A stretch of DNA of 64,000 nucleotides from assembly GCA_948614045.1 (NCBI GenBank), contig CAPFSK010000002.1, forward strand, positions 18,404 through 82,403, in the 5' to 3' direction. Under the pieces are notes generated by a model, which ran no database searches, was not told the origin of the DNA, and saw nothing but the letters and a program-made list of their open reading frames with translations. A program made the translations under genes and the position numbers. The stretch comes from an uncultured Candidatus Saccharibacteria bacterium. GTDB taxonomy: Bacteria; Patescibacteriota; Saccharimonadia; Saccharimonadales; Saccharimonadaceae. Shown one piece after another: positions 1 through 64,000 of the stretch (its first letter is position 1; each line of letters opens with the position of its first letter).

Positions 1-411
1 GCTCAGTACAACCCTGGCGCCGATGAGATTAGCGCATCTGACTTCGACGAAATCTCCGCCAGCGACATTGATATTCCGGAAGAGCTACACCTGTACGCTG
101 AGGTCTCGCAATTTGGTCATAAGATTCGTAGCATCTGGGCTTATGCTGACAGCGATGAATGGCAAAACAGCTTTGCTGTGACGCTAGGTTATCAGGAAGC
201 GACCGTGAGCGCCCCGAGCGAATATCGTGACATTACAGAATTATTTGAGATTTTGCCGGTTGAAGATATGTGGGGGAGGGTTACGATTGATGACGGGAGT
301 AGCGTGCAAATCTACGGTACGGATGACAGCACCTACGACTATTACGACGATTACGATTATGACTATGACGCTGAATGGTTGATAATGGATAACGAAATAG
401 AGGAAATATAA
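1..411 (+). CDS. 3' end of hypothetical acidic protein (open from window edge)
   Basis: Frame 1 is open from nt 1 to TAA at 409-411. D/Y/E-rich tail DDYDYDYDAEW. The stop overlaps the next ATG (TAATG). Confidence 0.5.
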   Translation, partial: AQYNPGADEISASDFDEISASDIDIPEELHLYAEVSQFGHKIRSIWAYADSDEWQNSFAVTLGYQEATVSAPSEYRDITELFEILPVEDMWGRVTIDDGSSVQIYGTDDSTYDYYDDYDYDYDAEWLIMDNEIEEI

Positions 412-1805
412 TGGGAGTTCTAAAGAATGTCAAAAAGGCTGCGGCTGGCAAAATGGCCAAGATGGCGCAGGGAATGGCGGGAGACAAAGAATCTGCCGCT
501 CCCAAGAATGAAAAACTTGACCAGCTAAACGAAATTTACCAAGAGCAGGAAGAGCAGCTTGGCAGCCCGGTCAAAGACGACGATACGATTCTCGCTCTCG
601 ACATTGGTACGGAATATGTCAAGGCGGTGATTGCAAGGCAGGACAAGAAGGGCGGTCTTGATGTAATCGGCATCGGTCGCGCTCATCAGGCCGCTAGTAA
701 TATGTATGCTGGTGCGATCGCCGACATTCCAGCAGTGGTTGGAGTCTGCGAGCGTGCGCTTAGTCAAGCCGAAAAAATGTCGGGCACGACCAGCAAGCTG
801 ACCGTCGTCGGGATTGCCGGTGAGCTCATTAAGGGCAACACGAGTACGGTCCGGTATCGACGCAAGAATGGTAACAAGCCGCTGTCCGAGCAAGAAATGT
901 CGCTGATTATTAAACGCGTCCAGGATCGGGCTGGCGAGATTGCGCGCAAGGAAATTGCCGACGAGACGAACAACCCGAATGTCGAAGTGCGATTGATTAA
1001 CTCTGCGATTGTTAGCATTGCGATTGACGGTTATAAGATTAGCAATCCGATTGGATTCAAGGGGACTGACGTCGTGATCCAGTTCTATACAGCCTTCGCT
1101 CCACTGGTACATATTTCCGCGATTGAAAAAGTCTGTGCGGAGTTAAGCCTGGACCTATTAGCAGTTGCAGTTGAGCCGTTTGCGGTTTGTCGGGCCTGTC
1201 TTGGTGATGATATAGATAGCGGATTTTCTGGTATTGTTATGGATATCGGTGGCGGCACGACTGACATCGCCGTCGTCGATGATGGTGGCGTTGAGGGAAC
1301 GAAGATGTTTGGTATTGGTGGTCGTAGCTTTACGCATCAGATTGCCGAGACCTTAGGGGTCGACTTCGACACGGCGGAGAAATACAAGCTCAGCATCAAG
1401 AACCCAGCCAAGGTTCCGGCTGATGTACGTGATAAGATGCTCATGGCGGTGCGGCGCAATCTCGCCGTTTGGCTTTCCGGCGTCGAAATTACCCTCGATG
1501 AGTTTAATTTGAATGATATGCTACCGAACAAGATCCTGCTCTGTGGGGGCGGCGCGGGTTTAAATGAGCTCCAAGAGGTTTTGGCGACCACTGACTGGTT
1601 CAAAGAACTACCATTCGCGCGCCGCCCCGTCGTCCACCTCGTCGAAAACGCCGACATTCCTGGTATCCACAACCAGACGAGCGCCACGCTTGACTATAGT
1701 TACGTCACGGCGCTTGGGCTACTGCGCGTGGCGCTCGACACCCTTGCCGGCACACCCGAAGATGACGGTATTCGATCGAAGCTGGCTCGGCTGCTGCAGA
1801 ACTAG
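411..1805 (+). CDS. ftsA: Actin-like cell-division ATPase FtsA
   Basis: 464 aa. Phosphate-binding motifs LALDIGTEYVKAV and VMDIGGGTTDIAVV with FtsA-like spacing. Has a ~60-aa K/E-rich N-terminal extension. Confidence 0.75.
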   Translation: MGVLKNVKKAAAGKMAKMAQGMAGDKESAAPKNEKLDQLNEIYQEQEEQLGSPVKDDDTILALDIGTEYVKAVIARQDKKGGLDVIGIGRAHQAASNMYAGAIADIPAVVGVCERALSQAEKMSGTTSKLTVVGIAGELIKGNTSTVRYRRKNGNKPLSEQEMSLIIKRVQDRAGEIARKEIADETNNPNVEVRLINSAIVSIAIDGYKISNPIGFKGTDVVIQFYTAFAPLVHISAIEKVCAELSLDLLAVAVEPFAVCRACLGDDIDSGFSGIVMDIGGGTTDIAVVDDGGVEGTKMFGIGGRSFTHQIAETLGVDFDTAEKYKLSIKNPAKVPADVRDKMLMAVRRNLAVWLSGVEITLDEFNLNDMLPNKILLCGGGAGLNELQEVLATTDWFKELPFARRPVVHLVENADIPGIHNQTSATLDYSYVTALGLLRVALDTLAGTPEDDGIRSKLARLLQN

Positions 1806-1819
1806 GCTTAAGTACCAGA

Positions 1820-1845
1820 AAAGGGACACCGAGTGTCCCTTTTTC
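1820..1845. terminator. Bidirectional intrinsic terminator between convergent genes
   Basis: GGGACAC-cga-GTGTCCC stem flanked by an A-run and TTTTT. Confidence 0.6.
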
Positions 1846-1846
1846 G

Positions 1847-2563
1847 CTATACAGCCTTTACTTCCGTATATCCACCTTCTTCTAATCCATCTAGCCGATA
1901 CGCTCCGAACTGCATGCGTTTCAACTCTACGACCGTATATCCTAACGCCCCAAACGTTCGTCGAATCTGCCGATTCCGCCCCTCATGCATCGTCACTTGC
2001 CACTTTTTTCGCGTCTCGTCCAGCTTCGCTAGCCCCAGCTTCGACACACCGTCTCCGATTTCAATCCCAAAATCCGCAATCTCTTGCTGATGTAGCGGCT
2101 CCAGCGCTCGGTCTAGCTCCACTTCATAAATCTTCGTTTTCGTAAACCGGGGATGTGTCATTCGAAACGCAAAATCACCATCATTCGTCAGCAATATCAA
2201 CCCTGACGAATCCTTATCTAATCTACCTACGGTCTTCAGCTCACGATACTCCTCCGGTAATAAATCATAAACCGTTGGCTCGCCACCCTGACTCTTTCGC
2301 GAACAAACTACCCCACGCGGCTTGTTCAATGCCACGTATAGATAAGCCGCCTCAGACGGCACCATCTTACCATTATAGCACACATTTGGATTTTTGTCAA
2401 TCCCAGAGCCCCCGTCATCCGTCCCGACCTCAATCCTCGCCCCCAACTCCGCCGTAGCACCATCTATCGTCACCTTTCCGGCTGCAATTGCATTATCCGC
2501 CTCGCGTCGCGAAATCCCCAGCCTTTCGGCTAAGAACTTATTTAGCCTGACTATTTCAGTCAT
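1847..2563 (-). CDS. Pseudouridine synthase, RsuA/RluB family (S4 domain + catalytic domain)
   Basis: S4-like RLNKFLAERLGISRREAD and catalytic GRLDKDSSGLILLTNDG. Confidence 0.85.
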   Translation of the reverse strand: MTEIVRLNKFLAERLGISRREADNAIAAGKVTIDGATAELGARIEVGTDDGGSGIDKNPNVCYNGKMVPSEAAYLYVALNKPRGVVCSRKSQGGEPTVYDLLPEEYRELKTVGRLDKDSSGLILLTNDGDFAFRMTHPRFTKTKIYEVELDRALEPLHQQEIADFGIEIGDGVSKLGLAKLDETRKKWQVTMHEGRNRQIRRTFGALGYTVVELKRMQFGAYRLDGLEEGGYTEVKAV

Positions 2564-2570
2564 GCTCCGC

Positions 2571-3170
2571 CTACTGCGCTCCGCCTAGTCCTGCCGTCAA
2601 ATCATTCGCCTCCGCCGTATCGGTCGTACTGCTCGTCGTATCCATACTCCCCAGTGGTGCTTCTGGCGCAGCAACACCTGGCGTAGCACTCACGACTGGT
2701 ATCTCTTGCGCTGCATCTACAATCGGCACGACTGGCGCAGCCTCTGTCGGCGCCGCTACCGAACCCTGACCACCAGCAGTCGTCATATCGCTAGCTCCAT
2801 CTCTATCACCCAGCACATCATGTACTGCATTCACTACGTCCTCGATTCCTACTTGCGACTTCACCAGATACCGATCCGCCCCCAAACTCTCGCCGCGTTC
2901 ACGCTGGTCTTCGCTCGATAGTGCCGTCATCATAATCACTTTAATATTTTGCGTCTCCGGCGTCGAACGCAAGATATCCAGCATGTCAAAACCCGAAATC
3001 TTCGGCATCATCACATCAGAAATAATCAAATCTGGGCGTTCCTTGACGGCGACCGCCAAGGCCTCCTCGCCATCCCCCGCCGAAACAATTGCGTACCCCT
3101 CAGCGGTCAAACGGATACTGTAAATCTCGCGAAGACTATTATCGTCTTCGACTAGCATAATCTTGGTCAT
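2571..3170 (-). CDS. Stand-alone response-regulator receiver with A/P/T/V-rich tail
   Basis: MLVEDD...DLIISDVMMPKISGFDML...KVIMMTA receiver motifs. No DNA-binding output domain. Its ATG overlaps the upstream kinase stop (ATGA). Confidence 0.85.
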   Translation of the reverse strand: MTKIMLVEDDNSLREIYSIRLTAEGYAIVSAGDGEEALAVAVKERPDLIISDVMMPKISGFDMLDILRSTPETQNIKVIMMTALSSEDQRERGESLGADRYLVKSQVGIEDVVNAVHDVLGDRDGASDMTTAGGQGSVAAPTEAAPVVPIVDAAQEIPVVSATPGVAAPEAPLGSMDTTSSTTDTAEANDLTAGLGGAQ

Positions 3171-4786
3171 GCGGCTCCTTTTTGGTTATTTAATTGATCG
3201 TTACGCGAAATTGTCAAATCATTTGGCCCGGTCACTGGCTGCACGGGCGCTTGTTGCACCGGCATCACCTGCGGCTGCACGGGCGCTTGTTGCACCGGCA
3301 TCACCTGCGGCTGCACTTGTTGTGCCTGAGGCACTACTTGCGTTTGCGCCTGCGCCGGCATCTGCACTACTGGCTGAGGCTGTTGCGGCACCACCGGCGC
3401 AGTCTGAACTTGCATTGTCTGCCCTGTTGCTTGTACCGCACTCGCAGCCGGCATCACCTGTGGTGCACTTGTCTGCTCCACGCTTTGCACTACCGTCGCC
3501 GTGCCTGCCTCTGCTCCTCGTAGCGGCACGCTCACGCTCGACGTCGTCACCTGCGGCTTCGCTCCGCTCTGCGTCTCGCTAAACGCCTGTACTGTCTGCT
3601 CATTTTGATACGCCAACAAGCGCTTCTGGTATTCGGCATTACTTAGCCTTGGTAGACTCACGAAGAACGTTGACCCATCCCCGAACGCACTCTCGACCCA
3701 CACTCGACCATCCATCGCTTCAACTCGCTGCTTGACTAGATATAACCCTAGACCTGTCCCGCCAATCTGCCGCGTCTGTGAATTGTCTACGCGATAAAAC
3801 TTCTGGAAAATATGCGCCGCATCATCTGGCGAAATCCCGATTCCATTATCAGTCACATTAATCAAGACCTTATCGCCATCGCCCCGCGCATTTACCCAAA
3901 TCTCGCCCCCCTCCGGCGTGTATTTAATTGCATTTTCAATCAGATTGTCCAAAATCTCTCTCAGCATCCCGAGGTCCACCGCTGCATAGACCAACTGCTC
4001 AATCTGTTTACCGTTTACTGGAGCATTCGTTCCGAAACTGTATTTCAGATGTTTTGCTGCCATGTCTTTCTCGCGCGCCCCCACCATTTCGCGCACTGTC
4101 GACACTATTTCGACTGGCACCAAGTGCAGTTTCAGCCTTCCATCATCCAACTTCGTCACATCCAACAAATCTTTGAACAAATGCCCGAGATGCTGACTCG
4201 CCTTGTGCGCAGCCTCTAGATATTGCTTTGCCCGGTCGTCAATCGTCGCCGTCTGCGGATTCAGTGCCAATCCGAGATACCCCTCAATCGAAGCCACCGG
4301 CGTCCGCATTTCATGGCTCGCCGTCGAAATAAACTCATTCTGGTCCTCTTCCTTCTCTAGCTCTTTCGTAATATCGCGAAAAGTAATGATCTTATTCGAT
4401 CGCGGTCCGCCCGTCGGAATCATCGTCAGCGAAATCGCCGCCTTACGTTCACTCTGTGCCGAAATCAAGACATACTCACGCGTATCAAACTGCTGGCCAG
4501 TCTGAATCGCCTGTGTTAACTTGCTGGTCTCCGGATTCACTGGCTGACCATCCGTCGTCTCAAACCTCAGCACAGCTTGATAACTCAGACCGATTACATT
4601 CGTCGGACTGCCATATCCCAACATTGTCGCTGCGGCCGGATTTGCGAATTTAATAATTCCTGCCTCGTCAATCAACATTACTCCATCATTGATTGCATTC
4701 AAAGTCAACGACGCAAGCGCCGAATAATTCGGAATTTCCGATGCCGACAGCGCCACCGGCTTCATTTTCTTCTTGAACAAACTCAT
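3167..4786 (-). CDS. PAS-domain sensor histidine kinase with ~140-aa Q/P/V-rich C-terminal tail
   Basis: H-box SHEMRTPVASIEGY, N-box LIENAIKYTP, and G-boxes DNGIGI and GGTGLGLYLV. Confidence 0.9.
   Translation of the reverse strand: MSLFKKKMKPVALSASEIPNYSALASLTLNAINDGVMLIDEAGIIKFANPAAATMLGYGSPTNVIGLSYQAVLRFETTDGQPVNPETSKLTQAIQTGQQFDTREYVLISAQSERKAAISLTMIPTGGPRSNKIITFRDITKELEKEEDQNEFISTASHEMRTPVASIEGYLGLALNPQTATIDDRAKQYLEAAHKASQHLGHLFKDLLDVTKLDDGRLKLHLVPVEIVSTVREMVGAREKDMAAKHLKYSFGTNAPVNGKQIEQLVYAAVDLGMLREILDNLIENAIKYTPEGGEIWVNARGDGDKVLINVTDNGIGISPDDAAHIFQKFYRVDNSQTRQIGGTGLGLYLVKQRVEAMDGRVWVESAFGDGSTFFVSLPRLSNAEYQKRLLAYQNEQTVQAFSETQSGAKPQVTTSSVSVPLRGAEAGTATVVQSVEQTSAPQVMPAASAVQATGQTMQVQTAPVVPQQPQPVVQMPAQAQTQVVPQAQQVQPQVMPVQQAPVQPQVMPVQQAPVQPVTGPNDLTISRNDQLNNQKGAA
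3237..3308. repeat. Perfect 36-bp tandem duplication (plus a partial third unit) inside the kinase tail
   Basis: GGCTGCACGGGCGCTTGTTGCACCGGCATCACCTGC x2. It encodes the repeated QVMPVQQAPVQP. Confidence 0.9.
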
Positions 4787-4829
4787 TATGTTTATTTTAG
4801 CACAACCTTTCCGAAATGTGCTATATTTA

Positions 4830-6575
4830 ATGTATATGAATAAGGAAGTTATTTATTTGGAGCCAGAAGATGATATCACCGACATCTTGACCAAGCTTCA
4901 ACAGGCGGAACAAAAACTAGTGGCTCTTGTGCCGCCCAAAAAAGCAACCATGCTACGCAGCGCGGTGAATATGAAGCTCGTCGCACGCACCGCGAAAGAG
5001 TGTGACAAGGTTGCAGTTATCGTGACGGCCGACCCAGCGATCGTGAAGATGGCGATGACCGCCCAGATTCCGATTGCGAAGACTCTGCAGTCTCGCCCGG
5101 TTGTCCCGACCAAGGAAGATATTGATAAAACCATGGCCGAGGAACAGGTAATTGACGAAGATTTGGCTGATGCAAGCGCTGCCGCTGAGCTTGATGAGCT
5201 AAAATCCGACAAAAATAGTGCTAAAACGCCCGGAAAGGACGCTAAGGGCGCTCCTGAGACGACTTCCAAAAAAGACGGTGAAATTATTAATCTTGACGAA
5301 GAGACCCTTGAAAACGGCTCTAAAGACGCTAAAAAGGGCAAAAATAAGGACAAAAAAGACAAAAACGGTAAAAAAGTCCCTAGTTTTGAAAAATATCGCA
5401 AATGGATCATCATTGGCTCTGTTGCCGCGGTTTTGCCGATTGCGGTCGGCGTTTGGGCTTTTGTCTTCGCTCCTGCTGCGAAGATTACCGTCGCTATGAG
5501 CACTTCCTCTGACAATTTTTCTGAAGAAGTGAAATTCACGACCGAAGAGAATGCCGAAAACCTTGATGAGGGTACTCTCTATGTCGAGAAACAGACCTTC
5601 GAGCAGCGCTATGATGCTGAGTTCACGGCTACAGGACAGGAAGACCGTGGGGAACACGCAAAGGGGAATCTCAAACTCTCATATACTTTTCAGCCCCAAT
5701 CACATAAGGACGGTTTTGGTATTGATATTCCAGCTAATACCGAATTTGTCGCTGGCAACGGTAAAGTCTATAAAGCTACGGCCGGGGCCTCAATTGCTTG
5801 GGATGGCACAATGCCAATTACTTGTTCAAATGGTACGGTAAACCGTCAAACTCAGAACTGTACACTTGTGGCCACAGTGCCGGTTGAAGCTGCTGGATCC
5901 GGGGAGAGTTTTAACCTCGCTAAGGGTGACGGTGACCCATGGAACGGATACCAGGGCGCGAGCGTCACTAATGAGGCTATCTCTGGCGGAACGACCAATA
6001 ATGTTACCGTCGTCTCCCTCCAGGATGTCCATAACGCCCGTGATCAGATTGCCGAGGAGCACGCCGAAGAAAATAAGACGAAATTCATGGACCAGTTGAA
6101 AAAGGATAAGGAATTCATCATTATTGAGCCAAGCTACGCTGCCGATATTAGTGACACGACCTCAAAGCCAGAAGTCGGCACCGAGGTTGGCGATGGCACG
6201 AAACCGACTGTCTCGGTGAAGATTAGCTATACCGTTTACACCGTGAAGAAGTCTCAACTTGAGCAGCTCATGGAAAAGAAAATGTCCGTTGGTGACGACC
6301 AGAAGATCTACTCTATTGGTGAGCCATATTTCGATCGCTTCACTAGTATCGAAGAGCCGGCCCGCCTGAAGACGACCGTCAAGATCGGTCCGACTGTCAC
6401 CGAAGAGACAATTATCGAGCGTACGAAGGGTAAGAAAATCGGTGAGGTTAACTCCCTCCTCCGCTCAATCAATGGCGTCAGTTCGGTCAATGTCTCCCCG
6501 TCTTATTTCTGGGTTCGCTCTGTTCCGAACGACCCTAGTCGCATCGAAGTCGACCTAACCGTGGAGGATAAATAA
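4830..6575 (+). CDS. Hypothetical single-pass membrane protein (N-terminal cytoplasmic domain, K-rich linker, large extracytoplasmic domain)
   Basis: Long ORF. The track start at 4773 would overlap the divergent kinase start, so an internal ATG at 4830/4836 is preferred. TM segment WIIIGSVAAVLPIAVGVWAFVFA. Confidence 0.7.
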   Translation: MYMNKEVIYLEPEDDITDILTKLQQAEQKLVALVPPKKATMLRSAVNMKLVARTAKECDKVAVIVTADPAIVKMAMTAQIPIAKTLQSRPVVPTKEDIDKTMAEEQVIDEDLADASAAAELDELKSDKNSAKTPGKDAKGAPETTSKKDGEIINLDEETLENGSKDAKKGKNKDKKDKNGKKVPSFEKYRKWIIIGSVAAVLPIAVGVWAFVFAPAAKITVAMSTSSDNFSEEVKFTTEENAENLDEGTLYVEKQTFEQRYDAEFTATGQEDRGEHAKGNLKLSYTFQPQSHKDGFGIDIPANTEFVAGNGKVYKATAGASIAWDGTMPITCSNGTVNRQTQNCTLVATVPVEAAGSGESFNLAKGDGDPWNGYQGASVTNEAISGGTTNNVTVVSLQDVHNARDQIAEEHAEENKTKFMDQLKKDKEFIIIEPSYAADISDTTSKPEVGTEVGDGTKPTVSVKISYTVYTVKKSQLEQLMEKKMSVGDDQKIYSIGEPYFDRFTSIEEPARLKTTVKIGPTVTEETIIERTKGKKIGEVNSLLRSINGVSSVNVSPSYFWVRSVPNDPSRIEVDLTVEDK

Positions 6576-8134
6576 TGAAGTTAATCGGTCTTGACGTCGG
6601 CACGAAGCGCATCGGCGTAGCCAAAGCGGATTCGGCGGTCCGCATCGCCGTACCGTATGCCGCCGTTGAGGTCGATGGTACCGAGCTCGACAAAATCGCC
6701 TCGCTTGCTCGAGCTTGGGACATCAATAGCTTCGTTGTTGGTCTGCCGCGTAATAGCCAAGGTCAAGAAACTGAACAAAGTCAATATTCGCGTCAGTTCG
6801 CCGCGGCTTTGAAGCAGGCGATTCCGGGGGCAAAAGTCTGCTTTCAGGATGAATCTTTGACTTCAGTTGAGGCTGAAAAGCGCCTCAAAGGCCGCAAAAA
6901 GGGCTACAAAAAAGGCGATATTGACTCCGAAGCCGCGACGATCATCTTGCAGGATTTCCTCGAAAAACACGCCGGTAAGCCGACTTCTAAGGCCGCCGCC
7001 GCGAAACATAAATCCGTCAAAGGCAAGAAACCTGGCAAATCGCACAAGCTGCTGACCGCTTTCATTGTCATGCTAGTTCTGCTTGGCGCTGCCGCTGGTG
7101 GGGCGTATTACTTCTATCAAGATAATCTTCAACCAGTTTTCACCGACGTTGACTGCAGTGACACTGAAGATGCGTCTTCTAGCGCTTGTAAACCGGTTAA
7201 ATTTGAAGTCAGTGAAGGTATGAGCGTGAATGATATTGCCATGAACCTCAAAAATGCTGGCTTAGTGCGCAATTCCATCGTTTTTCAGGTGTTTTATCGC
7301 CTCAATTACTCTGGTACGGCGCTTCGCCCTGGTGACTACGAATTTACCAAAACTATGCCCCCGAGCGAGATTATCGCCCAAATGATCGGTGGTGGCGATG
7401 CGGTATTTCGGCTCACTTTGCTCCCTGGGGCCACTGTAAGCGATTTTAGCGATACTTTAGTAAAACTAGGCTATGACCAAGGTGATATCGAAAAAGCCCT
7501 AGGAAAGCCTTATACGGGCTCGTACAGCTGGATTTTTGAGGGTAAACCTGATGATGCCGGTCTCGAGGGCTATTTGTACGGCGAAACCTATGAATTTTAC
7601 GCTGACGACACCGTAGAAACGATTATCGAGCAGATTTTGACTGAATTTGCCTCAGTTTTAGAGCAAAACGGCCTGAAAGAGAAATTCGCAGAGCGTGGGT
7701 TCAACCTCTATCAGGGGATTACGCTGGCGTCGGTAGTACAAAAAGAGGCGAATAATGCGATTGATTACGCCAAGGTTGCGCAAGTGTTCTATAACCGCTT
7801 AGGGCAAGATATGAACCTCGGTAGCGATGTGACAGTGAGTTATGCTTGGGACTTATTGCATCCGGACAGAGACGGTACAGAGGTGAGCAATGCCGAAAAA
7901 GTCGAACTGGATTCGCCGTATAATACCCGTAAAAACCCCGGATTACCGTATGGTCCGATCAGCAACCCCGGCATTGAAGCTCTGATTGCGACTGCTACCC
8001 CTGATAGCGAGATGGCAAACTACTTATTCTTCTTGACAGGAGACGACGGTATGATGTATTATAGTACTACAGATGAGGAGCACCAACGGAATATTTCTGA
8101 GCATTGCGCCGAACTCTGTAGCGTTGCCCTGTAG
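6575..8134 (+). CDS. Fusion protein: RuvX/YqgF-like nuclease + TM + MltG/YceG endolytic transglycosylase
   Basis: N-terminus is RuvX-like (LIGLDVGTKRIGVA...FVVGLPRN..G...DESLTS). TM segment FIVMLVLLGAAAGGAYYF. C-terminus is YceG-like (LASVVQKEA...VFYNRL...YNTRKNPGLPYGPISNPG). Confidence 0.85.
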   Translation: MKLIGLDVGTKRIGVAKADSAVRIAVPYAAVEVDGTELDKIASLARAWDINSFVVGLPRNSQGQETEQSQYSRQFAAALKQAIPGAKVCFQDESLTSVEAEKRLKGRKKGYKKGDIDSEAATIILQDFLEKHAGKPTSKAAAAKHKSVKGKKPGKSHKLLTAFIVMLVLLGAAAGGAYYFYQDNLQPVFTDVDCSDTEDASSSACKPVKFEVSEGMSVNDIAMNLKNAGLVRNSIVFQVFYRLNYSGTALRPGDYEFTKTMPPSEIIAQMIGGGDAVFRLTLLPGATVSDFSDTLVKLGYDQGDIEKALGKPYTGSYSWIFEGKPDDAGLEGYLYGETYEFYADDTVETIIEQILTEFASVLEQNGLKEKFAERGFNLYQGITLASVVQKEANNAIDYAKVAQVFYNRLGQDMNLGSDVTVSYAWDLLHPDRDGTEVSNAEKVELDSPYNTRKNPGLPYGPISNPGIEALIATATPDSEMANYLFFLTGDDGMMYYSTTDEEHQRNISEHCAELCSVAL

Positions 8135-8172
8135 GAGGTTGCTTCCGGGCAGTGTAGCGTTGTTTATTTGTT

Positions 8173-9315
8173 ATGAAGAAGAAACGTAAAGAACACAAAG
8201 TTAGGAGTTTTCTGGGTCAAGTTTTACCTTACCTAGCGGTGTTTTTGATGATTGTTGGGGTCGCGAAGGTCGGGATTGATACTAAGTCCGAGCTTGATAG
8301 CGGTGCACTGAGCTTGAACGCGATGGCGGCTAGCGATTACAATATCACTACCGATCAGCTTTCAACGCTTTATGCAGTCGCGAGCCTGTCGAATAGTTTC
8401 GACCTTTCCAGCGTTGACACAGTTGCGTCGAATTACGTTGTTGCTTCGGCGATGAAAGAGATTAGCCAGACTAGCGCCGATAAGCTGGAAAAACCAAGCT
8501 TAATCAACACCAACATTTCCCGCGGCGTCGAAACCTATACCGTGAAAGAAGGTGAGACGATGGCGTATATTGCCTTGAAATTCGGGCTTAGCACTGACCA
8601 GATTCGTTGGTCGAACGGTTTGAAGACGACCGATATCAATCCGGGCGATTTATTGCGTATTCCGTCAGTAGCGGGCATTGTTTATACTGCGAAAAACGGC
8701 GATACGCCGGAAAGCCTTGCGAGCCGCTACGGTTCGTCGGCTGAGCGGATTATCGCTTATAACGACCTTGAGGGCGGCAGTCTTGTCGAGGGGACGTTGA
8801 TTGTCTTGCCGGGCGGTAGCTTGCCAGAAACCGAACGTCCCGAGTATGTTGCGCCAAGCTATAGCTATGGCAGTAGTAATAATTACACCTATACCTATGC
8901 CGGTTCATCGGCCGGTCGTCAAAATATGTCGATTATCGCCACTGGCTTCTATGCTAACTCCCCGGGTAACGGTAGTTACGCCGGTCAGTGTACTTGGTAT
9001 GCTTATTATTGGCGAGCGACCGATCCGCGCTCGCAGGGCGCTTTACCGAGCGGTGCTTTGGGCCACGCATATTCTTGGGCTTATACATTGAGGGCTGCAG
9101 GGTACAGGGTCGACAATAACCCCGAAGTCGGTGCCGTCTTCCAGACATCCAGCGGCGGTAGTGGCTATGGTCACGTCGGCGTAGTATTGGCAGTGAATGG
9201 TGACGGTTCGGTCTTGGTTCGTGAGATGAACTTGGCTGGTACTTATGTTGTGACCGAGGGTACGATTCCAGCCAGCTCCGCACGCAGCTTTAACTATATT
9301 CACGAGAAATATTAA
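8173..9315 (+). CDS. Secreted peptidoglycan hydrolase, 2x LysM + CHAP domain
   Basis: N-terminal TM/signal. Two LysM repeats (YTVKEGETMAYIALKFG..., YTAKNGDTPESLASRYG...). CHAP motifs GQCTWYAYYW and GHVGVVLAV. Confidence 0.8.
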   Translation: MKKKRKEHKVRSFLGQVLPYLAVFLMIVGVAKVGIDTKSELDSGALSLNAMAASDYNITTDQLSTLYAVASLSNSFDLSSVDTVASNYVVASAMKEISQTSADKLEKPSLINTNISRGVETYTVKEGETMAYIALKFGLSTDQIRWSNGLKTTDINPGDLLRIPSVAGIVYTAKNGDTPESLASRYGSSAERIIAYNDLEGGSLVEGTLIVLPGGSLPETERPEYVAPSYSYGSSNNYTYTYAGSSAGRQNMSIIATGFYANSPGNGSYAGQCTWYAYYWRATDPRSQGALPSGALGHAYSWAYTLRAAGYRVDNNPEVGAVFQTSSGGSGYGHVGVVLAVNGDGSVLVREMNLAGTYVVTEGTIPASSARSFNYIHEKY

Positions 9316-9316
9316 A

Positions 9317-10735
9317 ATGTTCGTCGATACGGCAAAAGTCAAACTCCAGGCCGGCAAGGGCGGCGACGGCGCAGTGTCGTTTCGCCACGAAATTTATATC
9401 CCGAAAGGCGGTCCGGACGGTGGCGACGGTGGTCGTGGCGGTAGTATTATCTTTCGCGCCGACAAAGATACGAATACCTTGATTGATTTTCGATTCAATC
9501 CCGAGCTGAAAGCCGAGAACGGTAAGAATGGCTCTGGCCAACGTAGCGCTGGCCGAGGAGGAAAGGATTTGATTGTCGAGGTACCAGTTGGTACGGTCGT
9601 GCGCAAGGATGGTGTCGTGCTGGCGGATTTGGCGGTTGATGGACGGGAAGCGGTGATTGCGAAGGGCGGCGACGGTGGCTTTGGTAACGCACACTTCAAG
9701 TCAAGCGTGCGTCAGACGCCGATGATTGCCGAAGTTGGCGAGCCAGGTGATGAGTTCGAGGCGGCACTTGAGCTGAAACTTATCGCCGACGTTGGGCTAG
9801 TCGGGTTGCCAAATGCCGGTAAGTCGACTTTCCTTAGTGTCGTCAGTAACGCTCGCCCGGAGATCGCCGATTATCCCTTTACGACGTTGACACCGCAGCT
9901 TGGTGTTGCGACGGTTGACGACCAAGATATTTTGATTGCTGATATTCCAGGATTGATCGAGGGTGCCGCCGACGGCAAGGGTCTGGGGCATGATTTCCTT
10001 CGCCATGTCGACCGCACGGCGGCATTGTTACATCTCGTTGATGTTTATAATGATGACGCTGGCGAGGCTTATCAGGTGATTCGGAAAGAGCTGGAGCGCT
10101 ACTCTGACTTACGTGACCGTCCAGAGATTGTCGCACTGACGAAATGCGAGGGTGTCGACCAAGATATAGTTGATATGCAGATTGCCAGTATTCTACGGGT
10201 TAATCCTGATGCGAAGGTTTATACGATTTCTTCCGCCGCGAAGCGGGGAATCACGGAAGTGCTGCGTGAGTTGGTGCGAATTAAACGCGAAGCTAAGAGT
10301 CAGCCTACGTCTCCGGATTCATTCGAGATGGGCGATGACGGGGCAGTGACATGCTCAGCCTCTGCGAGGTCATGGAGCTCCGACTCCTCAGGCGGGCGCG
10401 GGTCCGAATCTTTAGATGAGGAGAGCGCCCCCCCGACCGAGTCAGAAGCTGGGCATGTCGTAACTTTGCCTGTTATTTCTCTTTCCTCTGCTCAGCTCAG
10501 TAACGCTTGGAAAGTTGAAAAACTTGAGGACGGCGACGAGGTGAAATTTATCGTCACTGGTCCAAAGATTGAGAAGTTTGCTCGTCGCACGGATTTGAAT
10601 AATTACGCTTCGGTAAACCGCCTACGCGACATTATGAAAAAGCTCGGTATTCGCGCTGAGCTTACGTCACAAGGCGCCGAACCGGAATCAATTATCTCGA
10701 TTGCCGGGAAAGAATTTACGCTAGTAGAAGAATAA
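9317..10735 (+). CDS. obg: GTPase Obg/CgtA with C-terminal OCT domain
   Basis: MFVDTAKVKLQAGKGGDGAVSFRHE...GGPDGGDGGRGGS, G1 GLPNAGKST and G3 DIPGLIEGA. Confidence 0.95.
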   Translation: MFVDTAKVKLQAGKGGDGAVSFRHEIYIPKGGPDGGDGGRGGSIIFRADKDTNTLIDFRFNPELKAENGKNGSGQRSAGRGGKDLIVEVPVGTVVRKDGVVLADLAVDGREAVIAKGGDGGFGNAHFKSSVRQTPMIAEVGEPGDEFEAALELKLIADVGLVGLPNAGKSTFLSVVSNARPEIADYPFTTLTPQLGVATVDDQDILIADIPGLIEGAADGKGLGHDFLRHVDRTAALLHLVDVYNDDAGEAYQVIRKELERYSDLRDRPEIVALTKCEGVDQDIVDMQIASILRVNPDAKVYTISSAAKRGITEVLRELVRIKREAKSQPTSPDSFEMGDDGAVTCSASARSWSSDSSGGRGSESLDEESAPPTESEAGHVVTLPVISLSSAQLSNAWKVEKLEDGDEVKFIVTGPKIEKFARRTDLNNYASVNRLRDIMKKLGIRAELTSQGAEPESIISIAGKEFTLVEE

Positions 10736-10782
10736 GTTTTCATAACAGTGCTTGATGATGTGTACTGGGTAGTGTAATGCTA

Positions 10783-10811
10783 TTGACAAAAATAGCCAAG
10801 TATGCTACAAT
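10783..10811 (+). promoter_or_regulatory. Consensus sigma70-type promoter, copy 1 of a repeated promoter cassette
   Basis: TTGACA-17 nt-TGcTACAAT. Near-identical cassettes lie at 12889, 17402 and 56340. Confidence 0.75.
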
Positions 10812-10817
10812 GAAAAC

Positions 10818-10931
10818 ATAAGACGAAACTATATGTTTGCGCCACAGGTTTTTCATGTACTTAAGGCGTAAATAAGAGCCTTAAGTATTTTACGAATTTG
10901 TGGTGCTAGATTTTAGGAATGGAGGGATTTT
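10818..10931 (+). ncRNA. Structured 5' leader (copy A), homologous to the leader at 56375-56485
   Basis: Outer helix 10839-10845/10900-10906 encloses a perfect 8-bp hairpin 10860-10867/10878-10885. An SD follows. Confidence 0.5.
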
Positions 10932-11597
10932 ATGACTACGAAGAAATGTTATAAACGAGAATATATTTGCCAAAGCAACGAGTATGCAGATGATCTACAG
11001 TTTGTAACCAAGCATCCTGACGGTTTTACGCCCGGCTTCCCGGATGATCCGAGCCGGAGTAGCTTATCTCAGTTGACTATCAACTCTATTGCCAGACGGA
11101 CGGCAGTTAGATCTAATGGGCTTTCATGTGAAGCTGGTGATTATATACTCCGTGAGTTTTATAAAATTTTGGGAGGTGAGTTTAGTATTTGGCGTATTAT
11201 ATCCATTCAATTGGTGCCAAATTGCGCTAGGCTTAAGCTGGGAACTCCCGATCCGAGAGAAGATCCTTCATTGGGGGAGGATTTAGCTTGCGAGCTATTA
11301 GGCTATGAGTCTATTGTCGTAGATGTTGAAGGCGAAGATACTGCCGAGCATCGTTATCTTGCTGACCAGCAGTCAATTTTATACTTACAGCGTAGAGACG
11401 AGAAGAATCCAAACAAAATTGACTATCTTAAAATTCACGTGTGGCATTATTCTAAACGCACTTCTCTTCGGAGATCTGAGCAGGCATCCATAAGCATAAG
11501 GCACTCCGATCTTCCTGATTATTATTATGCTTATCTATACTGGAAAAGCAGAGATACGAAACGGATTATTGCTGAGATTACAGAAAAGACGCCTTAA
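10932..11597 (+). CDS. Hypothetical protein (orphan, 221 aa)
   Basis: ORF with SD GGAGGG 6 nt upstream, a strong promoter and a downstream terminator. Confidence 0.7.
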   Translation: MTTKKCYKREYICQSNEYADDLQFVTKHPDGFTPGFPDDPSRSSLSQLTINSIARRTAVRSNGLSCEAGDYILREFYKILGGEFSIWRIISIQLVPNCARLKLGTPDPREDPSLGEDLACELLGYESIVVDVEGEDTAEHRYLADQQSILYLQRRDEKNPNKIDYLKIHVWHYSKRTSLRRSEQASISIRHSDLPDYYYAYLYWKSRDTKRIIAEITEKTP

Positions 11598-11643
11598 ATG
11601 TCGCCGCTTATTATTTTTTGCACCACCGCTACCTAGGTAGCAC

Positions 11644-11677
11644 AAAACCGGAACAACATTATCGTTCCGGTTTTTTC
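11644..11677 (+). terminator. Intrinsic terminator
   Basis: CCGGAAC-loop-GTTCCGG followed by TTTTTT. Confidence 0.75.
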
Positions 11678-11697
11678 ATGCCTTTTACTATCCCTCC

Positions 11698-11910
11698 GGC
11701 GCCACCACCATAGTACAGTTACCATTGGCTTTTGTCCGTAGCGGGTGGGCAAAGCTCGATGGCGGCAGCATGCGCGTCGTCGGCCAGTACGGCTACTACT
11801 GGTCTCGTACCTCTATATCTACTACTAACGCCTACGTCCTGTACATCAACCCTACAGGCGTCAACCCGTCAGGCAACGGCAATCGTTTCGTCGGTCTCCC
11901 CTCCGCTGCC
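11698..11910 (+). pseudogene. FISUMP/DUF1566-like C-terminal cassette C1 (no ATG or SD, tail replaced by the inverted flank of C2)
   Basis: Encodes GATTIVQLPLAFVRSG...GYYWSRT...NAYVLY...PSGNGNRFVGLP. Only a TTG start, directly after the terminator. C-run of 4. Confidence 0.6.
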
Positions 11911-11928
11911 GTACTTCCTCTTCCTCCA

Positions 11929-12195
11929 TTAGGCACTACCTGGGTAGAGGCAGCGGAGGGGGAAACCGTCATTTCGCATGTTACCGTTTGATGGATGAAT
12001 GACAGTAGGATCCGTATACAAATACCAGGCAAGAGTAGATGAAACTGCTGTACGCGCCCAACTATAAGCACCGCGTATATTACCAACATTCCCATAGTCT
12101 AAATAGACATACCCGCTACGGACAAAAGTGAGTGGTAAAATGTTGTGATTATAACAACGCACATTTCCACAGTAATAACAGAGGAGATATGGCAT
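11929..12195 (-). CDS. FISUMP/DUF1566-like mini-protein, cassette C2 (88 aa, the only fully intact copy)
   Basis: ATG start. LTFVRSG...YSWARTAVSSTLAWYLY...PSNGNMRNDGFPLRCLYPGSA* with a C-run of 5. Confidence 0.6.
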   Translation of the reverse strand: MPYLLCYYCGNVRCYNHNILPLTFVRSGYVYLDYGNVGNIRGAYSWARTAVSSTLAWYLYTDPTVIHPSNGNMRNDGFPLRCLYPGSA

Positions 12196-12385
12196 AATGT
12201 TGTAAAAAATACATGAAAAATAGTCAGCAAAAATCCTCGAAAATCCTTGCTATTTCTACGCGAGTCAAGTATACTAGTAACAGTTCGAAAGAACATAAGG
12301 CTAACTGCGAGCCAACGATAAGTTGAGAGCTTATATGTTCAAAAAGTCGCCATGCTATGGGCGATTTTTTGGATTCCGGCTAGAG

Positions 12386-12598
12386 TCAGCGGAGGGGGCG
12401 ACCATAGTAACGATTGCCATAGTTTGATGGATAGATAATGGAAAAGCTGAAGTATAGACTGTAGGTATCGTTAGTCGAGTTTGATGTACGCGTCCAGCTA
12501 TAGCCGTTTGCTCCGATGACTCTTGTCTGGCTGACGCCAAGATCTACATATCCACTACGGACAAAAGCCAATGGTAACTGTACTATGGTGGTGGCGCC
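12386..12598 (-). pseudogene. Cassette C3 (no own start; TGC->TGA at the conserved Cys)
   Basis: GATTIVQLPLAFVRSG...GYSWTRT...DTYSLY...GNRYYGRPLR*. The 46-nt 5' block is identical to those of C1 and C7. Confidence 0.6.
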
Positions 12599-12623
12599 GG
12601 TAGTCGTACTTCCTTTTCCTCCA

Positions 12624-12840
12624 TTAGGCACTACCTGGGTAGAGGCAGCGGAGGGGGGAAACCAGCCCAAAGATTATTACTGTCTGAAGGATTAACACTT
12701 GTAGGACGAGTGTAGAGATGATAAGCAGTAGCAGACGATCTAGCCGTACGTGACCAGAAGTCGCCGCTGTTACCGACCACCCGCATAGCACCCTCATAGT
12801 CAGTACTAACATTAACCCATCCGCTACGGACAAAAGCCAA
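12624..12840 (-). pseudogene. Cassette C4 (TTG start only; C-run of 6 shifts the tail out of the GFPLRC frame)
   Basis: AFVRSGW...GDFWSRT...TAYHLY...PSDSNNLWAGFPPPLPLPR*. The alternative frame ends ...PLRCLYPGSA*. Confidence 0.6.
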
Positions 12841-12888
12841 TACTTGGCTATCGATTTTTACGTCAGCAGCAGATATTCATAAACACTA

Positions 12889-12917
12889 TTGACAAAAATA
12901 CAAATCTGTGCTACAAT
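12889..12917 (+). promoter_or_regulatory. Promoter cassette copy 2
   Basis: TATTGACAAAAATAC...TGTGCTACAATG with a 17-nt spacer. Confidence 0.75.
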
Positions 12918-12981
12918 GTAAGTATGTAGTGAAAAACTCACTACAGATTAAGAATTAGACTTTTCGTAAAGAGTATCGGAC

Positions 12982-13059
12982 AAAACCCGTATACGGGTTT
13001 TACTGTTGAAGAACAGTAAAACCCGTATACGGGTTTTACTGTTGAAGAACAGTAAAACC
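12982..13059 (+). repeat. 36-bp tandem repeat (2.2 copies), each unit made of two perfect hairpins, in a long 5' leader
   Basis: AAAACCCGTATACGGGTTTT + ACTGTTGAAGAACAGT, repeated at 12982-13017 and 13018-13053, plus a partial unit. Confidence 0.9.
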
Positions 13060-13202
13060 TTACGCTAGAAGTCTACGCCCTTTGACATAATGACTTGCTA
13101 GACGTATTCTCGCCTTACTTGCCTATTCGCGCAGCGACACAGTAGGCAGCTAGGGCGGAAATACCAGTTTCTCCCAAAAAACAAAATAGAGGAGGTAGCA
13201 AC

Positions 13203-14192
13203 ATGGAAGCTACATTATCATTTATTCAGGAATTGAGCGAGAAAATTACAGAGTTAATCGGTTTTCATCTCGGTGCAGACCATATCCATTATATCGGGGA
13301 AGACGGCACGGGCTGGCATTATTATATCCAGGCTTTGCAACCGGGCTACCCGGTACTCGCGATGCATTATCGTGGACCGCTGATGCTGGCGTTGCCTTTT
13401 GCAGATTACTGCAAGCTGGAAGCTGGCGAGATCACGGTCGACGCATACATTGCGCAGTCGCACTGGAACTATGGCTATTACTGGGGTGGCGGCGGACTGC
13501 TAAGCGGTGCTTACTGGCAACCATTGGAGGCAGAAACCGGCATTCATGATACTGAGCGTATCAGCCGTTATCTGCAGATCTTGAGTTGTCGTACGTTTCG
13601 TCGTTCCAGCGGGCATATACCGAGTATTGAGAATTGCGCGAAGTGTCAGCTCGATGAGACAGGCTGCCCGTTTTCGCCGCAGAACCAGACTGGTTCATGG
13701 GACAACGAGGTCGCAGAGCCGGACGGTCGGGTGGAATTATTCCAGGCAGTTTGTGAACGCGTGCAGCAGGAGCTCGGCTTTGAGCGCTACGACTTCATGT
13801 CACATAATGAATCTAAGCATGAGCTTTTGCTCTTCCCGGGCATGAAGCCGAACACTGTACGGATTTTCCTTAGCCGGGATTTGCTTAACGATCTGCTTTA
13901 TCATCCGGAGGTGAAACGCGACTGGAAAGAGATGGCGGCGCGCCTTGACATTGCCTTGGCGATGCCGTTCCATCCGGAGCAGCGCACAATGCTTGACCTG
14001 AATGCTCCTGACTTACGCGCGGCCTGCCTTGATTTTTGGGGCGACAATATGTTGCAGAAGGTAGGCTCTGCTGAAGCTGCTGCTATGCAGACTGCACGGG
14101 TCGATCACGGGTTCATTACCCCGCGTGGAATTAAAATCCTGACAACCCTTAATAAGGCTTTCAATAAGGTCATTGATAAAGCTCGTGGCTAA
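13203..14192 (+). CDS. Hypothetical protein (orphan, 329 aa)
   Basis: ORF with SD AGAGGAGG, about 285 nt downstream of promoter copy 2. Confidence 0.7.
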   Translation: MEATLSFIQELSEKITELIGFHLGADHIHYIGEDGTGWHYYIQALQPGYPVLAMHYRGPLMLALPFADYCKLEAGEITVDAYIAQSHWNYGYYWGGGGLLSGAYWQPLEAETGIHDTERISRYLQILSCRTFRRSSGHIPSIENCAKCQLDETGCPFSPQNQTGSWDNEVAEPDGRVELFQAVCERVQQELGFERYDFMSHNESKHELLLFPGMKPNTVRIFLSRDLLNDLLYHPEVKRDWKEMAARLDIALAMPFHPEQRTMLDLNAPDLRAACLDFWGDNMLQKVGSAEAAAMQTARVDHGFITPRGIKILTTLNKAFNKVIDKARG

Positions 14193-14221
14193 TCGCAGGA
14201 TTCGGCAAGTCATTATGGGGA

Positions 14222-14250
14222 CCGCTGGTCATTACGACTGGCGGTTTTTC
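14222..14250 (+). terminator. Intrinsic terminator
   Basis: CCGCTGGTC-atta-GACTGGCGG (two G-U pairs) followed by TTTTT. Confidence 0.6.
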
Positions 14251-14264
14251 ATTGCAAAAAGTCC

Positions 14265-14295
14265 TTGACCTGGAGTCCACTCCAGACTTTATAAT
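14265..14295 (+). promoter_or_regulatory. MerR-type promoter/operator with 19-bp spacer
   Basis: TTGACC-19 nt-TATAAT. The spacer contains the dyad CTGGAGT-cc-ACTCCAG. The ATG lies 6 nt after the -10. Confidence 0.75.
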
Positions 14296-14301
14296 GGAAA
14301 T

Positions 14302-14652
14302 ATGAAGATTAGCGAAGTAGCGAAGCAGACTGGTCTCCCGGAGGATACTCTGCGTTTTTACGAAAAGAATAATCTCATCGGCGAGGTTCCACGCGTGAAC
14401 GGTATTCGCGATTATTCCGAGCAAAACTTGCGACGGATTAGTTTCGTGAAATGTCTGCGTGGGGCAGAAGTGCCGATTGAGGTGATCCGGAAATATGTAG
14501 AGTTAGTAGATGCCGGCGAAGATACCTTACCCGAACGAATCAAATTGCTAGAAGCCCAGCGCGATGCGCTGGATCGGAAACTAACCGAAACTCAAGCGGC
14601 TTATGACAAAATCGTTTATAAAATTAACTTATATCAGAAAGGAGAAAAATAG
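14302..14652 (+). CDS. MerR-family transcriptional regulator
   Basis: MKISEVAKQTGLPEDTLRFYEKNNLI HTH plus a coiled-coil C-terminus. Confidence 0.9.
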   Translation: MKISEVAKQTGLPEDTLRFYEKNNLIGEVPRVNGIRDYSEQNLRRISFVKCLRGAEVPIEVIRKYVELVDAGEDTLPERIKLLEAQRDALDRKLTETQAAYDKIVYKINLYQKGEK

Positions 14653-15497
14653 TGAAGTATGTCAAACTTAATAATGGCGTAGAGATGCCGGCTGTGGGTT
14701 TAGGAGTATTCACTTTTAGCCCCGAAGATGCGGAAAAAGCCGTAGAAAGTGCCCTAAAATCCGGCTATCACTTGATTGATACGGCAAACTCTTATGTCAA
14801 CGAGCGGGCGACTGGTCGCGGTATCAAGAACTCTGGTATCAAGCGCGAAAATGTGTTTATTAGTTCTAAACTCTGGCCGTCCGAATACGAAAACGAGAAC
14901 GCGGTAAACGAAACTTTGGCGCGCCTCGGTATTGAATATATTGATTTACTTTTCTTACATCAGCCATCCGGCAATTATCTCAACGGCTACAAAATGATAG
15001 AACGGGCAGTGAAAGACGGTAAAGTTCGCGCCATTGGTCTATCTAATTTTGAAGGCGAATACTTTGACGATATTTTGAACCACTGCGAAATTAAACCGCA
15101 AGTGATGCAGGTAGAGTGCCATCCATATTATCCGCAAGTGGAACTCCGCGAGAAACAACTATTGCCGAATGATATTAAGCTGATGTCTTGGTTTCCGCTT
15201 GGACACGGCGATAAATCCCTCGTGAACGAACCAGTAATTGTGAAACTCGCCGAAAAATACGGTAAATCACCAGCCCAAATTATCTTACACTGGCATACAC
15301 AGATGGACTTTATTGTGATTCCGGGGTCGCGCAGTCCTGAGCATATTAAAGAAAACATTGATATTTTTGACTTTGAACTAACTGACGCAGAAATGGCAGA
15401 AATTGCTAATATCAACAAGAACGAAAGATTTTACTATCGCGACCCAGAAAACTTAAAAAGTTGGGTAAACCTAAAACCACAGTGGGAGGAAGAATAA
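14652..15497 (+). CDS. Aldo/keto reductase
   Basis: GTG start. KYVKLNNGVEMPAVGLGVF...IDTANSY...LHQP typical AKR motifs. Confidence 0.9.
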   Translation: MKYVKLNNGVEMPAVGLGVFTFSPEDAEKAVESALKSGYHLIDTANSYVNERATGRGIKNSGIKRENVFISSKLWPSEYENENAVNETLARLGIEYIDLLFLHQPSGNYLNGYKMIERAVKDGKVRAIGLSNFEGEYFDDILNHCEIKPQVMQVECHPYYPQVELREKQLLPNDIKLMSWFPLGHGDKSLVNEPVIVKLAEKYGKSPAQIILHWHTQMDFIVIPGSRSPEHIKENIDIFDFELTDAEMAEIANINKNERFYYRDPENLKSWVNLKPQWEEE

Positions 15498-16490
15498 ATG
15501 AGTAATCAATTTGGTCTAGTTTACGCGGGCGCAATTACTGAGAATGAACCCAGCAAGGTCAATATTAAGCCGGTAGAATATGCGGTGAACGATATTAAGG
15601 TATCGGCAAATCTCTATCTGCCACCAAACTTTGACGAAAATAAGAAATATCTCGGCATTACAGTCGCCCATCCGAACGGTGGTTGTAAGGAACAAGTCGC
15701 CGGGCTATATGCGCAGAAATTAGCAGAGTTGGGATATGTGGCGGTTGCGGCCGATGCGCGCTATCAGGGTGCTTCAGAGGGTAAACCGCGCCTGCGCGAT
15801 TATCCAGAGAACCGTATAGAAGATGTCAGTGGAATGGTGGACTATCTTATTTCCTTACCGTATATTGATAATAAACGCATTGGTGCGCTAGGTATTTGTG
15901 GTGGCGGTGGTTATACTCTCGCCTGCGCCCAGACCGACAAGCGCATTAAGGCGGTCGCAACTCTATCTATGTTTAACTCAGGTCGCGTGCGCCGCAATGG
16001 TTTCTTGGATCAAGATGTTACTGGAATTACTAGCCGCTTGGAACGCGCCGCTGAAGCGCATACTTCAGAACTTCAAGGTAAGGTAAAATACGAAGGTTTC
16101 TTGCCGCCGCACGAGAATGATGACGAACTGCGTGCTAAAATGGCGGAACTTCCAGAAAACTCGCTTTATCGCGATGGAATTGAGTATTATGGCATTACGC
16201 ACAAGCACCCTAACGCTACTGGGAGCTATACGACTGAATCGTTTATGAAGTTAATGGCTTTTGATGTAGAAGATCGGATGGATTTACTCACGCAGCCACT
16301 GTTAATGATTGTCGGTAGCGAGGCAGATACTAAATATATGTCTAAGGATGCGTTTGAGAAAGCCGTCAACGCACCAGAAAAAGAATTATTTGAGGTAGCC
16401 GGCGCAAGTCATATCCGCACTTACTATGTCCCGGAATATGTAGAAGCAATCGTAAAGAAGTTAAACAATTTTTATAGTAAATATCTTTAA
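15498..16490 (+). CDS. Alpha/beta-fold hydrolase (dienelactone-hydrolase-like)
   Basis: Nucleophile-elbow-like GICGGGGY. The length and layout fit an alpha/beta hydrolase. Confidence 0.7.
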   Translation: MSNQFGLVYAGAITENEPSKVNIKPVEYAVNDIKVSANLYLPPNFDENKKYLGITVAHPNGGCKEQVAGLYAQKLAELGYVAVAADARYQGASEGKPRLRDYPENRIEDVSGMVDYLISLPYIDNKRIGALGICGGGGYTLACAQTDKRIKAVATLSMFNSGRVRRNGFLDQDVTGITSRLERAAEAHTSELQGKVKYEGFLPPHENDDELRAKMAELPENSLYRDGIEYYGITHKHPNATGSYTTESFMKLMAFDVEDRMDLLTQPLLMIVGSEADTKYMSKDAFEKAVNAPEKELFEVAGASHIRTYYVPEYVEAIVKKLNNFYSKYL

Positions 16491-16500
16491 GGAGGTAAAG

Positions 16501-17139
16501 ATGAGCAAAAAGTTAGTTGGTGGAATTATTGGCGCAGTAGTCGTAGTCGCGATATTCGGACTAAGCGCATTCTTCTTACGCGGCCGTAATTCCGAGAACG
16601 AAAATAATAATGATAACAACGGAGGAAATGCTCAAGTGGAAAACAATACAAGCAAAACTGATGGTAAAATCTTAGTGGCTTACTATTCCGCTAGTGGTAA
16701 TACCGAGAATGTCGCGAAGAAAATTGCAGACAATCTTGGAGCGGATACTTTTGAGATTGTGCCACAGGAAATCTACACTGATGAAGATTTGGACTGGACG
16801 GCGGACGGCTCGCGCGTCAATCGTGAACATGAGGACGAAAGCTTGCGCGATATTGCGCTAGTTAATACCGCTCCGGCGGATTGGGCCTCATACGATACAG
16901 TCTTGATTGGCTATCCGATTTGGTGGGGAATTGCAGCCTGGCCGGTGAATAACTTTGTCAAAGAGAATGACTTTTCTGGCAAGACCGTAATCCCGTTCGC
17001 CACTTCGACATCCTCTGGACTAGGGCAGAGCGGGGAATTATTGGAAGCTATGTCGAATGGCGGTGATTGGCAGACTGGCATGAGGTTTAGCTCGCGCCCA
17101 TCTGACGGCGATATCAAAGATTTTACAGATAGTATTTAA
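16501..17139 (+). CDS. Membrane-anchored flavodoxin-like protein
   Basis: N-terminal TM, N-rich linker, then ILVAYYSASGNTENVAKKIA and a flavodoxin-like core. Confidence 0.75.
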   Translation: MSKKLVGGIIGAVVVVAIFGLSAFFLRGRNSENENNNDNNGGNAQVENNTSKTDGKILVAYYSASGNTENVAKKIADNLGADTFEIVPQEIYTDEDLDWTADGSRVNREHEDESLRDIALVNTAPADWASYDTVLIGYPIWWGIAAWPVNNFVKENDFSGKTVIPFATSTSSGLGQSGELLEAMSNGGDWQTGMRFSSRPSDGDIKDFTDSI

Positions 17140-17164
17140 CACAGAGAATGTAGCTGAACTAGCA

Positions 17165-17196
17165 AGAGACGATAGCTTTCGCTACCGTCTCTTTTC
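17165..17196 (+). terminator. Intrinsic terminator
   Basis: AGAGACGATAGC-tttc-GCTACCGTCTCT followed by TTTT. Confidence 0.7.
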
Positions 17197-17401
17197 GCTG
17201 ATGCGCGCCCACCCCGGGGCACATTGGTTTGTTTTAATCCGCTGTTTTTGTTTTTGTTAAAGTCTCCACACTCCACCAAACGTATTCAGTGGAACCCCTG
17301 TGAAGCGTACCAGCTTATACTTAGAATATAGCACAAACAGTTTCGTGTCAAGAGATTTTGCGCGAAAAGTCCAAAAATTATCAATCTCCGACCCTGCGGT
17401 A

Positions 17402-17430
17402 TTGACAAAAATGCAATTCTGTGCTACAAT
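17402..17430 (+). promoter_or_regulatory. Promoter cassette copy 3
   Basis: TATTGACAAAAATGC...TGTGCTACAATG with a 17-nt spacer. Confidence 0.75.
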
Positions 17431-17485
17431 GAAGAGATAAGGCCTATCTGCGTAGCGGATAGAGAACATTAAGGAGGGTGCAATT

Positions 17486-18163
17486 ATGCTAACCGATAGA
17501 GAAAAGTTGCGTGTCGGTAAACTCATCGCACGCATTCCGGCAACTCGAAAACCATTACGGATGGAAGAAGGAGGTCTTTGTCAGCTGCGCAGTAAAAACG
17601 CCGCCGACCTAAAGGTAAATCGGCACTATGCGATTGGCGGACCGAACTATAGGGAGCTTGACCGCTCACTGCATAGCCGCAGGTCGGAAACGACCGTACC
17701 ATATTATTGTCGTTTTGACATCTTTGAATATGGTCAACCTGCGGACATTGAGGATTGTGCTCGTAGGTTGTCGCGGCTCAGTATTCAGCTTAAAGTTTCT
17801 GAACTACGGCATTGTCGCCGACAAGATCTTTCACCTGCTGAAGCACGCTATCTCGGTCAATGTTTCATGGTTTGTGGCAAGGTTAACCAAGTCTTTGGCT
17901 ATGACACCTATGAACCGTCTTGCTCCGAAGCGCAGTGTGCTATCGGCAAGGATGGAACAGGGATGTATCCCTGTAGAATGAAACCTGCGCCGGTCGTGAT
18001 GGAAGAGGGGCAGACCATCGAGTTTGTGTATCACGTAGAGGAGCAAAGCGGACGCTTAATCAGTGTTTTTGATTATGGCAAACTTCGTACTTATAGCTTC
18101 ACTCCTCAAGAGTTCATTGCGAAAGGCGGATTCGGTCCAACGCAGCTCAATGCTATCATATAG
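17486..18163 (+). CDS. Hypothetical Cys-rich protein (orphan, 225 aa)
   Basis: ORF with SD AAGGAGGG, a strong promoter and a downstream terminator. Confidence 0.7.
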   Translation: MLTDREKLRVGKLIARIPATRKPLRMEEGGLCQLRSKNAADLKVNRHYAIGGPNYRELDRSLHSRRSETTVPYYCRFDIFEYGQPADIEDCARRLSRLSIQLKVSELRHCRRQDLSPAEARYLGQCFMVCGKVNQVFGYDTYEPSCSEAQCAIGKDGTGMYPCRMKPAPVVMEEGQTIEFVYHVEEQSGRLISVFDYGKLRTYSFTPQEFIAKGGFGPTQLNAII

Positions 18164-18194
18164 CTTAGTTTGATCGGTTTAGCCTCGGCTAAAG

Positions 18195-18227
18195 GGCAGT
18201 TACGTTTTTGTAACTGCCTGATTTTAT
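18195..18227 (+). terminator. Intrinsic terminator
   Basis: GGCAGTTAC-gttttt-GTAACTGCC followed by a T-rich tract. Confidence 0.7.
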
Positions 18228-18291
18228 TATACGTTTTTACTACGAGGTATTACAATTTGACGAAAGTGTTTATCTGTGGCAAAATAGAAAG

Positions 18292-19032
18292 ATGAAACCG
18301 CTCAAATTCACGCTGATTACGCTTTTCCCCGAGGCCTTGCAACCTTATCTCAATAGCTCTATGCTTTATAAGGCGCAGGATCGCGGAATCATTGCGATCG
18401 ATTATGTGAATTTGCGCGACTTTGGCCTCGGTCCGCATAAATCGGTCGACGATACGCCGTACGGTGGTGGCGACGGCATGCTCTTGCGCTGCGAGCCGGT
18501 TTTTGCAGCGATTGAGAGCGTCAAAGCTGATGACCCGGCCGCTGAAGTCATTCTCCCCACGCCCGTCGGCACGGTCTGGACGCAGGAGCTAGCGAGACAG
18601 TTCGCTGGAGTCGACCCCACAACAGATGGGGCCGAGAACGCGGCCCGAGAAAAGACGGCGCAACAGCCTCAACCAGGTTCTCAGCATTACATCATCCTTT
18701 GCCCTCACTACGAAGGTTACGACGAGCGTATTATGAGTATTGTCGATTATCCGATCTCGCTTGGGAACTATGTCTTGACTGGCGGGGAACTACCGGCGCT
18801 AATCATTATTGACTCGATTACGCGGTTATTGCCGGGTGTACTTGGTGGCGAAAATTCGGCGGCGATTGAAAGTTTTTCCGATGGTGATAATCTCGAATAC
18901 CCGCAATATACGAAGCCGGCCGAGTTTCGCGGGATGGCGGTGCCGGAAGTTTTGCTTTCTGGTCATCATGGTAAGATTGCTGAATGGCGCGCCGAGCAGA
19001 GTCGGTTAAGGACGGAGCGGAAACAGCCATAG
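18292..19032 (+). CDS. trmD: tRNA (guanine37-N1)-methyltransferase TrmD (with internal insertion)
   Basis: FTLITLFPE...DDTPYGGGDGMLL...CPHYEGYDERI...SLGNYVLTGGELPA. Confidence 0.9.
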   Translation: MKPLKFTLITLFPEALQPYLNSSMLYKAQDRGIIAIDYVNLRDFGLGPHKSVDDTPYGGGDGMLLRCEPVFAAIESVKADDPAAEVILPTPVGTVWTQELARQFAGVDPTTDGAENAAREKTAQQPQPGSQHYIILCPHYEGYDERIMSIVDYPISLGNYVLTGGELPALIIIDSITRLLPGVLGGENSAAIESFSDGDNLEYPQYTKPAEFRGMAVPEVLLSGHHGKIAEWRAEQSRLRTERKQP

Positions 19033-19057
19033 TCGCGGCGGTGCTATAATATTAACT

Positions 19058-21136
19058 ATGGATTTATCCGCGCCGATTGAATCAGTGAAAGGAGTTGGCC
19101 CGAAGACCGCCGAAGTTTTGCGGCGGGTGAACTTGCGCACTATCGGCGACCTCGTCTATTGTCTCCCGCGTGTTTATGAAAACTACCAGACAACGGTCAA
19201 AATCGCCGATTTACGGCCCGGCAAAGTTGTCATTCGTGGTAAAATTAGCGACCTGCGCCTCGTCCGCACCAGCCGCAAACGCCTGACTATCACTCAGGGT
19301 GTTATTCGCGACGACACTGGCGCGATTCGCACGCTTTGGTTCAATCAGCCTTACCGTGCCAAACAATTTGACGAAAAGCGCGAGTATTATTTCACTGGCA
19401 CTTATGAATTCAAGAGTGGGCGCTATCAGCTCACCTCGCCTAGCGCCACCCTTGTCCAAGACGTCGAGCAAGATTCCGCGGCCGGCTTCCAGCCGATTTA
19501 TTCGGCTAAGAGCGTCATTAAGCCTCAAACTTTTCATAAACTGATGGATGGCCTCCGTCCTGACTTCACCAAAATTCCAGATTTATTACCGCTCACAGAC
19601 GGCGCACCAAAATTCATTACGAAAGGCGCGCGTGCCGAGGCGCTCTATAATTCACATTTTCCCGAAAGCCCCGAAGACGCCGAGAAAGGCCGCGAATATC
19701 TCGCTTATGAAGAATTATTTGAACTCATCCTCGCCGCGAAACTTAACAAGCAGGAAAATCAACGTCTAAAATCAATCCCACTAAGATTTGAAGCTAAATT
19801 TATCCAAGCCATTGTCCAGCACCTGCCGTTCAAACTTACTGGAGCTCAGCGCCGCGCGACTTGGGAAATTTTGCAAGACCTCGAGCGCGGCACGCCAATG
19901 AACCGCTTACTCCAGGGGGATGTCGGCTCCGGCAAGACTATCGTCGCCGCCCTTGCCGCCGCCGAAGCTACGAAAAACGGCCATCAGACCGCCCTGCTCG
20001 CTCCGACCGCAATTCTCGCCACCCAGCATTTCGAGAGCCTCGGAGAATTGTTTAGCATGCTCGGCGGTGCCTTGCAGCGTCAGAAGATTGCCTGGCACAT
20101 GCCGCGGATTGCGCTCTTGACCGGCTCAACTCGCGACAAACGCCAGCTGAAAAAACTCATCGAACAGGGTGAAATCGACTTTGTCGTCGGTACGCACGCG
20201 CTGCTTACGGACGATACGCATTTCCATTCGCTGGCGTTCTGCATTATCGACGAGCAGCACCGCTTTGGCGTCGGTCAACGCCAAAAACTCCTTTTGAAAT
20301 CGCCCGAAAACACTGCCCCGCACCTCCTCTCGATGACCGCCACTCCGATTCCGCGCTCCCTCCAACTCACCGTCTTCGGCGACCTTGACGTTTCGCTCCT
20401 CAACGAACTTCCGCCGGGGCGTCAACCGATCGTCACTAAAATTCTTCCCGAGGTCGAGCAGCGCGACGAACTTTACCCTGCGATGCGCGAACTTTTAGCT
20501 AAGGGTCAGCAAATTTATTGGATTTGCCAGGTAATTGAAGAAAAAAATGCCAATACCGCTACTCCGGTCATCGAACAAGCCAAGAAACTCGCTAAGCTTT
20601 TTCCGAAGATAAAAGTCGACATGCTTCACGGTAAGATGAAACCCGACGAAAAGGATGCTATTATGACCCGCTTTGCCGCTGGTAAAATTCAAATCCTCGT
20701 CTCGACCACGGTCGTTGAAGTCGGCGTCAACGTGCCGAATGCCAATATGATCGTCATCCAAGACGCCGAAGGCTATGGCCTCGCCCAGCTTCATCAACTT
20801 CGCGGGCGCGTCGGTCGCGGCGATCAGCCGGCAAGTTGTTACCTTCTCACGACCGGCGAAGGTAAACCCTCGCGTCGCTTGCGTGAAATGGAAAAGTCAA
20901 CTGACGGCTTCCATCTTGCTGAAGTCGACCTCAAAATCCGCGGCCCGGGCGAAATTTACGGTTCGCAGCAGCATGGCGAGCTAAATCTCCAAGTCGCAAA
21001 CTTGACAGATACGCAGCTTATTGCTCAGGCTAGTCATCATGCCTCCGAGTTTGTCAAACATCCCGAAAATCTTCAAAATTACTCTGAACTCGCCACGCGC
21101 ATCAAGAAATACCAGCAACTCACCACCCTAAACTAG
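19058..21136 (+). CDS. recG: ATP-dependent DNA helicase RecG
   Basis: Wedge domain, motif I GDVGSGKT, DEQHRFG and QLRGRVGRG. 692 aa. Confidence 0.95.
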   Translation: MDLSAPIESVKGVGPKTAEVLRRVNLRTIGDLVYCLPRVYENYQTTVKIADLRPGKVVIRGKISDLRLVRTSRKRLTITQGVIRDDTGAIRTLWFNQPYRAKQFDEKREYYFTGTYEFKSGRYQLTSPSATLVQDVEQDSAAGFQPIYSAKSVIKPQTFHKLMDGLRPDFTKIPDLLPLTDGAPKFITKGARAEALYNSHFPESPEDAEKGREYLAYEELFELILAAKLNKQENQRLKSIPLRFEAKFIQAIVQHLPFKLTGAQRRATWEILQDLERGTPMNRLLQGDVGSGKTIVAALAAAEATKNGHQTALLAPTAILATQHFESLGELFSMLGGALQRQKIAWHMPRIALLTGSTRDKRQLKKLIEQGEIDFVVGTHALLTDDTHFHSLAFCIIDEQHRFGVGQRQKLLLKSPENTAPHLLSMTATPIPRSLQLTVFGDLDVSLLNELPPGRQPIVTKILPEVEQRDELYPAMRELLAKGQQIYWICQVIEEKNANTATPVIEQAKKLAKLFPKIKVDMLHGKMKPDEKDAIMTRFAAGKIQILVSTTVVEVGVNVPNANMIVIQDAEGYGLAQLHQLRGRVGRGDQPASCYLLTTGEGKPSRRLREMEKSTDGFHLAEVDLKIRGPGEIYGSQQHGELNLQVANLTDTQLIAQASHHASEFVKHPENLQNYSELATRIKKYQQLTTLN

Positions 21137-21276
21137 ACAGAAATCAAAAAGTATGCTATAATGGAAGTATGGGGTAGTCATAATCTGCGACTACACTGTT
21201 TTTATTAAGGGGTACCAACCCCCGCATTTTTAATAATCTAAAAGATAGAAGACTCATAGAAGGGAAGTGATTTTTC

Positions 21277-21999
21277 ATGCGGTTATCGACCGCAAACAAG
21301 ACCAGTAAGGCGACTTATTGTATGGCCATTATTGTTTTATTGATAGCGCTCAGTTATGGTGCTATGCGTTCTGCTGGAGTTATCTGGTCAAAACTTAGGA
21401 CCGAAGATAGCAGTAACAAAGTCAATCTTGACGAAGACGTCGATACTGAGGTTCCGCTCGAGAGCCTGAGCAATATCGACCACGGCGACACATTGGCGGA
21501 AGTTATGGAGGGGATCCGGCGTGAAGACTTCGAGGTCACGGCGGTTTTTACCGCGGACGGAGAGAAGCTGTTCGAGTACACCAGCTATAGCGGGGATAAT
21601 GTTCAATTAAGCGCTGAGCACGTCCAGCTTATGCGCAAGTATGATGGCATTATCAGGCTACATAATCATCCGCTAGAGTGCCATGCTTCGTTTTCTCGCT
21701 CTGACCTCGAATCTTTAGTCGGCTGTCATGCTGGCTATGGCATTATCGTCAGCAAGAACGCCACCTATGTCGTCACTCCAAACCGTAAATGGCCGTCGGT
21801 CGATGAGATTGACACCTTTATGCGCGAACATACCGATATGATGGAGGTCGTTTGGCCGCCGGATTATGACGAAGAGATCCCAGTGACAACCAAAGAGCTG
21901 ATGGAGCTCGTTGCTGAGGAGTATGACCTTAGATATTACGAGTGGAGCAAATCTAAGGTTTCCTCCGAAGAAGTTGCGCGGGCGATTCTCGGAGGGTAA
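21277..21999 (+). CDS. Hypothetical membrane-anchored protein with JAB/MPN-like HNHP...S..D motif
   Basis: N-terminal TM. RLHNHPLECHASFSRSD resembles the RadC/JAMM metal site, with one extra residue in the spacer. Confidence 0.65.
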   Translation: MRLSTANKTSKATYCMAIIVLLIALSYGAMRSAGVIWSKLRTEDSSNKVNLDEDVDTEVPLESLSNIDHGDTLAEVMEGIRREDFEVTAVFTADGEKLFEYTSYSGDNVQLSAEHVQLMRKYDGIIRLHNHPLECHASFSRSDLESLVGCHAGYGIIVSKNATYVVTPNRKWPSVDEIDTFMREHTDMMEVVWPPDYDEEIPVTTKELMELVAEEYDLRYYEWSKSKVSSEEVARAILGG

Positions 22000-22098
22000 A
22001 ACGAGTAGTCTTCTATCGGTAGAAGACTGAGGCGCGTCGATTTTGGACGCGCCGTTCTCTTTTATGTGATATGTTATAATGGTAGAGACAAATTAACT

Positions 22099-22935
22099 AT
22101 GTATTCCACTACGACTCTAGTCAAAAATTCAAAAATGAGCGGTAAGTTGGTCGGTACGCATCAGTTGCTCGACAAGGCTGCCCGCAAAGTCCTAGCGAAA
22201 CATCTCCCGCGTGGTCGATTTTTTCCAAGCAGTAAGGAAATTCTGCAATTCGAGGGTGCGCGCGGCCCAGACGGTCTAAAACGTAAAAGTCCGGACGATG
22301 ATGATCCTTCGCATATGTTCGGTGATGACAATGGCGCGGAATTGTGGCAGCAAATCGCAGACCATCGTCATAATCTCGTCCAAGCCCTCAAAAAACACGA
22401 TGAGGTTCGCGCGGCGTTTGAGGCAGCCTGGATGGCACACAAGATAACCGACAGTCTGACTCCGGCGCACCATTTTCCGCTTTCTGAGGCCAAGGAAGAG
22501 CTGATGTCGAACAAGGAATTCATCAAAATCTTCGGCGAACCGATTAAAGGTATCATGCACGGCCGCAGTGCTCTCGAAACTGCGCGCAATAACTGGCTTT
22601 ATTGGGGGGCTGGCGGCTACATGTCGAAGCATGTTGGTTACGAATATGGCGTCGCAGTGATTGCCGCCGCTTTGCCTGAGCGTACAATTATGCCGCATGT
22701 GAATTCCGAGGAATTTTGCCTTGTTGAGCCGAAAAAAGTGCTCTATGAGGCGATTGACCGCTTGCAGGTCGCGGCAATGTATGACCAATTCCGTCGAGAC
22801 GGCTGGACGGTCGACCTCGCTATGGCGACCAAGAACCAGCTCTTGCCGGAAATTGTTCGTGTCATTGCTCTGCTCTGGTATTCGGCAGCCGAAGAAGCTT
22901 ATGGTTTGCATCGCGCTCGAAAGGCGAAAAAATGA
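22099..22935 (+). CDS. Hypothetical protein (possibly zinc-dependent phospholipase-C-like; weak)
   Basis: ORF. Start chosen at the ATG downstream of TGTTATAAT (22072-22080). The GTHQLLDKAARKVL...GARGPDG...H pattern gives only weak support. Confidence 0.6.
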   Translation: MYSTTTLVKNSKMSGKLVGTHQLLDKAARKVLAKHLPRGRFFPSSKEILQFEGARGPDGLKRKSPDDDDPSHMFGDDNGAELWQQIADHRHNLVQALKKHDEVRAAFEAAWMAHKITDSLTPAHHFPLSEAKEELMSNKEFIKIFGEPIKGIMHGRSALETARNNWLYWGAGGYMSKHVGYEYGVAVIAAALPERTIMPHVNSEEFCLVEPKKVLYEAIDRLQVAAMYDQFRRDGWTVDLAMATKNQLLPEIVRVIALLWYSAAEEAYGLHRARKAKK

Positions 22936-23516
22936 CACACTTTTCGCGTGGCGGTAAAGGTAGTCCCGCAGCAACTGATCTCCGCGTCATCGCCGGAAAA
23001 TACAAAGGCACGAAGCTCGCGTCTCCCCGGAATTCCGCCACTCATCCTATGGGCGCGCGCGAGAAAAATGCCCTGTTTAATATGTTGCAGCCTTGGATTG
23101 CTGATGCGCGGGTGTTGGACGCTTACGCCGGCTCCGGCGCACTTGGTATCGAGGCGCTTAGTCGGGGTGCTACAAGTGCCGCTTTCGTTGAACAGCAACC
23201 GGCAGTTGTGCGAATTCTACATGAGAACTTATCGCGTATCGGAGTTGCGGCGGAGGTCTTGACTGAGGCAGTTGCGGCGGCGACTAGGCGGGCGGATTGG
23301 CAAGGGAAGTTCAATCTCATTATCGCCGACCCGCCGTATGACAACTTTCAGCAATCAGAAATCGAGGCGCTGAGCGGACTTCTGATGTCGGGCGGGATTT
23401 TAGCATTATCATATCCGGGGGATTTGGGCGAGTTGGAGCTGACGGGGTTTCAGCTCTTAACAGCGCGTCATTATGCTGCTGCCGGTATCGGCATTTACCA
23501 AAAAACTATGTTATGA
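22932..23516 (+). CDS. rsmD: 16S rRNA (guanine966-N2)-methyltransferase RsmD
   Basis: RVIAGKYKGTKL...HPMGAREKNALFNML...LDAYAGSGALGIEALSRGA...IADPPY. Confidence 0.9.
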   Translation: MTHFSRGGKGSPAATDLRVIAGKYKGTKLASPRNSATHPMGAREKNALFNMLQPWIADARVLDAYAGSGALGIEALSRGATSAAFVEQQPAVVRILHENLSRIGVAAEVLTEAVAAATRRADWQGKFNLIIADPPYDNFQQSEIEALSGLLMSGGILALSYPGDLGELELTGFQLLTARHYAAAGIGIYQKTML

Positions 23517-23538
23517 TGGTATAAACAAGGAGGTATCA

Positions 23539-24177
23539 ATGGAAAAAGAAAGCCAAGCTAAGACCAGCACCAAGGCGTCAAACCAAGGGCTGAACCAAGG
23601 TAGTAAGAAAAGTCCGGTGCAGATCGTCGCGCTTGTGATTGCACTCATCGCCGCGGTTGCATTAATCGGGCTATATTTGCTCATGAGCGCCGAAGAGAAT
23701 GCCGATGTTGGGTCGAACACGGTCGAAGAGGAAACGATTGAAACGAAATGCGTTATCACGGAGTGTATCAAGGAGATCGAAACTGGCGATAGCATTGAGA
23801 AAATTACGGAAGTAATTGGCGTCGAGCCAGAGACTGATGAGACTACGGGCACGGCAAAATGGAAGTTTAATAGCAAAGAAAGTATCGCACGCGAGAAGAG
23901 CGGTAGTAGCTATATCTTGCAGGCGACTATTGATAAGACCAAAATTGCGAATGATGATGTTGATTTGTCAATTTTCACTGAGCTGAAACAAAAGCTGGAG
24001 AGCGGCGAATCGTTCACTTACGACGAGCTGGTCAAGCAGCTTGGTGGCGTCGAAGGTACATTGGCCGGCAAAACTGATACCTCGAAGCGCTATGCCTGGG
24101 TAGATAAACATGATCAGACCTTTAGCGCAACTTTCTCTGACAAAACTGGGCAGTGCAGTATTATTAGCTTACGCTAA
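23539..24177 (+). CDS. Hypothetical membrane-anchored protein
   Basis: SD AAGGAGG before the ATG at 23539. TM segment IVALVIALIAAVALIGLYLLM. Confidence 0.65.
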   Translation: MEKESQAKTSTKASNQGLNQGSKKSPVQIVALVIALIAAVALIGLYLLMSAEENADVGSNTVEEETIETKCVITECIKEIETGDSIEKITEVIGVEPETDETTGTAKWKFNSKESIAREKSGSSYILQATIDKTKIANDDVDLSIFTELKQKLESGESFTYDELVKQLGGVEGTLAGKTDTSKRYAWVDKHDQTFSATFSDKTGQCSIISLR

Positions 24178-24190
24178 GTTTTAGTATGCA

Positions 24191-24218
24191 GTAGGGTGCT
24201 TTTGGTGCCCTACTTTTG
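24191..24218 (+). terminator. Intrinsic terminator
   Basis: GTAGGGTGC-ttttg-GTGCCCTAC followed by TTTT. Confidence 0.55.
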
Positions 24219-24254
24219 TCATTTCAGGAAGTTTTATGCTATAATAGAACCGTT

Positions 24255-24339
24255 GCCCGTGTGGTGAAATTGGTATACACGTATGCCTTAGGAGCATATG
24301 CCGCAAGGCGTGCTGGTTCAAGTCCAGTCGCGGGCACCA
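24255..24339 (+). tRNA. tRNA-Leu (anticodon UAG), long variable arm, CCA encoded
   Basis: Acceptor GCCCGTG/CGCGGGC, anticodon loop CTTAGGA, variable arm GCCGCAAGGCGT, T-arm GCTGGTTCAAGTCCAGT. TGCTATAAT promoter at 24237-24245. Confidence 0.9.
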
Positions 24340-25898
24340 TCAATGAATTCCTTGCCTTTGAGCAAGGTAGCAAAAGGCTCTTTCCAGAGGAAATGAGGCC
24401 TTTTTTCATCGTCAATTTCGAGGTTCAAGACGCATTTTCGAGTAAGCATGTCTTTTTCGGCTACACCAGCATTTCTTATCTGTTGCGGAAGGTTTTTAAG
24501 CAGGTTCAAGAACTCATCTTTAGAAACTATGGCTTGTTGGTATTTCTCGATATTGCCATCAATCTTCGAAAGTTCTGTCTCGATGTTTGCTAGGTCAGTT
24601 TCCAAAGACGCTAACTTATTCTGGGCGAGCTCACGGGGCTTCGAGCCAACTTGTAAGCTTGGCATTACGTTAAAAGAAATATGGTTTATTTCTGACGTTA
24701 GGTGAGATTTTCTACCTTGTAGACTACGGCGGTCAGTTCTCAACTGGACGACTTTCTCATCCGACCGTTTACCAAACTGCTTGCTATATGCTTTGTATTC
24801 TTTCTCCGTAAACTTTACGCTGTCTAGAGCTCTGTATAGAACGTTAAATATCGCCTCTGCACGTATGCTCTTTTGTGTTCTGGTACACTCCTTGTTGTCG
24901 CATCTATAATATAGATACCTTTCCTTACTGTGCGACCGACTAGCTCCAGGATACATTACATGCCCACAAACACCGCAACGCACCATGCCTCTTAAAGGAT
25001 AAAATGTAGCACGATTCTTCTTACTGGTTTTACCGGTCTTTCCATGAGGATTATCCGCAACAATAGCCTGAACTTTGTTGTATTCTTCCTCCGTCACCAT
25101 TGGCTTGAAATCATCAATTACTTTCCTTAAGTCCACCTCTTGGTCTGCTTGGACTAGCACTCCATAGTAAAATGAATCTTTGAAGATATTTGTCGGAGTA
25201 TTTATACTTGGCTTTATTGCTCGCGGAGTTTTATTCTTCCTATTAACCTTTGTCATCTTTTCCATTCCACTTTGTAGCCAGTAATCCAAAATCTCCTTAT
25301 TGCCCGCACCTTCTAACTTCATCTCCCAACCCTTACGGACTAAATCAAAGTTACTATCGGGTTCATAAAACCCTTGTAAGTTGCGATTATAGCCCCATTT
25401 TGGAGTGCCAGAGGACTTACCTTCTGGCAGTCTATTATCATTAGCACGTAACACACCTTCAGAAATATGCTCGGAGTATTGTTTAGCTAGAGCAAATAGG
25501 ATGTTCAACATAAGCTTACCACTACTATCATTCTCAAATCGACAAAACGGGAACTTCATGTCCTTAATGATTTCCTTGTCATACATGTCCATGATGGTAC
25601 CAGACTCTAGTGAGTTGCGAGAGAGCCTATCAGGATGCCATGCAATAATACCATCATAGATACCGTTTTCGATATCTTGTATCATCTCCATAAATGCTGG
25701 TCTGTTCTTGGGTGTTTTGGCAGACTTTTCTTCACGTATGACCTTAACAATCTTTAGTCCCTCACGCTTTGCTAGAGCCTTACAGTCCTTTATCTGGTCT
25801 TCAATGGAATGCTCTTGACTACCTTTATCTTCTGTAGATTTCCTCGCATACAGGACATAGTTCAGTTTAGATACATCTATCTCCTTTTTGCGTGCCAT
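24318..25898 (-). CDS. Large serine recombinase (integrase)
   Basis: N-terminal resolvase domain YARKSTEDKGS...HPDRLSRN, recombinase domain, zinc ribbon CGVCGH...YYRCDNKEC, and a coiled-coil tail. Confidence 0.9.
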   Translation of the reverse strand: MARKKEIDVSKLNYVLYARKSTEDKGSQEHSIEDQIKDCKALAKREGLKIVKVIREEKSAKTPKNRPAFMEMIQDIENGIYDGIIAWHPDRLSRNSLESGTIMDMYDKEIIKDMKFPFCRFENDSSGKLMLNILFALAKQYSEHISEGVLRANDNRLPEGKSSGTPKWGYNRNLQGFYEPDSNFDLVRKGWEMKLEGAGNKEILDYWLQSGMEKMTKVNRKNKTPRAIKPSINTPTNIFKDSFYYGVLVQADQEVDLRKVIDDFKPMVTEEEYNKVQAIVADNPHGKTGKTSKKNRATFYPLRGMVRCGVCGHVMYPGASRSHSKERYLYYRCDNKECTRTQKSIRAEAIFNVLYRALDSVKFTEKEYKAYSKQFGKRSDEKVVQLRTDRRSLQGRKSHLTSEINHISFNVMPSLQVGSKPRELAQNKLASLETDLANIETELSKIDGNIEKYQQAIVSKDEFLNLLKNLPQQIRNAGVAEKDMLTRKCVLNLEIDDEKRPHFLWKEPFATLLKGKEFIDGARDWT

Positions 25899-25927
25899 AG
25901 ATGTATTATATCATATTACCCCTGTTA

Positions 25928-26149
25928 TTAGAACTTAATCATACCTCCTCTATTATCACTCATAGTAGTTGCTGTATCAAACTTCGCCCATTCTGGATTG
26001 GGGCACGGTGTATTTTGCAGGTGTTTCAGGCAGTGGACTAGAGCAACCAGATTGTCGCCAGCCTCATCCTCTTTGGACCGTAAAGCGAGCACTAGCCGAC
26101 TATCACTATCATCAGGCTTCAAAATCAAACCATTCTGATTAGTCTTCAT
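25928..26149 (-). CDS. Hypothetical small protein (73 aa)
   Basis: ORF in the same orientation as, and tightly spaced with, the integrase operon. Confidence 0.45.
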   Translation of the reverse strand: MKTNQNGLILKPDDSDSRLVLALRSKEDEAGDNLVALVHCLKHLQNTPCPNPEWAKFDTATTMSDNRGGMIKF

Positions 26150-26253
26150 CAGCTAGTGCCTCCGTGTTTATGTTAGTTTTTGTTTTATACTGACATTATC
26201 TCGTAAGACACCAAAAAGTTCTTCACCCGTGAGGGGGATATTTGGGGGATGTT

Positions 26254-26868
26254 TTATTCTATATCGAGTCTATAAGCGGTTGGGTTTGTCCGGACCCTGT
26301 TGACGTGCTTATGGCCATCTCCGTAGTATGGAGCTAGAGCTTCATCAAGTTTGCATTTATGCCTAGATACAGTAGCGACGTTATCGTCACCCCATATCCT
26401 TGCTATCTCCACCATCGTCAGAACATGCTCATCATTCAATAGGAATGCTACTAGGACTTCCCGGAGTTTACCACCAAAGGCTATTTCCTTATCGCGAAAC
26501 AGAATACGTCCACCAACCAGTAGCTCATAATCACCAAGTTTCGTAGGCTGATGTCTAGACTGTGCGGAGCGATTGATAGACTTGAGATGATATAGTTGCC
26601 CTCGCATATCAACAATTAACCCGATATAGTGCCTCAAATAGTCACCACAATTATCTGGAGTTAGTTCACCAAACGTATTGCCAGCAATTAGTCTAGCGTG
26701 TAAATCTAACTGGTCGGTGCCCAGAACTAGCGTATCTAGTTCCTGTTTCCAAGAAGATATGTCATCAACAGTTAGGGGCAGAGTTTGAGCTTTAACCGAC
26801 AGCCTACCTAGACTTTTAGCTATTTCTTCTAAATGCTCCAATTCTTCTGTTGTATCGCCCCGAATCAT
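26254..26868 (-). CDS. Putative DNA-binding regulator with OmpR/PhoB-like winged-helix C-terminus
   Basis: The C-terminus resembles trans_reg_C: LREVLVAFLLNDEHVLTMVEIARIWGDD...VSRHKCKLDEAL...AYRLD. Confidence 0.55.
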   Translation of the reverse strand: MIRGDTTEELEHLEEIAKSLGRLSVKAQTLPLTVDDISSWKQELDTLVLGTDQLDLHARLIAGNTFGELTPDNCGDYLRHYIGLIVDMRGQLYHLKSINRSAQSRHQPTKLGDYELLVGGRILFRDKEIAFGGKLREVLVAFLLNDEHVLTMVEIARIWGDDNVATVSRHKCKLDEALAPYYGDGHKHVNRVRTNPTAYRLDIE

Positions 26869-26925
26869 GGGTATATTATAACAGATGTAGTCGTCGATTA
26901 GTATTGAGGGGTGCCGTATTATATA

Positions 26926-28356
26926 CTACTGCTCATCTAATTCGGCTAGTTGACGCAAAAGTTCCGCCCTGCGTTGCTCCTTATAATCGTCAACAACCGT
27001 TTCAGGTATATCTAGCGTGCTTTGGTGTCGGTTCATAAACCCAGCAACGTCCTGATTGACGATAATATCTTCTCTACTAATCGGTCGAGTGAGATATAGA
27101 CTGTCCAAAGAAACACAACGGGAAACCGCCACATAAGTCTGACCCGAGCTAAATGCTCCTCCCTCTAAATTTACCTCTACTGATTTGTAGGTTTGACCCT
27201 GTGCCTTATGAATGGTTAATGCCCATGCCAAACGTAATGGAAATTGCGTGAAAGTAGCAACAGTCCGAGCTACCAATTTTTTAGTATTGGCATTATACTC
27301 ATAAACTTTCTTCTCCCAAGTAGCACGGTCAATGCGGTATTCGACTTTGTTAATCATAACTTTCACCATATCCTGCGATAGCTCCGATACAACCCCAATA
27401 GTGCCGTTCACCCAGCGTCTACCCCGATTGGTTCCGTATGTAGCCTCATCACCCTCTGTATCGTTCTTCAACATCATAACTTGAGCACCAACTTTTAGGT
27501 GTAGCTCCACTTCGGTTGGAGTACCAAACTTGGAAAAATCACCAGTAATACTTGCTTGATAAGTGTATTCTGGTCGTCCAATTTGATTTAATCTTTCTTG
27601 ATTAATTCTTGAAACTGTTTCGTTGCGAGGACTGAGGACTATGGCTCGATTATGGTCATCGCGTGGGGCAGTGCCAGAACAATGGTTGAGAACATCCAAC
27701 TCGTTGTCAGTAATACGGCCCTCCCGCATGTCGTTTAGAATACTGATAAAACCGGGATCCTTTTGCCGAAAAACACGTTTAAGTTCATAGACTGGCAGTG
27801 GTGCCCTATCAAATACTGGTGCATTAAAGAAAAACACACCACCATACTTATCCGTCAAATATCTATCTACTTGCGGCTCAACGACTGGTGGTAGTTGATA
27901 TAAATCTCCGAACATAAGGACTTGTTTTCCACCAAACGGCAATGTATTGTTGTTGGCAAGCTGCAATTTAAGGTCAATGGCCGACATAACATCCACTCTC
28001 ACCATTGAGACCTCGTCTATGATGAGAACATCAATAGATTTCAAAATCTCCTGACGTTTACCCCATACACCCTTGCGTTTGATTTCTTCAAGGTTTTGAA
28101 CATTAATATCTAGCCCGAAGAATGAATGCATTGTTTGGCCGCCAACATTTAGTGCTGATATCCCAGTTGGGGCAACTTTTACCACGTTCTTATGTGTATT
28201 CTTAACAAAATACTCTAGCAAAAAGGACTTACCGGAACCAGCTCGACCAGTTATATACATGGTTTCATTGGCTCTCTCCATACGATTAAAAATGCGAATT
28301 TTCTCCTCGTTTGGTAGTTCGTTATTGCTCTTCGTCACCGGTTTAAGGAGTGCCAT
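26926..28356 (-). CDS. Pif1/RecD-like SF1 helicase
   Basis: Walker A GRAGSGKS, Walker B LIIDEVSMV, FGDLYQLPPV, and the C-terminal TIHKAQGQTY motif. Confidence 0.85.
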   Translation of the reverse strand: MALLKPVTKSNNELPNEEKIRIFNRMERANETMYITGRAGSGKSFLLEYFVKNTHKNVVKVAPTGISALNVGGQTMHSFFGLDINVQNLEEIKRKGVWGKRQEILKSIDVLIIDEVSMVRVDVMSAIDLKLQLANNNTLPFGGKQVLMFGDLYQLPPVVEPQVDRYLTDKYGGVFFFNAPVFDRAPLPVYELKRVFRQKDPGFISILNDMREGRITDNELDVLNHCSGTAPRDDHNRAIVLSPRNETVSRINQERLNQIGRPEYTYQASITGDFSKFGTPTEVELHLKVGAQVMMLKNDTEGDEATYGTNRGRRWVNGTIGVVSELSQDMVKVMINKVEYRIDRATWEKKVYEYNANTKKLVARTVATFTQFPLRLAWALTIHKAQGQTYKSVEVNLEGGAFSSGQTYVAVSRCVSLDSLYLTRPISREDIIVNQDVAGFMNRHQSTLDIPETVVDDYKEQRRAELLRQLAELDEQ

Positions 28357-28361
28357 CTTAA

Positions 28362-28790
28362 TTACTCCTTATCACTATCATCTAATAGCCCCACCTGATT
28401 AACGGCAGCCTTACTCTTCGTCGTCCGTCTAGGCTTCTTTGGTGTAGCTTTAGATTCATTTTTAAGTTGAGGACGAGCGACTACTTCTGATGCTGATGGG
28501 TTTAATTGAGTAATAGGTTCGGGCTGGGACGACTCCTGTGCTACGATAGGTGTATCATAGTCGTCATCAGCATTAATAGTTCCTGACTCTTGCCGTAATA
28601 CCTCCTTATAGGCAAGATTACTCAACGCATAGGCAGTCTGTCGAGTTTCCTCTAGACTAGTAGTTAATTCCGCCAAGCTAGAGCTTATACCTTTGATTAG
28701 TTCATGGTATGAAGCAATTTTTTGCTCAAGTGTTTGAATACTATTGCTCATTTGTTCCCAACGGCTAGCATCGTTACCGGTCAGTTCCAT
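28362..28790 (-). CDS. Hypothetical coiled-coil protein with basic tail
   Basis: First gene of the leftward operon. Helical N-terminus and K/R-rich C-terminus. Confidence 0.55.
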   Translation of the reverse strand: MELTGNDASRWEQMSNSIQTLEQKIASYHELIKGISSSLAELTTSLEETRQTAYALSNLAYKEVLRQESGTINADDDYDTPIVAQESSQPEPITQLNPSASEVVARPQLKNESKATPKKPRRTTKSKAAVNQVGLLDDSDKE

Positions 28791-28831
28791 AAGACTCCTT
28801 TTACATAAATATTATTGTGGTGACAATTAAA

Positions 28832-28951
28832 AAGGACACCACGAGAGGTGTCTTACTTCCTACATCACACCTAGACACAAAGTGTCCTGGTGTTCTACAT
28901 GGTGTCCTGTAAATGGGCACCTTGTGTATCAGATGTGATGTATTAAGTAAG
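28832..28951. promoter_or_regulatory. Iteron/operator cluster
   Basis: Palindrome AGGACACC-n5-AGGTGTCT (28833-28853). A 21-bp imperfect IR (28851-28871 / 28930-28951) brackets direct repeats GTGTCCTG, GTGTTCTA, GGTGTCCTG and GGGCACCT. Confidence 0.55.
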
Positions 28952-29739
28952 ACATCTATATTATACCATACGAACCCAATTCATCAAACAGAAACCGCCC
29001 TGCGGACGGTTCGCTGGCAGACCTAACGGTCGCCATCGGGGACACTAATTAGCGTACATGATAGATTCACCAGACAAATACTCTAGCTACTATCATCAAA
29101 AGAAAAATAATAATTCATGCGAGCGATACTGTCATTTGATATAATTCACCAATACTATAAAACGAACACCTATATCACTTTTACAGAGGTATATACTTTG
29201 ATGAGTCCTTATTTCTCTATATAGACTATATTGAGTAAGAACCCAATCATTTCCTATAATTCCCCCGCAAAATACCGCCTCAAAACGCCCGTTTTAGGCT
29301 GATTCTACAGTGTAATGGTCTGACTTTAAGACACTCTCATTGTCGAGATGATACTTATACCGTCTTCGATATTATGTTGCCGATTTCTCACTGGTGTCGG
29401 TGCGATTCAGAGCTAAAACAGTATAATGAATGTCTTTGTCTCTCCTTGAGTTCCTACCCACTTCCGATTGGTGGTGAGCTCCAGTAGAGCAGAGAACTCG
29501 GCGGGGAGGGGTTTAGCTAATATCATCAAGATAAAACATCAAAAGACTAAAGGACTACATATAAATCATGCGAATAGTAGTATCTAAACCTCCTCTATTC
29601 CGTAAGGGCAAGCCTACTCCATATTCATCAAGCTAGACCGACAAGGGGGCTCTGGAGGGGGTAGCTAAAGTAAGCAACCAACTATTCTCTTAACAGCTCC
29701 GCTGTCTGTCTATGAGTATTAAATAAAAGGAGCATAACT

Positions 29740-30030
29740 ATGAGCAATGCTGAAGAGTTACGAACTATACTAACAAGAATCATCAAAAACAACAAGCTAT
29801 ATGGATGTAGTTTTACCTATGGAGTAGCTTTGCGTATGGGTATAGTAAACCAACTATTTCCCGACGAATTAGACCAACTGATTACCGATACGATTGAAGA
29901 CATCTATAAGGACACTCTGGACGTGATGGGCGACGCGGGTATGCGTGTCGATACTGTTGCTATAGCCCACGTCATTGATATAGCAGTGCTAGACGAGATA
30001 GCTCGACATCTTATTGACGAGGAAGATTAG
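29740..30030 (+). CDS. Hypothetical acidic small protein (96 aa)
   Basis: ORF with SD AAAGGAG. Confidence 0.55.
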   Translation: MSNAEELRTILTRIIKNNKLYGCSFTYGVALRMGIVNQLFPDELDQLITDTIEDIYKDTLDVMGDAGMRVDTVAIAHVIDIAVLDEIARHLIDEED

Positions 30031-30127
30031 CTACCAGGTAGGAGGAGTCATTGCGACTTCTCCTCTTTTTATGTCACCAATACAAAGCCCTTCGGGCTCT
30101 GCCTACAGCCTCCGCTGGTGAGAATAG

Positions 30128-30907
30128 CTACCTGCTGTTGATTTTGTTCAACTTCTTGGAATTTTCTTCTCTTCGCCGTTGCCGTATTTGTTCGTGCAAC
30201 TTGTCCTCCAAAATCGTATCGATAGCATCTTGCAATACAAGGTATTGCTTTTCACACTCTCCCTCACTCAACTCGTGTATACCGCTACTCAAAAGTTTAT
30301 AGAGAACACTAAATCCAGTGTCTTTCAAATACTCATCGAATACGCCTTTTTCGACAAGTTCTTTTACCCTGTCTGACATATACTGTTTTGGTTCAGTAAT
30401 GTCAGCTTGAGTTTCTGCTTGTTTGACGAGCGACTCAAAGACACGCCGTAAGTAGTTAAAAGCAGCAATGTATAGACCTGAATAATAAGCTTTAGCGGCA
30501 TTAAGTCTATACTCTTTATCGCCTTTGGAGAGTAGCTTAATAGCGTCACTATTTACGCTCACGTCAAATTGAGTGGCATCTGGATATTGACCAATCTTAA
30601 CTAGACGAGAATTGGGCATAGCTTCCAAAATAATCTCAACGCTTTTACCACACGTGCATGCGAATTTTATACGCTTAATGGAATTATCAAATACAATGTT
30701 TTTATTAGATGTCGATAACTTTATAGCTACGTCTTGAGTATCCGTGTAATGAATCGCTATAAAGCCACGTTCTCCGCCGCAGTTCGGGCAAAAGAGGGTG
30801 GTTTGTTGGCCTTTGCTAGATAAGAAATCACCTCTAGTCTTGTCGTCATTGAATTTGTATTCAAACCCAATCGGTTTCGGGATAAAATCTGCAAGTTCTA
30901 TCGTCAT
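30128..30907 (-). CDS. Zinc-ribbon + DUF4145-like protein (possible defence/abortive-infection cargo)
   Basis: CPNCGG...CTCG ribbon. C-terminal helical region LNAAKAYYSGLYIAAFNYLRRVFESLV resembles DUF4145. TGTTATAAT and an SD lie upstream. Confidence 0.6.
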   Translation of the reverse strand: MTIELADFIPKPIGFEYKFNDDKTRGDFLSSKGQQTTLFCPNCGGERGFIAIHYTDTQDVAIKLSTSNKNIVFDNSIKRIKFACTCGKSVEIILEAMPNSRLVKIGQYPDATQFDVSVNSDAIKLLSKGDKEYRLNAAKAYYSGLYIAAFNYLRRVFESLVKQAETQADITEPKQYMSDRVKELVEKGVFDEYLKDTGFSVLYKLLSSGIHELSEGECEKQYLVLQDAIDTILEDKLHEQIRQRRREENSKKLNKINSR

Positions 30908-31122
30908 CAGTTAAGCTCCTTTGTCTAAATTATAACACTTCGAGTAATAGGTTCAAAAGTTTTCTGGTAGTTCTCCTACAACTTGTATTCCTCTTGATGT
31001 CTTAAGATTGCCAATATCTCTTGCGTGACCGATTCGGGCTCCAATAGCTGAATACTATCATCTTGTGCCAGGTATTCTACAAGATAATCGTAATGTTCAA
31101 GCAAGTTCACACTCGGGGCACC

Positions 31123-31159
31123 AGACCAAGAAAATGTATTTTTTACATTTTCTTGGTCT
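31123..31159 (+). terminator. Perfect 16-bp hairpin, terminator-like
   Basis: AGACCAAGAAAATGTA-ttttt-TACATTTTCTTGGTCT followed by a T-rich tract. Confidence 0.5.
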
Positions 31160-31433
31160 TATTTGTTTCCCGCGACTGAAGTGAACCGCATTTTACGCCA
31201 GTAAAATCGGTTCATAATGAGGAGGAGCATGAGGAAAGCTAAAATTTATTTTAGCTTTCTGAGTCGACGACGAAATGCTGCGCGTTAGCGCAGGTTCCAG
31301 TCGCGACAACAACTATTTTTGTGTCAGGGAAAATTGCCTGTCCAATCGCGAAATTAATATATGGATCTAGCTTACAAAAATCCAATTTTTCTAACCTAAC
31401 TTTTGCTAACTACCTCTGTTAAGAATAGCTTCG

Positions 31434-31465
31434 GACGTTAAAATTTTTAGAAAAATTTTAACGTC
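31434..31465. promoter_or_regulatory. Perfect 15-bp inverted repeat (operator-like) upstream of cassette C7
   Basis: GACGTTAAAATTTTT-ag-AAAAATTTTAACGTC. Confidence 0.5.
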
Positions 31466-31502
31466 GCAAAAAACAATACTAATGTAGGTCCTCTATAATA
31501 TC

Positions 31503-31772
31503 ATGAATTATTATATTACAACTACCGGCGCCACCACCATAGTACAGTTACCATTGGCTTTTGTCCGTAGTGGGTATATCTATCCACCAAGTGGCGCTAT
31601 CCTTAATGTTAGTGCTAATGGCTATGGTTGGTCCAAAACTTCTAAATCATCGACTAGCACATATGATTTAGGCATACATCCGGATAACGCCAATCCGTCC
31701 GATAGCAGTAATCGTTATGATGGTTTCCCCCCTCCGCTGCCGTGCCTGAAGCCAATGGAAGAATGGAGATGA
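31503..31772 (+). CDS. Cassette C7: FISUMP/DUF1566-like mini-protein (ATG start; C-run of 6 gives an alternative tail)
   Basis: MNYYITTTGATTIVQLPLAFVRSG...GYGWSKT...STYDLG...PSDSSNRYDGFPPPLPC.... With 5 Cs it would end GFPLRCRA*. Confidence 0.5.
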   Translation: MNYYITTTGATTIVQLPLAFVRSGYIYPPSGAILNVSANGYGWSKTSKSSTSTYDLGIHPDNANPSDSSNRYDGFPPPLPCLKPMEEWR

Positions 31773-31885
31773 GAAATAGCTACTCTCAGGAATCTTCGCG
31801 ACCAACGGGGAGCGAGCGAAGCGCAGACCCGCCCGTAACGACGGGACGGGTCAAGCGGGTCCTGAAAGTAGCTATTTCTCATATC
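31766..31885. repeat. 120-nt palindromic element: 26-bp arms (2 mismatches) around a GC-rich 68-nt core
   Basis: GAGATGAGAAATAGCTACTCTCAGGA ... TCCTGAAAGTAGCTATTTCTCATATC. The core has its own hairpins (CTTCGC/GCGAAG, CCCGCCCGT/ACGGGACGGG). Confidence 0.8.
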
Positions 31886-31900
31886 TTCCTCTTTCCTCCA

Positions 31901-32141
31901 TTAGGCACTACCTGGGTAGAGGCAGCGGAGGGATCGACCGACGTAGCGACCACCGCCAGCTGATGGATCGACCGACGTAGCGACCACCGCCAGCTGATGG
32001 ATCGACATTATCGGTGTAGATAAATAAGTCATAGGCGTTATTCGGTGAATTCGCCGTACGCGACCACAGCTGAGCATAGCGACCAACATACCACACCGCG
32101 CTAGCATCAAGATATACAATCCCGCTACGGACAAAAGCCAT
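31901..32141 (-). pseudogene. Cassette C5, disrupted by a 34-bp tandem duplication
   Basis: ATG-AFVRSGIVYLD...LWSRTANSPNNAYDLF...DPSAGGGRYVGRS, then a frameshift. The frame after the duplication ends SLRCLYPGSA*. Confidence 0.65.
31931..31998. repeat. Perfect 34-bp tandem duplication (plus 8-bp partial third copy)
   Basis: GGATCGACCGACGTAGCGACCACCGCCAGCTGAT x2. Confidence 0.95.
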
Positions 32142-32150
32142 ATGCTGAAC

Positions 32151-32411
32151 TCAGTTTTCCGAAAGATCGGCACCAAACTGTGGCCAAACCCAGCGGAGGG
32201 GGAAACCCCAGTAGCGATTTGTCGCATTCATATTGAGATCCGTAGGGTTGAAGTTGAGACGATAGGCGTTGGTAGACGAGTTTGCCGTACGCGACCAGTC
32301 GTAGCCGTTGCTACCGACGTTGGCGACACCACCACCGGTAAGATTAGTATGCCCGCTACGGACAAAAGCCAAACATAACCTAGCGCTAGAGCAAAAGAAG
32401 CCAGTCCGCAC
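32151..32411 (-). CDS. Cassette C6: FISUMP/DUF1566-like mini-protein with divergent tail (GTG start)
   Basis: LAFVRSGHTNLTGGGVANVGSNGYDWSRTANSSTNAYRLNFNPTDLNMNATNRYWGFPLRW.... Cys->Trp at the conserved RC. Confidence 0.45.
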   Translation of the reverse strand: MRTGFFCSSARLCLAFVRSGHTNLTGGGVANVGSNGYDWSRTANSSTNAYRLNFNPTDLNMNATNRYWGFPLRWVWPQFGADLSEN

Positions 32412-32628
32412 TTAGCCTAACCATAATCAGACTAATCCCTGCACTCACAATTTTTCCTCTGACTTTGAGAGTCTGGCTTCACGATCTTTCAAAAGGGAAC
32501 TTATTACAACTGGAGCTTGACCTCAGATGTTGTAGTCGGGTCCCATGGAGCTTGCCCTCCACTTCTTCATTTTAGCACACCGTAAAATCATAAAACGTGC
32601 TACAATATATGAGACTCGAAGGAGGAAA

Positions 32629-33228
32629 ATGAAGAATTCTAAGATTACGCGTAAAATTACCCAGGGCGTCTATGTCCTGACTACTCAGGGAGGGGGCTGT
32701 ATTGTCGACGCAGTCTCCCGTGCCAGTGCCGGCGACCAGCCGTTGATTTCGGTTGCAGTTGCGAAGACGAATCATTCCCATAAGCTACTCGCCGAAAACG
32801 ACAAGTTCGCCCTCTCGGTTCTTGGCGAAGATGCGGACCCTGAAATCATCCAGACTTTTGGCTTTAATTGCTCTAAAGATTGTGATAAGTTCGCTAAGTG
32901 CGAGACCGGAGAAGTCGATGGTGTTCCAGTCATCAAAGCTTCGCTCGGCTACATGCTCTGCGAGAAAGTTGATGCGATTGATACCGAGACGCATACGCTT
33001 TATATTGGGCGGATGGTTGAGGGTGATATTTTTTCAGATGCGAGGCCTATGAGCTATGCTTATTACCAAGAACATAAGGGCAAGTTGACTAAAACCCAGA
33101 GTGAGCAGGGAAAGACCGCTTGGGTTTGTACGGCCTGTGGCTACGTTTACTATGGCGATGAAGTGCCAGACGATTATAAATGTCCGCTTTGCGGCCTTGG
33201 GAAAGATTATTTTAAAAAGAAAGTTTAG
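32629..33228 (+). CDS. Flavin-reductase-like domain fused to C-terminal rubredoxin
   Basis: SD GAAGGAGG. Flavin reductase-like core and rubredoxin knuckles WVCTACGY...YKCPLCG. Confidence 0.8.
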
Positions 33229-33243
33229 CCATCGAAGACCCCG

Positions 33244-33270
33244 AAAGACCCCCATCAGGGGGTCTTTTTC
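33244..33270. terminator. Bidirectional intrinsic terminator
   Basis: AGACCCCC-atca-GGGGGTCT flanked by an A-run and TTTTT. Confidence 0.75.
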
Positions 33271-33274
33271 TGGC

Positions 33275-35242
33275 CTAGTATCTCGGCGCCAGCTCGCGGC
33301 TATACGTTTCATTATAACTCGAGCCATATCTCGAAGCTTGAGCATAGCCCCAGAGGTAACTATCCGCACGCAAGTTAAATACTTCTGCCGAACTCTGGCG
33401 CGTTGAGTACCCAGTGGCGCCATTCGTCGCCAACCCTCTGCTCATCTGCGCCTGCGAGTCTGCTCCAAATGTCCGATTCAGCTTCATGCTGCCCGCTACT
33501 ACTGGCCCGTTGAAGACTAACTGTTGCGTACATGTATTACCCGCATTCCCTACGCCATCGCTTGTCGTTCCAGTACCACCGGCCGTGCCTTCTGCATAAT
33601 CTACGCAAGTATTGACTTCGCCCTTGGCGATAATCCAAGCGTCAATCCGCGTCACATCACTTTTTACTTTGACGTTATTTGCGAAAATAATCGTCTGCGG
33701 CAAACTCCGTACATTATAATTTGTATCATCGTTCGCAGAATTATTAACGTAACTTCCACTCGCGCTACTAATCGTAATATCCGTATTGCTGTCTCCGATA
33801 ACTGTCACTCCTGCCGCCGGATCACTACCTACTTTTTCTAGGTATGCCGTCAATCGCGTTCGGAACGCGCTCGAGCTCAGGTTTGATCCCGCACCCGCTA
33901 GGTTGCATCCAACATTGGAAATCGTGAGTGGCGAATTCGTCGACCAAGGCGAAGTTGCGTTATTGCAAACTGCGTCGTTTGTCGATGTTAAGCCCGTCCC
34001 GTTACTAATACTTGCGCCCGAAGCAATCGCCTTACTTTTATCCATCTTGCCAGTCGACGCCGCCAGATATTCTGACCATGAACCGTAGAGATTGCGCGAA
34101 TCGCCTGCTACAGGCATGCCTTCGGCGTTTTCTAGCTGGGTGCTTCCGGCCGGAGTCATGTACCCCAGCGTTGGTCCGAGTCCACTAATCAAATGCCGTT
34201 TCGCGAGCGACATTATAATGCTGTAACCTTGATTATCCTGACTAGAAACTAGTAAACTCCCATTCCAAAACGCCGTTGTCGGCCTTTTGGCGATCGTCCG
34301 GCAGGCTGGCTGCGCAACATAGGTATAGTCCTTTGCTGGTTCCGAGGTGTAAGTTACGCTGCTCGCACCATTCGCCTTAATGCCGTAAAAATATCGGAAC
34401 TTATAGCCGAACGAGTTGCAGTACTTCTGCCCAATATCATCCGGCACGGCCACGGTCGCCGTCTCGCTAGTCGTGTCGCTGCCTGACGCCCCGTTTTCGG
34501 CTCTATCCGCATAATCGACCGTATAGCGTGTCAGCCGACTACAAGCAAGTGGTTGCGGATTCCGCCCCCAGAATAGATTACATAGGGCCGTCCCTTTGAA
34601 CCTCGCTGCCCCTGCGACTAGGCTTGCATCATATGAAATTCCTGCGCCATGATTAAATACCACTGCTTCCTTGCCGATTAGGCGCCGTGTTTTGACTCCG
34701 TTCGCCGCACCGCTAATCGCCAGCGTTGCATCTTCTCCTGCTAGCATTGCGTATTCTGATCCCGCTGATGCCCCTAGCCCCACATTCGCTTGAGCCAGAG
34801 GATCCTTGCCGTTCTCGTCTGAACCCATATATGTAATATAGGCACAGGCTTGTGAATTCGCAGCGTTTTTACCGCCTTCGACAATCCAGTTGTAACCGGC
34901 GCCAGCCAGACCATTCACGACGAAGTCGACGTATTTTTTCTCGTACCTCACGCGCCGGCAAACTCGCTTCGTTTTCCCGCTGTCAGCTGCTGCAAACTGC
35001 ACGGTCACCGTATCGTTTCCGATTGTCGCTCCGCTATTCTGGCTTTCTTTTCCACTCGGCGAGGTCCAAGTCCCGGTCGCTCCACGCTTATCTTGCCAGT
35101 CTTTATTCGCCCAAGCATCCCCGCTCTCTGTGCCGGATTTCGTTCGAATTTTCCAATCTACTGACGGCGCCTGTACGGTGTCATTTGCGCCAAATGGATT
35201 AGTTACTTCGTAGAATAATTCATGTTTGAAGTTGACTGTCAC
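33275..35242 (-). CDS. C-terminal part (655 aa) of a large secreted protein, in frame with the upstream ORF across one TGA
   Basis: No signal peptide and no SD, only a GTG start. Same frame as 35270-36079. Confidence 0.6.
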   Translation of the reverse strand: MTVNFKHELFYEVTNPFGANDTVQAPSVDWKIRTKSGTESGDAWANKDWQDKRGATGTWTSPSGKESQNSGATIGNDTVTVQFAAADSGKTKRVCRRVRYEKKYVDFVVNGLAGAGYNWIVEGGKNAANSQACAYITYMGSDENGKDPLAQANVGLGASAGSEYAMLAGEDATLAISGAANGVKTRRLIGKEAVVFNHGAGISYDASLVAGAARFKGTALCNLFWGRNPQPLACSRLTRYTVDYADRAENGASGSDTTSETATVAVPDDIGQKYCNSFGYKFRYFYGIKANGASSVTYTSEPAKDYTYVAQPACRTIAKRPTTAFWNGSLLVSSQDNQGYSIIMSLAKRHLISGLGPTLGYMTPAGSTQLENAEGMPVAGDSRNLYGSWSEYLAASTGKMDKSKAIASGASISNGTGLTSTNDAVCNNATSPWSTNSPLTISNVGCNLAGAGSNLSSSAFRTRLTAYLEKVGSDPAAGVTVIGDSNTDITISSASGSYVNNSANDDTNYNVRSLPQTIIFANNVKVKSDVTRIDAWIIAKGEVNTCVDYAEGTAGGTGTTSDGVGNAGNTCTQQLVFNGPVVAGSMKLNRTFGADSQAQMSRGLATNGATGYSTRQSSAEVFNLRADSYLWGYAQASRYGSSYNETYSRELAPRY

Positions 35243-35269
35243 ATTAGCTTCATCCGTACTAATCTCGAC

Positions 35270-36079
35270 TCATGCTGACCCGTCGGCGGCGCTAGTCGCA
35301 CTGTAGCCGGATATATCTGAACCTTGCTCAGGAATTTCAACTGTAGACTTGGAGTAAAAACGGTTTTTGTTTTCGTCATTCGTCGTATCATTGATAATTG
35401 CACGAACTTCAGACGGGTCGCTACCGCAACCTTGCCCCGAGATATTAAAGCATCGATAAACTTGCACTGTACGTCGACAGTCTTTCGCTCCGTTTGACAA
35501 GTCGGTACAAGTACTATCTGAAGATGAGAAGAATGTATCCAAATCGGTAATTGTATTCCCGCCAAGACTACCTCCTCCGGACCATTCGTATTGCGTTTGC
35601 GTATAACCGCGCGGAATCGAACGGCTCTGGTAGGTGATTCCTGGAATTGAGCTACCACTACTATCGCGCAAGTCCGTATCGACGGCTGTAACTTGGTATG
35701 GAACTTCGGTATTATGTCCGCACCCGTATACCATCCCATGAATATCAAAAGTTGCCGTCCTATCGCGTCCGCCGACTTCGCGATTTGCCAGCACTAATGC
35801 TTGACCTGGACCACCCCCAGCAGCGTTGCTAATCCATAGGGCTCCCCAGCGCAGACCTGTGTTATTTCGACAGTTCGTACAGGCACTTTGGACTGCTGGA
35901 ATTCCGCCTACTGCTACGCCGCCTAAAACCGCTTGCTCCTCGCAGCCATCGGCATTGGCTGCCGCAAGAGCCTGGCGCGGGTGCGCTATTAGCATTGGCA
36001 AGCTCAGAATAGCCATCAACGCTAAAGCAATAGCTATGTAGTGAGTAGTGCGTTTCGCGATTTGTTGTTCAATTTTCAT
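35270..36079 (-). CDS. N-terminal part (signal peptide + Cys-rich domain) of the large secreted protein
   Basis: ATG at 36079 with GGAG upstream. Signal-like HYIAIALALMAILSLPMLIA...ALAA. Ends at TGA 35270-35272. Confidence 0.65.
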   Translation of the reverse strand: MKIEQQIAKRTTHYIAIALALMAILSLPMLIAHPRQALAAANADGCEEQAVLGGVAVGGIPAVQSACTNCRNNTGLRWGALWISNAAGGGPGQALVLANREVGGRDRTATFDIHGMVYGCGHNTEVPYQVTAVDTDLRDSSGSSIPGITYQSRSIPRGYTQTQYEWSGGGSLGGNTITDLDTFFSSSDSTCTDLSNGAKDCRRTVQVYRCFNISGQGCGSDPSEVRAIINDTTNDENKNRFYSKSTVEIPEQGSDISGYSATSAADGSA

Positions 36080-36080
36080 C

Positions 36081-36797
36081 CTATCCCACTCCGTTTGTAT
36101 CAATCATTGTATTATTTTCAATAAACTCCTCGCACCGCTCCGCTTTTTCTGGCTCTTCAAGACTATTCCAGGCATTTACCATCGCATTACAGTAAGTCAG
36201 AGCCTCGTCCAGCGGTAAATCATCAGGATTAATCCCGTCTCCGACTTCAACTACACGCTCCGGGTAACTATTCGCTGCATAAAATAACATTTCGGCAATT
36301 GTGATGCGATTGCGATCGTCAATGGTTGCCGCTTCGTTCTTCTGTTCTTCATAATACTCTACTGCGCCTTCAATATTCTGTTCGTCGCTGTCGTCTGATT
36401 CTGTATTGTAAATTTTATTCGCGCTGGTTTGAATATCCTTGATTGTTTCATCCTGCAAAAAAGTCATTTCCTCTGGTTCCGGCCGGCTCAACGTTGCAAT
36501 AATCCACCAAGTCCCCAGCCCAGTCAACAAGATTAGCAAGCCTACGATTAAGATAATCGAAATCATCTTTCGTGTTTTCTCGTTCTGCTTTTTCCGCTCA
36601 GCTGCCCGCGCCTTATGCTCCTTGAACGGGTCTTCCTGCCGCGCAGTGATTTTTCCAATCTCCGACGATCGAAACTGAATATTAGACTCTTGACTCGTAT
36701 CCGTACCTTGTGCGTCAGGCGCCACTGACACACTCCCAGCCTTAGTAGCTGTTTGCGCAGCACCAGAAACCGGGCTACTATTAGACGGCTCGCTCAT
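36081..36797 (-). CDS. Hypothetical single-pass membrane protein
   Basis: SD GAGGAGG before the ATG at 36797. TM segment ISIILIVGLLILLTGLGTWWIIA. Confidence 0.65.
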   Translation of the reverse strand: MSEPSNSSPVSGAAQTATKAGSVSVAPDAQGTDTSQESNIQFRSSEIGKITARQEDPFKEHKARAAERKKQNEKTRKMISIILIVGLLILLTGLGTWWIIATLSRPEPEEMTFLQDETIKDIQTSANKIYNTESDDSDEQNIEGAVEYYEEQKNEAATIDDRNRITIAEMLFYAANSYPERVVEVGDGINPDDLPLDEALTYCNAMVNAWNSLEEPEKAERCEEFIENNTMIDTNGVG

Positions 36798-36912
36798 TCT
36801 ACCTCCTCGAACCTTACTTGTAATGGTTAAAACGATTATAGTACGATTTTTATTGATCGACAAGTCTGAGTTTTGTGAACCTGTTGTGCTAAAATGATTC
36901 CAAGGAGTTTTT

Positions 36913-37866
36913 ATGAAAGTTGAAGAATTTACAATTAGAAGTCAGCACGATGGTCTCGAATTGGGCGTCAGCCTGCGCATTCCAGAACACCCAATCGGGA
37001 TTTTACAGTTAGTACACGGTATGGCGGAACATCGCGAACGCTATCATGATTTTATGGATTACTGTGCGGCGCAAGGTTTTATTGTTTTGATTCATGACCA
37101 TCGTGGCCATGGTGCCAGCGTTAAATCCGAAACAGATTATGGCTATTTTTATCAGGATGGCGCACAGGGAATTATTGACGACGTACATCAGCTTACGCTC
37201 TATCTGCGTGAGCGCTTCCCTGGATTGTCACTGACGCTGTTCGGTCATAGTATGGGCTCGTTAGTTGTGCGTTGCTACGCGAAAAACTACGACGTTGATA
37301 TTGACCGTTTGATTGTTTGCGGATCGCCAAGTAAACGCTTCGGAGCCGGCGCTGGGCGTCTCGTGGTCAAACTATTAAAAGCTCTCAAGGGCGAACACTA
37401 TCGCAGTCCACTTGTTCAAAACTTGTCCTTTAGCGGATATAACGAAAGGTCTGCCAAGCTCGCTCGTCAGAACGGCGAAACTGTCAGTCTTGCTAAGCAC
37501 TACCCTAGCGAAAGCTCCTGGATCGTCAGTGACCCGGAAGTTGTGGCGGCCTATGACGCTGACGCGCGCGACGGCTTCGTCTTCACGCTCAACGGTTTTG
37601 AGAATCTATTTAGCCTTATGAAAACCGCCTATAGTAAATCTGGCTGGAAAGTTGACCGCCCCGATTTGCCAATTTTCTTCATCGCCGGCGCGAACGACCC
37701 CTGCATTATCAGCCAAAAAGATTTTCAGAAGGCAGTTAATTTTATGCGCGACCGCGGTTATCTTGACGTGAAGAGTAAACTTTATCCCGGCATGCGTCAT
37801 GAGATTTTGAATGAAAAGGATAAACAGCAAGTTTGGTCGGACATTGTTGACTTTATCAAGAAATAG
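36913..37866 (+). CDS. Alpha/beta hydrolase (lysophospholipase/monoacylglycerol-lipase-like)
   Basis: HGMAEHRERY and nucleophile elbow GHSMGS. Confidence 0.8.
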   Translation: MKVEEFTIRSQHDGLELGVSLRIPEHPIGILQLVHGMAEHRERYHDFMDYCAAQGFIVLIHDHRGHGASVKSETDYGYFYQDGAQGIIDDVHQLTLYLRERFPGLSLTLFGHSMGSLVVRCYAKNYDVDIDRLIVCGSPSKRFGAGAGRLVVKLLKALKGEHYRSPLVQNLSFSGYNERSAKLARQNGETVSLAKHYPSESSWIVSDPEVVAAYDADARDGFVFTLNGFENLFSLMKTAYSKSGWKVDRPDLPIFFIAGANDPCIISQKDFQKAVNFMRDRGYLDVKSKLYPGMRHEILNEKDKQQVWSDIVDFIKK

Positions 37867-37908
37867 CCGCTGGTAGACAAAACTCTCCATCACCCTTATA
37901 CTAATCGT

Positions 37909-40449
37909 ATGACGAATTTTTATAATCAGACCGTAAAAGCAACCTTGGCGGACTTTTCCGTTGATCCTGAAATTGGCCTTACCGAGAAGGAAGTTTTAAA
38001 ACGCCAAGAAAAATATGGCAAAAATTCGCTTCATGTTCGCGAAACCCCGCTTTGGCGCAAGTTAATCGAGCCGTTTCTGGATGTCTTCATGGTGATTTTG
38101 GTCGCCGCTTTTATTCTGTCGGCAGTGCAGCAGGACTGGATTGAGACGATTGCGATTGGAGTTATTATCATTGCTGACACCGCTATATATTATATTCAGC
38201 GCTTCTCGACTGACCGTATTCTTCGTTCGCTACAAAACAGTACGAAGCAGGCCGTTGCTGTAATTCGCGACGGCACAGAGCAGGCGCTGGATGCATCTGA
38301 ACTTGTACCGGGTGACATCGTGATTTTGCGCGAGGGTGATCGGATTCCGGCCGACGGGCGCATTGTTAAAGAATCTGGACTGCTAGCCGACGAGGCAATG
38401 CTGACCGGCGAATCCGAAGCAATTGCCAAGGATGCTCGTGCGATTTCTGGTATGAAAAAAGTCTATGAACAGCGCAATATGGTCTTTTCTGGATCTTTCG
38501 TCCTAACCGGTAGCGGACGATTCGTTGTCACGGCAACTGGTGATGACACTGAGTATGGCCGCATCGCTTCGCTTGCCTCTTCGGTAGAAGAAAGTAGTCC
38601 GATTTCCGAAAAGATTAACCAACTTGTCGTCAAGATTGCTATCGTAGTTGTCGTTTTAGCAATTATCGTCCTCGTCGTGCAATTAGTCGACGGGATCGAA
38701 ATTTTCAGTGCGTTGAAATTCACGCTTGCTATGATTGTCTCGGCCGTGCCAGAAGGATTACCGATTGCGATCTCGATTATTTTGGCGCTCTGTGCGAAGC
38801 GCATGGCACGCAAGCAGGCCCTAATTAAGGAATTGAAAGCAATTGAATCAATCGGCATCGTGACGACGATTGCCAGCGATAAAACCGGCACTCTGACCGA
38901 GAATCGACTGGAGCTACGCGAAGTTTGGTCGCCTAGTGGCGCTGCGAATTTCCGCAAGCATCTCGCTCGTACGGCCCTTTGCGAAGCAACGCTGATTGAT
39001 GCTGAGGGCGGCTCGACTCCGGCTGACCCGCTCGACGTTTCGATCATTAGTTATCTCGCTAGCTGGAAACTTGATTGCAATAAACTCGAACCGTTACGTT
39101 CTTATGCCTTCGACCAAGGTTTGAAACTTTCTGGTAATTTGTACCGCGGCGAAGATGGCAAGCTTGAACTTGCGGTGAAGGGTGCACCGGAGACGATTAT
39201 CAATCGTTCTAGGCTTACAGCTGCTGAGCGTGAGAAGATCGAACTGAAGCTAAATGAACTTGCCGGCAAGGGTTACAAAGTCGTCGCTATTGCCAGCGGC
39301 CAAATCAACAGTGAAATCAACGAACTTGGTCGGTTGAACAAAGATGATAAATTCCAGTTTGAAGGCTTTATCGCGATTGCCGATGCTATTCGCCCTGAGG
39401 CTGCCCGCGCCATCAAACAAAACGCCAAAATGGGCGTAAAAACGAAAATGGTCACCGGCGACCACGCTGGTACGGCGTATACGATTGGCCGCGAGCTTGG
39501 TCTAGCGCACGATATTTCCGAGGTTCTTGACTGTTCAAAATTAGGTAATATTGCTGATGAGGATTTGACTGATATGGTGAAATCGGTGACGGTTTTCGCC
39601 CGTGTGACACCAGAAGATAAATTCCGTATTTTGAATGCGATCAAACAGAGCGAAATTTGTGCGATGACCGGCGATGGCGTTAATGACGTTCCGGCTCTCG
39701 TCGGTGCTCATGTCGGGATTGCGATGGGGGATAGTCCATCGGTCGTCCAAGACGCTGGAGACATAGTCCTTCTGGATAATAATTTCAAAAATATTACGGA
39801 GGCGATCCGCGAGAGTCGGACGGTCTTAGCTAATATCCGACGCATGCTCGGTTATCTCCTCGCGACCAATGCCGGCGAGGCTCTGACGATGATCGGCTCA
39901 CTCGTGCTTTTCGGCGAGCAAATGCTGACTCCGATTCAAATCCTTTGGATTAACCTCGTCACCGATTCGCTACTCGTGATTCCTCTCGGTCTCGAACCGG
40001 ACGAGTCGCAGATCCTGCGTCGTAAGCCGCAGCCGAAGGATGCCCCGATTTTACCGACTAGTATGGTAATTCGCATGATTATTATTGCTGTACTGATGTC
40101 GGGGATGACTCTTGGTACGTATTTCATTACGAAACTCGTCCTTGGTTCAGCGGAACAGGCTAATACACTTGCCTTCACGGCTCTAGTTGTTATGCAGTGG
40201 AGCAGCGCGATTTCAGCGCGCGGGCTTTATGAGTCGGCTTGGCAGCGCCTTAAAGTGCGCCATCATGGTTTCTGGTGGGCGCTGCTAGTTGCAGTCTTGC
40301 TCCAGATTTCGGCAATTTTCGGTCCGCTTGCCGTCCTCGCTGGTACGGTCGCAACGCCACTAATCGCAATTATCGTGACGGCTCTAGTTGCCTTCGTGGT
40401 GCCGCTTGTAGTAATCGAGCTATACAAGAAATTCCAGCGCCAAGAATAA
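37909..40449 (+). CDS. P-type cation-transporting ATPase (type II, Ca2+/Mg2+-like)
   Basis: TGES, DKTGTLT, MVTGD and GDGVNDVPAL motifs. About 10 TM segments. Confidence 0.9.
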   Translation: MTNFYNQTVKATLADFSVDPEIGLTEKEVLKRQEKYGKNSLHVRETPLWRKLIEPFLDVFMVILVAAFILSAVQQDWIETIAIGVIIIADTAIYYIQRFSTDRILRSLQNSTKQAVAVIRDGTEQALDASELVPGDIVILREGDRIPADGRIVKESGLLADEAMLTGESEAIAKDARAISGMKKVYEQRNMVFSGSFVLTGSGRFVVTATGDDTEYGRIASLASSVEESSPISEKINQLVVKIAIVVVVLAIIVLVVQLVDGIEIFSALKFTLAMIVSAVPEGLPIAISIILALCAKRMARKQALIKELKAIESIGIVTTIASDKTGTLTENRLELREVWSPSGAANFRKHLARTALCEATLIDAEGGSTPADPLDVSIISYLASWKLDCNKLEPLRSYAFDQGLKLSGNLYRGEDGKLELAVKGAPETIINRSRLTAAEREKIELKLNELAGKGYKVVAIASGQINSEINELGRLNKDDKFQFEGFIAIADAIRPEAARAIKQNAKMGVKTKMVTGDHAGTAYTIGRELGLAHDISEVLDCSKLGNIADEDLTDMVKSVTVFARVTPEDKFRILNAIKQSEICAMTGDGVNDVPALVGAHVGIAMGDSPSVVQDAGDIVLLDNNFKNITEAIRESRTVLANIRRMLGYLLATNAGEALTMIGSLVLFGEQMLTPIQILWINLVTDSLLVIPLGLEPDESQILRRKPQPKDAPILPTSMVIRMIIIAVLMSGMTLGTYFITKLVLGSAEQANTLAFTALVVMQWSSAISARGLYESAWQRLKVRHHGFWWALLVAVLLQISAIFGPLAVLAGTVATPLIAIIVTALVAFVVPLVVIELYKKFQRQE

Positions 40450-40525
40450 CTAGGCGAAACCCCTTTAGCAGCCGTTTAAGCATAAACAATTTCGTTGTAA
40501 TTAATACAACACATTTTACATTGAC

Positions 40526-40573
40526 ACCCCACATCTAGTGTCTTAAAATAAATATAGACACTACATATAGCGT
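40526..40573 (+). promoter_or_regulatory. Two NrdR-box-like 16-mers, 32 bp apart, overlapping the nrdD promoter
   Basis: ACCCCACATCTAGTGT (40526-40541) and ACACTACATATAGCGT (40558-40573). Promoter: TTGACA 40521-40526, 17-nt spacer, TAAAAT 40544-40549. Confidence 0.6.
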
Positions 40574-40653
40574 CAGACAATTACAATCAATAACAATTAA
40601 TAATAATCAAAAATAAAAATATCACTAGGTACAAAGAGGAGGTAATATTTTTT

Positions 40654-43017
40654 ATGTTCAAAAAAATTGTCAAGCGGGATGGGAAAATAGCGAATTTTGA
40701 TCCTGAAAAAATTACTGAAGCGATTGCGAAAGCTGGTTTAGTCACCGAGGAATTCAAATACGACCGCGCGAAGCAACTCTCCGATAAGGCTGTTAAACGT
40801 GCGACCGAAACTATCAAGCAGCGCACCCCCAGCGTCGAACAGATCCAAGATATCGTTGAAGAAGTCCTGATGGAATCGGCCTTCAAGAAGACGGCGAAGG
40901 AATATATTACTTATCGTCAGGAGCGTAACCGTATTCGCGAAGCGAAAAGCAACTTGATGAATATTTACAAAACTATCGCAATTGCCGATGCCTCCGAAGA
41001 TTCAGATGTAAAGCGTAGTAATGCTAATGTCGACGGAAATAGTGCGATGGGTAAAATGCTTCAATTCGGCGCCGAAGGTTCGAAGATTTTTGCGAAGACG
41101 ATTTTGATGAAACCAGAATATGCTAAGGCTCATGATGACGGCGAGATCCACGTTCATGACCTGGACTTTTATGCGACCGGTACGTTAACTTGCTGCCAGA
41201 CCGACCCATTACAGCTATTCGCAGACGGCGGTTTTAATACCGGGCACGGGCATCTCCGCACGCCGAATAGTATCGGTAGCTATGGTGCGCTCGCAGCTAT
41301 TATTCTTCAGGCGAACCAGAACGAACAACATGGTGGCCAGAGTATTCCGAACTTCGATTACGCCATGGCACCAGGCGTCAACAAGAGCTTCCGCAAGGCG
41401 CTGAACCGGGCTATTAGGCAGTACAACCGCTTTAGTGGCAACAAAGAGTTGACAGTTAAGATTCCGGAGAATCTGGAATATGGTGATGAGAAGGCACTGA
41501 AGAAGCTGAAGCTTCCGGCCGATATTATCGAGAGCGCGAACGAAGACGTTGAGCGTCAGACTTTCCAAGCCATGGAGGGCTTTATCCATAATTTGAACAC
41601 CATGCATAGTCGTGCCGGTGCGCAGGTGCCGTTTACTAGTATCAACTTCGGCACTGATGTGACGCCAGCGGGTCGATTAGTCAGCAAGTGTCTGCTTGAA
41701 GCGACCGAGGACGGTCTTGGTCATGGCGAAACTCCAATTTTCCCGATCTCAATTTTCAAGGTCAAGGAAGGCGTGAACTATAACCCCGAAGATCCGAACT
41801 ACGATTTGTTTAAGAAGAGTATGGAAGTCAGCGCGAAGCGCTTGTTCCCGAACTTTGTCTTTATTGACGCACCGTTCAACTTAAAAGACTACAAGCCTGG
41901 CGATTATCGTACGGAAATTGCGACTATGGGCTGCCGCACGCGCGTCTTCGGTAGTATTTTCCCAGAGAGCAACGGCATTGCAACTGGACGCGGAAACCTT
42001 AGCTTTACGACGATTAACCTCGTACGCCTCGGCATTAAACACGGTATTGCGCTTGGTGAGCGTAAGGAAGCTGACTGGTCTGGGTTTTATAAAGAACTTG
42101 ACGAGAAGATGGATCTGGTCGCCGGCGAATTACTAGAGCGGTATGAGTTCCAAGCCAATCAGCACGTTCGCAACTTCCCATTCCTCATGGGCGAAGGTAA
42201 CTGGTTCGGTAGCGAAAAGCTAGGCTGGAACGATACTTTACGCGATGTGATTAAGCATGGTACCTTGAGTATTGGATTCATCGGCTTAGCGGAATGTTTG
42301 GTGGCGATGACTGGCAAACACCACGGCGAAGATGAGGAATCACGTGAGCTCGGTCTCGACATTATTACTCATATGCGCGAGAAATGCGACGCTTATAGCA
42401 AGAAATATAAGCTGAACTTTACTCTACTCGCGACCCCAGCGGAAGGTTTGGCTGGTAGATTTACTAAGATTGACCGTAAAGAGTATGGTGCGATTGAAGG
42501 CGTTAATACCCGCGACTACTATACTAATAGTTTCCATGTTCCGGTATATTATCCGATTGGCGCCTTTGAAAAGATTGAGATTGAGGCTCCGTATCATGCT
42601 CTTTGTAACGCTGGGCATATTACGTATATCGAACTCGATGGCGACCCGAGTGACAATATCGAAGCTTTCGAGGCGGTGATTCGTAAGATGAAAGAAAGCG
42701 GCATTGGTTATGGCTCGGTTAACCACCCGGTCGACCGCGACCCAGTTTGTGGCTATTCGGGGATTATTGAGGGCGATAGGTGTCCAAGCTGTGGCCGGAT
42801 TGAGAGTGAGGGCGACGTGCCGTTTGAAAGACTAAGAAGGATTACTGGGTACCTAGTAGGTAGTCTCGAGCGCTGGAATGACGGCAAAAAAGCCGAGGAA
42901 CATGACCGCGTGAAGCATGACGTGAAATGCAACATGAACGGCGTGTATAGCGTAGAAGAGAAGAGCAAGCGTGAAGCCGCTAAACGCACGCAAAAAACAA
43001 TGACGGGGAAGAAATAG
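40654..43017 (+). CDS. nrdD: Anaerobic ribonucleoside-triphosphate reductase NrdD
   Basis: N-terminal ATP-cone (KRDGKIANFDPEKI), C-terminal Zn site CPSCG, and glycyl-radical motif RITGYLV. Confidence 0.95.
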   Translation: MFKKIVKRDGKIANFDPEKITEAIAKAGLVTEEFKYDRAKQLSDKAVKRATETIKQRTPSVEQIQDIVEEVLMESAFKKTAKEYITYRQERNRIREAKSNLMNIYKTIAIADASEDSDVKRSNANVDGNSAMGKMLQFGAEGSKIFAKTILMKPEYAKAHDDGEIHVHDLDFYATGTLTCCQTDPLQLFADGGFNTGHGHLRTPNSIGSYGALAAIILQANQNEQHGGQSIPNFDYAMAPGVNKSFRKALNRAIRQYNRFSGNKELTVKIPENLEYGDEKALKKLKLPADIIESANEDVERQTFQAMEGFIHNLNTMHSRAGAQVPFTSINFGTDVTPAGRLVSKCLLEATEDGLGHGETPIFPISIFKVKEGVNYNPEDPNYDLFKKSMEVSAKRLFPNFVFIDAPFNLKDYKPGDYRTEIATMGCRTRVFGSIFPESNGIATGRGNLSFTTINLVRLGIKHGIALGERKEADWSGFYKELDEKMDLVAGELLERYEFQANQHVRNFPFLMGEGNWFGSEKLGWNDTLRDVIKHGTLSIGFIGLAECLVAMTGKHHGEDEESRELGLDIITHMREKCDAYSKKYKLNFTLLATPAEGLAGRFTKIDRKEYGAIEGVNTRDYYTNSFHVPVYYPIGAFEKIEIEAPYHALCNAGHITYIELDGDPSDNIEAFEAVIRKMKESGIGYGSVNHPVDRDPVCGYSGIIEGDRCPSCGRIESEGDVPFERLRRITGYLVGSLERWNDGKKAEEHDRVKHDVKCNMNGVYSVEEKSKREAAKRTQKTMTGKK

Positions 43018-43508
43018 TGCAGATTCGACTTTCTGGTCCACTAGAGCGCGACAATATCGTCAATGGGTACGGCCTTCGGGCCGTGCTCTGGACCCAGGGT
43101 TGCGCTCGCCATTGTATGGGATGTCAGAATCCTGAAACTTGGGACTTTAACGCTGGAGTATTAGTAGAAGTTGATGAGGTAAAACAAAAGCTGCGTGAAT
43201 TTAAGGGCCAGACCGGAATTACTTTCTGTGGCGGTGAACCATTCGAACAGCCCGAGGCGTGTCTCGAACTGAGCGAGTGGTGTCGTAAGGAGCTAGGTTG
43301 GAATGTTTGGAGTTTTAGCGGCTATACTTATGAGCAGCTAAAAGAGGCTGGCGGTGCGAAATGGGAATTTCTGAAAAGTCTTGATGCTTTGATCGACGGT
43401 CCGTTCATCCTGGCCGAGCGTGATTTGACACTGAAGTTCCGCGGGTCGAGGAATCAGAGGCTATTGCACCTAGAATATGGCACAGGGAAGATTTTGAGGC
43501 AAGAATAA
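43017..43508 (+). CDS. nrdG: Anaerobic RNR activating protein NrdG (radical SAM)
   Basis: GTG overlaps the nrdD stop. CARHCMGCQN cluster motif. 163 aa. Confidence 0.9.
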   Translation: MQIRLSGPLERDNIVNGYGLRAVLWTQGCARHCMGCQNPETWDFNAGVLVEVDEVKQKLREFKGQTGITFCGGEPFEQPEACLELSEWCRKELGWNVWSFSGYTYEQLKEAGGAKWEFLKSLDALIDGPFILAERDLTLKFRGSRNQRLLHLEYGTGKILRQE

Positions 43509-43984
43509 TGAAAGATTTATACATGATTGCTTGCGTGAGCAAGGACGGTGGACTGGGTAAAGACGGTGGGCTGCTTTGGCGCATTCCCGAGGATATGAAG
43601 TTCTTTCGCGAGACGACCAAAGGCAGTGCGGTGATTATGGGACGCAAAACTTTTGAAAGTATTGGACGAGCGTTGCCGGGGAGACGCAATATCGTGCTGT
43701 CGAGCCGGAAAGGCGAGAATGCGGATGTTGAATGGTGCACACGTGAAGAGCTAGAAGATACGCTAAAGACAGTATCGGGGAAGAAATTTGTGATTGGCGG
43801 CGCGAGCTTGTATGAAATGTTTTTACCAGAAGCCGAGGAAATTTATTTGACTGAGGTGAATGATATGAAACCAGCAGATACAATGTTCCCAGAGTTCGAC
43901 AAGAGTGAGTGGCATCGCGAAATAATACAAGATGGCGAACATGACGGGATTAAGTATGAAATCGTTGAATATACAAGGAGGTAG
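43508..43984 (+). CDS. folA: Dihydrofolate reductase
   Basis: LLWRIPEDMKFFRETT...VIMGRKTFESIGRALPGRRNIVLS...VIGGASLY. Confidence 0.9.
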   Translation: MKDLYMIACVSKDGGLGKDGGLLWRIPEDMKFFRETTKGSAVIMGRKTFESIGRALPGRRNIVLSSRKGENADVEWCTREELEDTLKTVSGKKFVIGGASLYEMFLPEAEEIYLTEVNDMKPADTMFPEFDKSEWHREIIQDGEHDGIKYEIVEYTRR

Positions 43985-43985
43985 A

Positions 43986-44078
43986 ATGGATAAAAGTGAA
44001 GAACAGAATGTTGAAAATAAGACTGAACTATCCGAAGCCGTGATGCAAGCAAGGATTGAAGAGTTTTTGGGGCTGTAG
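43986..44078 (+). CDS. Possible 30-aa small ORF
   Basis: ATG 5 nt after AAGGAGG (the end of folA). MDKSEEQNVENKTELSEAVMQARIEEFLGL*. No other support. Confidence 0.3.
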   Translation: MDKSEEQNVENKTELSEAVMQARIEEFLGL

Positions 44079-44092
44079 AAAGGTAATAGCAA

Positions 44093-45229
44093 GTGCGAAG
44101 AGTCTATCTGGATAATGCGGCGACCGAAAAGATGCTGCCATGCGTCAAGCAAGCGATGCTGAACGCTATGGACGCAGAGCTGGGGAATGCGGCGGCTTTG
44201 CACTACGAGGGTTGGAATGCGAAAAAGCTCATTGAAGAGGCTCGTGTACGGGTTGCGCGACTAATTAATGCTGAGCCAGAAGAAATCATTTTTACGTCTG
44301 GCGGCACTGAGGCGAACAACACCGTCATGGAGACCTTTCGCGGTAAGCGGATTGTGACGAGCAGCGTAGAACACCCATCTGTACTAGAGGCGGCTCGCGC
44401 GCGAGCCGGAGAGCTGGTCGTGCTGCCGGTCGACCGGTGGGGAAGAGTTGATGCAGCAGATATTGAAAGGGAAGCGAAAGTAGCGGACCTAGCGTCGGTC
44501 ATGCTCGCGAATAACGAGTTGGGAACGATTGAGCCGATTAAGGAATACGTAAAGTGTTGTAAAAAATACAACACTTATGTACATACTGACGCTACGCAGG
44601 CGGTTGGGAAGATTAAGGTTGATGTAAAGGAATTGGGCGTCGACTATTTAAGTTTCTCTGCGCACAAAATTGGTGGACCGATTGGCGTTGGCGTGTTATA
44701 CGTAAAGAATGGAGCACCATATCGTAATTTGATGTATGGTGGCAAGCAGGAAGATGGCAGAAGGGCTGGTACGAGTAATATCTTGGGTATTGTCGGACTG
44801 GGCGCGGCGGCCAAGTGGTGCTGGGAAGAGTGGAGTTGCCGGAAATGGGCCGAAGTGACGAAATTGAAAAATGAGCTGAAGCGAAGGATTCTCGCGGAAG
44901 TACCGTATAGCAGCTGCAATAGTCCAGATGAGGGTTGCTTGCCGGGGGTTTTGAATATGAGTTTCCAGGCAGCCGAGGGCGAAAGTATTCAGCTGTATCT
45001 CGATACCGAGGGGATTTGCGTTAGCACTGGTAGCGCTTGCGCGGCAGGCGATATTAAACCAAGTCATGTCATGATGGCGGCGCGACATGACGCCGAAGTA
45101 GCGCATAGCAGTATTCGGTTGAGTTTGGGGCTAGACACTACGAAAGAGGATATTGAAAGAGTTATGGCTGTGCTACCGGGAATTATACGGAAGTTACAGG
45201 CCATGAGTACGATAAAGGTAGGAGCATAA
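44093..45229 (+). CDS. Cysteine desulfurase (NifS/IscS family)
   Basis: GTG start. VYLDNAATE...FTSGGTEANN...SFSAHKIGGPIGVG...STGSACA. Confidence 0.9.
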   Translation: MRRVYLDNAATEKMLPCVKQAMLNAMDAELGNAAALHYEGWNAKKLIEEARVRVARLINAEPEEIIFTSGGTEANNTVMETFRGKRIVTSSVEHPSVLEAARARAGELVVLPVDRWGRVDAADIEREAKVADLASVMLANNELGTIEPIKEYVKCCKKYNTYVHTDATQAVGKIKVDVKELGVDYLSFSAHKIGGPIGVGVLYVKNGAPYRNLMYGGKQEDGRRAGTSNILGIVGLGAAAKWCWEEWSCRKWAEVTKLKNELKRRILAEVPYSSCNSPDEGCLPGVLNMSFQAAEGESIQLYLDTEGICVSTGSACAAGDIKPSHVMMAARHDAEVAHSSIRLSLGLDTTKEDIERVMAVLPGIIRKLQAMSTIKVGA

Positions 45230-45230
45230 T

Positions 45231-45635
45231 ATGGATAATACTAATCGCGAAGGTTGGGTTTATTCGGAGGTTGTCAAAGAACATTTTTTGAATCCGCTTA
45301 ATTTTCTGATGGGCGACGAAAACAAGTATGAACATGATGCAGAGGGGATTGTCGGAAATCCAGTCTGTGGCGACCAGATGAAAATGTTTATTCGGGTTGA
45401 GAATGATAAGATTGTCGACGTGAAATGGAAGACCTATGGTTGCGCAAGCGCGATTGCTTCAACTTCTGCGTTGTCTGAGTTGGCGAAGGGCAAAACTTTG
45501 GACGAGGCGTTGAAGATTGGCCCGGAAGAAATCGCCGAATTCCTCGGCGGACTGCCGAAGCATAAGTTTCACTGTTCCGTGCTGGGTCACGAGGCGTTGG
45601 CCGAAGCTGTGAAGAATTATCACAAGAAATCATAG
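45231..45635 (+). CDS. Fe-S cluster scaffold, IscU/NifU N-terminal type
   Basis: GNPVCGDQM...YGCASAIASTS...HCSV conserved Cys triad. Confidence 0.9.
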   Translation: MDNTNREGWVYSEVVKEHFLNPLNFLMGDENKYEHDAEGIVGNPVCGDQMKMFIRVENDKIVDVKWKTYGCASAIASTSALSELAKGKTLDEALKIGPEEIAEFLGGLPKHKFHCSVLGHEALAEAVKNYHKKS

Positions 45636-45747
45636 CTCCAGATGTTATAATAGAGTAAATAATCGGAGAGTTTATGAGTTTACGAACAAGACTAGTCTTG
45701 TTCTCTACTATCAGTAGAGAACAATCGGGTTTAGCGAGGAGGCGCCA

Positions 45748-46299
45748 ATGTCGGAAATGATTGACGTCTTGGACGAGCATGGAATTAAAACTGGGCGCGT
45801 AGCTACGCGCGACGAGGTTCACCGAGAAGGATTATGGCACAAGATTGCAGCTGTTGCGATTATCGATTCCGAAAATCGAATTCTTCTACAGCAGCGCAGC
45901 AGAACCAAGATAACTAATCCCGAAAAATGGGACATTGCTGCTGCCGGCCATGTCGACGCTGGCGAGGATACGCTTACTACCGCTCTGCGTGAGACTGCTG
46001 AAGAGGTTGGTGTTCAAATACAGCCGGAAGACTTGACGCATGTCATAAGTTATCAAAAAACTAGTAAGCCCATGTATGGCAATCAACAAATTATCGACCG
46101 TCAAATTTTTGATTGTTTCGTCGTCCGGATTCCAGAGATTAACATCAAAAACCTAACTCTGCAGATTAGTGAAGTCCAAGCGGTCAAATTGGATACATTA
46201 GATGAATTTAAGGAAATGATTAGTGCTGGCGCAATGGTAAATCGCCAGCCATTTTATGATGCGATTATTAAACTAATGGAGGAACAGATAAGTGAATGA
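45748..46299 (+). CDS. NUDIX hydrolase
   Basis: Nudix box GHVDAGEDTLTTALRETAEEVGV. Confidence 0.85.
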   Translation: MSEMIDVLDEHGIKTGRVATRDEVHREGLWHKIAAVAIIDSENRILLQQRSRTKITNPEKWDIAAAGHVDAGEDTLTTALRETAEEVGVQIQPEDLTHVISYQKTSKPMYGNQQIIDRQIFDCFVVRIPEINIKNLTLQISEVQAVKLDTLDEFKEMISAGAMVNRQPFYDAIIKLMEEQISE

Positions 46300-46552
46300 G
46301 ATAAAAGTTAAGCGTATCTATAAGCATTTCAAGGGTGACCTGTATCTCGTAGAAGATATCGCCACGCATAGCGAGACCAAAGAAAAATATGTCGTCTATC
46401 GCGCGTTGTATGGCGATAATGCGTTATATATTCGCCCATACGATATGTTTGTTTCCGAAGTTAATCACACGAAGTACCCCGAAGCGACGCAAAAATATCG
46501 TTTTGAGCTACAAGATATTAAAAGTGTGCGTGAATGTGGATGGAATAAATGA
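46292..46552 (+). CDS. DUF1653-like small protein
   Basis: YKHFKGDLYLVEDIATHSETKEKYVVYRALYGD pattern. Its ends overlap both neighbours. Confidence 0.7.
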   Translation: MNEIKVKRIYKHFKGDLYLVEDIATHSETKEKYVVYRALYGDNALYIRPYDMFVSEVNHTKYPEATQKYRFELQDIKSVRECGWNK

Positions 46553-46968
46553 ATAGAACTTTTGATTTCCTAAAGAATAGAGCCAAGGTAAATGGCGAGC
46601 CAGTAAACTACGTCTCGACTTTAGATAAAAGTTTACCAACTTGTCGCCCGTTTGGCGACCCAGTGTTATATGACGGGAAGATGTATGCTATGACGATGAA
46701 AAATAAGTCCGTATCGAAACAGCTGGCTGAGAATAATCACGCCTGTATTGTGGCTTATGATGGCGAGCATTGGATTAGAATTAGCTGTCGTTTGCTGGAT
46801 GATAGCGACAACCTAGGCGCAAAGAAGGCGGTTCTCGCGGAATTTGACTGGGCGGAAGAAGCGGGCTATACGCTCGATAACCCAGATTTTCAGCTGCTCT
46901 ATATTGCTGAAGCAAAAGTGGAATGCCGTAATTCTGATGGCGAGCTGATTTGGTGTGAGGAATTTTAA
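46549..46968 (+). CDS. Pyridoxamine-5'-phosphate-oxidase-like (split-barrel) protein
   Basis: Size and pattern only. Weak assignment. Confidence 0.55.
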   Translation: MNRTFDFLKNRAKVNGEPVNYVSTLDKSLPTCRPFGDPVLYDGKMYAMTMKNKSVSKQLAENNHACIVAYDGEHWIRISCRLLDDSDNLGAKKAVLAEFDWAEEAGYTLDNPDFQLLYIAEAKVECRNSDGELIWCEEF

Positions 46969-47027
46969 TCCAGAATCCAGTTTGATAGCCTCGTACCACT
47001 TTATCCAACTTATGGTATAATCAAGTC

Positions 47028-48323
47028 ATGCATATACAAAATCGCACCGCTATGGTGACATTTGATTTTATTATTGGGATTCTAGCGGGGGTCGCGACCT
47101 GGATTCAGTTCGTGAGTTTCGGCGACAGTGCTTGGCGCCTATTTGCGACTTGGGTAGCTCTGGTGGCTGCCATATATTATATAGTTGACGCGCTATTTGC
47201 GCTCCTCGCGAAGCGTCGGCCGATCGGCGCCGAAGTCTGCCCCATGCTCCAGGGCGGGCTAATCGTTTCTGGCGTCTTACTGCTTTTGATTCGTGTTGTT
47301 TACTATGCGCTCGATAGTTATATTCCCAGTGTTGGTGTGAATGTCATACTGATAGAGTTCATCTTGCCGATATTAATGATTATGTCATGGGTAATGTTTA
47401 GCGTTAAAGGCAAATGGCGTGCCTACGAACCGTTTTACTGGCTGGCTCTACCTGCGGTCTATGTTGCGCTGATTCTCGTGTCGGGCGAGTTGATGTCGCG
47501 CTCGGCGTCGCTAGTTTATCCTTACGAATTTCTGGATTATCCGAGTATTGGCATTGATACCATGCTCTGGTGGTTCGCAATTTTTGCGACGGCTATTTTA
47601 ATCGTTGGCTATATCTTCTGGATTCTAGATTTCGCTCTAAGCGGAAAACTTGCCGAGCATATTGTCATGCCGAAGATCAAGACCGTGGTGATCGAGGAAG
47701 AAGTCGAAGACGAAGAGCCGGAAGTCATTGAGAAACCAAAGGAAAAACCAGTCAAACTCGTAACGACCGGCTCGCGCAATTTACCGGTCATTGAAGCTCA
47801 GCAAGCCGCGAAAAAGGCAAAAAGCGCACGGGGAAATTCAAAGGCGACACCGGCGAATAATGGTAAGAATGACGAACCGAAGACGAAAACGGCTCCGGTG
47901 AACAGTGGCAAGGACGGTGAGGCGGTCGGAATTAAACCGCAAGCAAATGATGCTAAAAAGACTAAACAAACCGAAGTAAAGCCGAAGACTGAAAAGGGAA
48001 CTATGCCAAAAACTCAAGATACCAAACCCAAAGAATCTGATACCAAAAAACCCAAACCGTCGACCAAAGCTGAAGAGAACAAGCCGACCAGTACCCCGCC
48101 TGTACGCATTATTGAGAAAATCGACTTGACCGGGGATAAAGGGAGCGAAAAGAAAACAGAGAGCACCAAGAAACTTAGTACGAAGCAAGAGGTCGTAATT
48201 AAGGATGGCCAGAAAACAGTTGTCGCTAAGCCGGTTTCGGAACCTAAAGCGCAGGACGATACCAAAAATACCGCAAAGAAGGCTGAAGACGGAGCCAAAA
48301 CCGATCAAAAAGTCACCCCATAG
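47028..48323 (+). CDS. Multi-pass membrane protein with ~200-aa K/P/T/E-rich tail
   Basis: Six to seven hydrophobic segments, then a low-complexity tail. TGGTATAAT lies 6 nt upstream of the ATG. Confidence 0.7.
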   Translation: MHIQNRTAMVTFDFIIGILAGVATWIQFVSFGDSAWRLFATWVALVAAIYYIVDALFALLAKRRPIGAEVCPMLQGGLIVSGVLLLLIRVVYYALDSYIPSVGVNVILIEFILPILMIMSWVMFSVKGKWRAYEPFYWLALPAVYVALILVSGELMSRSASLVYPYEFLDYPSIGIDTMLWWFAIFATAILIVGYIFWILDFALSGKLAEHIVMPKIKTVVIEEEVEDEEPEVIEKPKEKPVKLVTTGSRNLPVIEAQQAAKKAKSARGNSKATPANNGKNDEPKTKTAPVNSGKDGEAVGIKPQANDAKKTKQTEVKPKTEKGTMPKTQDTKPKESDTKKPKPSTKAEENKPTSTPPVRIIEKIDLTGDKGSEKKTESTKKLSTKQEVVIKDGQKTVVAKPVSEPKAQDDTKNTAKKAEDGAKTDQKVTP

Positions 48324-48372
48324 TCATCTTGACTTGTTAGAATAACTTCATAACATCTAACAGAAGGAGAAT

Positions 48373-49050
48373 ATGAAGATATTAGAAGTCGAAAACCTCG
48401 TCAAAACTTACGGTAAAGGCGAGAACAAAGTTCATGCTGTCGACCATGTCAGCTTCTCGGTCGAAGAGGGCGAATTTGTTGCCATTGTCGGCGCCAGCGG
48501 TTCGGGTAAGTCTACTCTGCTCCATTTGCTCGGTGGTGTCGATCGTCCAACCTCTGGTAAAGTCTTGATTAACGGTGAAGATATTTATAAACTTTCCGAT
48601 GACGCGCTGGCAATCTTTCGCCGTCGCCAAGTCGGAATTATTTATCAGTTCTATAATCTTATTCCCATTTTGAATGTCGTGGAGAATATTACCCTGCCTT
48701 GCGACCTCGACGGTAAGCGGGTCGATAAAAAACATCTGAAGAATCTACTCGATACTCTCGGTCTGAATGAGCGCAAGACTCATCTGCCGAATCAACTTTC
48801 CGGCGGTCAGCAGCAGCGCGTCTCGATCGGCCGCGCCTTGATTAATGACCCTGCAATTATTCTTGCCGACGAACCGACTGGCAACCTTGACTCGAAATCT
48901 GGTGAAGAAATTCTGACACTGATGAAGCTTTCTAATCAAAAATACCACCAAACTATCATCATGATTACGCATGATCTCGAAATCGCCAGCCAGGCGGACC
49001 GCGTGATTACGTTTGAGGATGGCAAAATTATTAAAGACGAGCGGGCGTAG
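48373..49050 (+). CDS. ABC transporter ATP-binding protein (MacB/BceA-like)
   Basis: Walker [10 protein letters not shown], signature LSGGQQQR, Walker [12 protein letters not shown]. Confidence 0.9.
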
Positions 49051-49053
49051 ACT

Positions 49054-51276
49054 ATGAAAGTTTTAGAGAAACTCACAATCGCGAGCTTGCGCGAGAATAA
49101 GCGTCGCACCTTGGTTACCGTGCTTGGTGTTATGCTCTCATCCGCCTTGATTCTGGCGGTTGTTGGCATGGTGACTAGTATTCAAAAGATGATGATCGAT
49201 TGGACCGTCGCTGATACTGGCGATTACCATGACATGTACGAAGAAGTTCCGGTCGAAGACTTGAAGTACATTGAAGAGAACGCGCATGTCGAGAAATACT
49301 ATTATTCGACTCCCCTGACTGAAAATGAGCTTGGCGACGACTACGAAACCTACCAAGAGTATCAGCACGCCGCCTATACAAAATCACAATATCAGCCTCT
49401 CGCAACCCTGCCAACTGATGCGAAAGGCAAGTATAATATCTATGTTCGCTACGACCAGCCGAAAGATTACGCGACAATTCGGGACGGTATTCTCGATGCG
49501 CTAGAATCAAGTGGCGCTGGATATATCAATACTCGGACTAATAGCGAGCTTTTGCGATATGAGGGTGTAATGGGCGATAGTACGCTGAGCGCACTCTACC
49601 ATATGGCCGCCATTGTTATCGGGATCATCGTCGTGACGAGTATCTTCGTCATTCGTAATAGTTTCAGTATTTCTGCTACCGAACGCGCTCGCCAATTTGG
49701 TATGCTTTCTAGCATTGGTGCTACGCCGCGTCAGATTCGTCACAATGTCCTTTTTGAAGGGCTTGTTATTGCCGTACTCGGTATCCCGCTCGGCATTATA
49801 CTTGGTGTCATCGCAGTATTAATTTTAGTCGCAGTTATGAATATCTTGCTTAGTGGCATGATGGTTGCCGACGTTACTTTCTCAATGCCGTTTTGGATTT
49901 TCCCGGTTACAATCGGCCTCAGTTTTGTGACAGTTATTCTTTCTAGCCTGCTACCCGCTATCCGCACCGGCAAACTTGCTCCAATTGACGCGATTCGCGG
50001 TAGCAACGATACAAAGATTAAGTCAAAGAAACTTCATACACCTGGCTTCATTCGTGGTATCTGGGGTGTCGGTGGTGTTCTTGCCTACAAAAATCTGAAA
50101 CGTAGTCGCAAAAAATATCGCACGACGGTCATCTCAATCGTACTGTCCGTTGCGACTTTTGTCGGTCTCTCTAGCTTCTTGAGCTATGGCATGAAGGCTA
50201 GCAGCACAATCTATGGTAATTCCAATATCGATCTCGCTGTAGCTGGCGCCGACACAGATTTTTACCGTGAACTCGTCGAGAAGTTCGATCTCAAAGATTA
50301 CGCTTATTACGCCCGTACGAACGCCCTTGACATTGGCCTTGCGCTCGTGAATCATGAGTATTTCGAAGACTTTGCGCAGTCGGTCGGCGTGAATGCTAAG
50401 GATTATGATAAAGTCATGCTCATGAACGACTGGACTATGGTTGCAGAAGAGGCGGGGCAATATCGCGTCGAGCGCGCCCACCCGGATCTGCGTGATGGTG
50501 ATGAGATTGACGTCGAGCTAATCGGATGGTCTAGCGAAGAAACCCTCAATCTCGACACTGGCGAGAGTCAACATAGCTATAAAACCTATGATACTTCTGG
50601 CAATATTAAGCTCCCGGTCACGAAACTAATTGACGAAAAGCCGCTCGGTTTTGAAAATTACTACGGCACCTTGTCCTTTGTTTCGGAAGATTATTATCAG
50701 CGCGATCGACTTGATGTCGATGATGATACCTTCCAGCTCTTCGCCGCAAATATCGACGATGTGAAGCCGATTATCGCATATCTTGATGAGGTCGAGGCTA
50801 GCGGTCGCTTTGAACGCATCTTCTATGATGACGTTAAGGAAACCCAGGCTCAGTCGCGCCGGATTTATCTATTGATTAGTATATTTCTCTATGGCTTTGT
50901 CGCGGTTGTAACGTTGATTGGCGTAACCAATATCTTCAACACAATTACGACCAATATTGCCCTGCGCGCTAAGGAATTCGCCATGCTCCGCTCTGTCGGT
51001 ATGACCGACCGCGAGTTTAAGCGCATGGTGCGGCTCGAAAGCCTCATGTATGTCAGTAAAGCTCTCATTATCGGTTTGCCGATTGGTCTCCTGCTTTCTT
51101 ATGGCATTTACAAGTCATTAGCTGAAGCCATGGATTTCGGTTATATATTCCCGTGGTCGGCCGTCATTATCTCGATTGTTGCCGTCAGCATTCTAATCGG
51201 TATTATTATGCGCTACTCGGTTAAGCAAGTCGAAAAACAGAATATTATCGAAACTATCCGCGACGAAAATATCTAA
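49054..51276 (+). CDS. FtsX-family ABC permease with large extracellular domain (BceB-like)
   Basis: 740 aa. Two FtsX-type 4-TM modules separated by a ~230-aa loop. Confidence 0.85.
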   Translation: MKVLEKLTIASLRENKRRTLVTVLGVMLSSALILAVVGMVTSIQKMMIDWTVADTGDYHDMYEEVPVEDLKYIEENAHVEKYYYSTPLTENELGDDYETYQEYQHAAYTKSQYQPLATLPTDAKGKYNIYVRYDQPKDYATIRDGILDALESSGAGYINTRTNSELLRYEGVMGDSTLSALYHMAAIVIGIIVVTSIFVIRNSFSISATERARQFGMLSSIGATPRQIRHNVLFEGLVIAVLGIPLGIILGVIAVLILVAVMNILLSGMMVADVTFSMPFWIFPVTIGLSFVTVILSSLLPAIRTGKLAPIDAIRGSNDTKIKSKKLHTPGFIRGIWGVGGVLAYKNLKRSRKKYRTTVISIVLSVATFVGLSSFLSYGMKASSTIYGNSNIDLAVAGADTDFYRELVEKFDLKDYAYYARTNALDIGLALVNHEYFEDFAQSVGVNAKDYDKVMLMNDWTMVAEEAGQYRVERAHPDLRDGDEIDVELIGWSSEETLNLDTGESQHSYKTYDTSGNIKLPVTKLIDEKPLGFENYYGTLSFVSEDYYQRDRLDVDDDTFQLFAANIDDVKPIIAYLDEVEASGRFERIFYDDVKETQAQSRRIYLLISIFLYGFVAVVTLIGVTNIFNTITTNIALRAKEFAMLRSVGMTDREFKRMVRLESLMYVSKALIIGLPIGLLLSYGIYKSLAEAMDFGYIFPWSAVIISIVAVSILIGIIMRYSVKQVEKQNIIETIRDENI

Positions 51277-51285
51277 TGTAAGACA

Positions 51286-51330
51286 TTGTATGTACATTGT
51301 TAATACAATACCAATACAATGTACATACAA
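51286..51330. promoter_or_regulatory. 15-bp perfect inverted repeat (extendable to ~19 bp) overlapping the -35 region of the regulator promoter
   Basis: TTGTATGTACATTGT-n15-ACAATGTACATACAA. TGCTATAAT at 51341-51349. Confidence 0.55.
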
Positions 51331-51356
51331 AATGTCATTGTGCTATAATATACCCT

Positions 51357-52022
51357 ATGAAAATCCTCCTCGTTGAAGACAACCCGCTCACCGCTAAGGG
51401 AATTATGTATCTCCTTGAGCGCGAGCATTATGACGTCAGTCTTGCCGAAAACTTCGCCGCCGCTCTCAGTATGATTGCCGCCCATGAATTCGACTTAGGC
51501 CTACTTGATGTCTCGCTGCCCGATGGAGAGGGCTATGACCTCGCCGGTCAGATTCGCGCTAAAGACCCTAATATCGCCCTGATCTTCCTTACGGCGCGCG
51601 ACAACGAGGAAGACGTAGTACGGGGCCTAGAACTCGGCGCGGACGATTATATTACTAAGCCCTTTAGAAACCGCGAATTGCTTCTACGCATTCGGAACGT
51701 CCTAGCTCGTCGACACTTGGTCTCAAATCGAGTTCAAGTCGGCAATGTCGAATTCGACTACGATGAGCAAAACGTTCGCATCGACGGCGCTCCGGTCGAA
51801 TTAACCGCACTCGAGCGCAAGCTTCTTGGCTGCCTTCTTGAAAACTCCGGTCGTATTGTTTCGCGCGAGCGCCTACTTGATGAGATTTATAGTGCATCCG
51901 GTCGCATCGTAAATGATAACACTCTATCAGTCTATCTCAAGCGTTTACGCGAGAAGCTCGGTCAGCCCGACCTGATTCAGACTGTTAAGAGCCTTGGCTA
52001 TCGCTTCAAGGGGGATGCATAG
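51357..52022 (+). CDS. OmpR/PhoB-family response regulator
   Basis: MKILLVEDN...LLDVSLPDGEG, plus a winged helix ending TVKSLGYRF. Confidence 0.9.
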   Translation: MKILLVEDNPLTAKGIMYLLEREHYDVSLAENFAAALSMIAAHEFDLGLLDVSLPDGEGYDLAGQIRAKDPNIALIFLTARDNEEDVVRGLELGADDYITKPFRNRELLLRIRNVLARRHLVSNRVQVGNVEFDYDEQNVRIDGAPVELTALERKLLGCLLENSGRIVSRERLLDEIYSASGRIVNDNTLSVYLKRLREKLGQPDLIQTVKSLGYRFKGDA

Positions 52023-53244
52023 CATGTGGCGGCGACTCTGGCGTACGGCATTGCCGGTACTAACTATTGTGCTAATCGCTGGCGGAATCTTCGTGGGCGT
52101 CAGTCTCGGAGTCTGGAGGCATTATCGTGCTGAATCGAATGCCGAGACGGCCGAATTAATTGGCCTAGTTGCCGAGTACTATCCCGACATCGACTCAGCA
52201 GATCTTGTCCGTGCGCTCGCGCAAGAAAATGCTGATGCTCGCGCTACCGGCGAAGACATCTTGCGTACTTACGGTTATACGGAAAATGATTTTGCCACTG
52301 CGGGCGCTATGGACTATGGCAAGGCTCTGCTAGTTATTGGGTTGCTTGCGATTGTCTGCGTCGGTTGTGCTCTTGCGATTTATCTTTACTATCACGATTG
52401 GCGTGAGCGCCGTCAAATTCACAACCTTGTCACATATGTCCAGAAGCTCAATGACCACGTTTATGACCTGCGCATTGAATCGAACCGCGAGAATGAGCTC
52501 TCGTTGCTTGCGAATGAACTTTATAAGATTACAGTCACGCTCAAAGAAGCCTCCGAATATGACCGCAAAATCCGTCGTCAACTCGAAAACGCCCTTGCTG
52601 ATATTTCCCATCAGCTCAAAACTCCGCTCACCTCACTCCAAATTGTGCTCGATAACCTTGAGAGCGACCCAGAAATGCCGCCTGCCGTGCGTCAAGATTT
52701 TTTGCGTTCCTCTAGTCGCCAGGTCGCTGCTATGAGTAGCCTCGTTACGACGTTACTGAACCTCGCCAAGTTTGATAACGGCACGATTCGCATGCAGCGA
52801 CGCGTGATGCCGGTAAGCGATCTGATTACTCGAGTTCGCGAAAAAGTCGAAATCCTAGCCGACCTTCAAAATATCCAGCTCGAAGTCACCGGTGATTTAT
52901 CCGCTCAGATTAAGGTAGACCCTCGCTGGCAGGCCGAAGCTCTCTCTAACATTGTCAAAAACTGTATCGAACATAGTCCGATCGGGAGTGTAGTAGAGAT
53001 TTCGGTTGAAGATCGCGTGCCCTATACCCGTATCGCTATCCGCGATCATGGCGCCGGTATTGCACCTGAAGACCTACATCACATTTTTGAGCGCTTTTAC
53101 AAAGCCGAAGGCTCTAGTGCGGCTAGCGTCGGTATCGGACTCTCTTTCGCGCGGTCAGTAATAAAAGCCGATCAAGGGCAAGTCAGCGCCAAATCTGCCT
53201 TAGGTCAGGGCAGTGAATTTATTGTCACTTATTTTCATTCGTAA
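52015..53244 (+). CDS. Sensor histidine kinase (2 TM, ~85-aa external loop)
   Basis: H-box DISHQLKTPLTS, N-box NIVKNCIEHSP, G-box DHGAGI. The start could be 52015 or 52024. Confidence 0.85.
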   Translation: MHSMWRRLWRTALPVLTIVLIAGGIFVGVSLGVWRHYRAESNAETAELIGLVAEYYPDIDSADLVRALAQENADARATGEDILRTYGYTENDFATAGAMDYGKALLVIGLLAIVCVGCALAIYLYYHDWRERRQIHNLVTYVQKLNDHVYDLRIESNRENELSLLANELYKITVTLKEASEYDRKIRRQLENALADISHQLKTPLTSLQIVLDNLESDPEMPPAVRQDFLRSSSRQVAAMSSLVTTLLNLAKFDNGTIRMQRRVMPVSDLITRVREKVEILADLQNIQLEVTGDLSAQIKVDPRWQAEALSNIVKNCIEHSPIGSVVEISVEDRVPYTRIAIRDHGAGIAPEDLHHIFERFYKAEGSSAASVGIGLSFARSVIKADQGQVSAKSALGQGSEFIVTYFHS

Positions 53245-53295
53245 CTGTTATAATATGAATTAATAACACCGCTTAATTATAGTTTGTGGGATGAC

Positions 53296-53715
53296 ATGAA
53301 TTTAAAACAACTAGAAAGTTTTATGAATAAACGCAAAATAAGCTTTATCGGCTCGATAGATGAAAATGGTTTTCCGAATATCAAAGCTATGCTAAAACCG
53401 CGTCAGCATAATGGTTTGAAAGAATTTTACTTTTCTACCAATACCTCTGCGTTGCGTACGGGGCAGTACCTCCGGGATCCTCATGCTAGCATTTACTTTT
53501 ATCGTAAGGGATTGATTAAATATGAAGGCGTGATGTTGGTTGGCAAGATGGAAGTTCTAACCGACCAAGAGACGAAAGATAAACTCTGGCGAAAGGGTGA
53601 TACTCTGTTTTATAAAGGCGGCAAAACCGACCCCGACTACTGTGTGCTGAGATTCACGACGAAAACCGGCAGATACTATTGCGACTTGAAAAGCGAAAGT
53701 TTTGACGTCAACTAG
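53296..53715 (+). CDS. Pyridoxamine-5'-phosphate-oxidase-family (general-stress-26-like) protein
   Basis: Pattern ISFIGSIDENGFPNIKAM...ASIYFY.... The ATG at 53296 is preferred over the TTG at 53284. Confidence 0.65.
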   Translation: MNLKQLESFMNKRKISFIGSIDENGFPNIKAMLKPRQHNGLKEFYFSTNTSALRTGQYLRDPHASIYFYRKGLIKYEGVMLVGKMEVLTDQETKDKLWRKGDTLFYKGGKTDPDYCVLRFTTKTGRYYCDLKSESFDVN

Positions 53716-53749
53716 ATCTCAATAACTTTTGCAAAGCCACTACTTGCTA

Positions 53750-54859
53750 CTACGCCTCTTCCCGGCGCCGCTCCTCAATCTCCGCCTCGCGCAGTCCTGG
53801 CACTTCTTCGATTAGTACCTTGATGCATCCGGCGATCGGAATTGCAATGATCGCACCGATTAGACCGAACACGTTCATCCCAATAATAATTGCCACCAGT
53901 ACAACTGTCGCCGGCAGATTCAATGCATTGCCTTGAATCTTCGGCGCAATCACGTTGTTTTCAATCTGCGCATACACGATATAGAATACTAAGAATACGA
54001 TTGCAGCTACCGGCGAACTAAACAGCAAAATCAGCGTAATCAATCCACAGCTAATAATCGGTCCGAACATCGGAATCAAGTAAAATACTAGCGCCAGCAA
54101 CCCCATCGGCAACGCCAGTGAGCCCGAAAAGCCAAACAATAATGACAGCACTAGTACCACGATCGTCACCACACACCCGTCCAAGAATGCCACCATCGCT
54201 TGGTGTGAGACATATGTCGAAAACACATTCACCATTCGCTGAGTCAGCTTCTTATAAGCTCGTACCTCAGAATTCTTATGCTTGCCCTCGATCATCTTCC
54301 AAAAACTCTCTACGATTCCTGGCCCTTCCAGCGAGAAGAATAGCGTCAAAACGATTGTCAAAATCACATTCGTTACTACCTGCGCAATCGTCCCAACGCT
54401 CACTACTAGTGCATTACCGAAATTTGAGACGAAACCGCTCGAAAACGATTCCAGCCATTTACTAATCTCTTCCTGCAGATTATTAATCCCGAGCGTTCGT
54501 CCGAAATTATTAATCCCATCCCATCCGCCAAGCGTATGCTCGAAGGTATCTGGCAGTTGCTGTACGAACTGTGTCGTTTGCTCAATCACCACAGGGCCCA
54601 CGAGCGCGACAATCACCCCTAGAAAGCCAATCACCAAAGCGTATGCGATTACTGACGAACTCGTCGCATGATCCTTTTTCGTCAACTTATTAATCCTCTG
54701 CGCCAGTGGTCGAATCGCCACTGCGAGAAAGAGGGAAATACCAATAATAATCAACGCTGCCCAGGCCTTCCAGATAAACAGCCCTAGCAACCCCAGCGCC
54801 AAAATCACCAACCAAAACCGCACAAACGTCTTCGTATCTACTTCAATTGCTCTGCTCAT
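53750..54859 (-). CDS. AI-2E/PerM-family transporter
   Basis: 369 aa, about 8 TM segments, with the conserved ...YAQIENNVIAPKI... segment. Confidence 0.85.
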   Translation of the reverse strand: MSRAIEVDTKTFVRFWLVILALGLLGLFIWKAWAALIIIGISLFLAVAIRPLAQRINKLTKKDHATSSSVIAYALVIGFLGVIVALVGPVVIEQTTQFVQQLPDTFEHTLGGWDGINNFGRTLGINNLQEEISKWLESFSSGFVSNFGNALVVSVGTIAQVVTNVILTIVLTLFFSLEGPGIVESFWKMIEGKHKNSEVRAYKKLTQRMVNVFSTYVSHQAMVAFLDGCVVTIVVLVLSLLFGFSGSLALPMGLLALVFYLIPMFGPIISCGLITLILLFSSPVAAIVFLVFYIVYAQIENNVIAPKIQGNALNLPATVVLVAIIIGMNVFGLIGAIIAIPIAGCIKVLIEEVPGLREAEIEERRREEA

Positions 54860-54912
54860 CTGACCTCCTTTTCTCTATCGTAACACGCTTCTGGCTCAGC
54901 GTCCAGCAAAAC

Positions 54913-56259
54913 TCAGCGTCCAGCGTAATATCGCGCCAAAAACTCGCGCTTGTATTCTGCGAAGTTATCATCCAGCATCGCCTGTCGCACTTCCTCGGTC
55001 AGCCTCACGATAAATCTCAAATTATGTGTCGAAGCTAGATTATAATATTTTTGTTTCTTCTCCGTATCGCCCGACCGCCATAGCGCCCTGAGACTCCCTC
55101 TCGTCCACCCCGCTCGACACGTCGCGCAGTCACAACCCGGCTCTAACGCTTCTCCCGAATCTGCCATTTTGCGCAAATTATAATTCCCGTCGCGCGTGTA
55201 GATTTTCCCGTGTCGCGCCTCGCGCATCGGTGCCACGCAGTCAAACGTATCCGCTCCCATCTCCGCCCCAATCAAAATATCATCCGGATGCGACAATCCA
55301 AGTAAATGTCGCGGTTTATCCATCGGTAGCTCCTCATTACACCAGCGCAAAATCTCCCCCAAATCCTCTTTCAGGAACGCTCCACCTAGCCCGAAGCCAT
55401 CAAACCCTATCCCGTCAACCTCCATTTTTGCCAAGTTCCGCGCCGTCTGCCGCCGCAGATCCTCCCAACGCCCACCCTGTAAAACACCATATAAATTCTG
55501 CCGATAGCCCAGGTCATCACGATGTTTAATATGTTCTCTTAAACTCCGGAGTGCCCAGCGCTCCGTCCGTTCCATTGCCTCGATATTATACTCATAAGTA
55601 TCCGCCAGTGACGTCAATTCATCAAACGCCATATGAATATCCGCCCCGATCCGACACTGAATCTGCATCGACTCTTCCGGCCCGATGAATTCCGGCTCAT
55701 GGTCGAACGGGTCAATAAAGCTCACGCCCTCTTCGCGCACCTGCGCTAGCCGCTCCTTATGCGCTGTATTTATTACGCCCCGCTCCTTCTCCATCGACAC
55801 TACTTTGCCTAGTCCCGACCCCAGTGACATCACCTGAAACCCACCCGAATCAGTCAAAGTTGGACCATGCCAAGGCTCGGCTGACAGGTTGTCCGGACGG
55901 AGGCCTACCGAATTTTCTTTTTGGGAATCTCCGGAGGTTACGACCGAGGACGAAGACGCGACTCGCCCATGACGACGGGACAAGTCGACGTCGTGTCCCG
56001 AAGAGAATGATTCCGTAGGCTTCCATTCGGCCAGCCCGCCAGCTTCAGCAATTTCATGGCTTCTCCGTCTTAGATGAAACCCATTCGACAGCATCGCCTG
56101 CGCCCCAATGCCACGCAAATCTTCCGCCGACAAAAACCGCACGTAACCCTGCGTCCCCACCGCCATAAACGCCGGCGTTTTAATCTCACCGTGCGCCATC
56201 CGTATCGTTCCGACCCGCCCCAGGCCATTCGGCAGTACTTTTTCAACCTGAAAATCCAT
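54913..56259 (-). CDS. tgt: tRNA-guanine transglycosylase (with ~50-aa insertion)
   Basis: GRVGTIRMAHGEIKTPAFMAVGT...LTDSGGFQ...Zn site CDCATC.... Start taken at MDFQVEK. Confidence 0.9.
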   Translation of the reverse strand: MDFQVEKVLPNGLGRVGTIRMAHGEIKTPAFMAVGTQGYVRFLSAEDLRGIGAQAMLSNGFHLRRRSHEIAEAGGLAEWKPTESFSSGHDVDLSRRHGRVASSSSVVTSGDSQKENSVGLRPDNLSAEPWHGPTLTDSGGFQVMSLGSGLGKVVSMEKERGVINTAHKERLAQVREEGVSFIDPFDHEPEFIGPEESMQIQCRIGADIHMAFDELTSLADTYEYNIEAMERTERWALRSLREHIKHRDDLGYRQNLYGVLQGGRWEDLRRQTARNLAKMEVDGIGFDGFGLGGAFLKEDLGEILRWCNEELPMDKPRHLLGLSHPDDILIGAEMGADTFDCVAPMREARHGKIYTRDGNYNLRKMADSGEALEPGCDCATCRAGWTRGSLRALWRSGDTEKKQKYYNLASTHNLRFIVRLTEEVRQAMLDDNFAEYKREFLARYYAGR

Positions 56260-56339
56260 ATTATTACTATTATAATATCTTTTTCCATAATTACAACAGA
56301 ACAAAACCCTTGTATTTTCCCAAAAAAGCGTAAAAAGTA

Positions 56340-56368
56340 TTGACTTTTTAGCCAAAGTATGCTACAAT
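56340..56368 (+). promoter_or_regulatory. Promoter cassette copy 4
   Basis: TATTGACTTTTTAGCC...TATGCTACAATG with a 17-nt spacer. Confidence 0.75.
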
Positions 56369-56374
56369 GAAAGC

Positions 56375-56485
56375 GTAAGATGCTATTAAATCAGCGTCAC
56401 GGGCTCTATCTAACCTAAGGCGCAAGTTCGCATCTTAGGCATTTTATGAGTTTGTGGCACTGCATACTTTTAGGAGGGAATTAGT
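56375..56485 (+). ncRNA. Structured 5' leader (copy B), homologous to 10818-10931
   Basis: Outer helix 56394-56400/56454-56460 and inner hairpin 56414-56419/56434-56439, then SD TAGGAGGG. Confidence 0.5.
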
Positions 56486-57043
56486 ATGAGAAAAAGAAGA
56501 AATATGGCAATTATTGTCGGAGTATTCACGTTATTTTTGGTAATCGTAGTAGGCTTAATGAATGATCCCGCATGGGTGAAAAAAGAGACACTCCAAACTT
56601 GCGAGTATACGACCATTGAGCCAGGTGGAGATGAGCTACACTTCTTTATGGAGCGCTACTCCTGTCCTAGTGCTGAATGTTTCCCGCAGAGTTGGGATGG
56701 CATGACGTTTCGGCACACCCATTTTACGGTAACTATGAGGCATGCTGATATGGATGGCGATCCAATTGATACCATTAAACGTGAGTTTGTCCACATCGAG
56801 GGGCGTGACCTTATTATAGGAGAGGATCTTACGCCAGTCGATTTAATAAATTTAGTCTTAAGTGAATACGGTAAGCAGGAAGGAGAAAAAGACCCCGTAA
56901 ATAGAGGAAAAGTATCTTCCGCTGACTTGCCTAGATGGGGTGATACGGTAACTGATGTCTATTATATGCCCTATAATCCGAAGGATGACCCCACAAATAA
57001 GCCGGGATATAACCCTGGCTTAGGGCGCAACGGTGACCAATAA
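56486..57043 (+). CDS. Hypothetical membrane-anchored/secreted protein (orphan, 185 aa)
   Basis: N-terminal TM segment MAIIVGVFTLFLVIVVGLM, an SD, and a downstream terminator. Confidence 0.7.
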   Translation: MRKRRNMAIIVGVFTLFLVIVVGLMNDPAWVKKETLQTCEYTTIEPGGDELHFFMERYSCPSAECFPQSWDGMTFRHTHFTVTMRHADMDGDPIDTIKREFVHIEGRDLIIGEDLTPVDLINLVLSEYGKQEGEKDPVNRGKVSSADLPRWGDTVTDVYYMPYNPKDDPTNKPGYNPGLGRNGDQ

Positions 57044-57072
57044 TAGCCCCAAGAAAGGTGTCACTTTCTCAA

Positions 57073-57101
57073 CCGCTCAAGATTCGTCTTGGGCGGTTTT
57101 T
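57073..57101 (+). terminator. Intrinsic terminator
   Basis: CCGCTCAAGA-ttcg-TCTTGGGCGG followed by TTTTT. Confidence 0.75.
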
Positions 57102-57120
57102 CATGTTACAATATAATTAT

Positions 57121-57852
57121 ATGAAAATCCTACAACTCAACGTCTGGATGGGTAAGGTCGAAGGCACCCTCCGGCGTTTTCTCGAAAAATACGATTTCGA
57201 TGTCATCTGCATGCAAGAAGTTTTTGCTTCTGATGATTGCGCTAGCCATCTTTCGCGCCTCTGTTTCGACCGCGAGCAAATTCAGAAAGCGAGCCGTCTG
57301 CCTCATGCTCTCTTTTCGCCGAATTGGAGCAGCGAAATTGCTGGCGGTACCTTTGAAGAGGGGAATCTGATTTTAAGCCGTATCCCGTTCGCCGAAACCC
57401 ATAGTGAATTCATTAGTGGCGAGTACAGGGAGAAGATGATACTCGGCGAAGTGGTTGGCAATAATTTAAATATTCAGATCGCCAAGCTTGAAAACGGCCT
57501 TACGGTCATTAATCATCACGGCTTCTGGCGACCTAATCCGATAGGCGACGAAGAGAGTGTTAGGGCCTTTACCAAGGTTGGCAATATCGTCCGCCAGGTC
57601 CCTGGCCCACTTGTCATGTGTGGTGATTTGAATGTTATTCATGATTCTCCCGCTATGCGCCCGCTCGATTTTCTCCGCGATTTAACGCAAGAATATGACG
57701 TCGAGACTACGCTCTCTGGTCTTAAATTCGACGGTAAAGTTGCCTGTGACCATATTCTCGTGAACGACGAAGTTGATGTCCAAGATTTCGCCGTGTTGCC
57801 GGATCTTGTGTCTGACCATCTGGCGCTCACGGCTGAGATTGAACTTAGCTAA
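57121..57852 (+). CDS. Endonuclease/exonuclease/phosphatase-family protein
   Basis: MKILQLNVW...DVICMQEV...GDLN...SDHLAL. Confidence 0.85.
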   Translation: MKILQLNVWMGKVEGTLRRFLEKYDFDVICMQEVFASDDCASHLSRLCFDREQIQKASRLPHALFSPNWSSEIAGGTFEEGNLILSRIPFAETHSEFISGEYREKMILGEVVGNNLNIQIAKLENGLTVINHHGFWRPNPIGDEESVRAFTKVGNIVRQVPGPLVMCGDLNVIHDSPAMRPLDFLRDLTQEYDVETTLSGLKFDGKVACDHILVNDEVDVQDFAVLPDLVSDHLALTAEIELS

Positions 57853-57914
57853 CCTCAAAAAGAAAACCTCCCCTTATTTGCTAAGGAAAGGTCTATTTAG
57901 GAGCTTAAGATTCT

Positions 57915-58646
57915 TCAATGATTTGGTGAGCCGGGCTCATCCTGTGGCGTAATTCGTTTACCGTGTTGGAATTTTAGCCTGTACACCATTTGACGTGCTA
58001 AGCGCTTCGTCACCAATAGTAGCAAAATCCCCTCAATCGCAATCGCCGCTACGTAGGCAAAGACCGCCTGCTCGACAAACTCTCGAAACGATAACTTTCC
58101 GAGAAATGCAATCGGTTCAAACAGCAGTATATCCGGTATATGCGCCAGCACTGATGAGAATAACGCGCGCTTCCAGAATGCGCCATTGCGTTGTTTTCGG
58201 CGCACGCGCTCAAAGACATAGTTATTACATAACTGGCTTGCCAGGAAGCCGACGATACTCGCTAGGAATATCCGGCCTACTACGCCTGAAATCGTCAAGA
58301 AGCCGCCATTGTCGGCCCCGGGATAATCCGGCAACATCCTCGCTAGGGCAATAAACGCTGCCGCTAATAGCCCAACTCCGCAGCTCGCCCATGCTACGCT
58401 ATCGGCAATACGCTTACCGTAAATCTCAACCAGCAAATCGCCTAAAACATAGGATAGAGGAAACAGCAAAATTCCGCCATCTACCGGTATCCCGCCGAGA
58501 CTCCAGATTTTCGTCGCTGATAAATTTGCGGTAATCATTGTCATCGCCATAAGCGCCGACATTGCTATCAACGCCCCCACCGCTCTAGGTGTCAAACAAC
58601 GGTTCAGTTTCTTCTCCAGTAAAACCTGGTCTACGTGATTCTCCAT
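57915..58646 (-). CDS. yhhQ: Queuosine-precursor transporter (YhhQ/DUF165 family)
   Basis: LLFPLSYVLGDLLVEIYGK and 6 TM segments. SD GAAAGGAG before the ATG at 58646. Confidence 0.85.
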   Translation of the reverse strand: MENHVDQVLLEKKLNRCLTPRAVGALIAMSALMAMTMITANLSATKIWSLGGIPVDGGILLFPLSYVLGDLLVEIYGKRIADSVAWASCGVGLLAAAFIALARMLPDYPGADNGGFLTISGVVGRIFLASIVGFLASQLCNNYVFERVRRKQRNGAFWKRALFSSVLAHIPDILLFEPIAFLGKLSFREFVEQAVFAYVAAIAIEGILLLLVTKRLARQMVYRLKFQHGKRITPQDEPGSPNH

Positions 58647-58745
58647 ACCATCACTCCTTTCAAAGAACCTGCCTCTTAGAGGCAATTTTCAGTGACGTTC
58701 TAGGTGACCTAGAACAGGGATGATCCAAAATCATCCCATCTTTCC

Positions 58746-58774
58746 ATTATATCACACCTTACTTAAAAAGTCAA
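58746..58774 (-). promoter_or_regulatory. Promoter of yhhQ
   Basis: On the minus strand, TTGACT-17 nt-TATAAT. It is followed by a ~95-nt leader with three hairpins. Confidence 0.65.
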
Positions 58775-58844
58775 TATGCACCCCTATTATTCTCTTAGCA
58801 CTTACCCCCTTGACTCTGCTAAAAAATCGCCTTATAATGGTCTA

Positions 58845-60608
58845 ATGTTCAAAATGTTTAAGTACTTAAAACCTTATGCTTGGCAGGCGATTTTGCTATT
58901 AGGAATGATCGCATTGCAAGTCTGGTCGTCGCTTCAACTTCCGGCGATGATGGCTGATATCATTAATAATGGCATTATGAAGAGCGACCTCGACTATATT
59001 TGGCGCACCGGTGTTTGGATGCTCGGGCTCGCAGTGCTCTCGGCTTTTTGTGCCTTTATGGCTAGCTTCCTCTCCGCCCGTATTGGTACGGCTTTCTCGC
59101 GTGATGTACGTAGTGATTTATTTAAACATATTTTAAGTTTTAGTATTGCTGATATTGATAATTTCTCAACCGCTTCACTTATTACCCGTACAACGAACGA
59201 TATTAATCAGGTTCAGCAAGCCATTATCATGTGTCTCTCGATGGCCCTGCGTGCACCGATGACCTGTATTTTGGCTATCGGTCAGGCTATCGCTACTGCG
59301 CCTGATATGACTTGGATTATCGCACTCGCTGTTGGCGTGATTCTATTCTTGACAATTTTGATTATGTCGATTGTCATGCCAAAATTCGACCTCATCCAAA
59401 AACTTGCCGATCGGATTACGATGTTGACGCGCGAAAATCTCACTGGTCTGCGAGTCATTCGCGCTTTCAATAACGAAAAGCTGGAAAAACGCAAATTTGA
59501 TAAGACGAATGATGAGTTCTCGCATTGGAACGCTTGGGTCGACGTAATTTTGTCGCTTCAGAGCCCACTGATTAGTCTTGTATTTAATGGAACGACGCTG
59601 CTCTGTATCTGGATTGGTATCTCGTTGATTACGAAAGATATCGCTTACCTTGGCAACATGATGGCGTTCATGCAGTATGCCATCCAGGTTGTCATGTCCT
59701 TCCTCTTCCTCACTATGCTCTTCGTCGTCCTACCACGTGCCAATGTTTCGGCGAAGCGGATTAACGCAGTCTTGGATGCCAAACCCCAGATTAGCTGGAA
59801 GCCTCATACGGTTGGTAAACCCGAGCTACGTCCGTCGGTTGAGTTTAGTCATGTTGACTTCGCTTATCCTGGCGCCGAAGAGAAGGTCTTGCAGGATATT
59901 TCATTCGTCGCACAGCCAGGAGAAACCACGGCCTTTATCGGTTCCACTGGTTCGGGCAAATCGACTTTGATTAACCTCGTACCACGCTTCTTCGAGACGA
60001 CTGGTGGTGAGATTAAGATCAATGGACTGAGTCTCAAGGATTATTCCGAACATGATTTGATGCGTCGGATTGGCTATGTTCCGCAGCGCGGCGTACTCTT
60101 TGCCGGTACCGTCAAGAGCAACATTCTCTTTGGCGCACCAGAGGCCGGCGAGGAACAGATGCGGCTCGCCGCACGTGTCTCCCAGTCTGAAGAGTTTATC
60201 GAAAAACTCGATAAAAAATACGATTCTCATATCGCTCAAGGCGGAACTAACGTTTCCGGCGGTCAGCGCCAGCGCTTGTCAATTGCTCGTGCGATTGCGA
60301 AAGACCCGGATATTTACATATTCGACGATTCCTTCTCGGCACTCGATATGAAGACTGACGCCAAGCTTCGTGCGGCCCTAAAGCCAGTTACTGAGAATGC
60401 CGTTACGCTCGTAGTGGCACAGCGTATTAGTACGATTCGCGATGCAGAACAGATTATTGTCTTGGACCAAGGTAAAGTTGTTGGCAAGGGAAATCATTAT
60501 GACTTATTAGCAGGTTGCAGAATTTATCGCGAAATCGCTAAGTCGCAGCTCTCAGATCAGGAATTTAAATCTGAATTGTCAAAAGCAGAGGAGGTAAAAC
60601 ATGCCTAA
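58845..60608 (+). CDS. ABC exporter half-transporter (TMD-NBD), subunit 1 of a heterodimer
   Basis: 6 TM segments plus an NBD (GSTGSGKST, VSGGQRQR, IFDDSFSALD). TTGACT-17-TATAAT lies 6 nt upstream of the ATG. Confidence 0.9.
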   Translation: MFKMFKYLKPYAWQAILLLGMIALQVWSSLQLPAMMADIINNGIMKSDLDYIWRTGVWMLGLAVLSAFCAFMASFLSARIGTAFSRDVRSDLFKHILSFSIADIDNFSTASLITRTTNDINQVQQAIIMCLSMALRAPMTCILAIGQAIATAPDMTWIIALAVGVILFLTILIMSIVMPKFDLIQKLADRITMLTRENLTGLRVIRAFNNEKLEKRKFDKTNDEFSHWNAWVDVILSLQSPLISLVFNGTTLLCIWIGISLITKDIAYLGNMMAFMQYAIQVVMSFLFLTMLFVVLPRANVSAKRINAVLDAKPQISWKPHTVGKPELRPSVEFSHVDFAYPGAEEKVLQDISFVAQPGETTAFIGSTGSGKSTLINLVPRFFETTGGEIKINGLSLKDYSEHDLMRRIGYVPQRGVLFAGTVKSNILFGAPEAGEEQMRLAARVSQSEEFIEKLDKKYDSHIAQGGTNVSGGQRQRLSIARAIAKDPDIYIFDDSFSALDMKTDAKLRAALKPVTENAVTLVVAQRISTIRDAEQIIVLDQGKVVGKGNHYDLLAGCRIYREIAKSQLSDQEFKSELSKAEEVKHA

Positions 60609-62430
60609 AACCGGAAATGGCGAAAAGCCGAAAAACCTTGGGGTTGCTTTCAAGCGTTTCGTGTCGACTCTGAAGCCTTGGATGGTACCAATTATTTTTG
60701 CGATGGTTCTCTCGGTTGGTGCGACCGTTTGCTCGATCTTTGGGCCAAAAGTCCTCGGCGAAATGACCAATACTGCCGCTGAAGACTACGGCCAGGCCGT
60801 TATTGAAGCCGGTGGGCAAGTTCCCGACAGCGAAACATTAGGTGCCGCGATTAGCTGGGGAAAGCTAGGGCAGCTGGCCCTCATCCTGATTGGTCTTTAC
60901 CTCGTTTCGGCCGTATTGAGTTATGTTGAAGGCGTTATTCTTTCAGTTGTTTCGGCGCATTATGCGAAAAAGATGCGCGCCGAGCTTTTAGACAAAATTA
61001 GCCGCTTGCCGATTTCTTATTTCGATAAGCATCAGTTTGGCGACACTCTCTCGCGCATGTCAAACGACATTAGCACAGTTGCTAATACGCTCGCCGACGT
61101 GCTTTCGCGTATTATCACCAGCCTTACGACGGTCATCGGTATCTTAATTATGATGCTGACGATTTCAGTTTGGCTATCGGTCATTGCACTTGTTGCTGTG
61201 CCGTTTTCACTAATCTTTGTCGGGTTGGTGGCGAAAAAAGGCCAGAAATACTTCCGCAGCCAGCAGACTACGCTTGGTAATTTGAATAATATTATCGAAG
61301 AGGACTACTCCGGGCAGGCTATTATTAAGGCCAATTCTTATGAAGCGAATGCGATTCAAAAATTCAATCAGACCAGCAATCGCCTCTACGAAGTTTCTTG
61401 GAAAGCTCAGTTCTTCGGTGCGCTTGCCTTTCCGATTACCCACGTCTTTACCAATTTAAGTTACGTTCTGATTTGTGTCGCTGGCGGTCGTCTTGCGATT
61501 GACGGGAAGCTGCTAATCGGTAGTGTTCAGGCATTTATCCAGTACGTCAATCAGTTCAATCGCCCGATCACCGAAGTTTCGCAAATTGCTGCCAATATCC
61601 AACAAACTCTCGCTGCCGCGGAGCGCATCTATGACTTCCTAGATGAACCCGAGGAATCGCCTGATCCTGTCTCAGCATCGGAAATTTCCGCCATCAAAGG
61701 CGCAGTCGGTTTTCATAATGTTAACTTTTCTTACGACAAGGAGCGTCCGATTATTAAAGATTTTTCGGTCAAGATTCAACCCGGCATGCAGGTTGCGATC
61801 GTCGGCCCGACCGGCGCCGGTAAAACGACGATTATTAATCTCCTTATGCGTTTCTACGACCCGGATAGCGGGTATATCACGATTGATGGCGTGCCGACGA
61901 AAGAGATGAAGCGCGCTGATGTCCGTAAACTCTTCAGCATGGTCCTACAGGATACTTGGCTCTTCTCCGGGACGATCGAGGAGAATCTGAAGTACGGCAA
62001 GACAGGTGCTACGCATGATGAAATTGTTCGCGCGACCGAAGCTAGCAACACGCATCATTTTATCGAATCTCTATCTCACGGTTATCGCACGATGATTTCT
62101 GAAGATTCGGATAATATCTCTGCTGGTGAGAAACAGCTACTTACGATTGCTCGTGCCATGGTCGCAAATCCGCCGATGATGATCCTGGATGAGGCGACGT
62201 CCAATGTCGATACGCGCACTGAACAACTAATCCAAGATGCTTTTGCGAAGTTAACCCATGGGCGCACGAGCTTCGTCATCGCTCACCGCCTGTCAACGAT
62301 TCGTAATTCCGACCTGATCTTGGTCATGAAAGAGGGCAACATTGTCGAACAGGGTACGCATGACCAGCTGCTTGCTCAGAATGGCTTCTATGCTGAACTT
62401 TACAATTCACAGTTTGCGGACGCCGAATAA
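60601..62430 (+). CDS. ABC exporter half-transporter (TMD-NBD), subunit 2
   Basis: GPTGAGKTT, ISAGEKQL, ILDEATSNVD. Overlaps subunit 1 by 8 nt. Confidence 0.9.
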   Translation: MPKTGNGEKPKNLGVAFKRFVSTLKPWMVPIIFAMVLSVGATVCSIFGPKVLGEMTNTAAEDYGQAVIEAGGQVPDSETLGAAISWGKLGQLALILIGLYLVSAVLSYVEGVILSVVSAHYAKKMRAELLDKISRLPISYFDKHQFGDTLSRMSNDISTVANTLADVLSRIITSLTTVIGILIMMLTISVWLSVIALVAVPFSLIFVGLVAKKGQKYFRSQQTTLGNLNNIIEEDYSGQAIIKANSYEANAIQKFNQTSNRLYEVSWKAQFFGALAFPITHVFTNLSYVLICVAGGRLAIDGKLLIGSVQAFIQYVNQFNRPITEVSQIAANIQQTLAAAERIYDFLDEPEESPDPVSASEISAIKGAVGFHNVNFSYDKERPIIKDFSVKIQPGMQVAIVGPTGAGKTTIINLLMRFYDPDSGYITIDGVPTKEMKRADVRKLFSMVLQDTWLFSGTIEENLKYGKTGATHDEIVRATEASNTHHFIESLSHGYRTMISEDSDNISAGEKQLLTIARAMVANPPMMILDEATSNVDTRTEQLIQDAFAKLTHGRTSFVIAHRLSTIRNSDLILVMKEGNIVEQGTHDQLLAQNGFYAELYNSQFADAE

Positions 62431-62459
62431 TTTTGCTGGGCACATGCTATAATAGGAAT

Positions 62460-62948
62460 ATGAAAGTACGAGGTTTTGAAATTGCCAAAGGCTGGGAAGA
62501 TAAGAATATCGCCCTGCCGCGCCGTAGTACTGCGCAGGCGGCGGCTTATGACATTGCCGCCGCAGAAGACGTCATTGTACCGGTATTTCGCCCCGGTATC
62601 AAGCCTACACTTATTCCGACCGGTCTGAAGGCCTATTGTCAGCCTGACGAATGTTATTTTATTTTCAATCGCAGTTCTGGCGCCGGCAAGGGAATTGTGT
62701 TAGCGAATGGCGTCGGCGTGATCGATGCGGACTACTATGGCAATCCCGAGACCGATGGTCATTTCCAGGTCCTGGTCTTCAACGTCCTTAATCATGATTT
62801 ACAGATCAAGAAAGGTGATCGTATCGCGCAAGTTATTTTCCAGAAGTTCCTGATAGCTGACGGCGACGACGCTAGTGGTCAGCGCCGTGGCGGTTTCGGC
62901 TCGACCGACAGGGCTCAAGATGAGAATGGTATTGACAAAAATGAATAA
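62460..62948 (+). CDS. dut: dUTP diphosphatase
   Basis: AAAYDI...NRSS...GVIDADYYG...GDRIAQ...RGGFGSTD motifs. Confidence 0.85.
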   Translation: MKVRGFEIAKGWEDKNIALPRRSTAQAAAYDIAAAEDVIVPVFRPGIKPTLIPTGLKAYCQPDECYFIFNRSSGAGKGIVLANGVGVIDADYYGNPETDGHFQVLVFNVLNHDLQIKKGDRIAQVIFQKFLIADGDDASGQRRGGFGSTDRAQDENGIDKNE

Positions 62949-62992
62949 ACCCCTGCGAAGGGTGCACTAAGAAGGTAAAAACGGAGGTATAA

Positions 62993-63886
62993 ATGAGTAA
63001 AAGTAAGGTTTATTTCACCCGCGAAATCTCACCAGCTAGCCTGGTGAGAGTCTATGAGGCATTAGGCGTAACATTGCCCGGCAAGGTCGCGGTGAAGATT
63101 TCGACTGGCGAAGCTGGCAATCCGAATTATCTGAAGCCTGAGCTGATTCAAGATTTAGTTCAGAAGCTAAAGGGCACAATTGTCGAGTGTAATACGGCTT
63201 ACGAAGGGGCGCGTAATGATACTGTAGCGCATCTCCAGACTGCCAAGGAGCATGGTTTCACCGAAATTGCCGATGTCGATATTATGGATGCCGATGGCGA
63301 AATTGAAATCCCCGTAAAGAATGGCAAGTACCTCGAGGTTGACATTATTGGCAAGAACTTCGAGAATTATGATTCTATGCTAAATCTTGCGCATTTCAAA
63401 GGTCATCCGATGGGTGGCTTCGGCGGTGCGCTCAAAAATCAATCCATCGGTATCGCCTCGGCGGCTGGCAAAGCTTATATTCATACTGCCGGGAAGAGCC
63501 GCGACGTGGCGACGCTCTGGGAGCATACTGCGCCGCAGGATGATTTTCTCGAGTCAATGGCGGAGGCAGCTACGGCGGTTGCGGATTATATGAGGGAGCA
63601 GGAAAAGCCGATTGTTTATATTAACGTTATCAATAACCTTAGTGTCGACTGTGATTGCGTTGCGACGCCTGAGGCGCCTTGTATGGCGGACATTGGGATC
63701 GCCGGCTCGCTCGACCCGGTTGCCCTCGACCAGGCCTGCATTGATATGATTTGGAATTCGGATGATCCTGGGCGTGACCATTTCGTCGAGCGCGTCGAAC
63801 GCCAGAATGGCCGGCTGATTATTGACGCGGCCGCCAGGCTCGGTCTCGGGTCGAAAGACTATGAACTTGTTGAGCTAGATCAATAA
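62993..63886 (+). CDS. DUF362-like protein
   Basis: Overall pattern (KVYFT...ISTGE.GN...) resembles DUF362. SD GGAGG upstream. Confidence 0.6.
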   Translation: MSKSKVYFTREISPASLVRVYEALGVTLPGKVAVKISTGEAGNPNYLKPELIQDLVQKLKGTIVECNTAYEGARNDTVAHLQTAKEHGFTEIADVDIMDADGEIEIPVKNGKYLEVDIIGKNFENYDSMLNLAHFKGHPMGGFGGALKNQSIGIASAAGKAYIHTAGKSRDVATLWEHTAPQDDFLESMAEAATAVADYMREQEKPIVYINVINNLSVDCDCVATPEAPCMADIGIAGSLDPVALDQACIDMIWNSDDPGRDHFVERVERQNGRLIIDAAARLGLGSKDYELVELDQ

Positions 63887-63933
63887 AGCTACGAGGGGTT
63901 GAGGAGTGAACTCTACGCCTTCGTCCTCTCGCG

Positions 63934-64000
63934 TTATTTTCCGAAAACTGCTACGTATTCTTCCAGCGTAATCCCGCGCTGGAAGATTTCTTGTGCCGCT
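63934..64000 (-). CDS. 3' end of an unidentified minus-strand CDS running off the window
   Basis: The open minus frame reads ...AAQEIFQRGITLEEYVAVFGK*, with the stop at 63934-63936. Confidence 0.35.
   Translation of the reverse strand, partial: AAQEIFQRGITLEEYVAVFGK

What the first reader, a model, noticed from the sequence alone, without database searches (positions are those of the whole stretch)
10818..10931. Conserved structured 5' leader shared by two unlinked orphan genes, with compensatory base changes
The leaders downstream of promoter copies 1 and 4 (10818-10931 and 56375-56485) align at roughly 70% by eye, although the ORFs they precede are unrelated. Both can form the same two nested helices. 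The outer helix is GCGCCAC/GTGGTGC (10839-45/10900-06) versus GCGTCAC/GTGGCAC (56394-400/56454-60). Here a G-U pair becomes G-C, a C-G pair becomes U-G, and the second copy has one mismatch. The inner hairpin is CTTAAGGC/GCCTTAAG (10860-67/10878-85) versus CCTAAG/CTTAGG (56414-19/56434-39). Here a T-A pair is replaced by C-G at the aligned position. The conserved single-stranded stretch (T/C)ATTTTA(C/T)GA(A/G)TTTGTGG links the inner hairpin to the 3' strand of the outer helix, shortly before the SD. This behaves like a cis-regulatory RNA (riboswitch or protein-binding leader) that I cannot assign to any known class.
Basis: seen in the sequence. Interest (0 to 1): 0.65.

Follow-up and report, generated by a model that had tools for sequence, protein, structure and literature searches.

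The report
Shared hairpin leader on swappable gene cassettes
A family of unrelated, strain-variable small genes in mouse-gut Saccharibacteria (tiny epibiotic bacteria) all start with the same promoter and a conserved about 70-base RNA hairpin, and each carries a matching short sequence after its stop codon. It is a new, lineage-specific leader RNA of unknown function, not a recognisable riboswitch.

Summary
Both leaders (10816-10934, 56373-56488) lie where stated, align at 64% (0/2000 shuffles) and fold into one bipartite hairpin.

The window is a Saccharibacteria (TM7) chromosome from rodent gut. The leader is a multi-copy family. A third copy lies about 3.1 kb upstream of the window and a fourth type precedes a membrane protein. 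Diverged copies precede homologues of the 221-aa protein that are only 31-43% identical. All keep the architecture, and the + strand always folds 1.5-12 kcal/mol better than the - strand. Covariation is modest (7 double-change cells, 2/500 shuffles). Metatranscriptome contigs carry hairpin and ORF on one RNA. Rfam has no match, there is no terminator, and the SD is free.

Two things are new. Whole units, or only the ORF with its terminator, swap between three chromosomal sites behind this module. Each cassette's 3' UTR also carries a short element complementary to, and covarying with, its own leader's 3' helix strand.

Best reading: an RNA-level post-transcriptional element in a reusable promoter-leader module. 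A riboswitch is unlikely and the mechanism is untested.

The parts
10783..10811 (+). Promoter of copy 1: -35 TTGACA, 17-nt spacer with TG, -10 TACAAT
   Evidence: Consensus scan gives 11/12 with an extended -10. The same promoter type occurs 5 times in the window.
10816..10838 (+). Unpaired 5' start of leader 1 (ACAUAAGACGAAACUAUAUGUUU). The TSS is predicted at about 10817-10818.
   Evidence: UAAG is invariant in all copies. In three metatranscriptomes, contigs of a paralogue stop 10-19 nt short of the equivalent point and none enters the promoter.
10839..10851 (+). Outer helix, 5' strand (GCGCCACAGGUUU)
   Evidence: MFE and RNAalifold. Across copies this strand varies mostly by wobble-compatible changes.
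10857..10888 (+). Inner hairpin: 11 bp (GUACUUAAGGC / GCCUUAAGUAU) with a 10-nt loop. It is flanked by the internal loop UUCAU (10852-56) and UUUAC (10889-93).
   Evidence: Loop length varies 6-11 nt among copies.
10894..10906 (+). Outer helix, 3' strand (GAAUUUGUGGUGC). It is the most conserved part of the family.
   Evidence: In isolate and metagenome assemblies, depth here is about 5-10x the flanks.
10921..10926 (+). Shine-Dalgarno GGAGGG of the 221-aa ORF, unpaired in the MFE fold
10932..11597 (+). ORF p221: small protein family without known domain or fold match
   Evidence: Only distant homologues at 27-43% identity. AF2 gives pLDDT 79.7 and pTM 0.82. No Foldseek, Pfam, PDB, PADLOC or PHROGs hit.
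11620..11626 (+). 3' UTR element GCACCAC, the exact complement of the leader's GUGGUGC (10900-06)
   Evidence: One of only 2 + strand occurrences in 64 kb. The gene's own 3' UTR ranks 1/49 among window genes for duplex energy. 72/2000 shuffles do as well.
11648..11676 (+). Intrinsic terminator of the p221 cassette (CCGGAAC-9 nt-GUUCCGG + U6). The unit that moves between loci ends at 11680.
   Evidence: Read from the sequence. Homology to the relocated copy in L113 ends at 11680. The automatic scan missed it because its loop limit is 8 nt.
56340..56368 (+). Promoter of copy 4: TTGACT, 17-nt spacer with TG, TACAAT
   Evidence: 10/12, TG
56394..56406 (+). Outer helix, 5' strand of copy 4 (GCGUCACGGGCUC)
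56414..56439 (+). Inner hairpin of copy 4 (CCUAAGG..UCUUAGG, plus 2 bp)
56448..56460 (+). Outer helix, 3' strand of copy 4 (GAGUUUGUGGCAC)
56473..56478 (+). Shine-Dalgarno GGAGGG of the 185-aa ORF
56486..57043 (+). ORF p185: orphan protein with an N-terminal hydrophobic segment
   Evidence: the only homologue cluster is 99% identical
57058..57070 (+). 3' UTR element GUGUCACUUUCUC. It pairs with copy 4's own 3' strand (7 bp + 3 bp) and covaries with it.
   Evidence: GTGTCAC occurs once on the + strand of the window, here. Own 3' UTR ranks 1/49. 38/2000 shuffles do as well.
57071..57101 (+). Intrinsic terminator of the p185 cassette

Best explanation
The window comes from a rodent-gut Saccharibacteria chromosome. 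The finding is one member of a lineage-specific, multi-copy expression module. The module consists of a consensus sigma-70 promoter, about 22 unpaired nucleotides, a bipartite RNA hairpin of about 70 nt (13-bp outer helix, asymmetric internal loop, roughly 11-bp inner hairpin), about 15 nt of spacer and a strong SD. It heads monocistronic cassettes, each with its own terminator, that encode unrelated, strain-variable small proteins.

Shown here:
- The hairpin is conserved on the transcribed strand only.
- It is kept through wobble and some compensatory changes over deep divergence of the downstream protein.
- It is present on mRNA in vivo.
- Whole units, or only the ORF with its terminator, are exchanged between at least three chromosomal sites behind this module.
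- Each cassette's 3' UTR carries a short element complementary to its own leader's 3' helix strand.

Inferred:
- The hairpin acts after transcription as a recognition element made of double-stranded RNA. The most likely roles are a processing or stability site of the RNase III-substrate type, or the binding site of a dedicated protein. Either would give all cassettes a common expression behaviour.
- The invariant 3' strand can alternatively pair with the 3' UTR element, either in cis (5'-3' UTR contact) or in trans (a 3' UTR-derived RNA).
- The near-identical module also serves as the homology block through which ORFs are swapped.

It is not a metabolite riboswitch.
For: Family and structure:
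- Copies are c1 and c4 in the window, c0 about 3.1 kb upstream of the window (L077 6428-6546), a fourth type in L091, and orthologues in L010, L014, L111, L112, L113 and L118.
- Diverged copies sit in front of p221 homologues of 31-43% identity: L128, L129, L130, L132.
- RNAalifold returns both helices.
- 90-92.5% of pair cells are standard pairs, against 31-50% when the partner is slid.
- On 13 distinct sequences there are 7 double-change cells (2/500 shuffles) and a covariation score of 0.209 against 0.174 (1/500).
- One outer-helix pair takes G-U, U-A, C-G and G-C in different copies.

RNA rather than DNA:
- The + strand is 6-12 kcal/mol more stable than the - strand in 14 of 15 folded copies; the exception is L132, with 1.5 kcal/mol.
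- The loop varies 6-11 nt, which is incompatible with a fixed-spacing operator.

Transcription:
- Metatranscriptome contigs X51 (156-469), X52 (281-468) and X37 (363-477) of L091 carry hairpin and ORF together and stop before the promoter. p195-type and p221-type leader-ORF junctions are also present as RNA.

No riboswitch platform:
- No terminator lies in either leader, the SD is free or nearly so, and there is no Rfam hit.

Swapping:
- p221 lies after obg in the window, between tgt and the exo/endo-phosphatase gene in L113, and its homologue lies between dnaE and eno in L128.
- L112 and L128 share promoter and leader (82%), but homology stops at the ATG.

3' UTR element.
Against: - Covariation is weak. 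Only 4 of 24 pairs show double changes, and most sequences are close relatives. The tool itself warns that related sequences can beat the shuffles without any structure. The alignment used was fitted to the model.
- The leader diverges slightly faster than the ORF (78-96% against 85-97%), so constraint is moderate.
- The near-identity of c0 and c1 could reflect recent duplication or gene conversion rather than selection.
- There is no direct evidence for cleavage, protein binding or any regulatory effect.
- About 22 unpaired nucleotides precede the hairpin, which argues against a simple 5'-end stabiliser.
- The 3' UTR complementarity is short (6-12 bp) and would have to compete with a local 13-bp helix.
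- In L113 the 3' UTR element carries a 2-nt deletion.
- RNA evidence comes from assembled contigs of low depth (about 3-4x), not from mapped 5' ends.
Confidence: 0.5

Rival explanations
1. Passive duplicated or 'mobile' promoter region. The promoter-leader block is conserved only because it was recently copied or homogenised by gene conversion in front of different ORFs. The hairpin has no function of its own.
For: c0 and c1 differ at 2 of 119 positions within one genome, although their orthologues in other species differ more. Homologous upstream regions before non-homologous genes are common in prokaryotes (PMC3575422). The leader evolves somewhat faster than the ORF.
Against: The architecture persists in front of p221 homologues of only 31-43% protein identity. 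Changes there are mostly pair-preserving and there are four pair types at one position. There is a consistent + strand advantage. A covarying partner element sits in the 3' UTR.
Confidence: 0.2
2. DNA-level element. The imperfect palindrome is a recombination site (attC-like or att core), a MITE remnant, or the operator of a dimeric repressor. Under this reading the helix 5'-strand copy after the stop codon is a recombination scar.
For: Cassettes move between loci. A direct repeat of the helix 5' strand flanks the ORF. An IS200-like Y1 transposase occupies the c0 site in one strain (L081). The reverse strand also scores with the model because the element is palindromic.
Against: The observed junctions lie in the promoter or at the ATG on the left, and after the terminator on the right. 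They do not lie in the helix or at the repeat. Five G-U pairs in copy 1 become A-C mismatches on the other strand. There is no target-site duplication, and context and orientation are always the same. Variable loop length changes the half-site spacing. No tyrosine integrase is adjacent; the nearest recombinase is a serine recombinase 13 kb away that belongs to a tRNA-linked island.
Confidence: 0.12
3. Metabolite- or ion-sensing riboswitch that controls the downstream ORFs.
For: It is a conserved structured 5' leader with an internal loop whose 3' side (AUUUUAYG) is conserved between c1 and c4. It has no known class.
Against: It is a single bipartite hairpin without junction or pseudoknot. The terminal loop is not conserved. 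There is no terminator or SD-sequestering alternative. The downstream genes are unrelated proteins of unknown function.
Confidence: 0.05
4. Autoregulatory operator. The p221-family protein, the oldest partner of the leader, binds the hairpin and represses its own mRNA and those of the other cassettes that captured the module.
For: The leader accompanies four p221-family members at 31-43% protein identity. A fifth (P0010, L131) has a contig that starts inside the leader. Other ORF types share the leader only within the narrow clade.
Against: The AF2 model (pLDDT 79.7) has no match to any RNA-binding fold. The most distant member, P0013 (27% identity), lacks the leader. There is no experimental support.
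Confidence: 0.1

Closest known systems
Putative mobile promoters / promoter reuse in prokaryotes (Matus-Garcia, Nijveen and van Passel 2012; PMC3575422)
   Same: Highly similar upstream non-coding regions sit in front of non-homologous genes within one genome. Some of those described carry RNA motifs. The mobilisation mechanism is unknown.
   Different: Here the shared block extends through a structured 5' UTR to the SD and is conserved across species with pair-preserving changes. It is coupled to a complementary 3' UTR element. The ORFs, rather than the promoters, appear to be what moves.
RNase III processing hairpins in phage T7 and lambda leaders (for example T7 R1.1); own knowledge
   Same: Two coaxial helices of about 10-13 bp are separated by an asymmetric internal loop, giving about 24 bp of dsRNA. 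They lie upstream of an SD in an mRNA leader, and many unrelated genes carry the same kind of signal.
   Different: Cleavage has not been shown. The element is at the 5' end of monocistronic mRNAs rather than between cistrons. Whether the genome encodes an rnc gene was not examined.
5' UTR-3' UTR base pairing in icaR mRNA of Staphylococcus aureus (Ruiz de los Mozos et al. 2013); own knowledge
   Same: A short 3' UTR motif upstream of the terminator is complementary to a 5' UTR segment of the same mRNA.
   Different: In icaR the 3' UTR motif pairs with the SD itself. Here it pairs with the 3' strand of a leader hairpin about 15 nt upstream of the SD and must compete with a local helix. It recurs on several unrelated mRNAs.
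Transcribed intergenic repeats that form RNA hairpins (pneumococcal BOX, enterobacterial ERIC, Neisseria Correia elements; cited in PMC3575422)
   Same: These are multi-copy imperfect palindromes found in 5' UTRs. They can carry promoters and alter mRNA stability.
   Different: Those elements insert in either orientation at varied distances, with terminal repeats and target duplications. This element always has the same orientation and fixed spacing to promoter and SD, and has no target duplication.
Integron gene cassettes with attC sites; own knowledge
   Same: Promoterless or variable ORFs are exchanged at defined sites marked by structure-conserved, strand-specific imperfect palindromes.
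   Different: attC lies 3' of the ORF, has RYYYAAC/GTTRRRY cores and needs IntI. Here the palindrome is 5' of the ORF and transcribed, lacks those cores, has no integrase nearby, and the junctions fall outside it.

Membership tests
Any Rfam 15 family | Score at or above the family's gathering threshold | tested here: not met
   Only a tRNA passes in the whole window. In permissive mode, the hits on both leaders are chance hits far below threshold (MIR3932 23.6 against 150 bits; IsrR; STnc150).
Riboswitch (generic) | Aptamer with conserved unpaired nucleotides in a junction, pseudoknot or loops | tested here: not met
   It is a single bipartite hairpin. The terminal loop varies in sequence and length. 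The most conserved nucleotides lie in the helix strands.
Riboswitch (generic) | Expression platform: terminator/antiterminator or SD sequestration | tested here: not met
   No terminator-like site in either leader. The SD is unpaired or only marginally paired in the MFE folds.
Riboswitch (generic) | Association with genes of one coherent pathway | tested here: not met
   The downstream proteins p221, p185, p195 and a membrane protein are mutually unrelated and lack known domains.
T-box leader | Stem I with specifier loop, plus a T-box antiterminator competing with a terminator | tested here: not met
   No Rfam T-box hit and no terminator. The GUGGUGC/GCACCAC resemblance to a tRNA 3' end is only a recalled lead.
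Putative mobile promoter (PMC3575422 definition) | At least 80% identity over at least 50 nt upstream of non-paralogous genes in one genome | tested here: met
   c0 and c1 are identical except for 2 positions over the 119-nt leader and share the -10 region, with unrelated ORFs. c1 against c4 is only 64% and would not qualify.
MITE / Correia / ERIC-type repeat | Terminal inverted repeats with target-site duplication; insertion in either orientation at varied positions | tested here: not met
   The outer helix could pass as terminal repeats. However, no duplication flanks it, and all 13 distinct copies have the same orientation and spacing to promoter and SD.
Integron attC | Position 3' of the cassette ORF; R''/R' cores RYYYAAC...GTTRRRY; nearby intI | tested here: not met
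   The element is 5' of the ORF and the helix ends are GCGCCAC...GTGGTGC. Swap junctions lie outside it. No tyrosine integrase was seen in the called genes within about 10 kb.
RNase III substrate hairpin | At least about 20 bp of coaxial dsRNA, often with an internal loop at the cleavage site | tested here: met
   13 bp + internal loop + 11 bp in c1; comparable in all copies.
RNase III substrate hairpin | Specific cleavage by RNase III in vitro or in vivo | not testable with these tools
   Only assembled contigs of metatranscriptomes are available, so no 5'-end mapping is possible.
icaR-type 5'-3' UTR interaction | 3' UTR motif complementary to the 5' UTR of the same mRNA | tested here: met
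   The duplex with the gene's own 3' UTR ranks 1/49 for both window copies. Shuffle p values are 0.0005-0.036 for four cassettes. There are compensatory differences between c1, c4 and L132.
icaR-type 5'-3' UTR interaction | The pairing covers the SD and blocks translation | tested here: not met
   The complementary segment is the helix 3' strand, 15-20 nt upstream of the SD.

The most novel reading that the evidence does not exclude
The leader hairpin and the matching 3' UTR element form a three-part RNA switch shared by a set of exchangeable accessory-gene cassettes. The invariant 3' strand pairs either with the local 5' strand or with the 3' UTR copy. The 3' UTR copy could act in cis, closing the mRNA into a loop, or in trans, as a 3' UTR-derived small RNA released from any cassette. 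All cassettes would then be cross-regulated as one post-transcriptional regulon. This would be a previously undescribed regulatory architecture in the reduced genomes of candidate-phyla-radiation bacteria, and it would travel with the cassettes.
Probability: 0.2. Interest if true: 0.75.

Novelty: new variant of a known kind. Interest (0 to 1): 0.58.

Why it matters
Saccharibacteria and other candidate-phyla-radiation bacteria have tiny genomes full of proteins of unknown function, and almost nothing is known about their gene regulation. A conserved RNA leader that marks a set of strain-variable, exchangeable genes gives a practical handle on them. It defines a candidate regulon of accessory proteins that may mediate host or epibiont interaction. 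It also offers a natural "landing pad" and expression module for genetic work in these organisms. Finally, it is a compact case in which promoter reuse, cassette exchange and possible 5'-3' UTR communication can be studied together. If the hairpin proves functionless, the finding is still a clear example of promoter-leader reuse.

Tried and rejected
- **Rfam:** gathering mode and permissive mode gave nothing.
- **Leader peptide:** c1 has the small ORF ATG-TTT-GCG...TAA (10833-10871). The ATG is absent in c4 and L111 and there is no SD, so this was rejected.
- **Attenuator:** no T-run follows the hairpin, and L010 breaks even the 4-U stretch.
- **Pattern scan of genome contigs (ATTTTAYGARTTTGTGGYRC):** 12 of 14 hits were chance hits in unrelated phyla and only L010 and L014 were true. 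The source species itself was not returned.
- **Viral contig scan:** 62 hits, and none matched the leader beyond the motif.
- **Metagenome scan:** 1 true hit of 22 (L091).
- **Covariance model R1:** no further copies in the window or in about 400 kb of related loci.
- **att-core model** (helix 5' strand and 3' UTR copy as attL/attR): rejected because the swap junctions lie elsewhere.
- **Function of the cargo proteins:** Pfam, NCBIfam, PADLOC, PHROGs, PDB sequence search, and AF2 with Foldseek all gave nothing.
- **T-box idea:** the GUGGUGC resemblance to a partner for a tRNA 3' end is not supported.
- **Isolate-labelled 'RNA?' runs (X25-X35):** these behave like DNA, with even depth across intergenic regions, so they gave copy-number hints but no expression data.

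Full report
**1. What the window is**

The window is ordinary bacterial chromosome. It carries obg (9317-10735), tgt (54913-56355, minus strand), trmD, recG and ABC transporters. The exact sequence is held by mouse and rat gut samples. It lies on contig CATLDX010000001.1 of assembly GCA_949916095.1.

The closest named relatives are two MAGs titled "uncultured Candidatus Saccharibacteria bacterium". They carry an almost identical copy of the leader and a syntenic neighbourhood (L010, L014). That the window is a Saccharibacteria (TM7) genome is therefore an inference from these relatives.

**2. Check of the observation**

The two leaders are 64% identical in a global alignment, and 0 of 2000 shuffles reach that score. 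The downstream ORFs are unrelated.

Both leaders fold into the same shape, with MFE -36.3 kcal/mol (z = -5.5) and -30.6 kcal/mol (z = -2.65).
- The outer helix is 13 bp (10839-10851 with 10894-10906; 56394-56406 with 56448-56460).
- An asymmetric internal loop follows.
- The inner hairpin is 11 bp in copy 1 (10857-10867 with 10878-10888).

The promoter similarity is not specific to this family. The same extended-minus-10 consensus promoter occurs five times in the window, three times with other leaders.

**3. It is a family**

- Assembly depth over 10886-10913 is about 5-10 times that of the flanks in isolate-labelled and metagenomic runs. Alternative contigs continue into other start codons.
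- A third copy (c0) lies about 3.1 kb upstream of the window's first base, in front of a 195-aa ORF (L077 6428-6546). It differs from copy 1 at 2 of 119 positions, although the ORFs are unrelated.
- A fourth type precedes a membrane protein (L091).
- Orthologues of c0 were recovered with the ORF at 83-96% protein identity (L010, L014, L111, L112, L118).
- The 221-aa protein is not a pure orphan. An exhaustive HMMER search found six homologues of 27-43% identity.
  - Four of them (31-43% identical) carry a recognisable, more diverged leader: L128, L129, L130 and L132, scoring 84.8, 78.4, 62.2 and 22 bits.
  - For one further homologue (P0010, L131) the contig starts inside the leader.
  - The most distant homologue (P0013, 27%) has a different leader.
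- No further copy exists in the window.

**4. Is the structure conserved?**

- RNAalifold recovers both helices on nine sequences.
- On the model-guided alignment of 13 distinct sequences, 90% of pair cells are standard pairs, against 33-50% when partners are slid by 1-3 columns.
- In that alignment 14 of 24 pairs vary on one side only and 4 show double changes (7 cells; 2/500 shuffles). The covariation score is 0.209 against 0.174 (1/500).
- One outer-helix pair is G-U in most copies, U-A in L130, C-G in L129 and G-C in L132.
- Each diverged copy folds on its own into the same architecture, sometimes with a bulge.

These figures are suggestive, not decisive. The sequences are related, the alignment was fitted to the model, and the tool warns that such shuffles can be beaten without structure.

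Independent support comes from strand asymmetry. In all 15 folded copies the transcribed strand folds better than its complement, by 6-12 kcal/mol in 14 of them and by 1.5 kcal/mol in L132. This is because several pairs are G-U. The terminal loop varies from 6 to 11 nt. That fits an RNA hairpin and not a fixed-spacing DNA operator.

The leader evolves a little faster than the ORF but much slower than the DNA upstream of the promoter.

**5. Transcription**

In three metatranscriptomes, contigs of the L091-type cassette carry the whole hairpin joined to the ORF. They end 10-19 nt short of the predicted start and none enters the promoter. Contigs with p195-type and p221-type leader-ORF junctions are also present (also for X37). 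Depth is low and these are assemblies, so the 5' end is not mapped.

**6. What it is not**

- No Rfam family matches.
- No terminator-like site lies in either leader.
- The SD is free or nearly so.
- The small ORF inside copy 1 is not conserved.
- The cargo proteins have no domain, defence, phage or structural match, even with a fairly confident AF2 model of p221 (pLDDT 79.7, pTM 0.82).

A metabolite riboswitch is therefore unlikely.

**7. Cassette exchange**

- The 221-aa gene lies downstream of obg in the window.
- In L113, L114 and L117 a 95%-identical copy lies between tgt and the exo/endo-phosphatase gene, exactly where the window has the 185-aa gene. There, homology to the window's copy-1 unit runs from the minus-10 region (10797) to just past the terminator (11680). 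The minus-35 and spacer are those of the tgt site.
- A 43%-identical homologue lies between dnaE and eno (L128), where the window genome has p195. L112 and L128 share promoter and leader (82%), but homology stops at the ATG and resumes in eno.
- Other strains have, at these sites, a different ORF with the same promoter type but no hairpin (L078/L079), an IS200-like transposase (L081), or an extra orphan elsewhere (L121).

Two kinds of unit are therefore exchanged between at least three sites: complete transcription units, and ORF-plus-terminator blocks behind a resident leader. The junctions do not fall in the hairpin, which argues against an att-like role. Use of the near-identical module as a homology arm is an inference.

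**8. A matching 3' UTR element (not in the original finding)**

Within about 25 nt after the stop codon, and before its own terminator, each cassette has a short sequence complementary to the 3' strand of its own outer helix:
- GCACCAC at 11620-11626 for copy 1.
- GUGUCACUUUCUC at 57058-57070 for copy 4.
- UAGCACCACAAA for c0 (12 bp).
- CACCACAAGU for L132 (10 bp).
- Variants in L112, L128 and L131.

The element follows the leader's differences. UG to CA in copy 4 is matched by CA to UG, and UUUG to CUUG in L132 is matched by CAAA to CAAG.

For both window copies the gene's own 3' UTR gives the best duplex among 49 window genes. Shuffle tests give p = 0.036, 0.019, 0.0005 and 0.002 for four cassettes. 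GTGTCAC occurs only once on the window's + strand, at this place.

Five orphan genes without the leader lack the motif. The sixth, p227 in L078, carries CCACCAC about 50 nt after its stop, possibly a remnant of a p221-type 3' UTR. The L113 copy has a 2-nt deletion in the motif.

The element is also a diverged copy of the helix 5' strand. DNA-level homogenisation could therefore mimic covariation.

**9. Interpretation**

The best-supported reading is an RNA-level, cis-acting leader element that belongs to a reusable promoter-leader-SD module for accessory cassettes. Its shape, about 24 bp of coaxial helix with an internal loop, is that of an RNase III-type or protein-recognised hairpin.

The invariance of the 3' strand and its second partner in the 3' UTR suggest alternative pairing, in cis or through a 3' UTR-derived RNA. 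These mechanistic steps are inferred and none is shown.

The main rival is passive promoter-leader reuse (PMC3575422) with a hairpin of no consequence. DNA-level roles and a riboswitch are less likely.

**10. Verdict**

This is a real, previously undescribed leader RNA family restricted to a clade of gut Saccharibacteria. Structural conservation is moderately supported and the genomic behaviour is unusual. The function is unknown.

Noticed in passing
window 11620-11626 and 57058-57070 (also L077 about 7129-7140, L132 about 1637-1646): Each leader-bearing cassette has a short element in its 3' UTR that is complementary to, and covaries with, the 3' strand of its own leader helix. The P0013 gene and four other orphan genes without the leader lack it; p227 in L078 carries a CCACCAC.
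   Followed up: partly
window 10797-11680 versus L113 9865-10745; window 56373-57101; L112 versus L128: The same orphan gene occupies different chromosomal sites in related strains (after obg, between tgt and the exo/endo-phosphatase gene, between dnaE and eno). Either the whole transcription unit or only the ORF with its terminator is exchanged.
   Followed up: partly
window 10913 joined to 11626 (run X27): One metagenome contig joins the end of the leader hairpin directly to the p221-type 3' UTR hairpin and terminator, skipping the SD, the ORF and the GCACCAC element. It may be an ORF-less version of the cassette. The evidence is thin: only 24 nt lie on one side of the joint.
   Followed up: no
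window 11692-11746 and 11896-11969: Two short segments just downstream of the p221 cassette have assembly depths 100-300 times the flanks in gut metagenomes and many different continuations. The region reads in one frame like a degenerate GYYWS-type (Fibrobacter paralogous domain-like) repeat, but Pfam gave no hit.
   Followed up: partly
window 12921-13200: The ORF at 13203-14192 has the same promoter type (12889-12917) but a 280-nt leader of another kind. That leader contains a perfect 36-nt tandem repeat (12982-13059, 2.2 copies), and each unit holds a hairpin AAAACCCGUAUACGGGUUUU.
   Followed up: no
window 24255-32000: A tRNA with a long variable arm (24255-24336) is followed by a large serine recombinase (24318-25898, minus strand) and a PIF1-type helicase (26926-28356, minus strand), in a stretch of lower G+C (0.41-0.43 against about 0.48). 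This is probably an integrated mobile element.
   Followed up: partly
L081 134-586: In one strain an IS200/IS605-type Y1 transposase with flanking hairpins sits at the dnaE-eno site in place of the p195 cassette. Its right junction is at the same flank (TTTACGCGTGC).
   Followed up: no
L131 947-1603 and L132 132-641: Two distant p221-family genes each have a NYN-domain (PIN-like RNase) gene as immediate neighbour, but on opposite sides. This may be coincidence.
   Followed up: no
L121 4900-5515 (equivalent to window about 1805-1847): Several strains carry an extra 163-aa orphan gene, with the same promoter type and yet another leader, between the pilM-like gene and the pseudouridine synthase gene. 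The window has only about 40 nt there.
   Followed up: no
window 57058-57852: The mechanical ORF starting at GTG 57058 overextends the exo/endo-phosphatase gene. The p185 terminator (57071-57101) and a TGTTACAAT promoter precede the ATG at 57122, which other assemblies use as the start (249 aa).
   Followed up: partly

Follow-up and report, generated by a model that had tools for sequence, protein, structure and literature searches.

Four related units (C1 to C4) were located at 11.7-12.9 kb of the window, the term used here for the whole 64-kb stretch of DNA that was analysed, and the positions and strands given for them in a preliminary description were confirmed. Three further units (C5 to C7) were found at 31.5-32.4 kb. 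The coordinates of the features at both loci are listed in Table 1.

Table 1. Features of the array at 11.7-12.9 kb and of locus 2 at 31.5-32.5 kb (VR, variable repeat; TR, template repeat).
Feature	Position	Strand	Remarks
C1 5' block, GATTIVQLPLA-coding framework upstream of the VR	11696..11730	+	98% identical to 31525-31575 and to 12566-12600 (-)
C1 VR	11731..11908	+	No usable start; four-C tract causes a frame shift at the end; own tail missing
C1/C2 tail-to-tail junction	11892..11965	.	Inverted GC-rich end elements CCCCTCCGCTGCC / GGCAGCGGAGGGG flank the 40-nt C2 tail
C2, 88-aa ATG ORF with VR (12126-11951) and intact GFPLRCLYPGSA* end	11929..12195	-	Identical in at least 8 metagenome contigs
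Terminator-like hairpin and T run directly downstream of C3	12347..12364	-	
C3, 5' block (12600-12566) and VR (12565-12387)	12387..12600	-	TGA at the conserved Cys; no start
C4, VR (12834-12646) and 40-nt VR-type tail (12645-12606)	12606..12834	-	Six-C frameshift; no 5' block
C5, 5' block and VR, ATG-started 89-aa ORF with frameshifted end	31525..31745	+	Locus 2
C7, VR and tail	31885..32135	-	Disrupted by a 34-nt tandem duplication (31923-31990)
C6, template-repeat RNA gene	32160..32490	-	Structured leader, then Asn-codon-rich TR (32366-32191) and 3' element GGTGCCGATCTTT

As had been described, C2 was the sole unit to combine an ATG-started ORF with an intact tail, C3 carried a TGA at the Cys codon, and C4 was frameshifted, its GGTTTC(n)TCCGC tract having six C residues instead of five. 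The corresponding tract of C1 had four, and the tail of this unit had been swapped for the reverse complement of the C2 tail. A VR-type tail (11950-11911) was placed downstream of the C2 stop codon, and the 40-nt tail of C4 abutted the 5' block of C3. The C1/C2 junction folded as a hairpin (-22.6 kcal/mol, z = -4.7) and was alone in doing so; single VR tails gave no hairpin or cruciform (z = -0.28 and +1.30). The C3 stop and the C4 frameshift lay only at the poly-C/Cys end, in a shared block and in a region that would not be transferred, a location that is neutral with respect to the silent-cassette idea considered below.

Judged from their sequence, C1, C3 and C4 cannot be expressed in their present form. 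None of the three had its VR at the 3' end of an expressed target ORF, a start being missing or a stop or frameshift being present, and no promoter-like site was found upstream of C4 or C2. Since these three units are inexpressible and the ATG ORF of C2 is without demonstrated expression signals, the array is therefore regarded as an orphan acceptor cluster rather than a set of genes.

In all seven units an interior of roughly 55% identity was enclosed by two near-invariant DNA blocks. Between the two loci, which are 20 kb apart, identity reached 98% in the 5' block (51 nt) and 96% in the 3' block (56 nt). The interiors, which were said to have diverged at about half of their positions, had a measured DNA identity of 51-64%. 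The 3' end of the units was fixed and their 5' extents varied (0-220 nt); that they might be 5'-truncated retrocopies is speculation. The similarity far exceeded what chance would produce: a profile of the seven units retrieved 278 proteins at E≤1e-3 (best 3e-30) from a set of 5.8 billion proteins. Genomes were searched for further loci with a DNA pattern, no stretch of the seven-unit alignment being conserved enough for an alignment-based search, and more than 93 loci were found. Sister genomes, approximately 95-96% identical to the window, contained 25-40 units each; 11-13 of these were Asn-codon-rich TRs in three of the four sister genomes (one TR was recognised in the fourth, CAOQYN) and the remainder were VR cassettes like C1-C4. 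Among the non-TR units, 105 of 106 had an open frame over about 60 codons and 15 of 106 had an in-frame upstream ATG, while 90% of shuffled cores contained a stop.

The assignment of the units to the FISUMP/DUF1566 domain held through the family profile and full-length relatives and failed for the units taken singly. When the seven units were compared with Pfam and NCBIfam by hmmscan, none matched Fib_succ_major or DUF1566 at E≤10. Two proteins, P0010 (E = 0.04) and P0113 (E = 0.004), aligned to positions 126-186 of the 187 in the FISUMP profile, and the full-length protein P0370 scored 32.2 bits, below the cut-off of 41.65. The unit profile matched four proteins, P0344, P0317, P0310 and P0267 (E 1e-24 to 1e-30), all of which carried PF09603 at 55-92 bits. 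The match lay at the C-terminal end of the PF09603 domain in P0344 (713-769, domain 530-765) and P0310 (502-574, domain 365-570), and it overlapped the Lcl_C match in P0267. The units thus aligned to the last 60-70 or so positions of FISUMP (Fib_succ_major, PF09603/TIGR02145) and Lcl_C/DUF1566, sharing the pattern LP..xxRSG...WS.T...AY.L...PS...GF.[LV]RC, and the long relatives found with the unit profile carried the full domain. In contrast to these families, the single units and the full-length protein of the lineage fell under the curated thresholds, and the domain of this lineage is divergent with a long insertion. By transitive homology, a unit is the C-terminal 70 or so amino acids of a divergent FISUMP domain; the N-terminal half was absent, as had been reported.

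One of the seven units was not a cassette, as the preliminary description had supposed, but a template RNA. TR units formed a distinct class: they had 10-17 Asn codons, ended in GFPLRW and shared a conserved 3' motif. C6 had ten Asn codons, the GFPLRW end and the TR-specific 3' motif. The whole C6 RNA gene was bracketed by a closing helix, AAAGAUCG/CGAUCUUU. Four helices of the TR RNA showed covariation across 31 TR RNAs, with 81% pairing compared to 35-57% in slid controls, and its structure score was reached by none of 500 shuffles. No Rfam family matched the template RNA or the cassettes. Each cassette carried two acceptor landmarks: the 5' TR/VR homology boundary GCTTTTGTCCGTAGYGG, which in some copies followed the GATTIVQLPLA framework block, and the GC-rich 3' end GGTTTCCCCCTCCGCTGCCTCTA with a 40-nt VR-specific tail. 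The element GGTTTCCCCCTCCGCTG was common to TR and VR, after which VRs continued into CCTCTACCCAGGTAGTGCCTAATGG and TRs into ...GGTGCCGATCTTT. Such a GC-rich shared end with a divergent continuation fits, as a sequence pattern, what would be expected of IMH and IMH*.

It is very unlikely that each unit is translated from the TTG or ATG before AFVRSG into a protein of about 65 aa that functions alone. A TTG or ATG does stand ahead of AFVRSG in most units, the frames are open, and ORFs of 65-90 aa are called in hundreds of contigs. However, no Shine-Dalgarno or promoter signal was found for the units as mini-proteins, a unit amounts to the last third of the lectin domain, the 122-aa form also had no confident fold in AlphaFold (pLDDT 45), and the TRs, which are RNA templates, carry the same TTG.

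A DGR-type reverse transcriptase and a full-length target were present in the lineage. A reverse transcriptase (RT) gene at 1401-2618 (minus strand) in L111 and at 1220-2464 (minus strand) in L005 matched RVT_1 (E = 9e-9) and encoded the motifs IGNLTSQ and YVDDF; directly downstream of it lay a TR in L111 and a family member in L005. At all loci an ORF of 325-332 aa, with no Pfam or NCBIfam match, overlapped the RT start, and the RT and this putative accessory ORF adjoined def-fmt. There were 7,623 RT homologues, and the RT locus was syntenic across Saccharibacteria. A full-length gene with the 5' block, for which the preliminary description had proposed a search, was also found in the lineage, in a related metagenome strain. 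Two such full-length targets, P0370 (534 aa) and P0374 (536 aa), shared the same blocks and had a VR at the 3' end of the ORF. The target gene, of about 535 aa, encodes a signal peptide, an N-terminal domain and a divergent FISUMP/lectin domain. P0370 also contained the 5' block of C1, and the C1 VR was 83% identical to its VR region. In L005 the target gene was rearranged, with an inverted unit upstream. No RT was detected in the 64-kb window by tblastn, and neither the accessory gene nor a full-length target lay within it, so that action in trans on the array is inferred. This agrees with the earlier remark that no recombinase or RT adjoins the array; the RT is at another locus and would act from there.

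Comparison of TRs with VRs revealed a bias towards adenine. When the TR L050 was aligned with six VRs of the same genome, variable columns were found at 36 of 40 A positions, compared to 17/51 for C, 10/41 for G and 13/47 for T, and nine of the ten mismatches between L076 and L081 were at A. In 16 VRs that were 80-90% identical to their best TR, the pooled mismatch was 40% of A sites versus 9% of other sites; with the roles of the same 16 pairs reversed, the values were 9% (A) and 17% (others). The VRs of P0370 and P0374 were likewise A-biased (p about 1e-4). Among non-TR units, 17 of 100 had a same-genome TR at ≥80% identity, and in these units 9% of the non-A sites differed, which is worse than in textbook DGR pairs.

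The window units were tested for this bias across genomes only, against sister-genome TRs. On that basis C1 was closest to the L095/L098 type of TR (79%; mismatches at 18/45 A versus 20/133 other sites, p = 1e-3) and C4 to the L109 type (82%; 14/46 versus 20/142, p = 0.016), and C7 was biased with respect to the L072 type (28/48 versus 34/131, p = 9e-5). For C2, C3, C5 and the replacement cassettes of strain L014, the closest sister-genome TR was at most 72% identical and no A bias was seen. No TR/VR pair was found inside the window, 15-40% of the mismatches being at A in the 42 ordered pairs. A VR partner for C6 was rejected, as the best candidate was 75% identical with unclear bias, and so was the TR-type ORF P0020 as a same-species TR for C4, since it came from a more distant species and was 72% identical and unbiased. 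In agreement with the earlier view that the units differ from an ordinary gene family, the results established a DGR TR/VR family.

The exchange of cassette interiors between invariant blocks, as had been proposed, was seen directly when strains were compared. Strains were 100% identical in the flanks, the spacer, C1 and C2 but carried replaced interiors in C3 and C4, the breaks coinciding exactly with the two blocks. Three haplotypes with unrelated interiors occupied the C3/C4 positions in three lineages, the C4 interior being replaced in L014 and L073. The C3 haplotype of CALBZW was A-biased with respect to the L109 TR family (p = 0.005). At the 5' end of C1 a clustered patch of 6 nt separated the strains, and C7 content was present at other loci and in the other orientation with 97-98% identity, the value for other loci of sister genomes being 98.3%. 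This patch and the transfer of C7 content are clearly un-DGR-like changes.

It is improbable that the units are inert relics, that is, decaying duplicated fragments without a role that resemble one another only by descent from a DGR target gene. The missing starts of C1, C3 and C4, the C3 stop, the C4 frameshift and the C7 duplication would suit such fragments, as would the lack of a promoter-like site upstream of C4 or C2 and the 83% of units without a close TR. Neutral decay nevertheless leaves unexplained the 100% identical flanks with whole interiors replaced between the same two borders in three lineages, the 98-100% identity of blocks beside 55%-identical interiors, and the 105 of 106 open frames; moreover, the defects gather in the poly-C tract and the interiors are spared.

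A second alternative, which we regard as rather unlikely, is that the units form a silent-cassette reservoir of the pilE/pilS, msp2 or vls type, from which recombination copies cassettes into the single full-length lectin gene with the DGR as an extra mutator. This alternative is compatible with a DGR and adds a function to it. The 5'-truncated copies with 98-100% identical flanks and divergent cores, the one full-length gene with identical blocks and a VR 83% identical to C1, the unmutated transfer of content between loci, the short conversion patch, the open frames and the rearranged L005 target gene are all consistent with it. However, the content of the orphan cassettes was found in no full-length gene, the A-biased match of full-length VRs to TRs is a sufficient explanation of those VRs, and templating alone can preserve open frames.

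Inversion of the shufflon type, in which a recombinase would flip the tail-to-tail pairs C1/C2 and C5/C7 at their inverted 5' blocks and so change the interior on the ATG flank, is the least probable of the alternatives and can almost be dismissed. The pairs do have inverted 5' anchors of 28-36 nt (I13, I3, I12) and one ATG flank each (C2, C5), and in one cross-genome case, CALBZW, the 5' flank of C5 bore C7 content in the opposite orientation. Against this, there was no tyrosine or small serine invertase near either locus (11.7-12.9 kb, 31.5-32.5 kb), the orientation of C1/C2 was the same in eight of eight contigs, and inversion cannot yield the replacement of the head-to-tail units C4 and C3. 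The window contained a single recombinase, of the large serine type (24318-25898). It was rejected as a cassette recombinase because its position is the tRNA end of a 6.8-kb island that is strain-specific and absent from relatives.

Taken as a whole, the data make it probable that C1-C4 are VR cassettes belonging to a DGR with a massive expansion in gut Candidatus Saccharibacteria, and that these cassettes are both rewritten in trans and exchanged through recombination. Each cassette would be a paralogue of the 3' end of the DGR target gene, truncated on its 5' side. Structured template RNAs, at least 11-13 per genome with C6 as the one in the window, would be transcribed and then copied, with adenine-specific errors, by the single RT and its putative accessory protein, encoded next to def-fmt. 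In any acceptor, the cDNA would replace the stretch that the two landmarks enclose. As these landmarks are common to all templates and acceptors, different templates could rewrite one cassette, and C3 and C4 have presumably been rewritten by different templates in this way; the RT may still be acting on C1-C4 at present. Homologous recombination at the invariant blocks would also move unmutated cassette content between loci. The preliminary description had preferred a silent-cassette or shufflon-type engine and had merely likened the region to a DGR; cassette exchange was borne out and non-mutagenic transfer seems to occur, but the order of preference is reversed here. Its argument that conservation of the amino acid pattern reflects evolution as coding sequence need not hold, since templated rewriting can give the same result without selection on each copy. 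Open frames in 105 of 106 units are what templated renewal would produce.

The downstream use of the cassettes may go further. In one unlikely, two-tier arrangement, more than 10 structured template RNAs, as alternative frameworks, and one RT would hypermutate a genome-wide reservoir of silent, promoter-less cassettes, recombination at the blocks would feed the single lectin gene, and the poly-C tract (4, 5 or 6 C) would switch between a stop and read-through into tandem units. If this were true, DGR mutagenesis and cassette variation of the pilS kind would be united in an epibiotic bacterium with a genome of the ~1-Mb class.

DGRs are usually depicted with a single template, a single enzyme and one or a few genes. 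Like the DGRs of Bordetella phage BPP-1 (mtd/TR/brt) and the chromosomal DGRs of Treponema denticola and Legionella, the system described here has an RT with the DGR-type IGNLTSQ motif and an overlapping putative accessory ORF, an invariant template rich in Asn (AAC) codons, adenine-specific differences between TR and VR, a VR that forms the 3' terminus of the gene for a lectin-type surface protein, and a GC-rich end common to TR and VR, beyond which the two diverge. It is already known that DGRs can serve remote targets in trans (PMC10907252, PMC4891356). In the DiGReF collection the number of VRs did not exceed 4, and just two lay outside an ORF (PMC3521204). The Saccharibacteria studied here differ in having at least 11-13 templates per ~1-Mb-class genome, an architecture that may have been described earlier, with each template in its own structured-RNA copy and most of them far from the RT. 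In further contrast to known DGRs, most acceptors are fragments without an ORF, single VRs lack the downstream hairpin that characterised DGRs need, and non-A mismatches are frequent.

The cassettes also resemble Neisseria pilE/pilS, Anaplasma msp2/p44 and Borrelia vlsE, in which the variable part of one surface-protein gene exists in many copies that are 5'-truncated and have no promoter, dispersed or clustered and in both orientations, with conserved flanks around a hypervariable core and a single full-length gene. Those systems, however, lack reverse transcription of RNA templates, by which diversity is demonstrably generated here, and their transfer is into the expression gene, whereas in these Saccharibacteria only transfer from cassette to cassette is suggested. 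In having C-terminal coding segments that face each other, with inverted repeats on the 5' side, the array recalls the R64 shufflon (pilV/rci) and other systems of invertible C-terminal segments. It lacks, however, an Rci-type recombinase and a constant N-terminal gene that reads into it, and C1/C2 occurred in one orientation only.

A host-attached bacterium with a reduced genome gives several percent of its intergenic space to dozens of acceptor cassettes, for the most part not genes, and to more than 10 template RNAs. Should the orphan cassettes be active, whether as acceptors or as donors, the choice of framework would multiply the diversity space of one surface lectin, itself a candidate attachment factor for the bacterial host or the gut. 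Retrohoming would then maintain open reading frames without selection at the protein level, and the repeats would explain why these genomes are poorly assembled and rearranged at cassette sites. The covarying TR RNA scaffold provides a clade-wide definition of the DGR RNA, which could be used for finding such systems and for studying how the enzyme recognises its template.

The array of units C1 to C4 (11.7-12.85 kb) is real and unusual, and we have high confidence that its members are variable repeat (VR) cassettes of a diversity-generating retroelement (DGR) family; our confidence that they are being rewritten at present is moderate. Re-examination of the window sequence confirmed the positions and strands in the preliminary description, that C2 (11929-12195, minus strand) is the only one of the four with an ATG-initiated ORF and an intact GFPLRCLYPGSA-stop end, that the Cys codon of C3 is replaced by TGA, and that C4 is frameshifted by six rather than five C residues in the GGTTTC(n)TCCGC tract. 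C1 has four C residues there and, past ...CCGCTGCC, runs into the reverse complement of the C2 tail. With three further units (C5 to C7, table), the interiors indeed differ at about half of their positions (DNA identity 51-64%), the mismatches involving all four bases. The near-invariant 5' block (51 nt) has 98% identity across loci 20 kb from each other, and the 3' block (56 nt, extending beyond the stop codon) has 96%. In C7 a 34-nt tandem duplication (perfect to 94%) disrupts the frame, and the orthologous template repeat (TR), of the C6 type, in the sister genome CALBZW carries a triplication of ~37 nt; short tandem duplications seem to strike these units recurrently.

The units had been assigned by eye to the C-terminal half of the FISUMP domain. 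Single translated units matched neither the Fib_succ_major/TIGR02145 nor the Lcl_C/DUF1566 models, and the support came from the family profile and long relatives. A profile of the seven peptides matched 278 proteins (best E=3e-30), all of 65-134 aa, without Pfam annotation and mostly from gut metagenome assemblies, some of mouse gut. A 116-sequence profile matched 5,635 proteins among 1.84 billion representatives; the long matches P0344, P0317, P0310 and P0267 contain bona fide Fib_succ_major domains, and in P0344 and P0310, where a single domain was resolved, the unit aligns with its last ~70 residues. Full-length Saccharibacteria relatives (500-650 aa) have an N-terminal signal/TM segment and a 'CWMTQNLA' FISUMP start, the unit forming the extreme C terminus; the lineage's own full-length protein scored only 32 bits against TIGR02145 (cut-off 41.65).

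A two-anchor scan of the genome collection recovered more than 93 loci, nearly all in Candidatus Saccharibacteria MAGs, several of them derived from mouse gut, with 25-40 units per genome, frequently at contig ends. In TR-type units, which have 10-17 Asn codons, GGT(T)CGGTGCCGATCTTT comes after a GFPLRW... end; the VR type has GFPLRCLYPGSA and a stop, and then CTCTACCCAGGTAGTGCCTAATGGAGG... CANBEI, CAZFZV and CALBZW each have 11-13 TR-type units, but just one was recognised in CAOQYN; syntenic stretches of CANBEI and CALBZW share 95-96% identity with the window. TR-type peptides are kept between species, that of C6 being the same as that of CANBEI L101. Units of the Saccharibacteria type also occurred on contigs filed as Lachnospiraceae, Roseburia or Clostridia MAGs or isolates (L022, L033, L036, L038, L044, L063, L070, L102, L110), probably through mis-binning or co-culture contamination; the L036 peptide equals that of CANBEI L043.

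The motif (I/L/V)GxxxSQ is a hallmark of DGR enzymes. In another metagenome (L005) a family member adjoins a 414-aa reverse transcriptase (RT) with IGNLTSQ and YVDDF motifs, and in CALBZW (L111) the RT and a 325-aa accessory ORF are followed directly by one TR. The locus is syntenic in the lineage: recJ-priA-def-fmt-DUF5663-accessory-RT, then small CdiA_C-like genes, the target gene and infB. The search for a full-length acceptor with the 5' block yielded P0370 (534 aa, ending ...GATTIVQLPLAFVRSG...LRCLYAGSA) and P0374 (536 aa, SNIISLPLA type), which carry exactly the blocks of the window units and whose VRs show A bias against the TRs they match, L095/L098 and L050 (p ~1e-4). This canonical DGR core of the lineage lies outside the 64-kb window, which lacks the RT, the accessory gene and a full-length target alike. 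Over 219 nt, C1 matches the 3' end of P0370 at 83% identity; the cassettes, therefore, represent 5'-truncated paralogues of the target gene's 3' end; their own 3' end is fixed, whereas homology upstream varies from 0 to ~220 nt.

The main target is itself structurally heterogeneous: the canonical gene encodes the full 536 aa in one sample (L123) but is reduced to 122 aa in another (L005). The short form is preceded by a promoter-like leader of its own and by a unit in inverted orientation; its AlphaFold model showed no confident fold. Small CdiA_C-like ORFs (contact-dependent inhibition toxin C-terminal domain) lie beside the DGR core in all lineages examined. In another Saccharibacteria lineage (L116, L117) the VR and ~100 nt of downstream flank of a 606-aa target form an inverted repeat (100% identity in one sample, 91% in another) around a CdiA_C-like gene adjoining the RT. 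That region showed no Asn-rich TR, so that the repeat represents either a VR-like template or an arrangement capable of inversion.

Alignment of 31 TR-type units plus flanks gave an RNA with three helices in the 5' leader and a closing helix, AAAGAUCG/CGAUCUUU, that encloses the whole template. In these helices 81% of cells were paired (35-57% with slid partners), double-sided changes numbered 125 versus 43 in shuffles, and the covariation score was reached by 0/500 shuffles, which indicates that the templates are structured RNAs. No Rfam family matched; the window contains exactly one such RNA.

Features and their coordinates.
Feature	Location	Strand	Remark
C5	31.5-32.4 kb cluster	+	further unit
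C7	31.5-32.4 kb cluster	-	further unit
C6	31.5-32.4 kb cluster	-	further unit, TR-type
Duplication in C7	31923-31990
Triplication in TR	L069 1381-1470
TR RNA	~32490-32160	-
C5/C7 hairpin	31766-31885
Palindromic repeat	12982-13053
Promoter-like motif	10781-10812, 12887-12918, 17400-17431, 21132-21163	+
Promoter-like motif	2364-2404	-
36-nt repeat	3237-3308		third copy at 3387
6.8-kb segment	24255-31115
tRNA gene	24255-24336		3' end is start of 6.8-kb segment
Large serine recombinase, 526 aa	24318-25898	-	in 6.8-kb segment
PIF1-like helicase	26926-28356	-	in 6.8-kb segment
Canonical target	L005 1-900; L123 4313-5923		two forms
CdiA_C-like ORFs	L111 459-878; L115 8429-8863; L116 9054-9350; L122 4811-5707
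Inverted VR repeat, 606-aa target	L116 8492-8800/9692-10000; L117 4796-5085/6008-6297

Between TR L050 and six VRs of its genome, the varying sites were 36/40 A, 17/51 C, 10/41 G and 13/47 T, and from L076 to L081 nine of ten mismatches fell at A sites. For 16 units pooled, each 80-90% identical to the closest TR of its own genome, mismatches affected 40% of A sites compared with 9% of other sites; with the roles reversed the values were 9% and 17%. These alignments show that adenine mutagenesis in the unit family is real. The fit is not clean: only 17/100 non-TR units had a TR at 80% identity or more, and non-A mismatches were frequent. Tested against sister-genome TRs only, C1 (79% identity, p=1e-3), C4 (82%, p=0.016) and C7 (p=9e-5) were enriched for A-site mismatches; C2, C3 and C5 were not.

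In the strain represented by L014/L017/L018 the flanks, spacer, C1 and C2 are 100% identical to the window and the C3 and C4 interiors wholly different (~55% identity), the replacement bordering exactly after ...TTTTGTCCGTAGTGG and before CCCCCTCCGCTGCC... CALBZW has a third haplotype for both units between identical flanks of ~90 and 190 nt; its C3 content is of the L109 TR family (25/45 A sites versus 43/137 others, p=0.005), and that of L014 looks like TR-type ORFs belonging to another family, 'NDGKM'. One acceptor rewritten by different templates would produce this pattern. L015 differs from the window by just six clustered bases at the C1 5' end, which are not A-specific. C7 content is 98.3% identical at other loci of CANBEI and CALBZW, in CALBZW in opposite orientation on the 5' flank of C5. 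Independent mutagenic homing could not yield identical interiors, and recombination therefore appears to act on the cassettes besides rewriting; rearrangement breakpoints among the window's relatives coincide with unit clusters. Readings of the array as pilS/msp2-like or shufflon-like are lesser or additional possibilities beside a DGR. The earlier proposal of silent-cassette or shufflon-type variation was right in its general idea, that the tail of a lectin serves as the basis of a variation system; that its engine is a DGR had not been foreseen.

DGRs in CPR bacteria and remote targets served in trans are known (PMC10907252). In surveys one TR is the rule, two or more occur in a few dozen elements, and MAGs have up to 6 DGR targets (PMC11661182); at most 4 VRs, with only two VRs outside ORFs, are also reported (PMC3521204). 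The Saccharibacteria family has ten or more template RNAs per genome together with dozens of acceptors that lack an ORF, a combination for which a literature comparison, not covering the principal survey of CPR DGRs (Paul et al. 2017), found no description.

Only 15/106 non-TR units have an in-frame ATG upstream, and most of the 106 reach a stop within 1-40 codons; no promoter-like site was found upstream of C4 or C2, and a terminator-like hairpin lies 3' of C3. Nevertheless 105/106 are stop-free over ~60 codons, whereas 90% of shuffled cores hold a stop, and in-frame length is kept in 97/106. Templated renewal from stop-free, AAC-coded TRs would keep frames open without selection on each copy, and use as donors likewise explains them. 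Five C residues in the poly-C tract give LRCLYPGSA and a stop; four give read-through via the linker PSAASTQVVPNGGKGSTTTGATTIVQLP into the next tandem unit, and P0241 and P0242 are in-frame multi-unit ORFs.

The C5 and C7 tails are separated by a very stable hairpin with 26-nt arms (-43 kcal/mol, z = -9.4), and a related tail (…GAGATAGNTACTTTCAGAAACCA) follows units in several other genomes (L053, L066, L075, L088). Between the array and the next gene, the palindromic unit AAAACCCGTATACGGGTTTTACTGTTGAAGAACAGT in two perfect 36-nt tandem copies forms a bidirectional terminator-like structure. A promoter-like motif of ~32 nt, TATTGACAAAAAT-N-TGCTACAATG (TTGACA, 17-nt spacer, extended -10), recurs before unrelated genes at 69-94% identity. 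Close relatives lack the 6.8-kb segment, a probable integrative element: in L013, L069 and L101, 24339/24340 is joined directly to the 31.1-32.3 kb region. A long minus-strand ORF contains two perfect tandem copies of a 36-nt repeat, with a third at 64%.

Follow-up and report, generated by a model that had tools for sequence, protein, structure and literature searches.

Seven repeat units at two loci

The 64,000-nucleotide stretch of Candidatus Saccharibacteria DNA analysed here (the window) carries seven repeat units, C1 to C7, which we delimited by the 11-mer TTTGTCCGTAG and the 10-mer CCCTCCGCTG. The units lie at two loci, together with two further features:

C1: 11696–11910 (11-mer to 10-mer, 11731–11908), plus strand, target-type (VR-type) unit with the extended 46-nt 5′ block
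C2: 11911–12130 (11-mer to 10-mer, 12126–11951), minus strand, target-type unit with a full VR-type tail
C3: 12387–12600 (11-mer to 10-mer, 12565–12387), minus strand, target-type unit with the 46-nt 5′ block
C4: 12601–12836 (11-mer to 10-mer, 12834–12646), minus strand, target-type unit with the core 5′ block only
C5: 31525–31741 (11-mer to 10-mer, 31560–31739), plus strand, target-type unit with the 46-nt 5′ block
Y-shaped hairpin: 31766–31885, unstranded, between the 3′ ends of C5 and C6, with 26-nt arms
C6: 31886–32137 (11-mer to 10-mer, 32135–31923), minus strand, target-type unit with an ATG start and a VR-type tail
C7: 32150–32369 (11-mer to 10-mer, 32366–32191), minus strand, proposed template repeat (TR-type) with 10 Asn codons
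C7 leader: 32370–32577, minus strand, structured RNA with the motifs CCATGGG, GAGGTCAAGCTCCA and AAAGATCGTGAA

A sequence-only reading of the window had described perfect blocks shared by three units at either end, and both were recovered: the 46-nt 5′ block at 11696–11741 (plus), 12555–12600 (minus) and 31525–31570 (plus), and the 39-nt 3′ block at 11922–11960, 12617–12655 and 31894–31932, with 0 matches to either in shuffled sequence. The shorter motifs that it had assigned to all seven units behave as described, the 11-mer occurring exactly seven times (1.04 occurrences expected at up to one mismatch) and the 10-mer being exact in 7/7 units. Likewise, C2 does begin ACTTTTG, and the codons of the WSRT motif do vary, with TCT/TCA/TCG and ACC/ACG in use. 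Pairwise identity of the whole units C1–C7 is 52–65%.

The pairs C1/C2 and C5/C6 converge tail to tail, while C4–C3 and C7–C6 are arranged in tandem. All six tails of C1–C6 are target-type or derived from it, and none of these units has any gene body. The end of C1 adjoins the inverted tail of C2, of which 38 nt (11911–11948) lie between inverted copies of the 12-mer CCCTCCGCTGCC. C2 forms an intact 88-aa ORF (11929–12195) whose tail reads ..PLRCLYPGSA and a stop, then GGAGGA... The VR-type tail and linker of C4 continue directly into C3, whose end reads PLR-stop; a terminator-like hairpin comes after it, near 12340–12375. The run of Cs before TCCGCTG is 3–6 nucleotides long and shifts the frame in C1 (four Cs, out of frame at the 3′ block), C4 (six Cs) and C5 (six Cs); with five Cs the unit reads ..GFPLRCLYPGSA-stop. 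C5 has an ATG and a TATAAT upstream (MNYY.. class) and a variant tail. In C6 the frame is broken by a 34-nt tandem duplication (31923–31990), a repeat present in one copy in other genomes, two in the window and three in strain L001, every additional copy shifting the frame.

The Y-shaped hairpin between C5 and C6 has folding z-scores of -6.5 and -8.1 and no Rfam match, and its arm motif GAKAWAGCTACTYTC also adjoins cassettes in L003, L011, L038, L044, L056 and L058. Rfam searches of both loci returned nothing, or chance matches to miRNA-like hairpins. A 6.8-kb insertion (24255–31102) next to a tRNA gene (24255–24336), which the related strain L001 lacks, reaches to about 400 nt from C5; it encodes a large serine recombinase (24318–25898, minus) and a Pif1-like helicase (26926–28356, minus) and therefore resembles an integrative element. 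The block at 14052–17150 (MerR, aldo/keto reductase, S15-like hydrolase and a flavodoxin-like gene) occurs in the window, L064, L066 and L073, and is missing in L001/L072, L065 and L070. Perfect 36-nt tandem repeats were seen at 12982–13053, between C4 and the next gene (two copies, palindromic AAAACCCGTATACGGGTTTTACTGTTGAAGAACAGT), and at 3237–3308 within a long ORF (GGCTGCACGGGCGCTTGTTGCACCGGCATCACCTGC). A spliceosomal-intron look-alike (CAG/GTAGTG ... TTTTGTCCGTAG/) was discounted, the genome being bacterial and the 'acceptor' part of coding sequence, and an alternative genetic code is unnecessary, since long ORFs tile the window.

Block nucleotides and interior codons are under different constraints

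Near-absence of synonymous variation in the boundary blocks, claimed from the seven units alone, was borne out in a sample of 67 unique same-length cassettes from several genomes, gathered by protein pattern and not by DNA. Third positions are conserved to 0.94–1.00 in GCT TTT GTC CGT and to 0.97–1.00 in CCC CTC CGC, and conservation is close to 100% across the third positions of GCT TTT GTC CGT AGY GG and CCC CTC CGC TGC. At the conserved interior G/W/S/R/T/Y/L/P/R codons, the corresponding values are 0.3–0.65 for third positions and 0.85–1.0 for first and second positions. This contrast indicates old interiors that are constrained as protein, and blocks in which the nucleotides themselves are constrained. 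An ordinary full-length relative encodes FFVRSG by other codons (TTC TTT GTC CGC TCC GGT), so protein constraint alone does not fix the nucleotides of the block. When further members from several genomes were aligned, the blocks remained far more conserved than the interiors, and a recent segmental duplication of whole units does not account for their identity, because the interiors are unrelated to each other.

The interiors are under protein-coding constraint. Among 125 units defined by DNA only, the frame runs through from AFVRSG to PLRC in 114, and 112 are intact; a stop falls in the coding frame of only 4 units, versus 99 and 125 units for the other two frames. Closely related cassette pairs show a pN/pS of 0.25 and 106 transitions versus 12 transversions; recent changes between close cassettes look like ordinary drift under purifying selection rather than ongoing mutagenesis.

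The module resembles the C-terminal end of Fib_succ_major domains

In an exhaustive profile search, which returned 6856 relatives, among them proteins as long as 6011 aa and with as many as 13 matches, the cassette profile matched the C-terminal third of domains that score as PF09603 (Fib_succ_major) or PF07603 (Lcl_C). By this profile evidence, the module appears to be the last ~60–75 codons of a Fib_succ_major (C-type-lectin-like) domain, from ..AFVRSG to GFPLRC. The link to PF09603 is indirect, running through cassette-profile matches to proteins that themselves score as PF09603: the cassette peptides and the 141-aa long form had no match in Pfam or NCBIfam, the PF09603/TIGR02145 model included, and a PDB sequence profile search with the cassettes gave chance-level matches only. 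A bridging fragment, P0222/L082, which encodes FFVRSG with different codons, joins the cassettes to the PF09603 proteins. Fib_succ_major/Lcl_C domains are DGR target category 'd' (PMC5758913; PMC4159848), and the variable region of this target class is the C-terminal end (PMC5758913, PMC4159848). AlphaFold gave a pLDDT of 46 for the 88-aa form and 42 for the 121-aa form, and the fragments are thus not predicted to fold by themselves.

Word-indexed protein searches returned products of 72–202 aa only, with unrelated N-termini, and among 5.8 billion sequences no protein longer than 202 aa carried the AFVRSG block. A six-frame search with full-length domain proteins found no full Fib_succ_major-type domain in the window or the fetched loci. 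Together, two word-indexed, one exhaustive profile and the six-frame locus searches, which covered a list of loci capped at 80, on assemblies with breaks, yielded no long block-carrying protein that could mark an expression site, nor a single expressed full-length locus sharing the edges of the units, as a silent-cassette system would have. A '140-aa class' considered as the unique expression locus was rejected because each genome has 2–3 such loci, whose 5′ ends are nested.

The units belong to a large family of 5′-truncated copies

A search of related genomes for further copies, which the sequence-only reading had proposed, found at least 59 unique units in one genome and at least 40 in another; templates number at least 5–6 per related genome. 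The family occurs in Candidatus Saccharibacteria MAGs from mouse gut, and mouse-gut samples that contain the species of the window include ERZ14499235 and ERZ14650961. Most units are solitary; convergent pairs come next, ahead of all other multi-unit arrangements. Towards the 5′ side the units stop at a nested, discrete set of positions (the core alone; GGCGCC, which gives the 46-nt type; MNYY; longer, from GGAACAGCGAAC; one longer still), and all types have the 3′ end in common, so the units are 5′-truncated copies of the 3′ end of a gene. In about half of them, unrelated sequence runs up to the block with neither start nor ribosome-binding site. A prophage or tail-fibre origin was discarded, IMG/VR containing no relatives of the cassettes.

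Cassette contigs also turned up in assemblies labelled Lachnospiraceae, Roseburia or Oscillospiraceae (L004, L005, L008, L024, L027, L031, L039 and L047) and in the isolate assembly Mediterraneibacter agrestimuris DSM 111629; these reflect either mis-binning or contamination, or else point to the host of the epibiont. In another lineage, P0066, P0070, P0074 and P0083 are 730–980-aa read-throughs of module arrays (FFPASGYR..GFPVRC) joined by invariant linkers VRCVQASAAVFAFTKDTFVFFPASGYR, and cassette arrays are therefore not confined to this Saccharibacteria clade.

C7 has the features of a template with a structured leader

From its sequence features we propose C7 as a template repeat whose transcript would include a conserved structured leader. 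C7 is Asn-rich, has a template-type tail (GGTTTGGCCACAGTTTGGTGCCGATCTT after CCGCTG, with the motif GGTGCCGATCTT at 32174–32163) and shares its leader with templates next to reverse transcriptases (RTs), as expected of a DGR template; it is 99% identical in two other species. The leader contains an extended -10-like element, TGCTAAAAT, at 32577–32569, a putative promoter that a simple promoter scan did not call, and carries GAGGTCAAGCTCCA at 32524–32511 and AAAGATCGTGAA at about 32489–32478. Leaders of this type also lie upstream of templates adjoining RT genes in L090, L092 and L093.

The same division into templates and targets runs through all loci. The template-type tail defines 22 unique units, with a mean of 11.1 Asn versus 4.1 in the others. 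At least one leader motif lies within 330 nt upstream in 21 of the 22, the remaining one having only 65 nt of upstream sequence, and both motifs accompany only 4 of 117 other units. Conserved helices form in the folded leader RNA, and 10 of 21 consensus pairs show compensatory changes. Templates and targets are identical through CCGCTG and then split into two tail classes; by analogy with IMH/IMH*, we infer that the sequence after CCGCTG, which reads CCTCTACCCAGG.. in a target and G..GGTGCCGATCTT in a template, may set directionality. Elsewhere in the window, near-identical promoter-like sequences, TATTGACAAAAAT..TGCTACAATG, at 10781, 12887, 17400 and 21132, and inverted at 2364, resemble the TGnTAnAAT box found upstream of template leaders.

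Relatives carry a reverse transcriptase next to such templates

A DGR-clade RT is present in related Saccharibacteria contigs of the repeat family (L083, L085–L095), and the RT homologues occupy a conserved priA-def-fmt-DUF5663-accessory-RT locus. In L083, reached via the 121-aa long form P0203, the cassette gene is separated by ~380 nt from a 414-aa ORF that matches PF00078 (E = 4.7e-8) and has the motifs IGNLTSQ and YVDD. About 215–300 nt downstream of the RT, on the same strand, a TGnTAnAAT box is followed by the leader (CCATGGG, GAGGTCAAGCTCCA, AAAGATCGTGAA) and an Asn-rich template, as exemplified by L090 and L091. The RT-linked template of L092–L095 has window-type blocks, AFVRSGYVNLNNGQARNVGENGYGWSRTAYSSTNAYNLNMNPTGVNPSNNNNRYNGFPLRW, and the tail GAGGCGTGGCCGGTTTCGGTGCCGATCTT after CCGCTG. 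No DGR-clade RT (I/LGxxxSQ, YxDD) was found in the window or in loci L001–L082, and neither the accessory gene nor a priA-def-fmt neighbourhood in the window or ~60 other cassette loci.

L086 contains a complete secreted target of 605 aa, whose last codons are strain-variable at NN-C sites, and it is in the related L085–L088 family that the strict adenine-type pattern appears, as NN-C variable codons. The unit in template position in these loci (with leader, after the RT; ~6495–6700 in L085, L086 and L088, 4799–5005 in L087) is not Asn-rich, and its differences between strains fall on the NN-C sites that also vary in the variable region of the 605-aa target. In L085 this unit and that region are identical, and the template seems to have been overwritten. 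The cassette neighbouring the 121-aa gene in L083 was rejected as its template, mismatches falling at all bases. Small ORFs with a CdiA_C domain (PF18451) occur on the opposite strand just downstream of RT-leader-template units (L089 6429–6863, L091 8200–8601, L092 6481–6840, L093 4871–5245 and L095 3310–4263).

Differences are enriched at template adenines

Variable sites in the 67 cassettes are mostly N/Y/D/S/G on AAY consensus codons, an adenine-centred variability that points to retroelement mutagenesis, acting through what appear from their sequences to be several template lineages, as the historical source of diversity. Measured against the nearest template, the median mismatch is 0.41 at template adenines versus 0.27 at other bases; in the best template-target pairs, it is 0.27–0.47 at A and 0.10–0.15 at non-A positions, and the highest share of mismatches at A is 0.60. 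Among 22 templates × 117 targets, no adenine-only pair was found, the lowest non-A mismatch being 10%. Differences are enriched at template adenines but are not confined to them as they would be in a canonical DGR. In the window, C1–C6 differ from C7 comparably at non-A sites (0.32–0.42) and A sites (0.35–0.51).

Whole interiors are replaced between strains at the blocks

Ten contigs that encode an identical 221-aa neighbour protein at the first locus (C1–C4) fall into three haplotypes. Haplotype A comprises the window, L064, L066, L069 and L073, and is found on contig CATLDX010000001.1 of GCA_949916095.1; in haplotype B the interiors of C3 and C4 are replaced; in haplotype C replacement extends to all four interiors of the locus, and the 38-nt tail lying between C1 and C2 is flipped. 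Flanks and linkers are 97–100% identical between haplotypes, interiors 40–60%, and identity drops and returns at the blocks. Unrelated interiors between identical flanks, with breakpoints at the blocks, mean that the blocks act as replacement anchors: they are demonstrably the junctions of whole-interior replacement. Exchange of segments with junctions in conserved sequence, as in silent-cassette systems, is also seen within a genome. L048 and L053, from the same genome, are identical over 260 nt in otherwise unrelated surroundings, and this stretch ends on both sides exactly at the outer block edges; it contains no adenine changes, which points to conversion at the DNA level. Mosaic cassettes were found in L013, L043, L018 and C6 of the window.

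The sequence-only reading had attributed the invariant DNA to a constraint on nucleotides, exerted either through recombination or gene-conversion anchors or through a motif read as DNA or RNA, and both versions gain support; it had drawn no link to retroelements. The former is supported by the strain breakpoints at blocks, the 260-nt duplicate cut at block edges and the mosaics, and the latter by the fact that the blocks are the boundaries common to template-type and target-type DGR repeats. DGR homing employs its boundary sequence as nucleic acid.

Interpretation

We consider it probable that the seven units represent a DGR repeat family of mouse-gut Candidatus Saccharibacteria, in which C7 is a template, C1–C6 are targets, and interiors are overwritten between anchored edges. 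So understood, the system is a greatly expanded form of the known DGR system. C1–C6 would have kept the stop codon and 3′ tail of the target gene and lost its body, and the invariant blocks would be the boundary sequences common to templates and targets. Because every unit has the same edges, an interior could be overwritten as a whole, through homing of template-derived cDNA or through homologous gene conversion between units, and the same process would also keep the edges homogenised. An RT encoded elsewhere in this genome would still be acting on the units. What this explanation leaves unexplained are the intact frames and purifying selection in fragments without start signals, and this counts against it. 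Also against it are the lack of an RT, accessory gene or priA-def-fmt neighbourhood in the window and ~60 other cassette loci, the failure to find any adenine-only pair among the sampled templates and targets, the drift-like recent changes, the L048/L053 duplicate free of adenine differences, and the absence among 5.8 billion sequences of a block-carrying protein above 202 aa.

A further version, which we regard as unlikely, holds that one RT elsewhere serves a dispersed library of separately transcribed templates (at least 5–6, with conserved leaders) together with dozens of cassettes. Since all have the same edges, any template could overwrite any cassette, adding switching at the level of the family to adenine mutagenesis. 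The truncated cassettes would then have a function, encoding small variable proteins or serving as a reservoir for recombination, and the intact frames and purifying selection would therefore be explained. If true, combinatorial retroelement diversification would take up several percent of an ultra-small epibiont genome.

The retroelement may instead have gone from this lineage, leaving an archive of silent cassettes that evolves in concert by RecA-type conversion at the blocks, a history that is possible if somewhat improbable. The perfect 46- and 39-nt blocks suffice in length for homologous pairing, and much of the recent record looks like conversion: breakpoints between strains at blocks, an exact block-bounded duplicate without adenine changes, mosaics, and recent substitutions that are transition-biased and under purifying selection, with no RT in the window or ~60 other cassette loci. 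Yet the expression site on which such an archive would act was not found, there being no long block-carrying protein and no full domain in the window, and an RT does adjoin such a template in close relatives that have these blocks. Moreover, the templates are Asn-rich, with compensatory changes in the leader and 99% conservation across species, which argues that the retroelement RNA is still under selection.

That the units are ordinary small paralogous genes of 70–140 aa, whose ends reflect protein constraint and codon preference, seems very unlikely. The 112 of 125 units intact in frame and the pN/pS of 0.25 would fit, as would the ATG starts and TATAAT-like boxes of some units (C2, C5, C6) and the 72–150-aa proteins that gene callers give in many assemblies; however, third positions are invariant in the blocks only, a full-length relative encodes the same residues by other codons, and conservation extends beyond the stop into the untranslated tail and linker, across differing frames. 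Nor do such genes sit easily with the missing start or ribosome-binding site in about half of the units, the unconfident AlphaFold models (pLDDT 46 for the 88-aa and 42 for the 121-aa form) or the absence of any Pfam or NCBIfam match. Least credible, and in our view highly improbable, is a shufflon-like device in which a recombinase would act on the inverted copies of the 5′ block or of the CCCTCCGCTGCC 12-mer to switch which C-terminal segment is expressed. It draws on the inverted 5′ blocks flanking the convergent pairs C1/C2 and C5/C6, on the flipping of the 38-nt tail between inverted 12-mers in haplotype C, and on convergent pairs being the commonest multi-unit arrangement, but most units elsewhere are solitary, and strain differences consist of replacement by unrelated sequence, not inversion. 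Neither locus is entered by a constant 5′ gene segment or adjoined by a recombinase; the sole recombinase in the window belongs to the strain-specific integrative element, which L001 lacks while having cassettes.

Saccharibacteria are ultra-small epibionts that need to recognise host bacteria, and lectin-like surface modules are obvious tools for this. If dozens of modules and several templates are under selection in a ~1-Mb genome, targeted diversification would be a major investment, and the organisation would, if true, be unlike the textbook one of one template, one RT and one to few targets. Testable parts include the conserved leader RNA family, the two tail classes that may direct homing, and loci at which interiors are exchanged naturally. 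If the retroelement is dead, the family would provide a clean natural case of concerted evolution of recombination anchors around diverged, constrained cores.

Comparison with known systems

Shufflons and Mycoplasma vsa-type systems likewise have alternative C-terminal segments, convergent pairs and inverted-repeat bounds; the cassettes described here differ from them in having no adjacent recombinase and no constant region, and in inversion being limited to one 38-nt tail. Closer in arrangement are Neisseria pilE/pilS, Borrelia vlsE and Anaplasma msp2, with promoterless partial copies that have conserved edges and variable cores, are dispersed as well as in tandem, give mosaic products and stay coding while silent. 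Unlike in these systems, the expression site was not found here, and the units are part of a retroelement family that includes templates and a leader RNA.

The nearest counterparts are the CLec2-target DGRs of the DUF1566/Fib_succ_major class, such as that of Legionella LdtA (category 'd' of Wu et al. 2018, PMC5758913). As in these, the variable module is the C-terminal end of what profile matches suggest is a Fib_succ_major/Lcl_C-type domain (PMC5758913), the template is rich in Asn (AAY) and has its 5′ and 3′ boundaries in common with targets, the RT of the relatives' loci has IGNLTSQ and YVDD with an accessory gene upstream, and short target proteins are common. By contrast, the present family has at least 5–6 templates per genome with leaders of their own, mostly far from the RT, a structured RNA upstream of the template, and dozens of target-type units consisting of nothing but the 3′ end of a gene, with no adenine-only pair seen and no RT in the window. 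The DGR of Treponema denticola, whose remote targets number up to seven and which also has truncated or leftover ones (PMC4891356), offers a second parallel: several dispersed targets for one retroelement, truncated targets of 58–136 aa, and targets that persist in isolates without RT and template (PMC4891356). The Saccharibacteria family departs from it in scale, with at least 40–59 units per roughly 1-Mb genome versus 2–7, in its multiple distinct template lineages, in the swapping of whole interiors between strains, and in non-adenine interior differences as large as those between unrelated paralogues.
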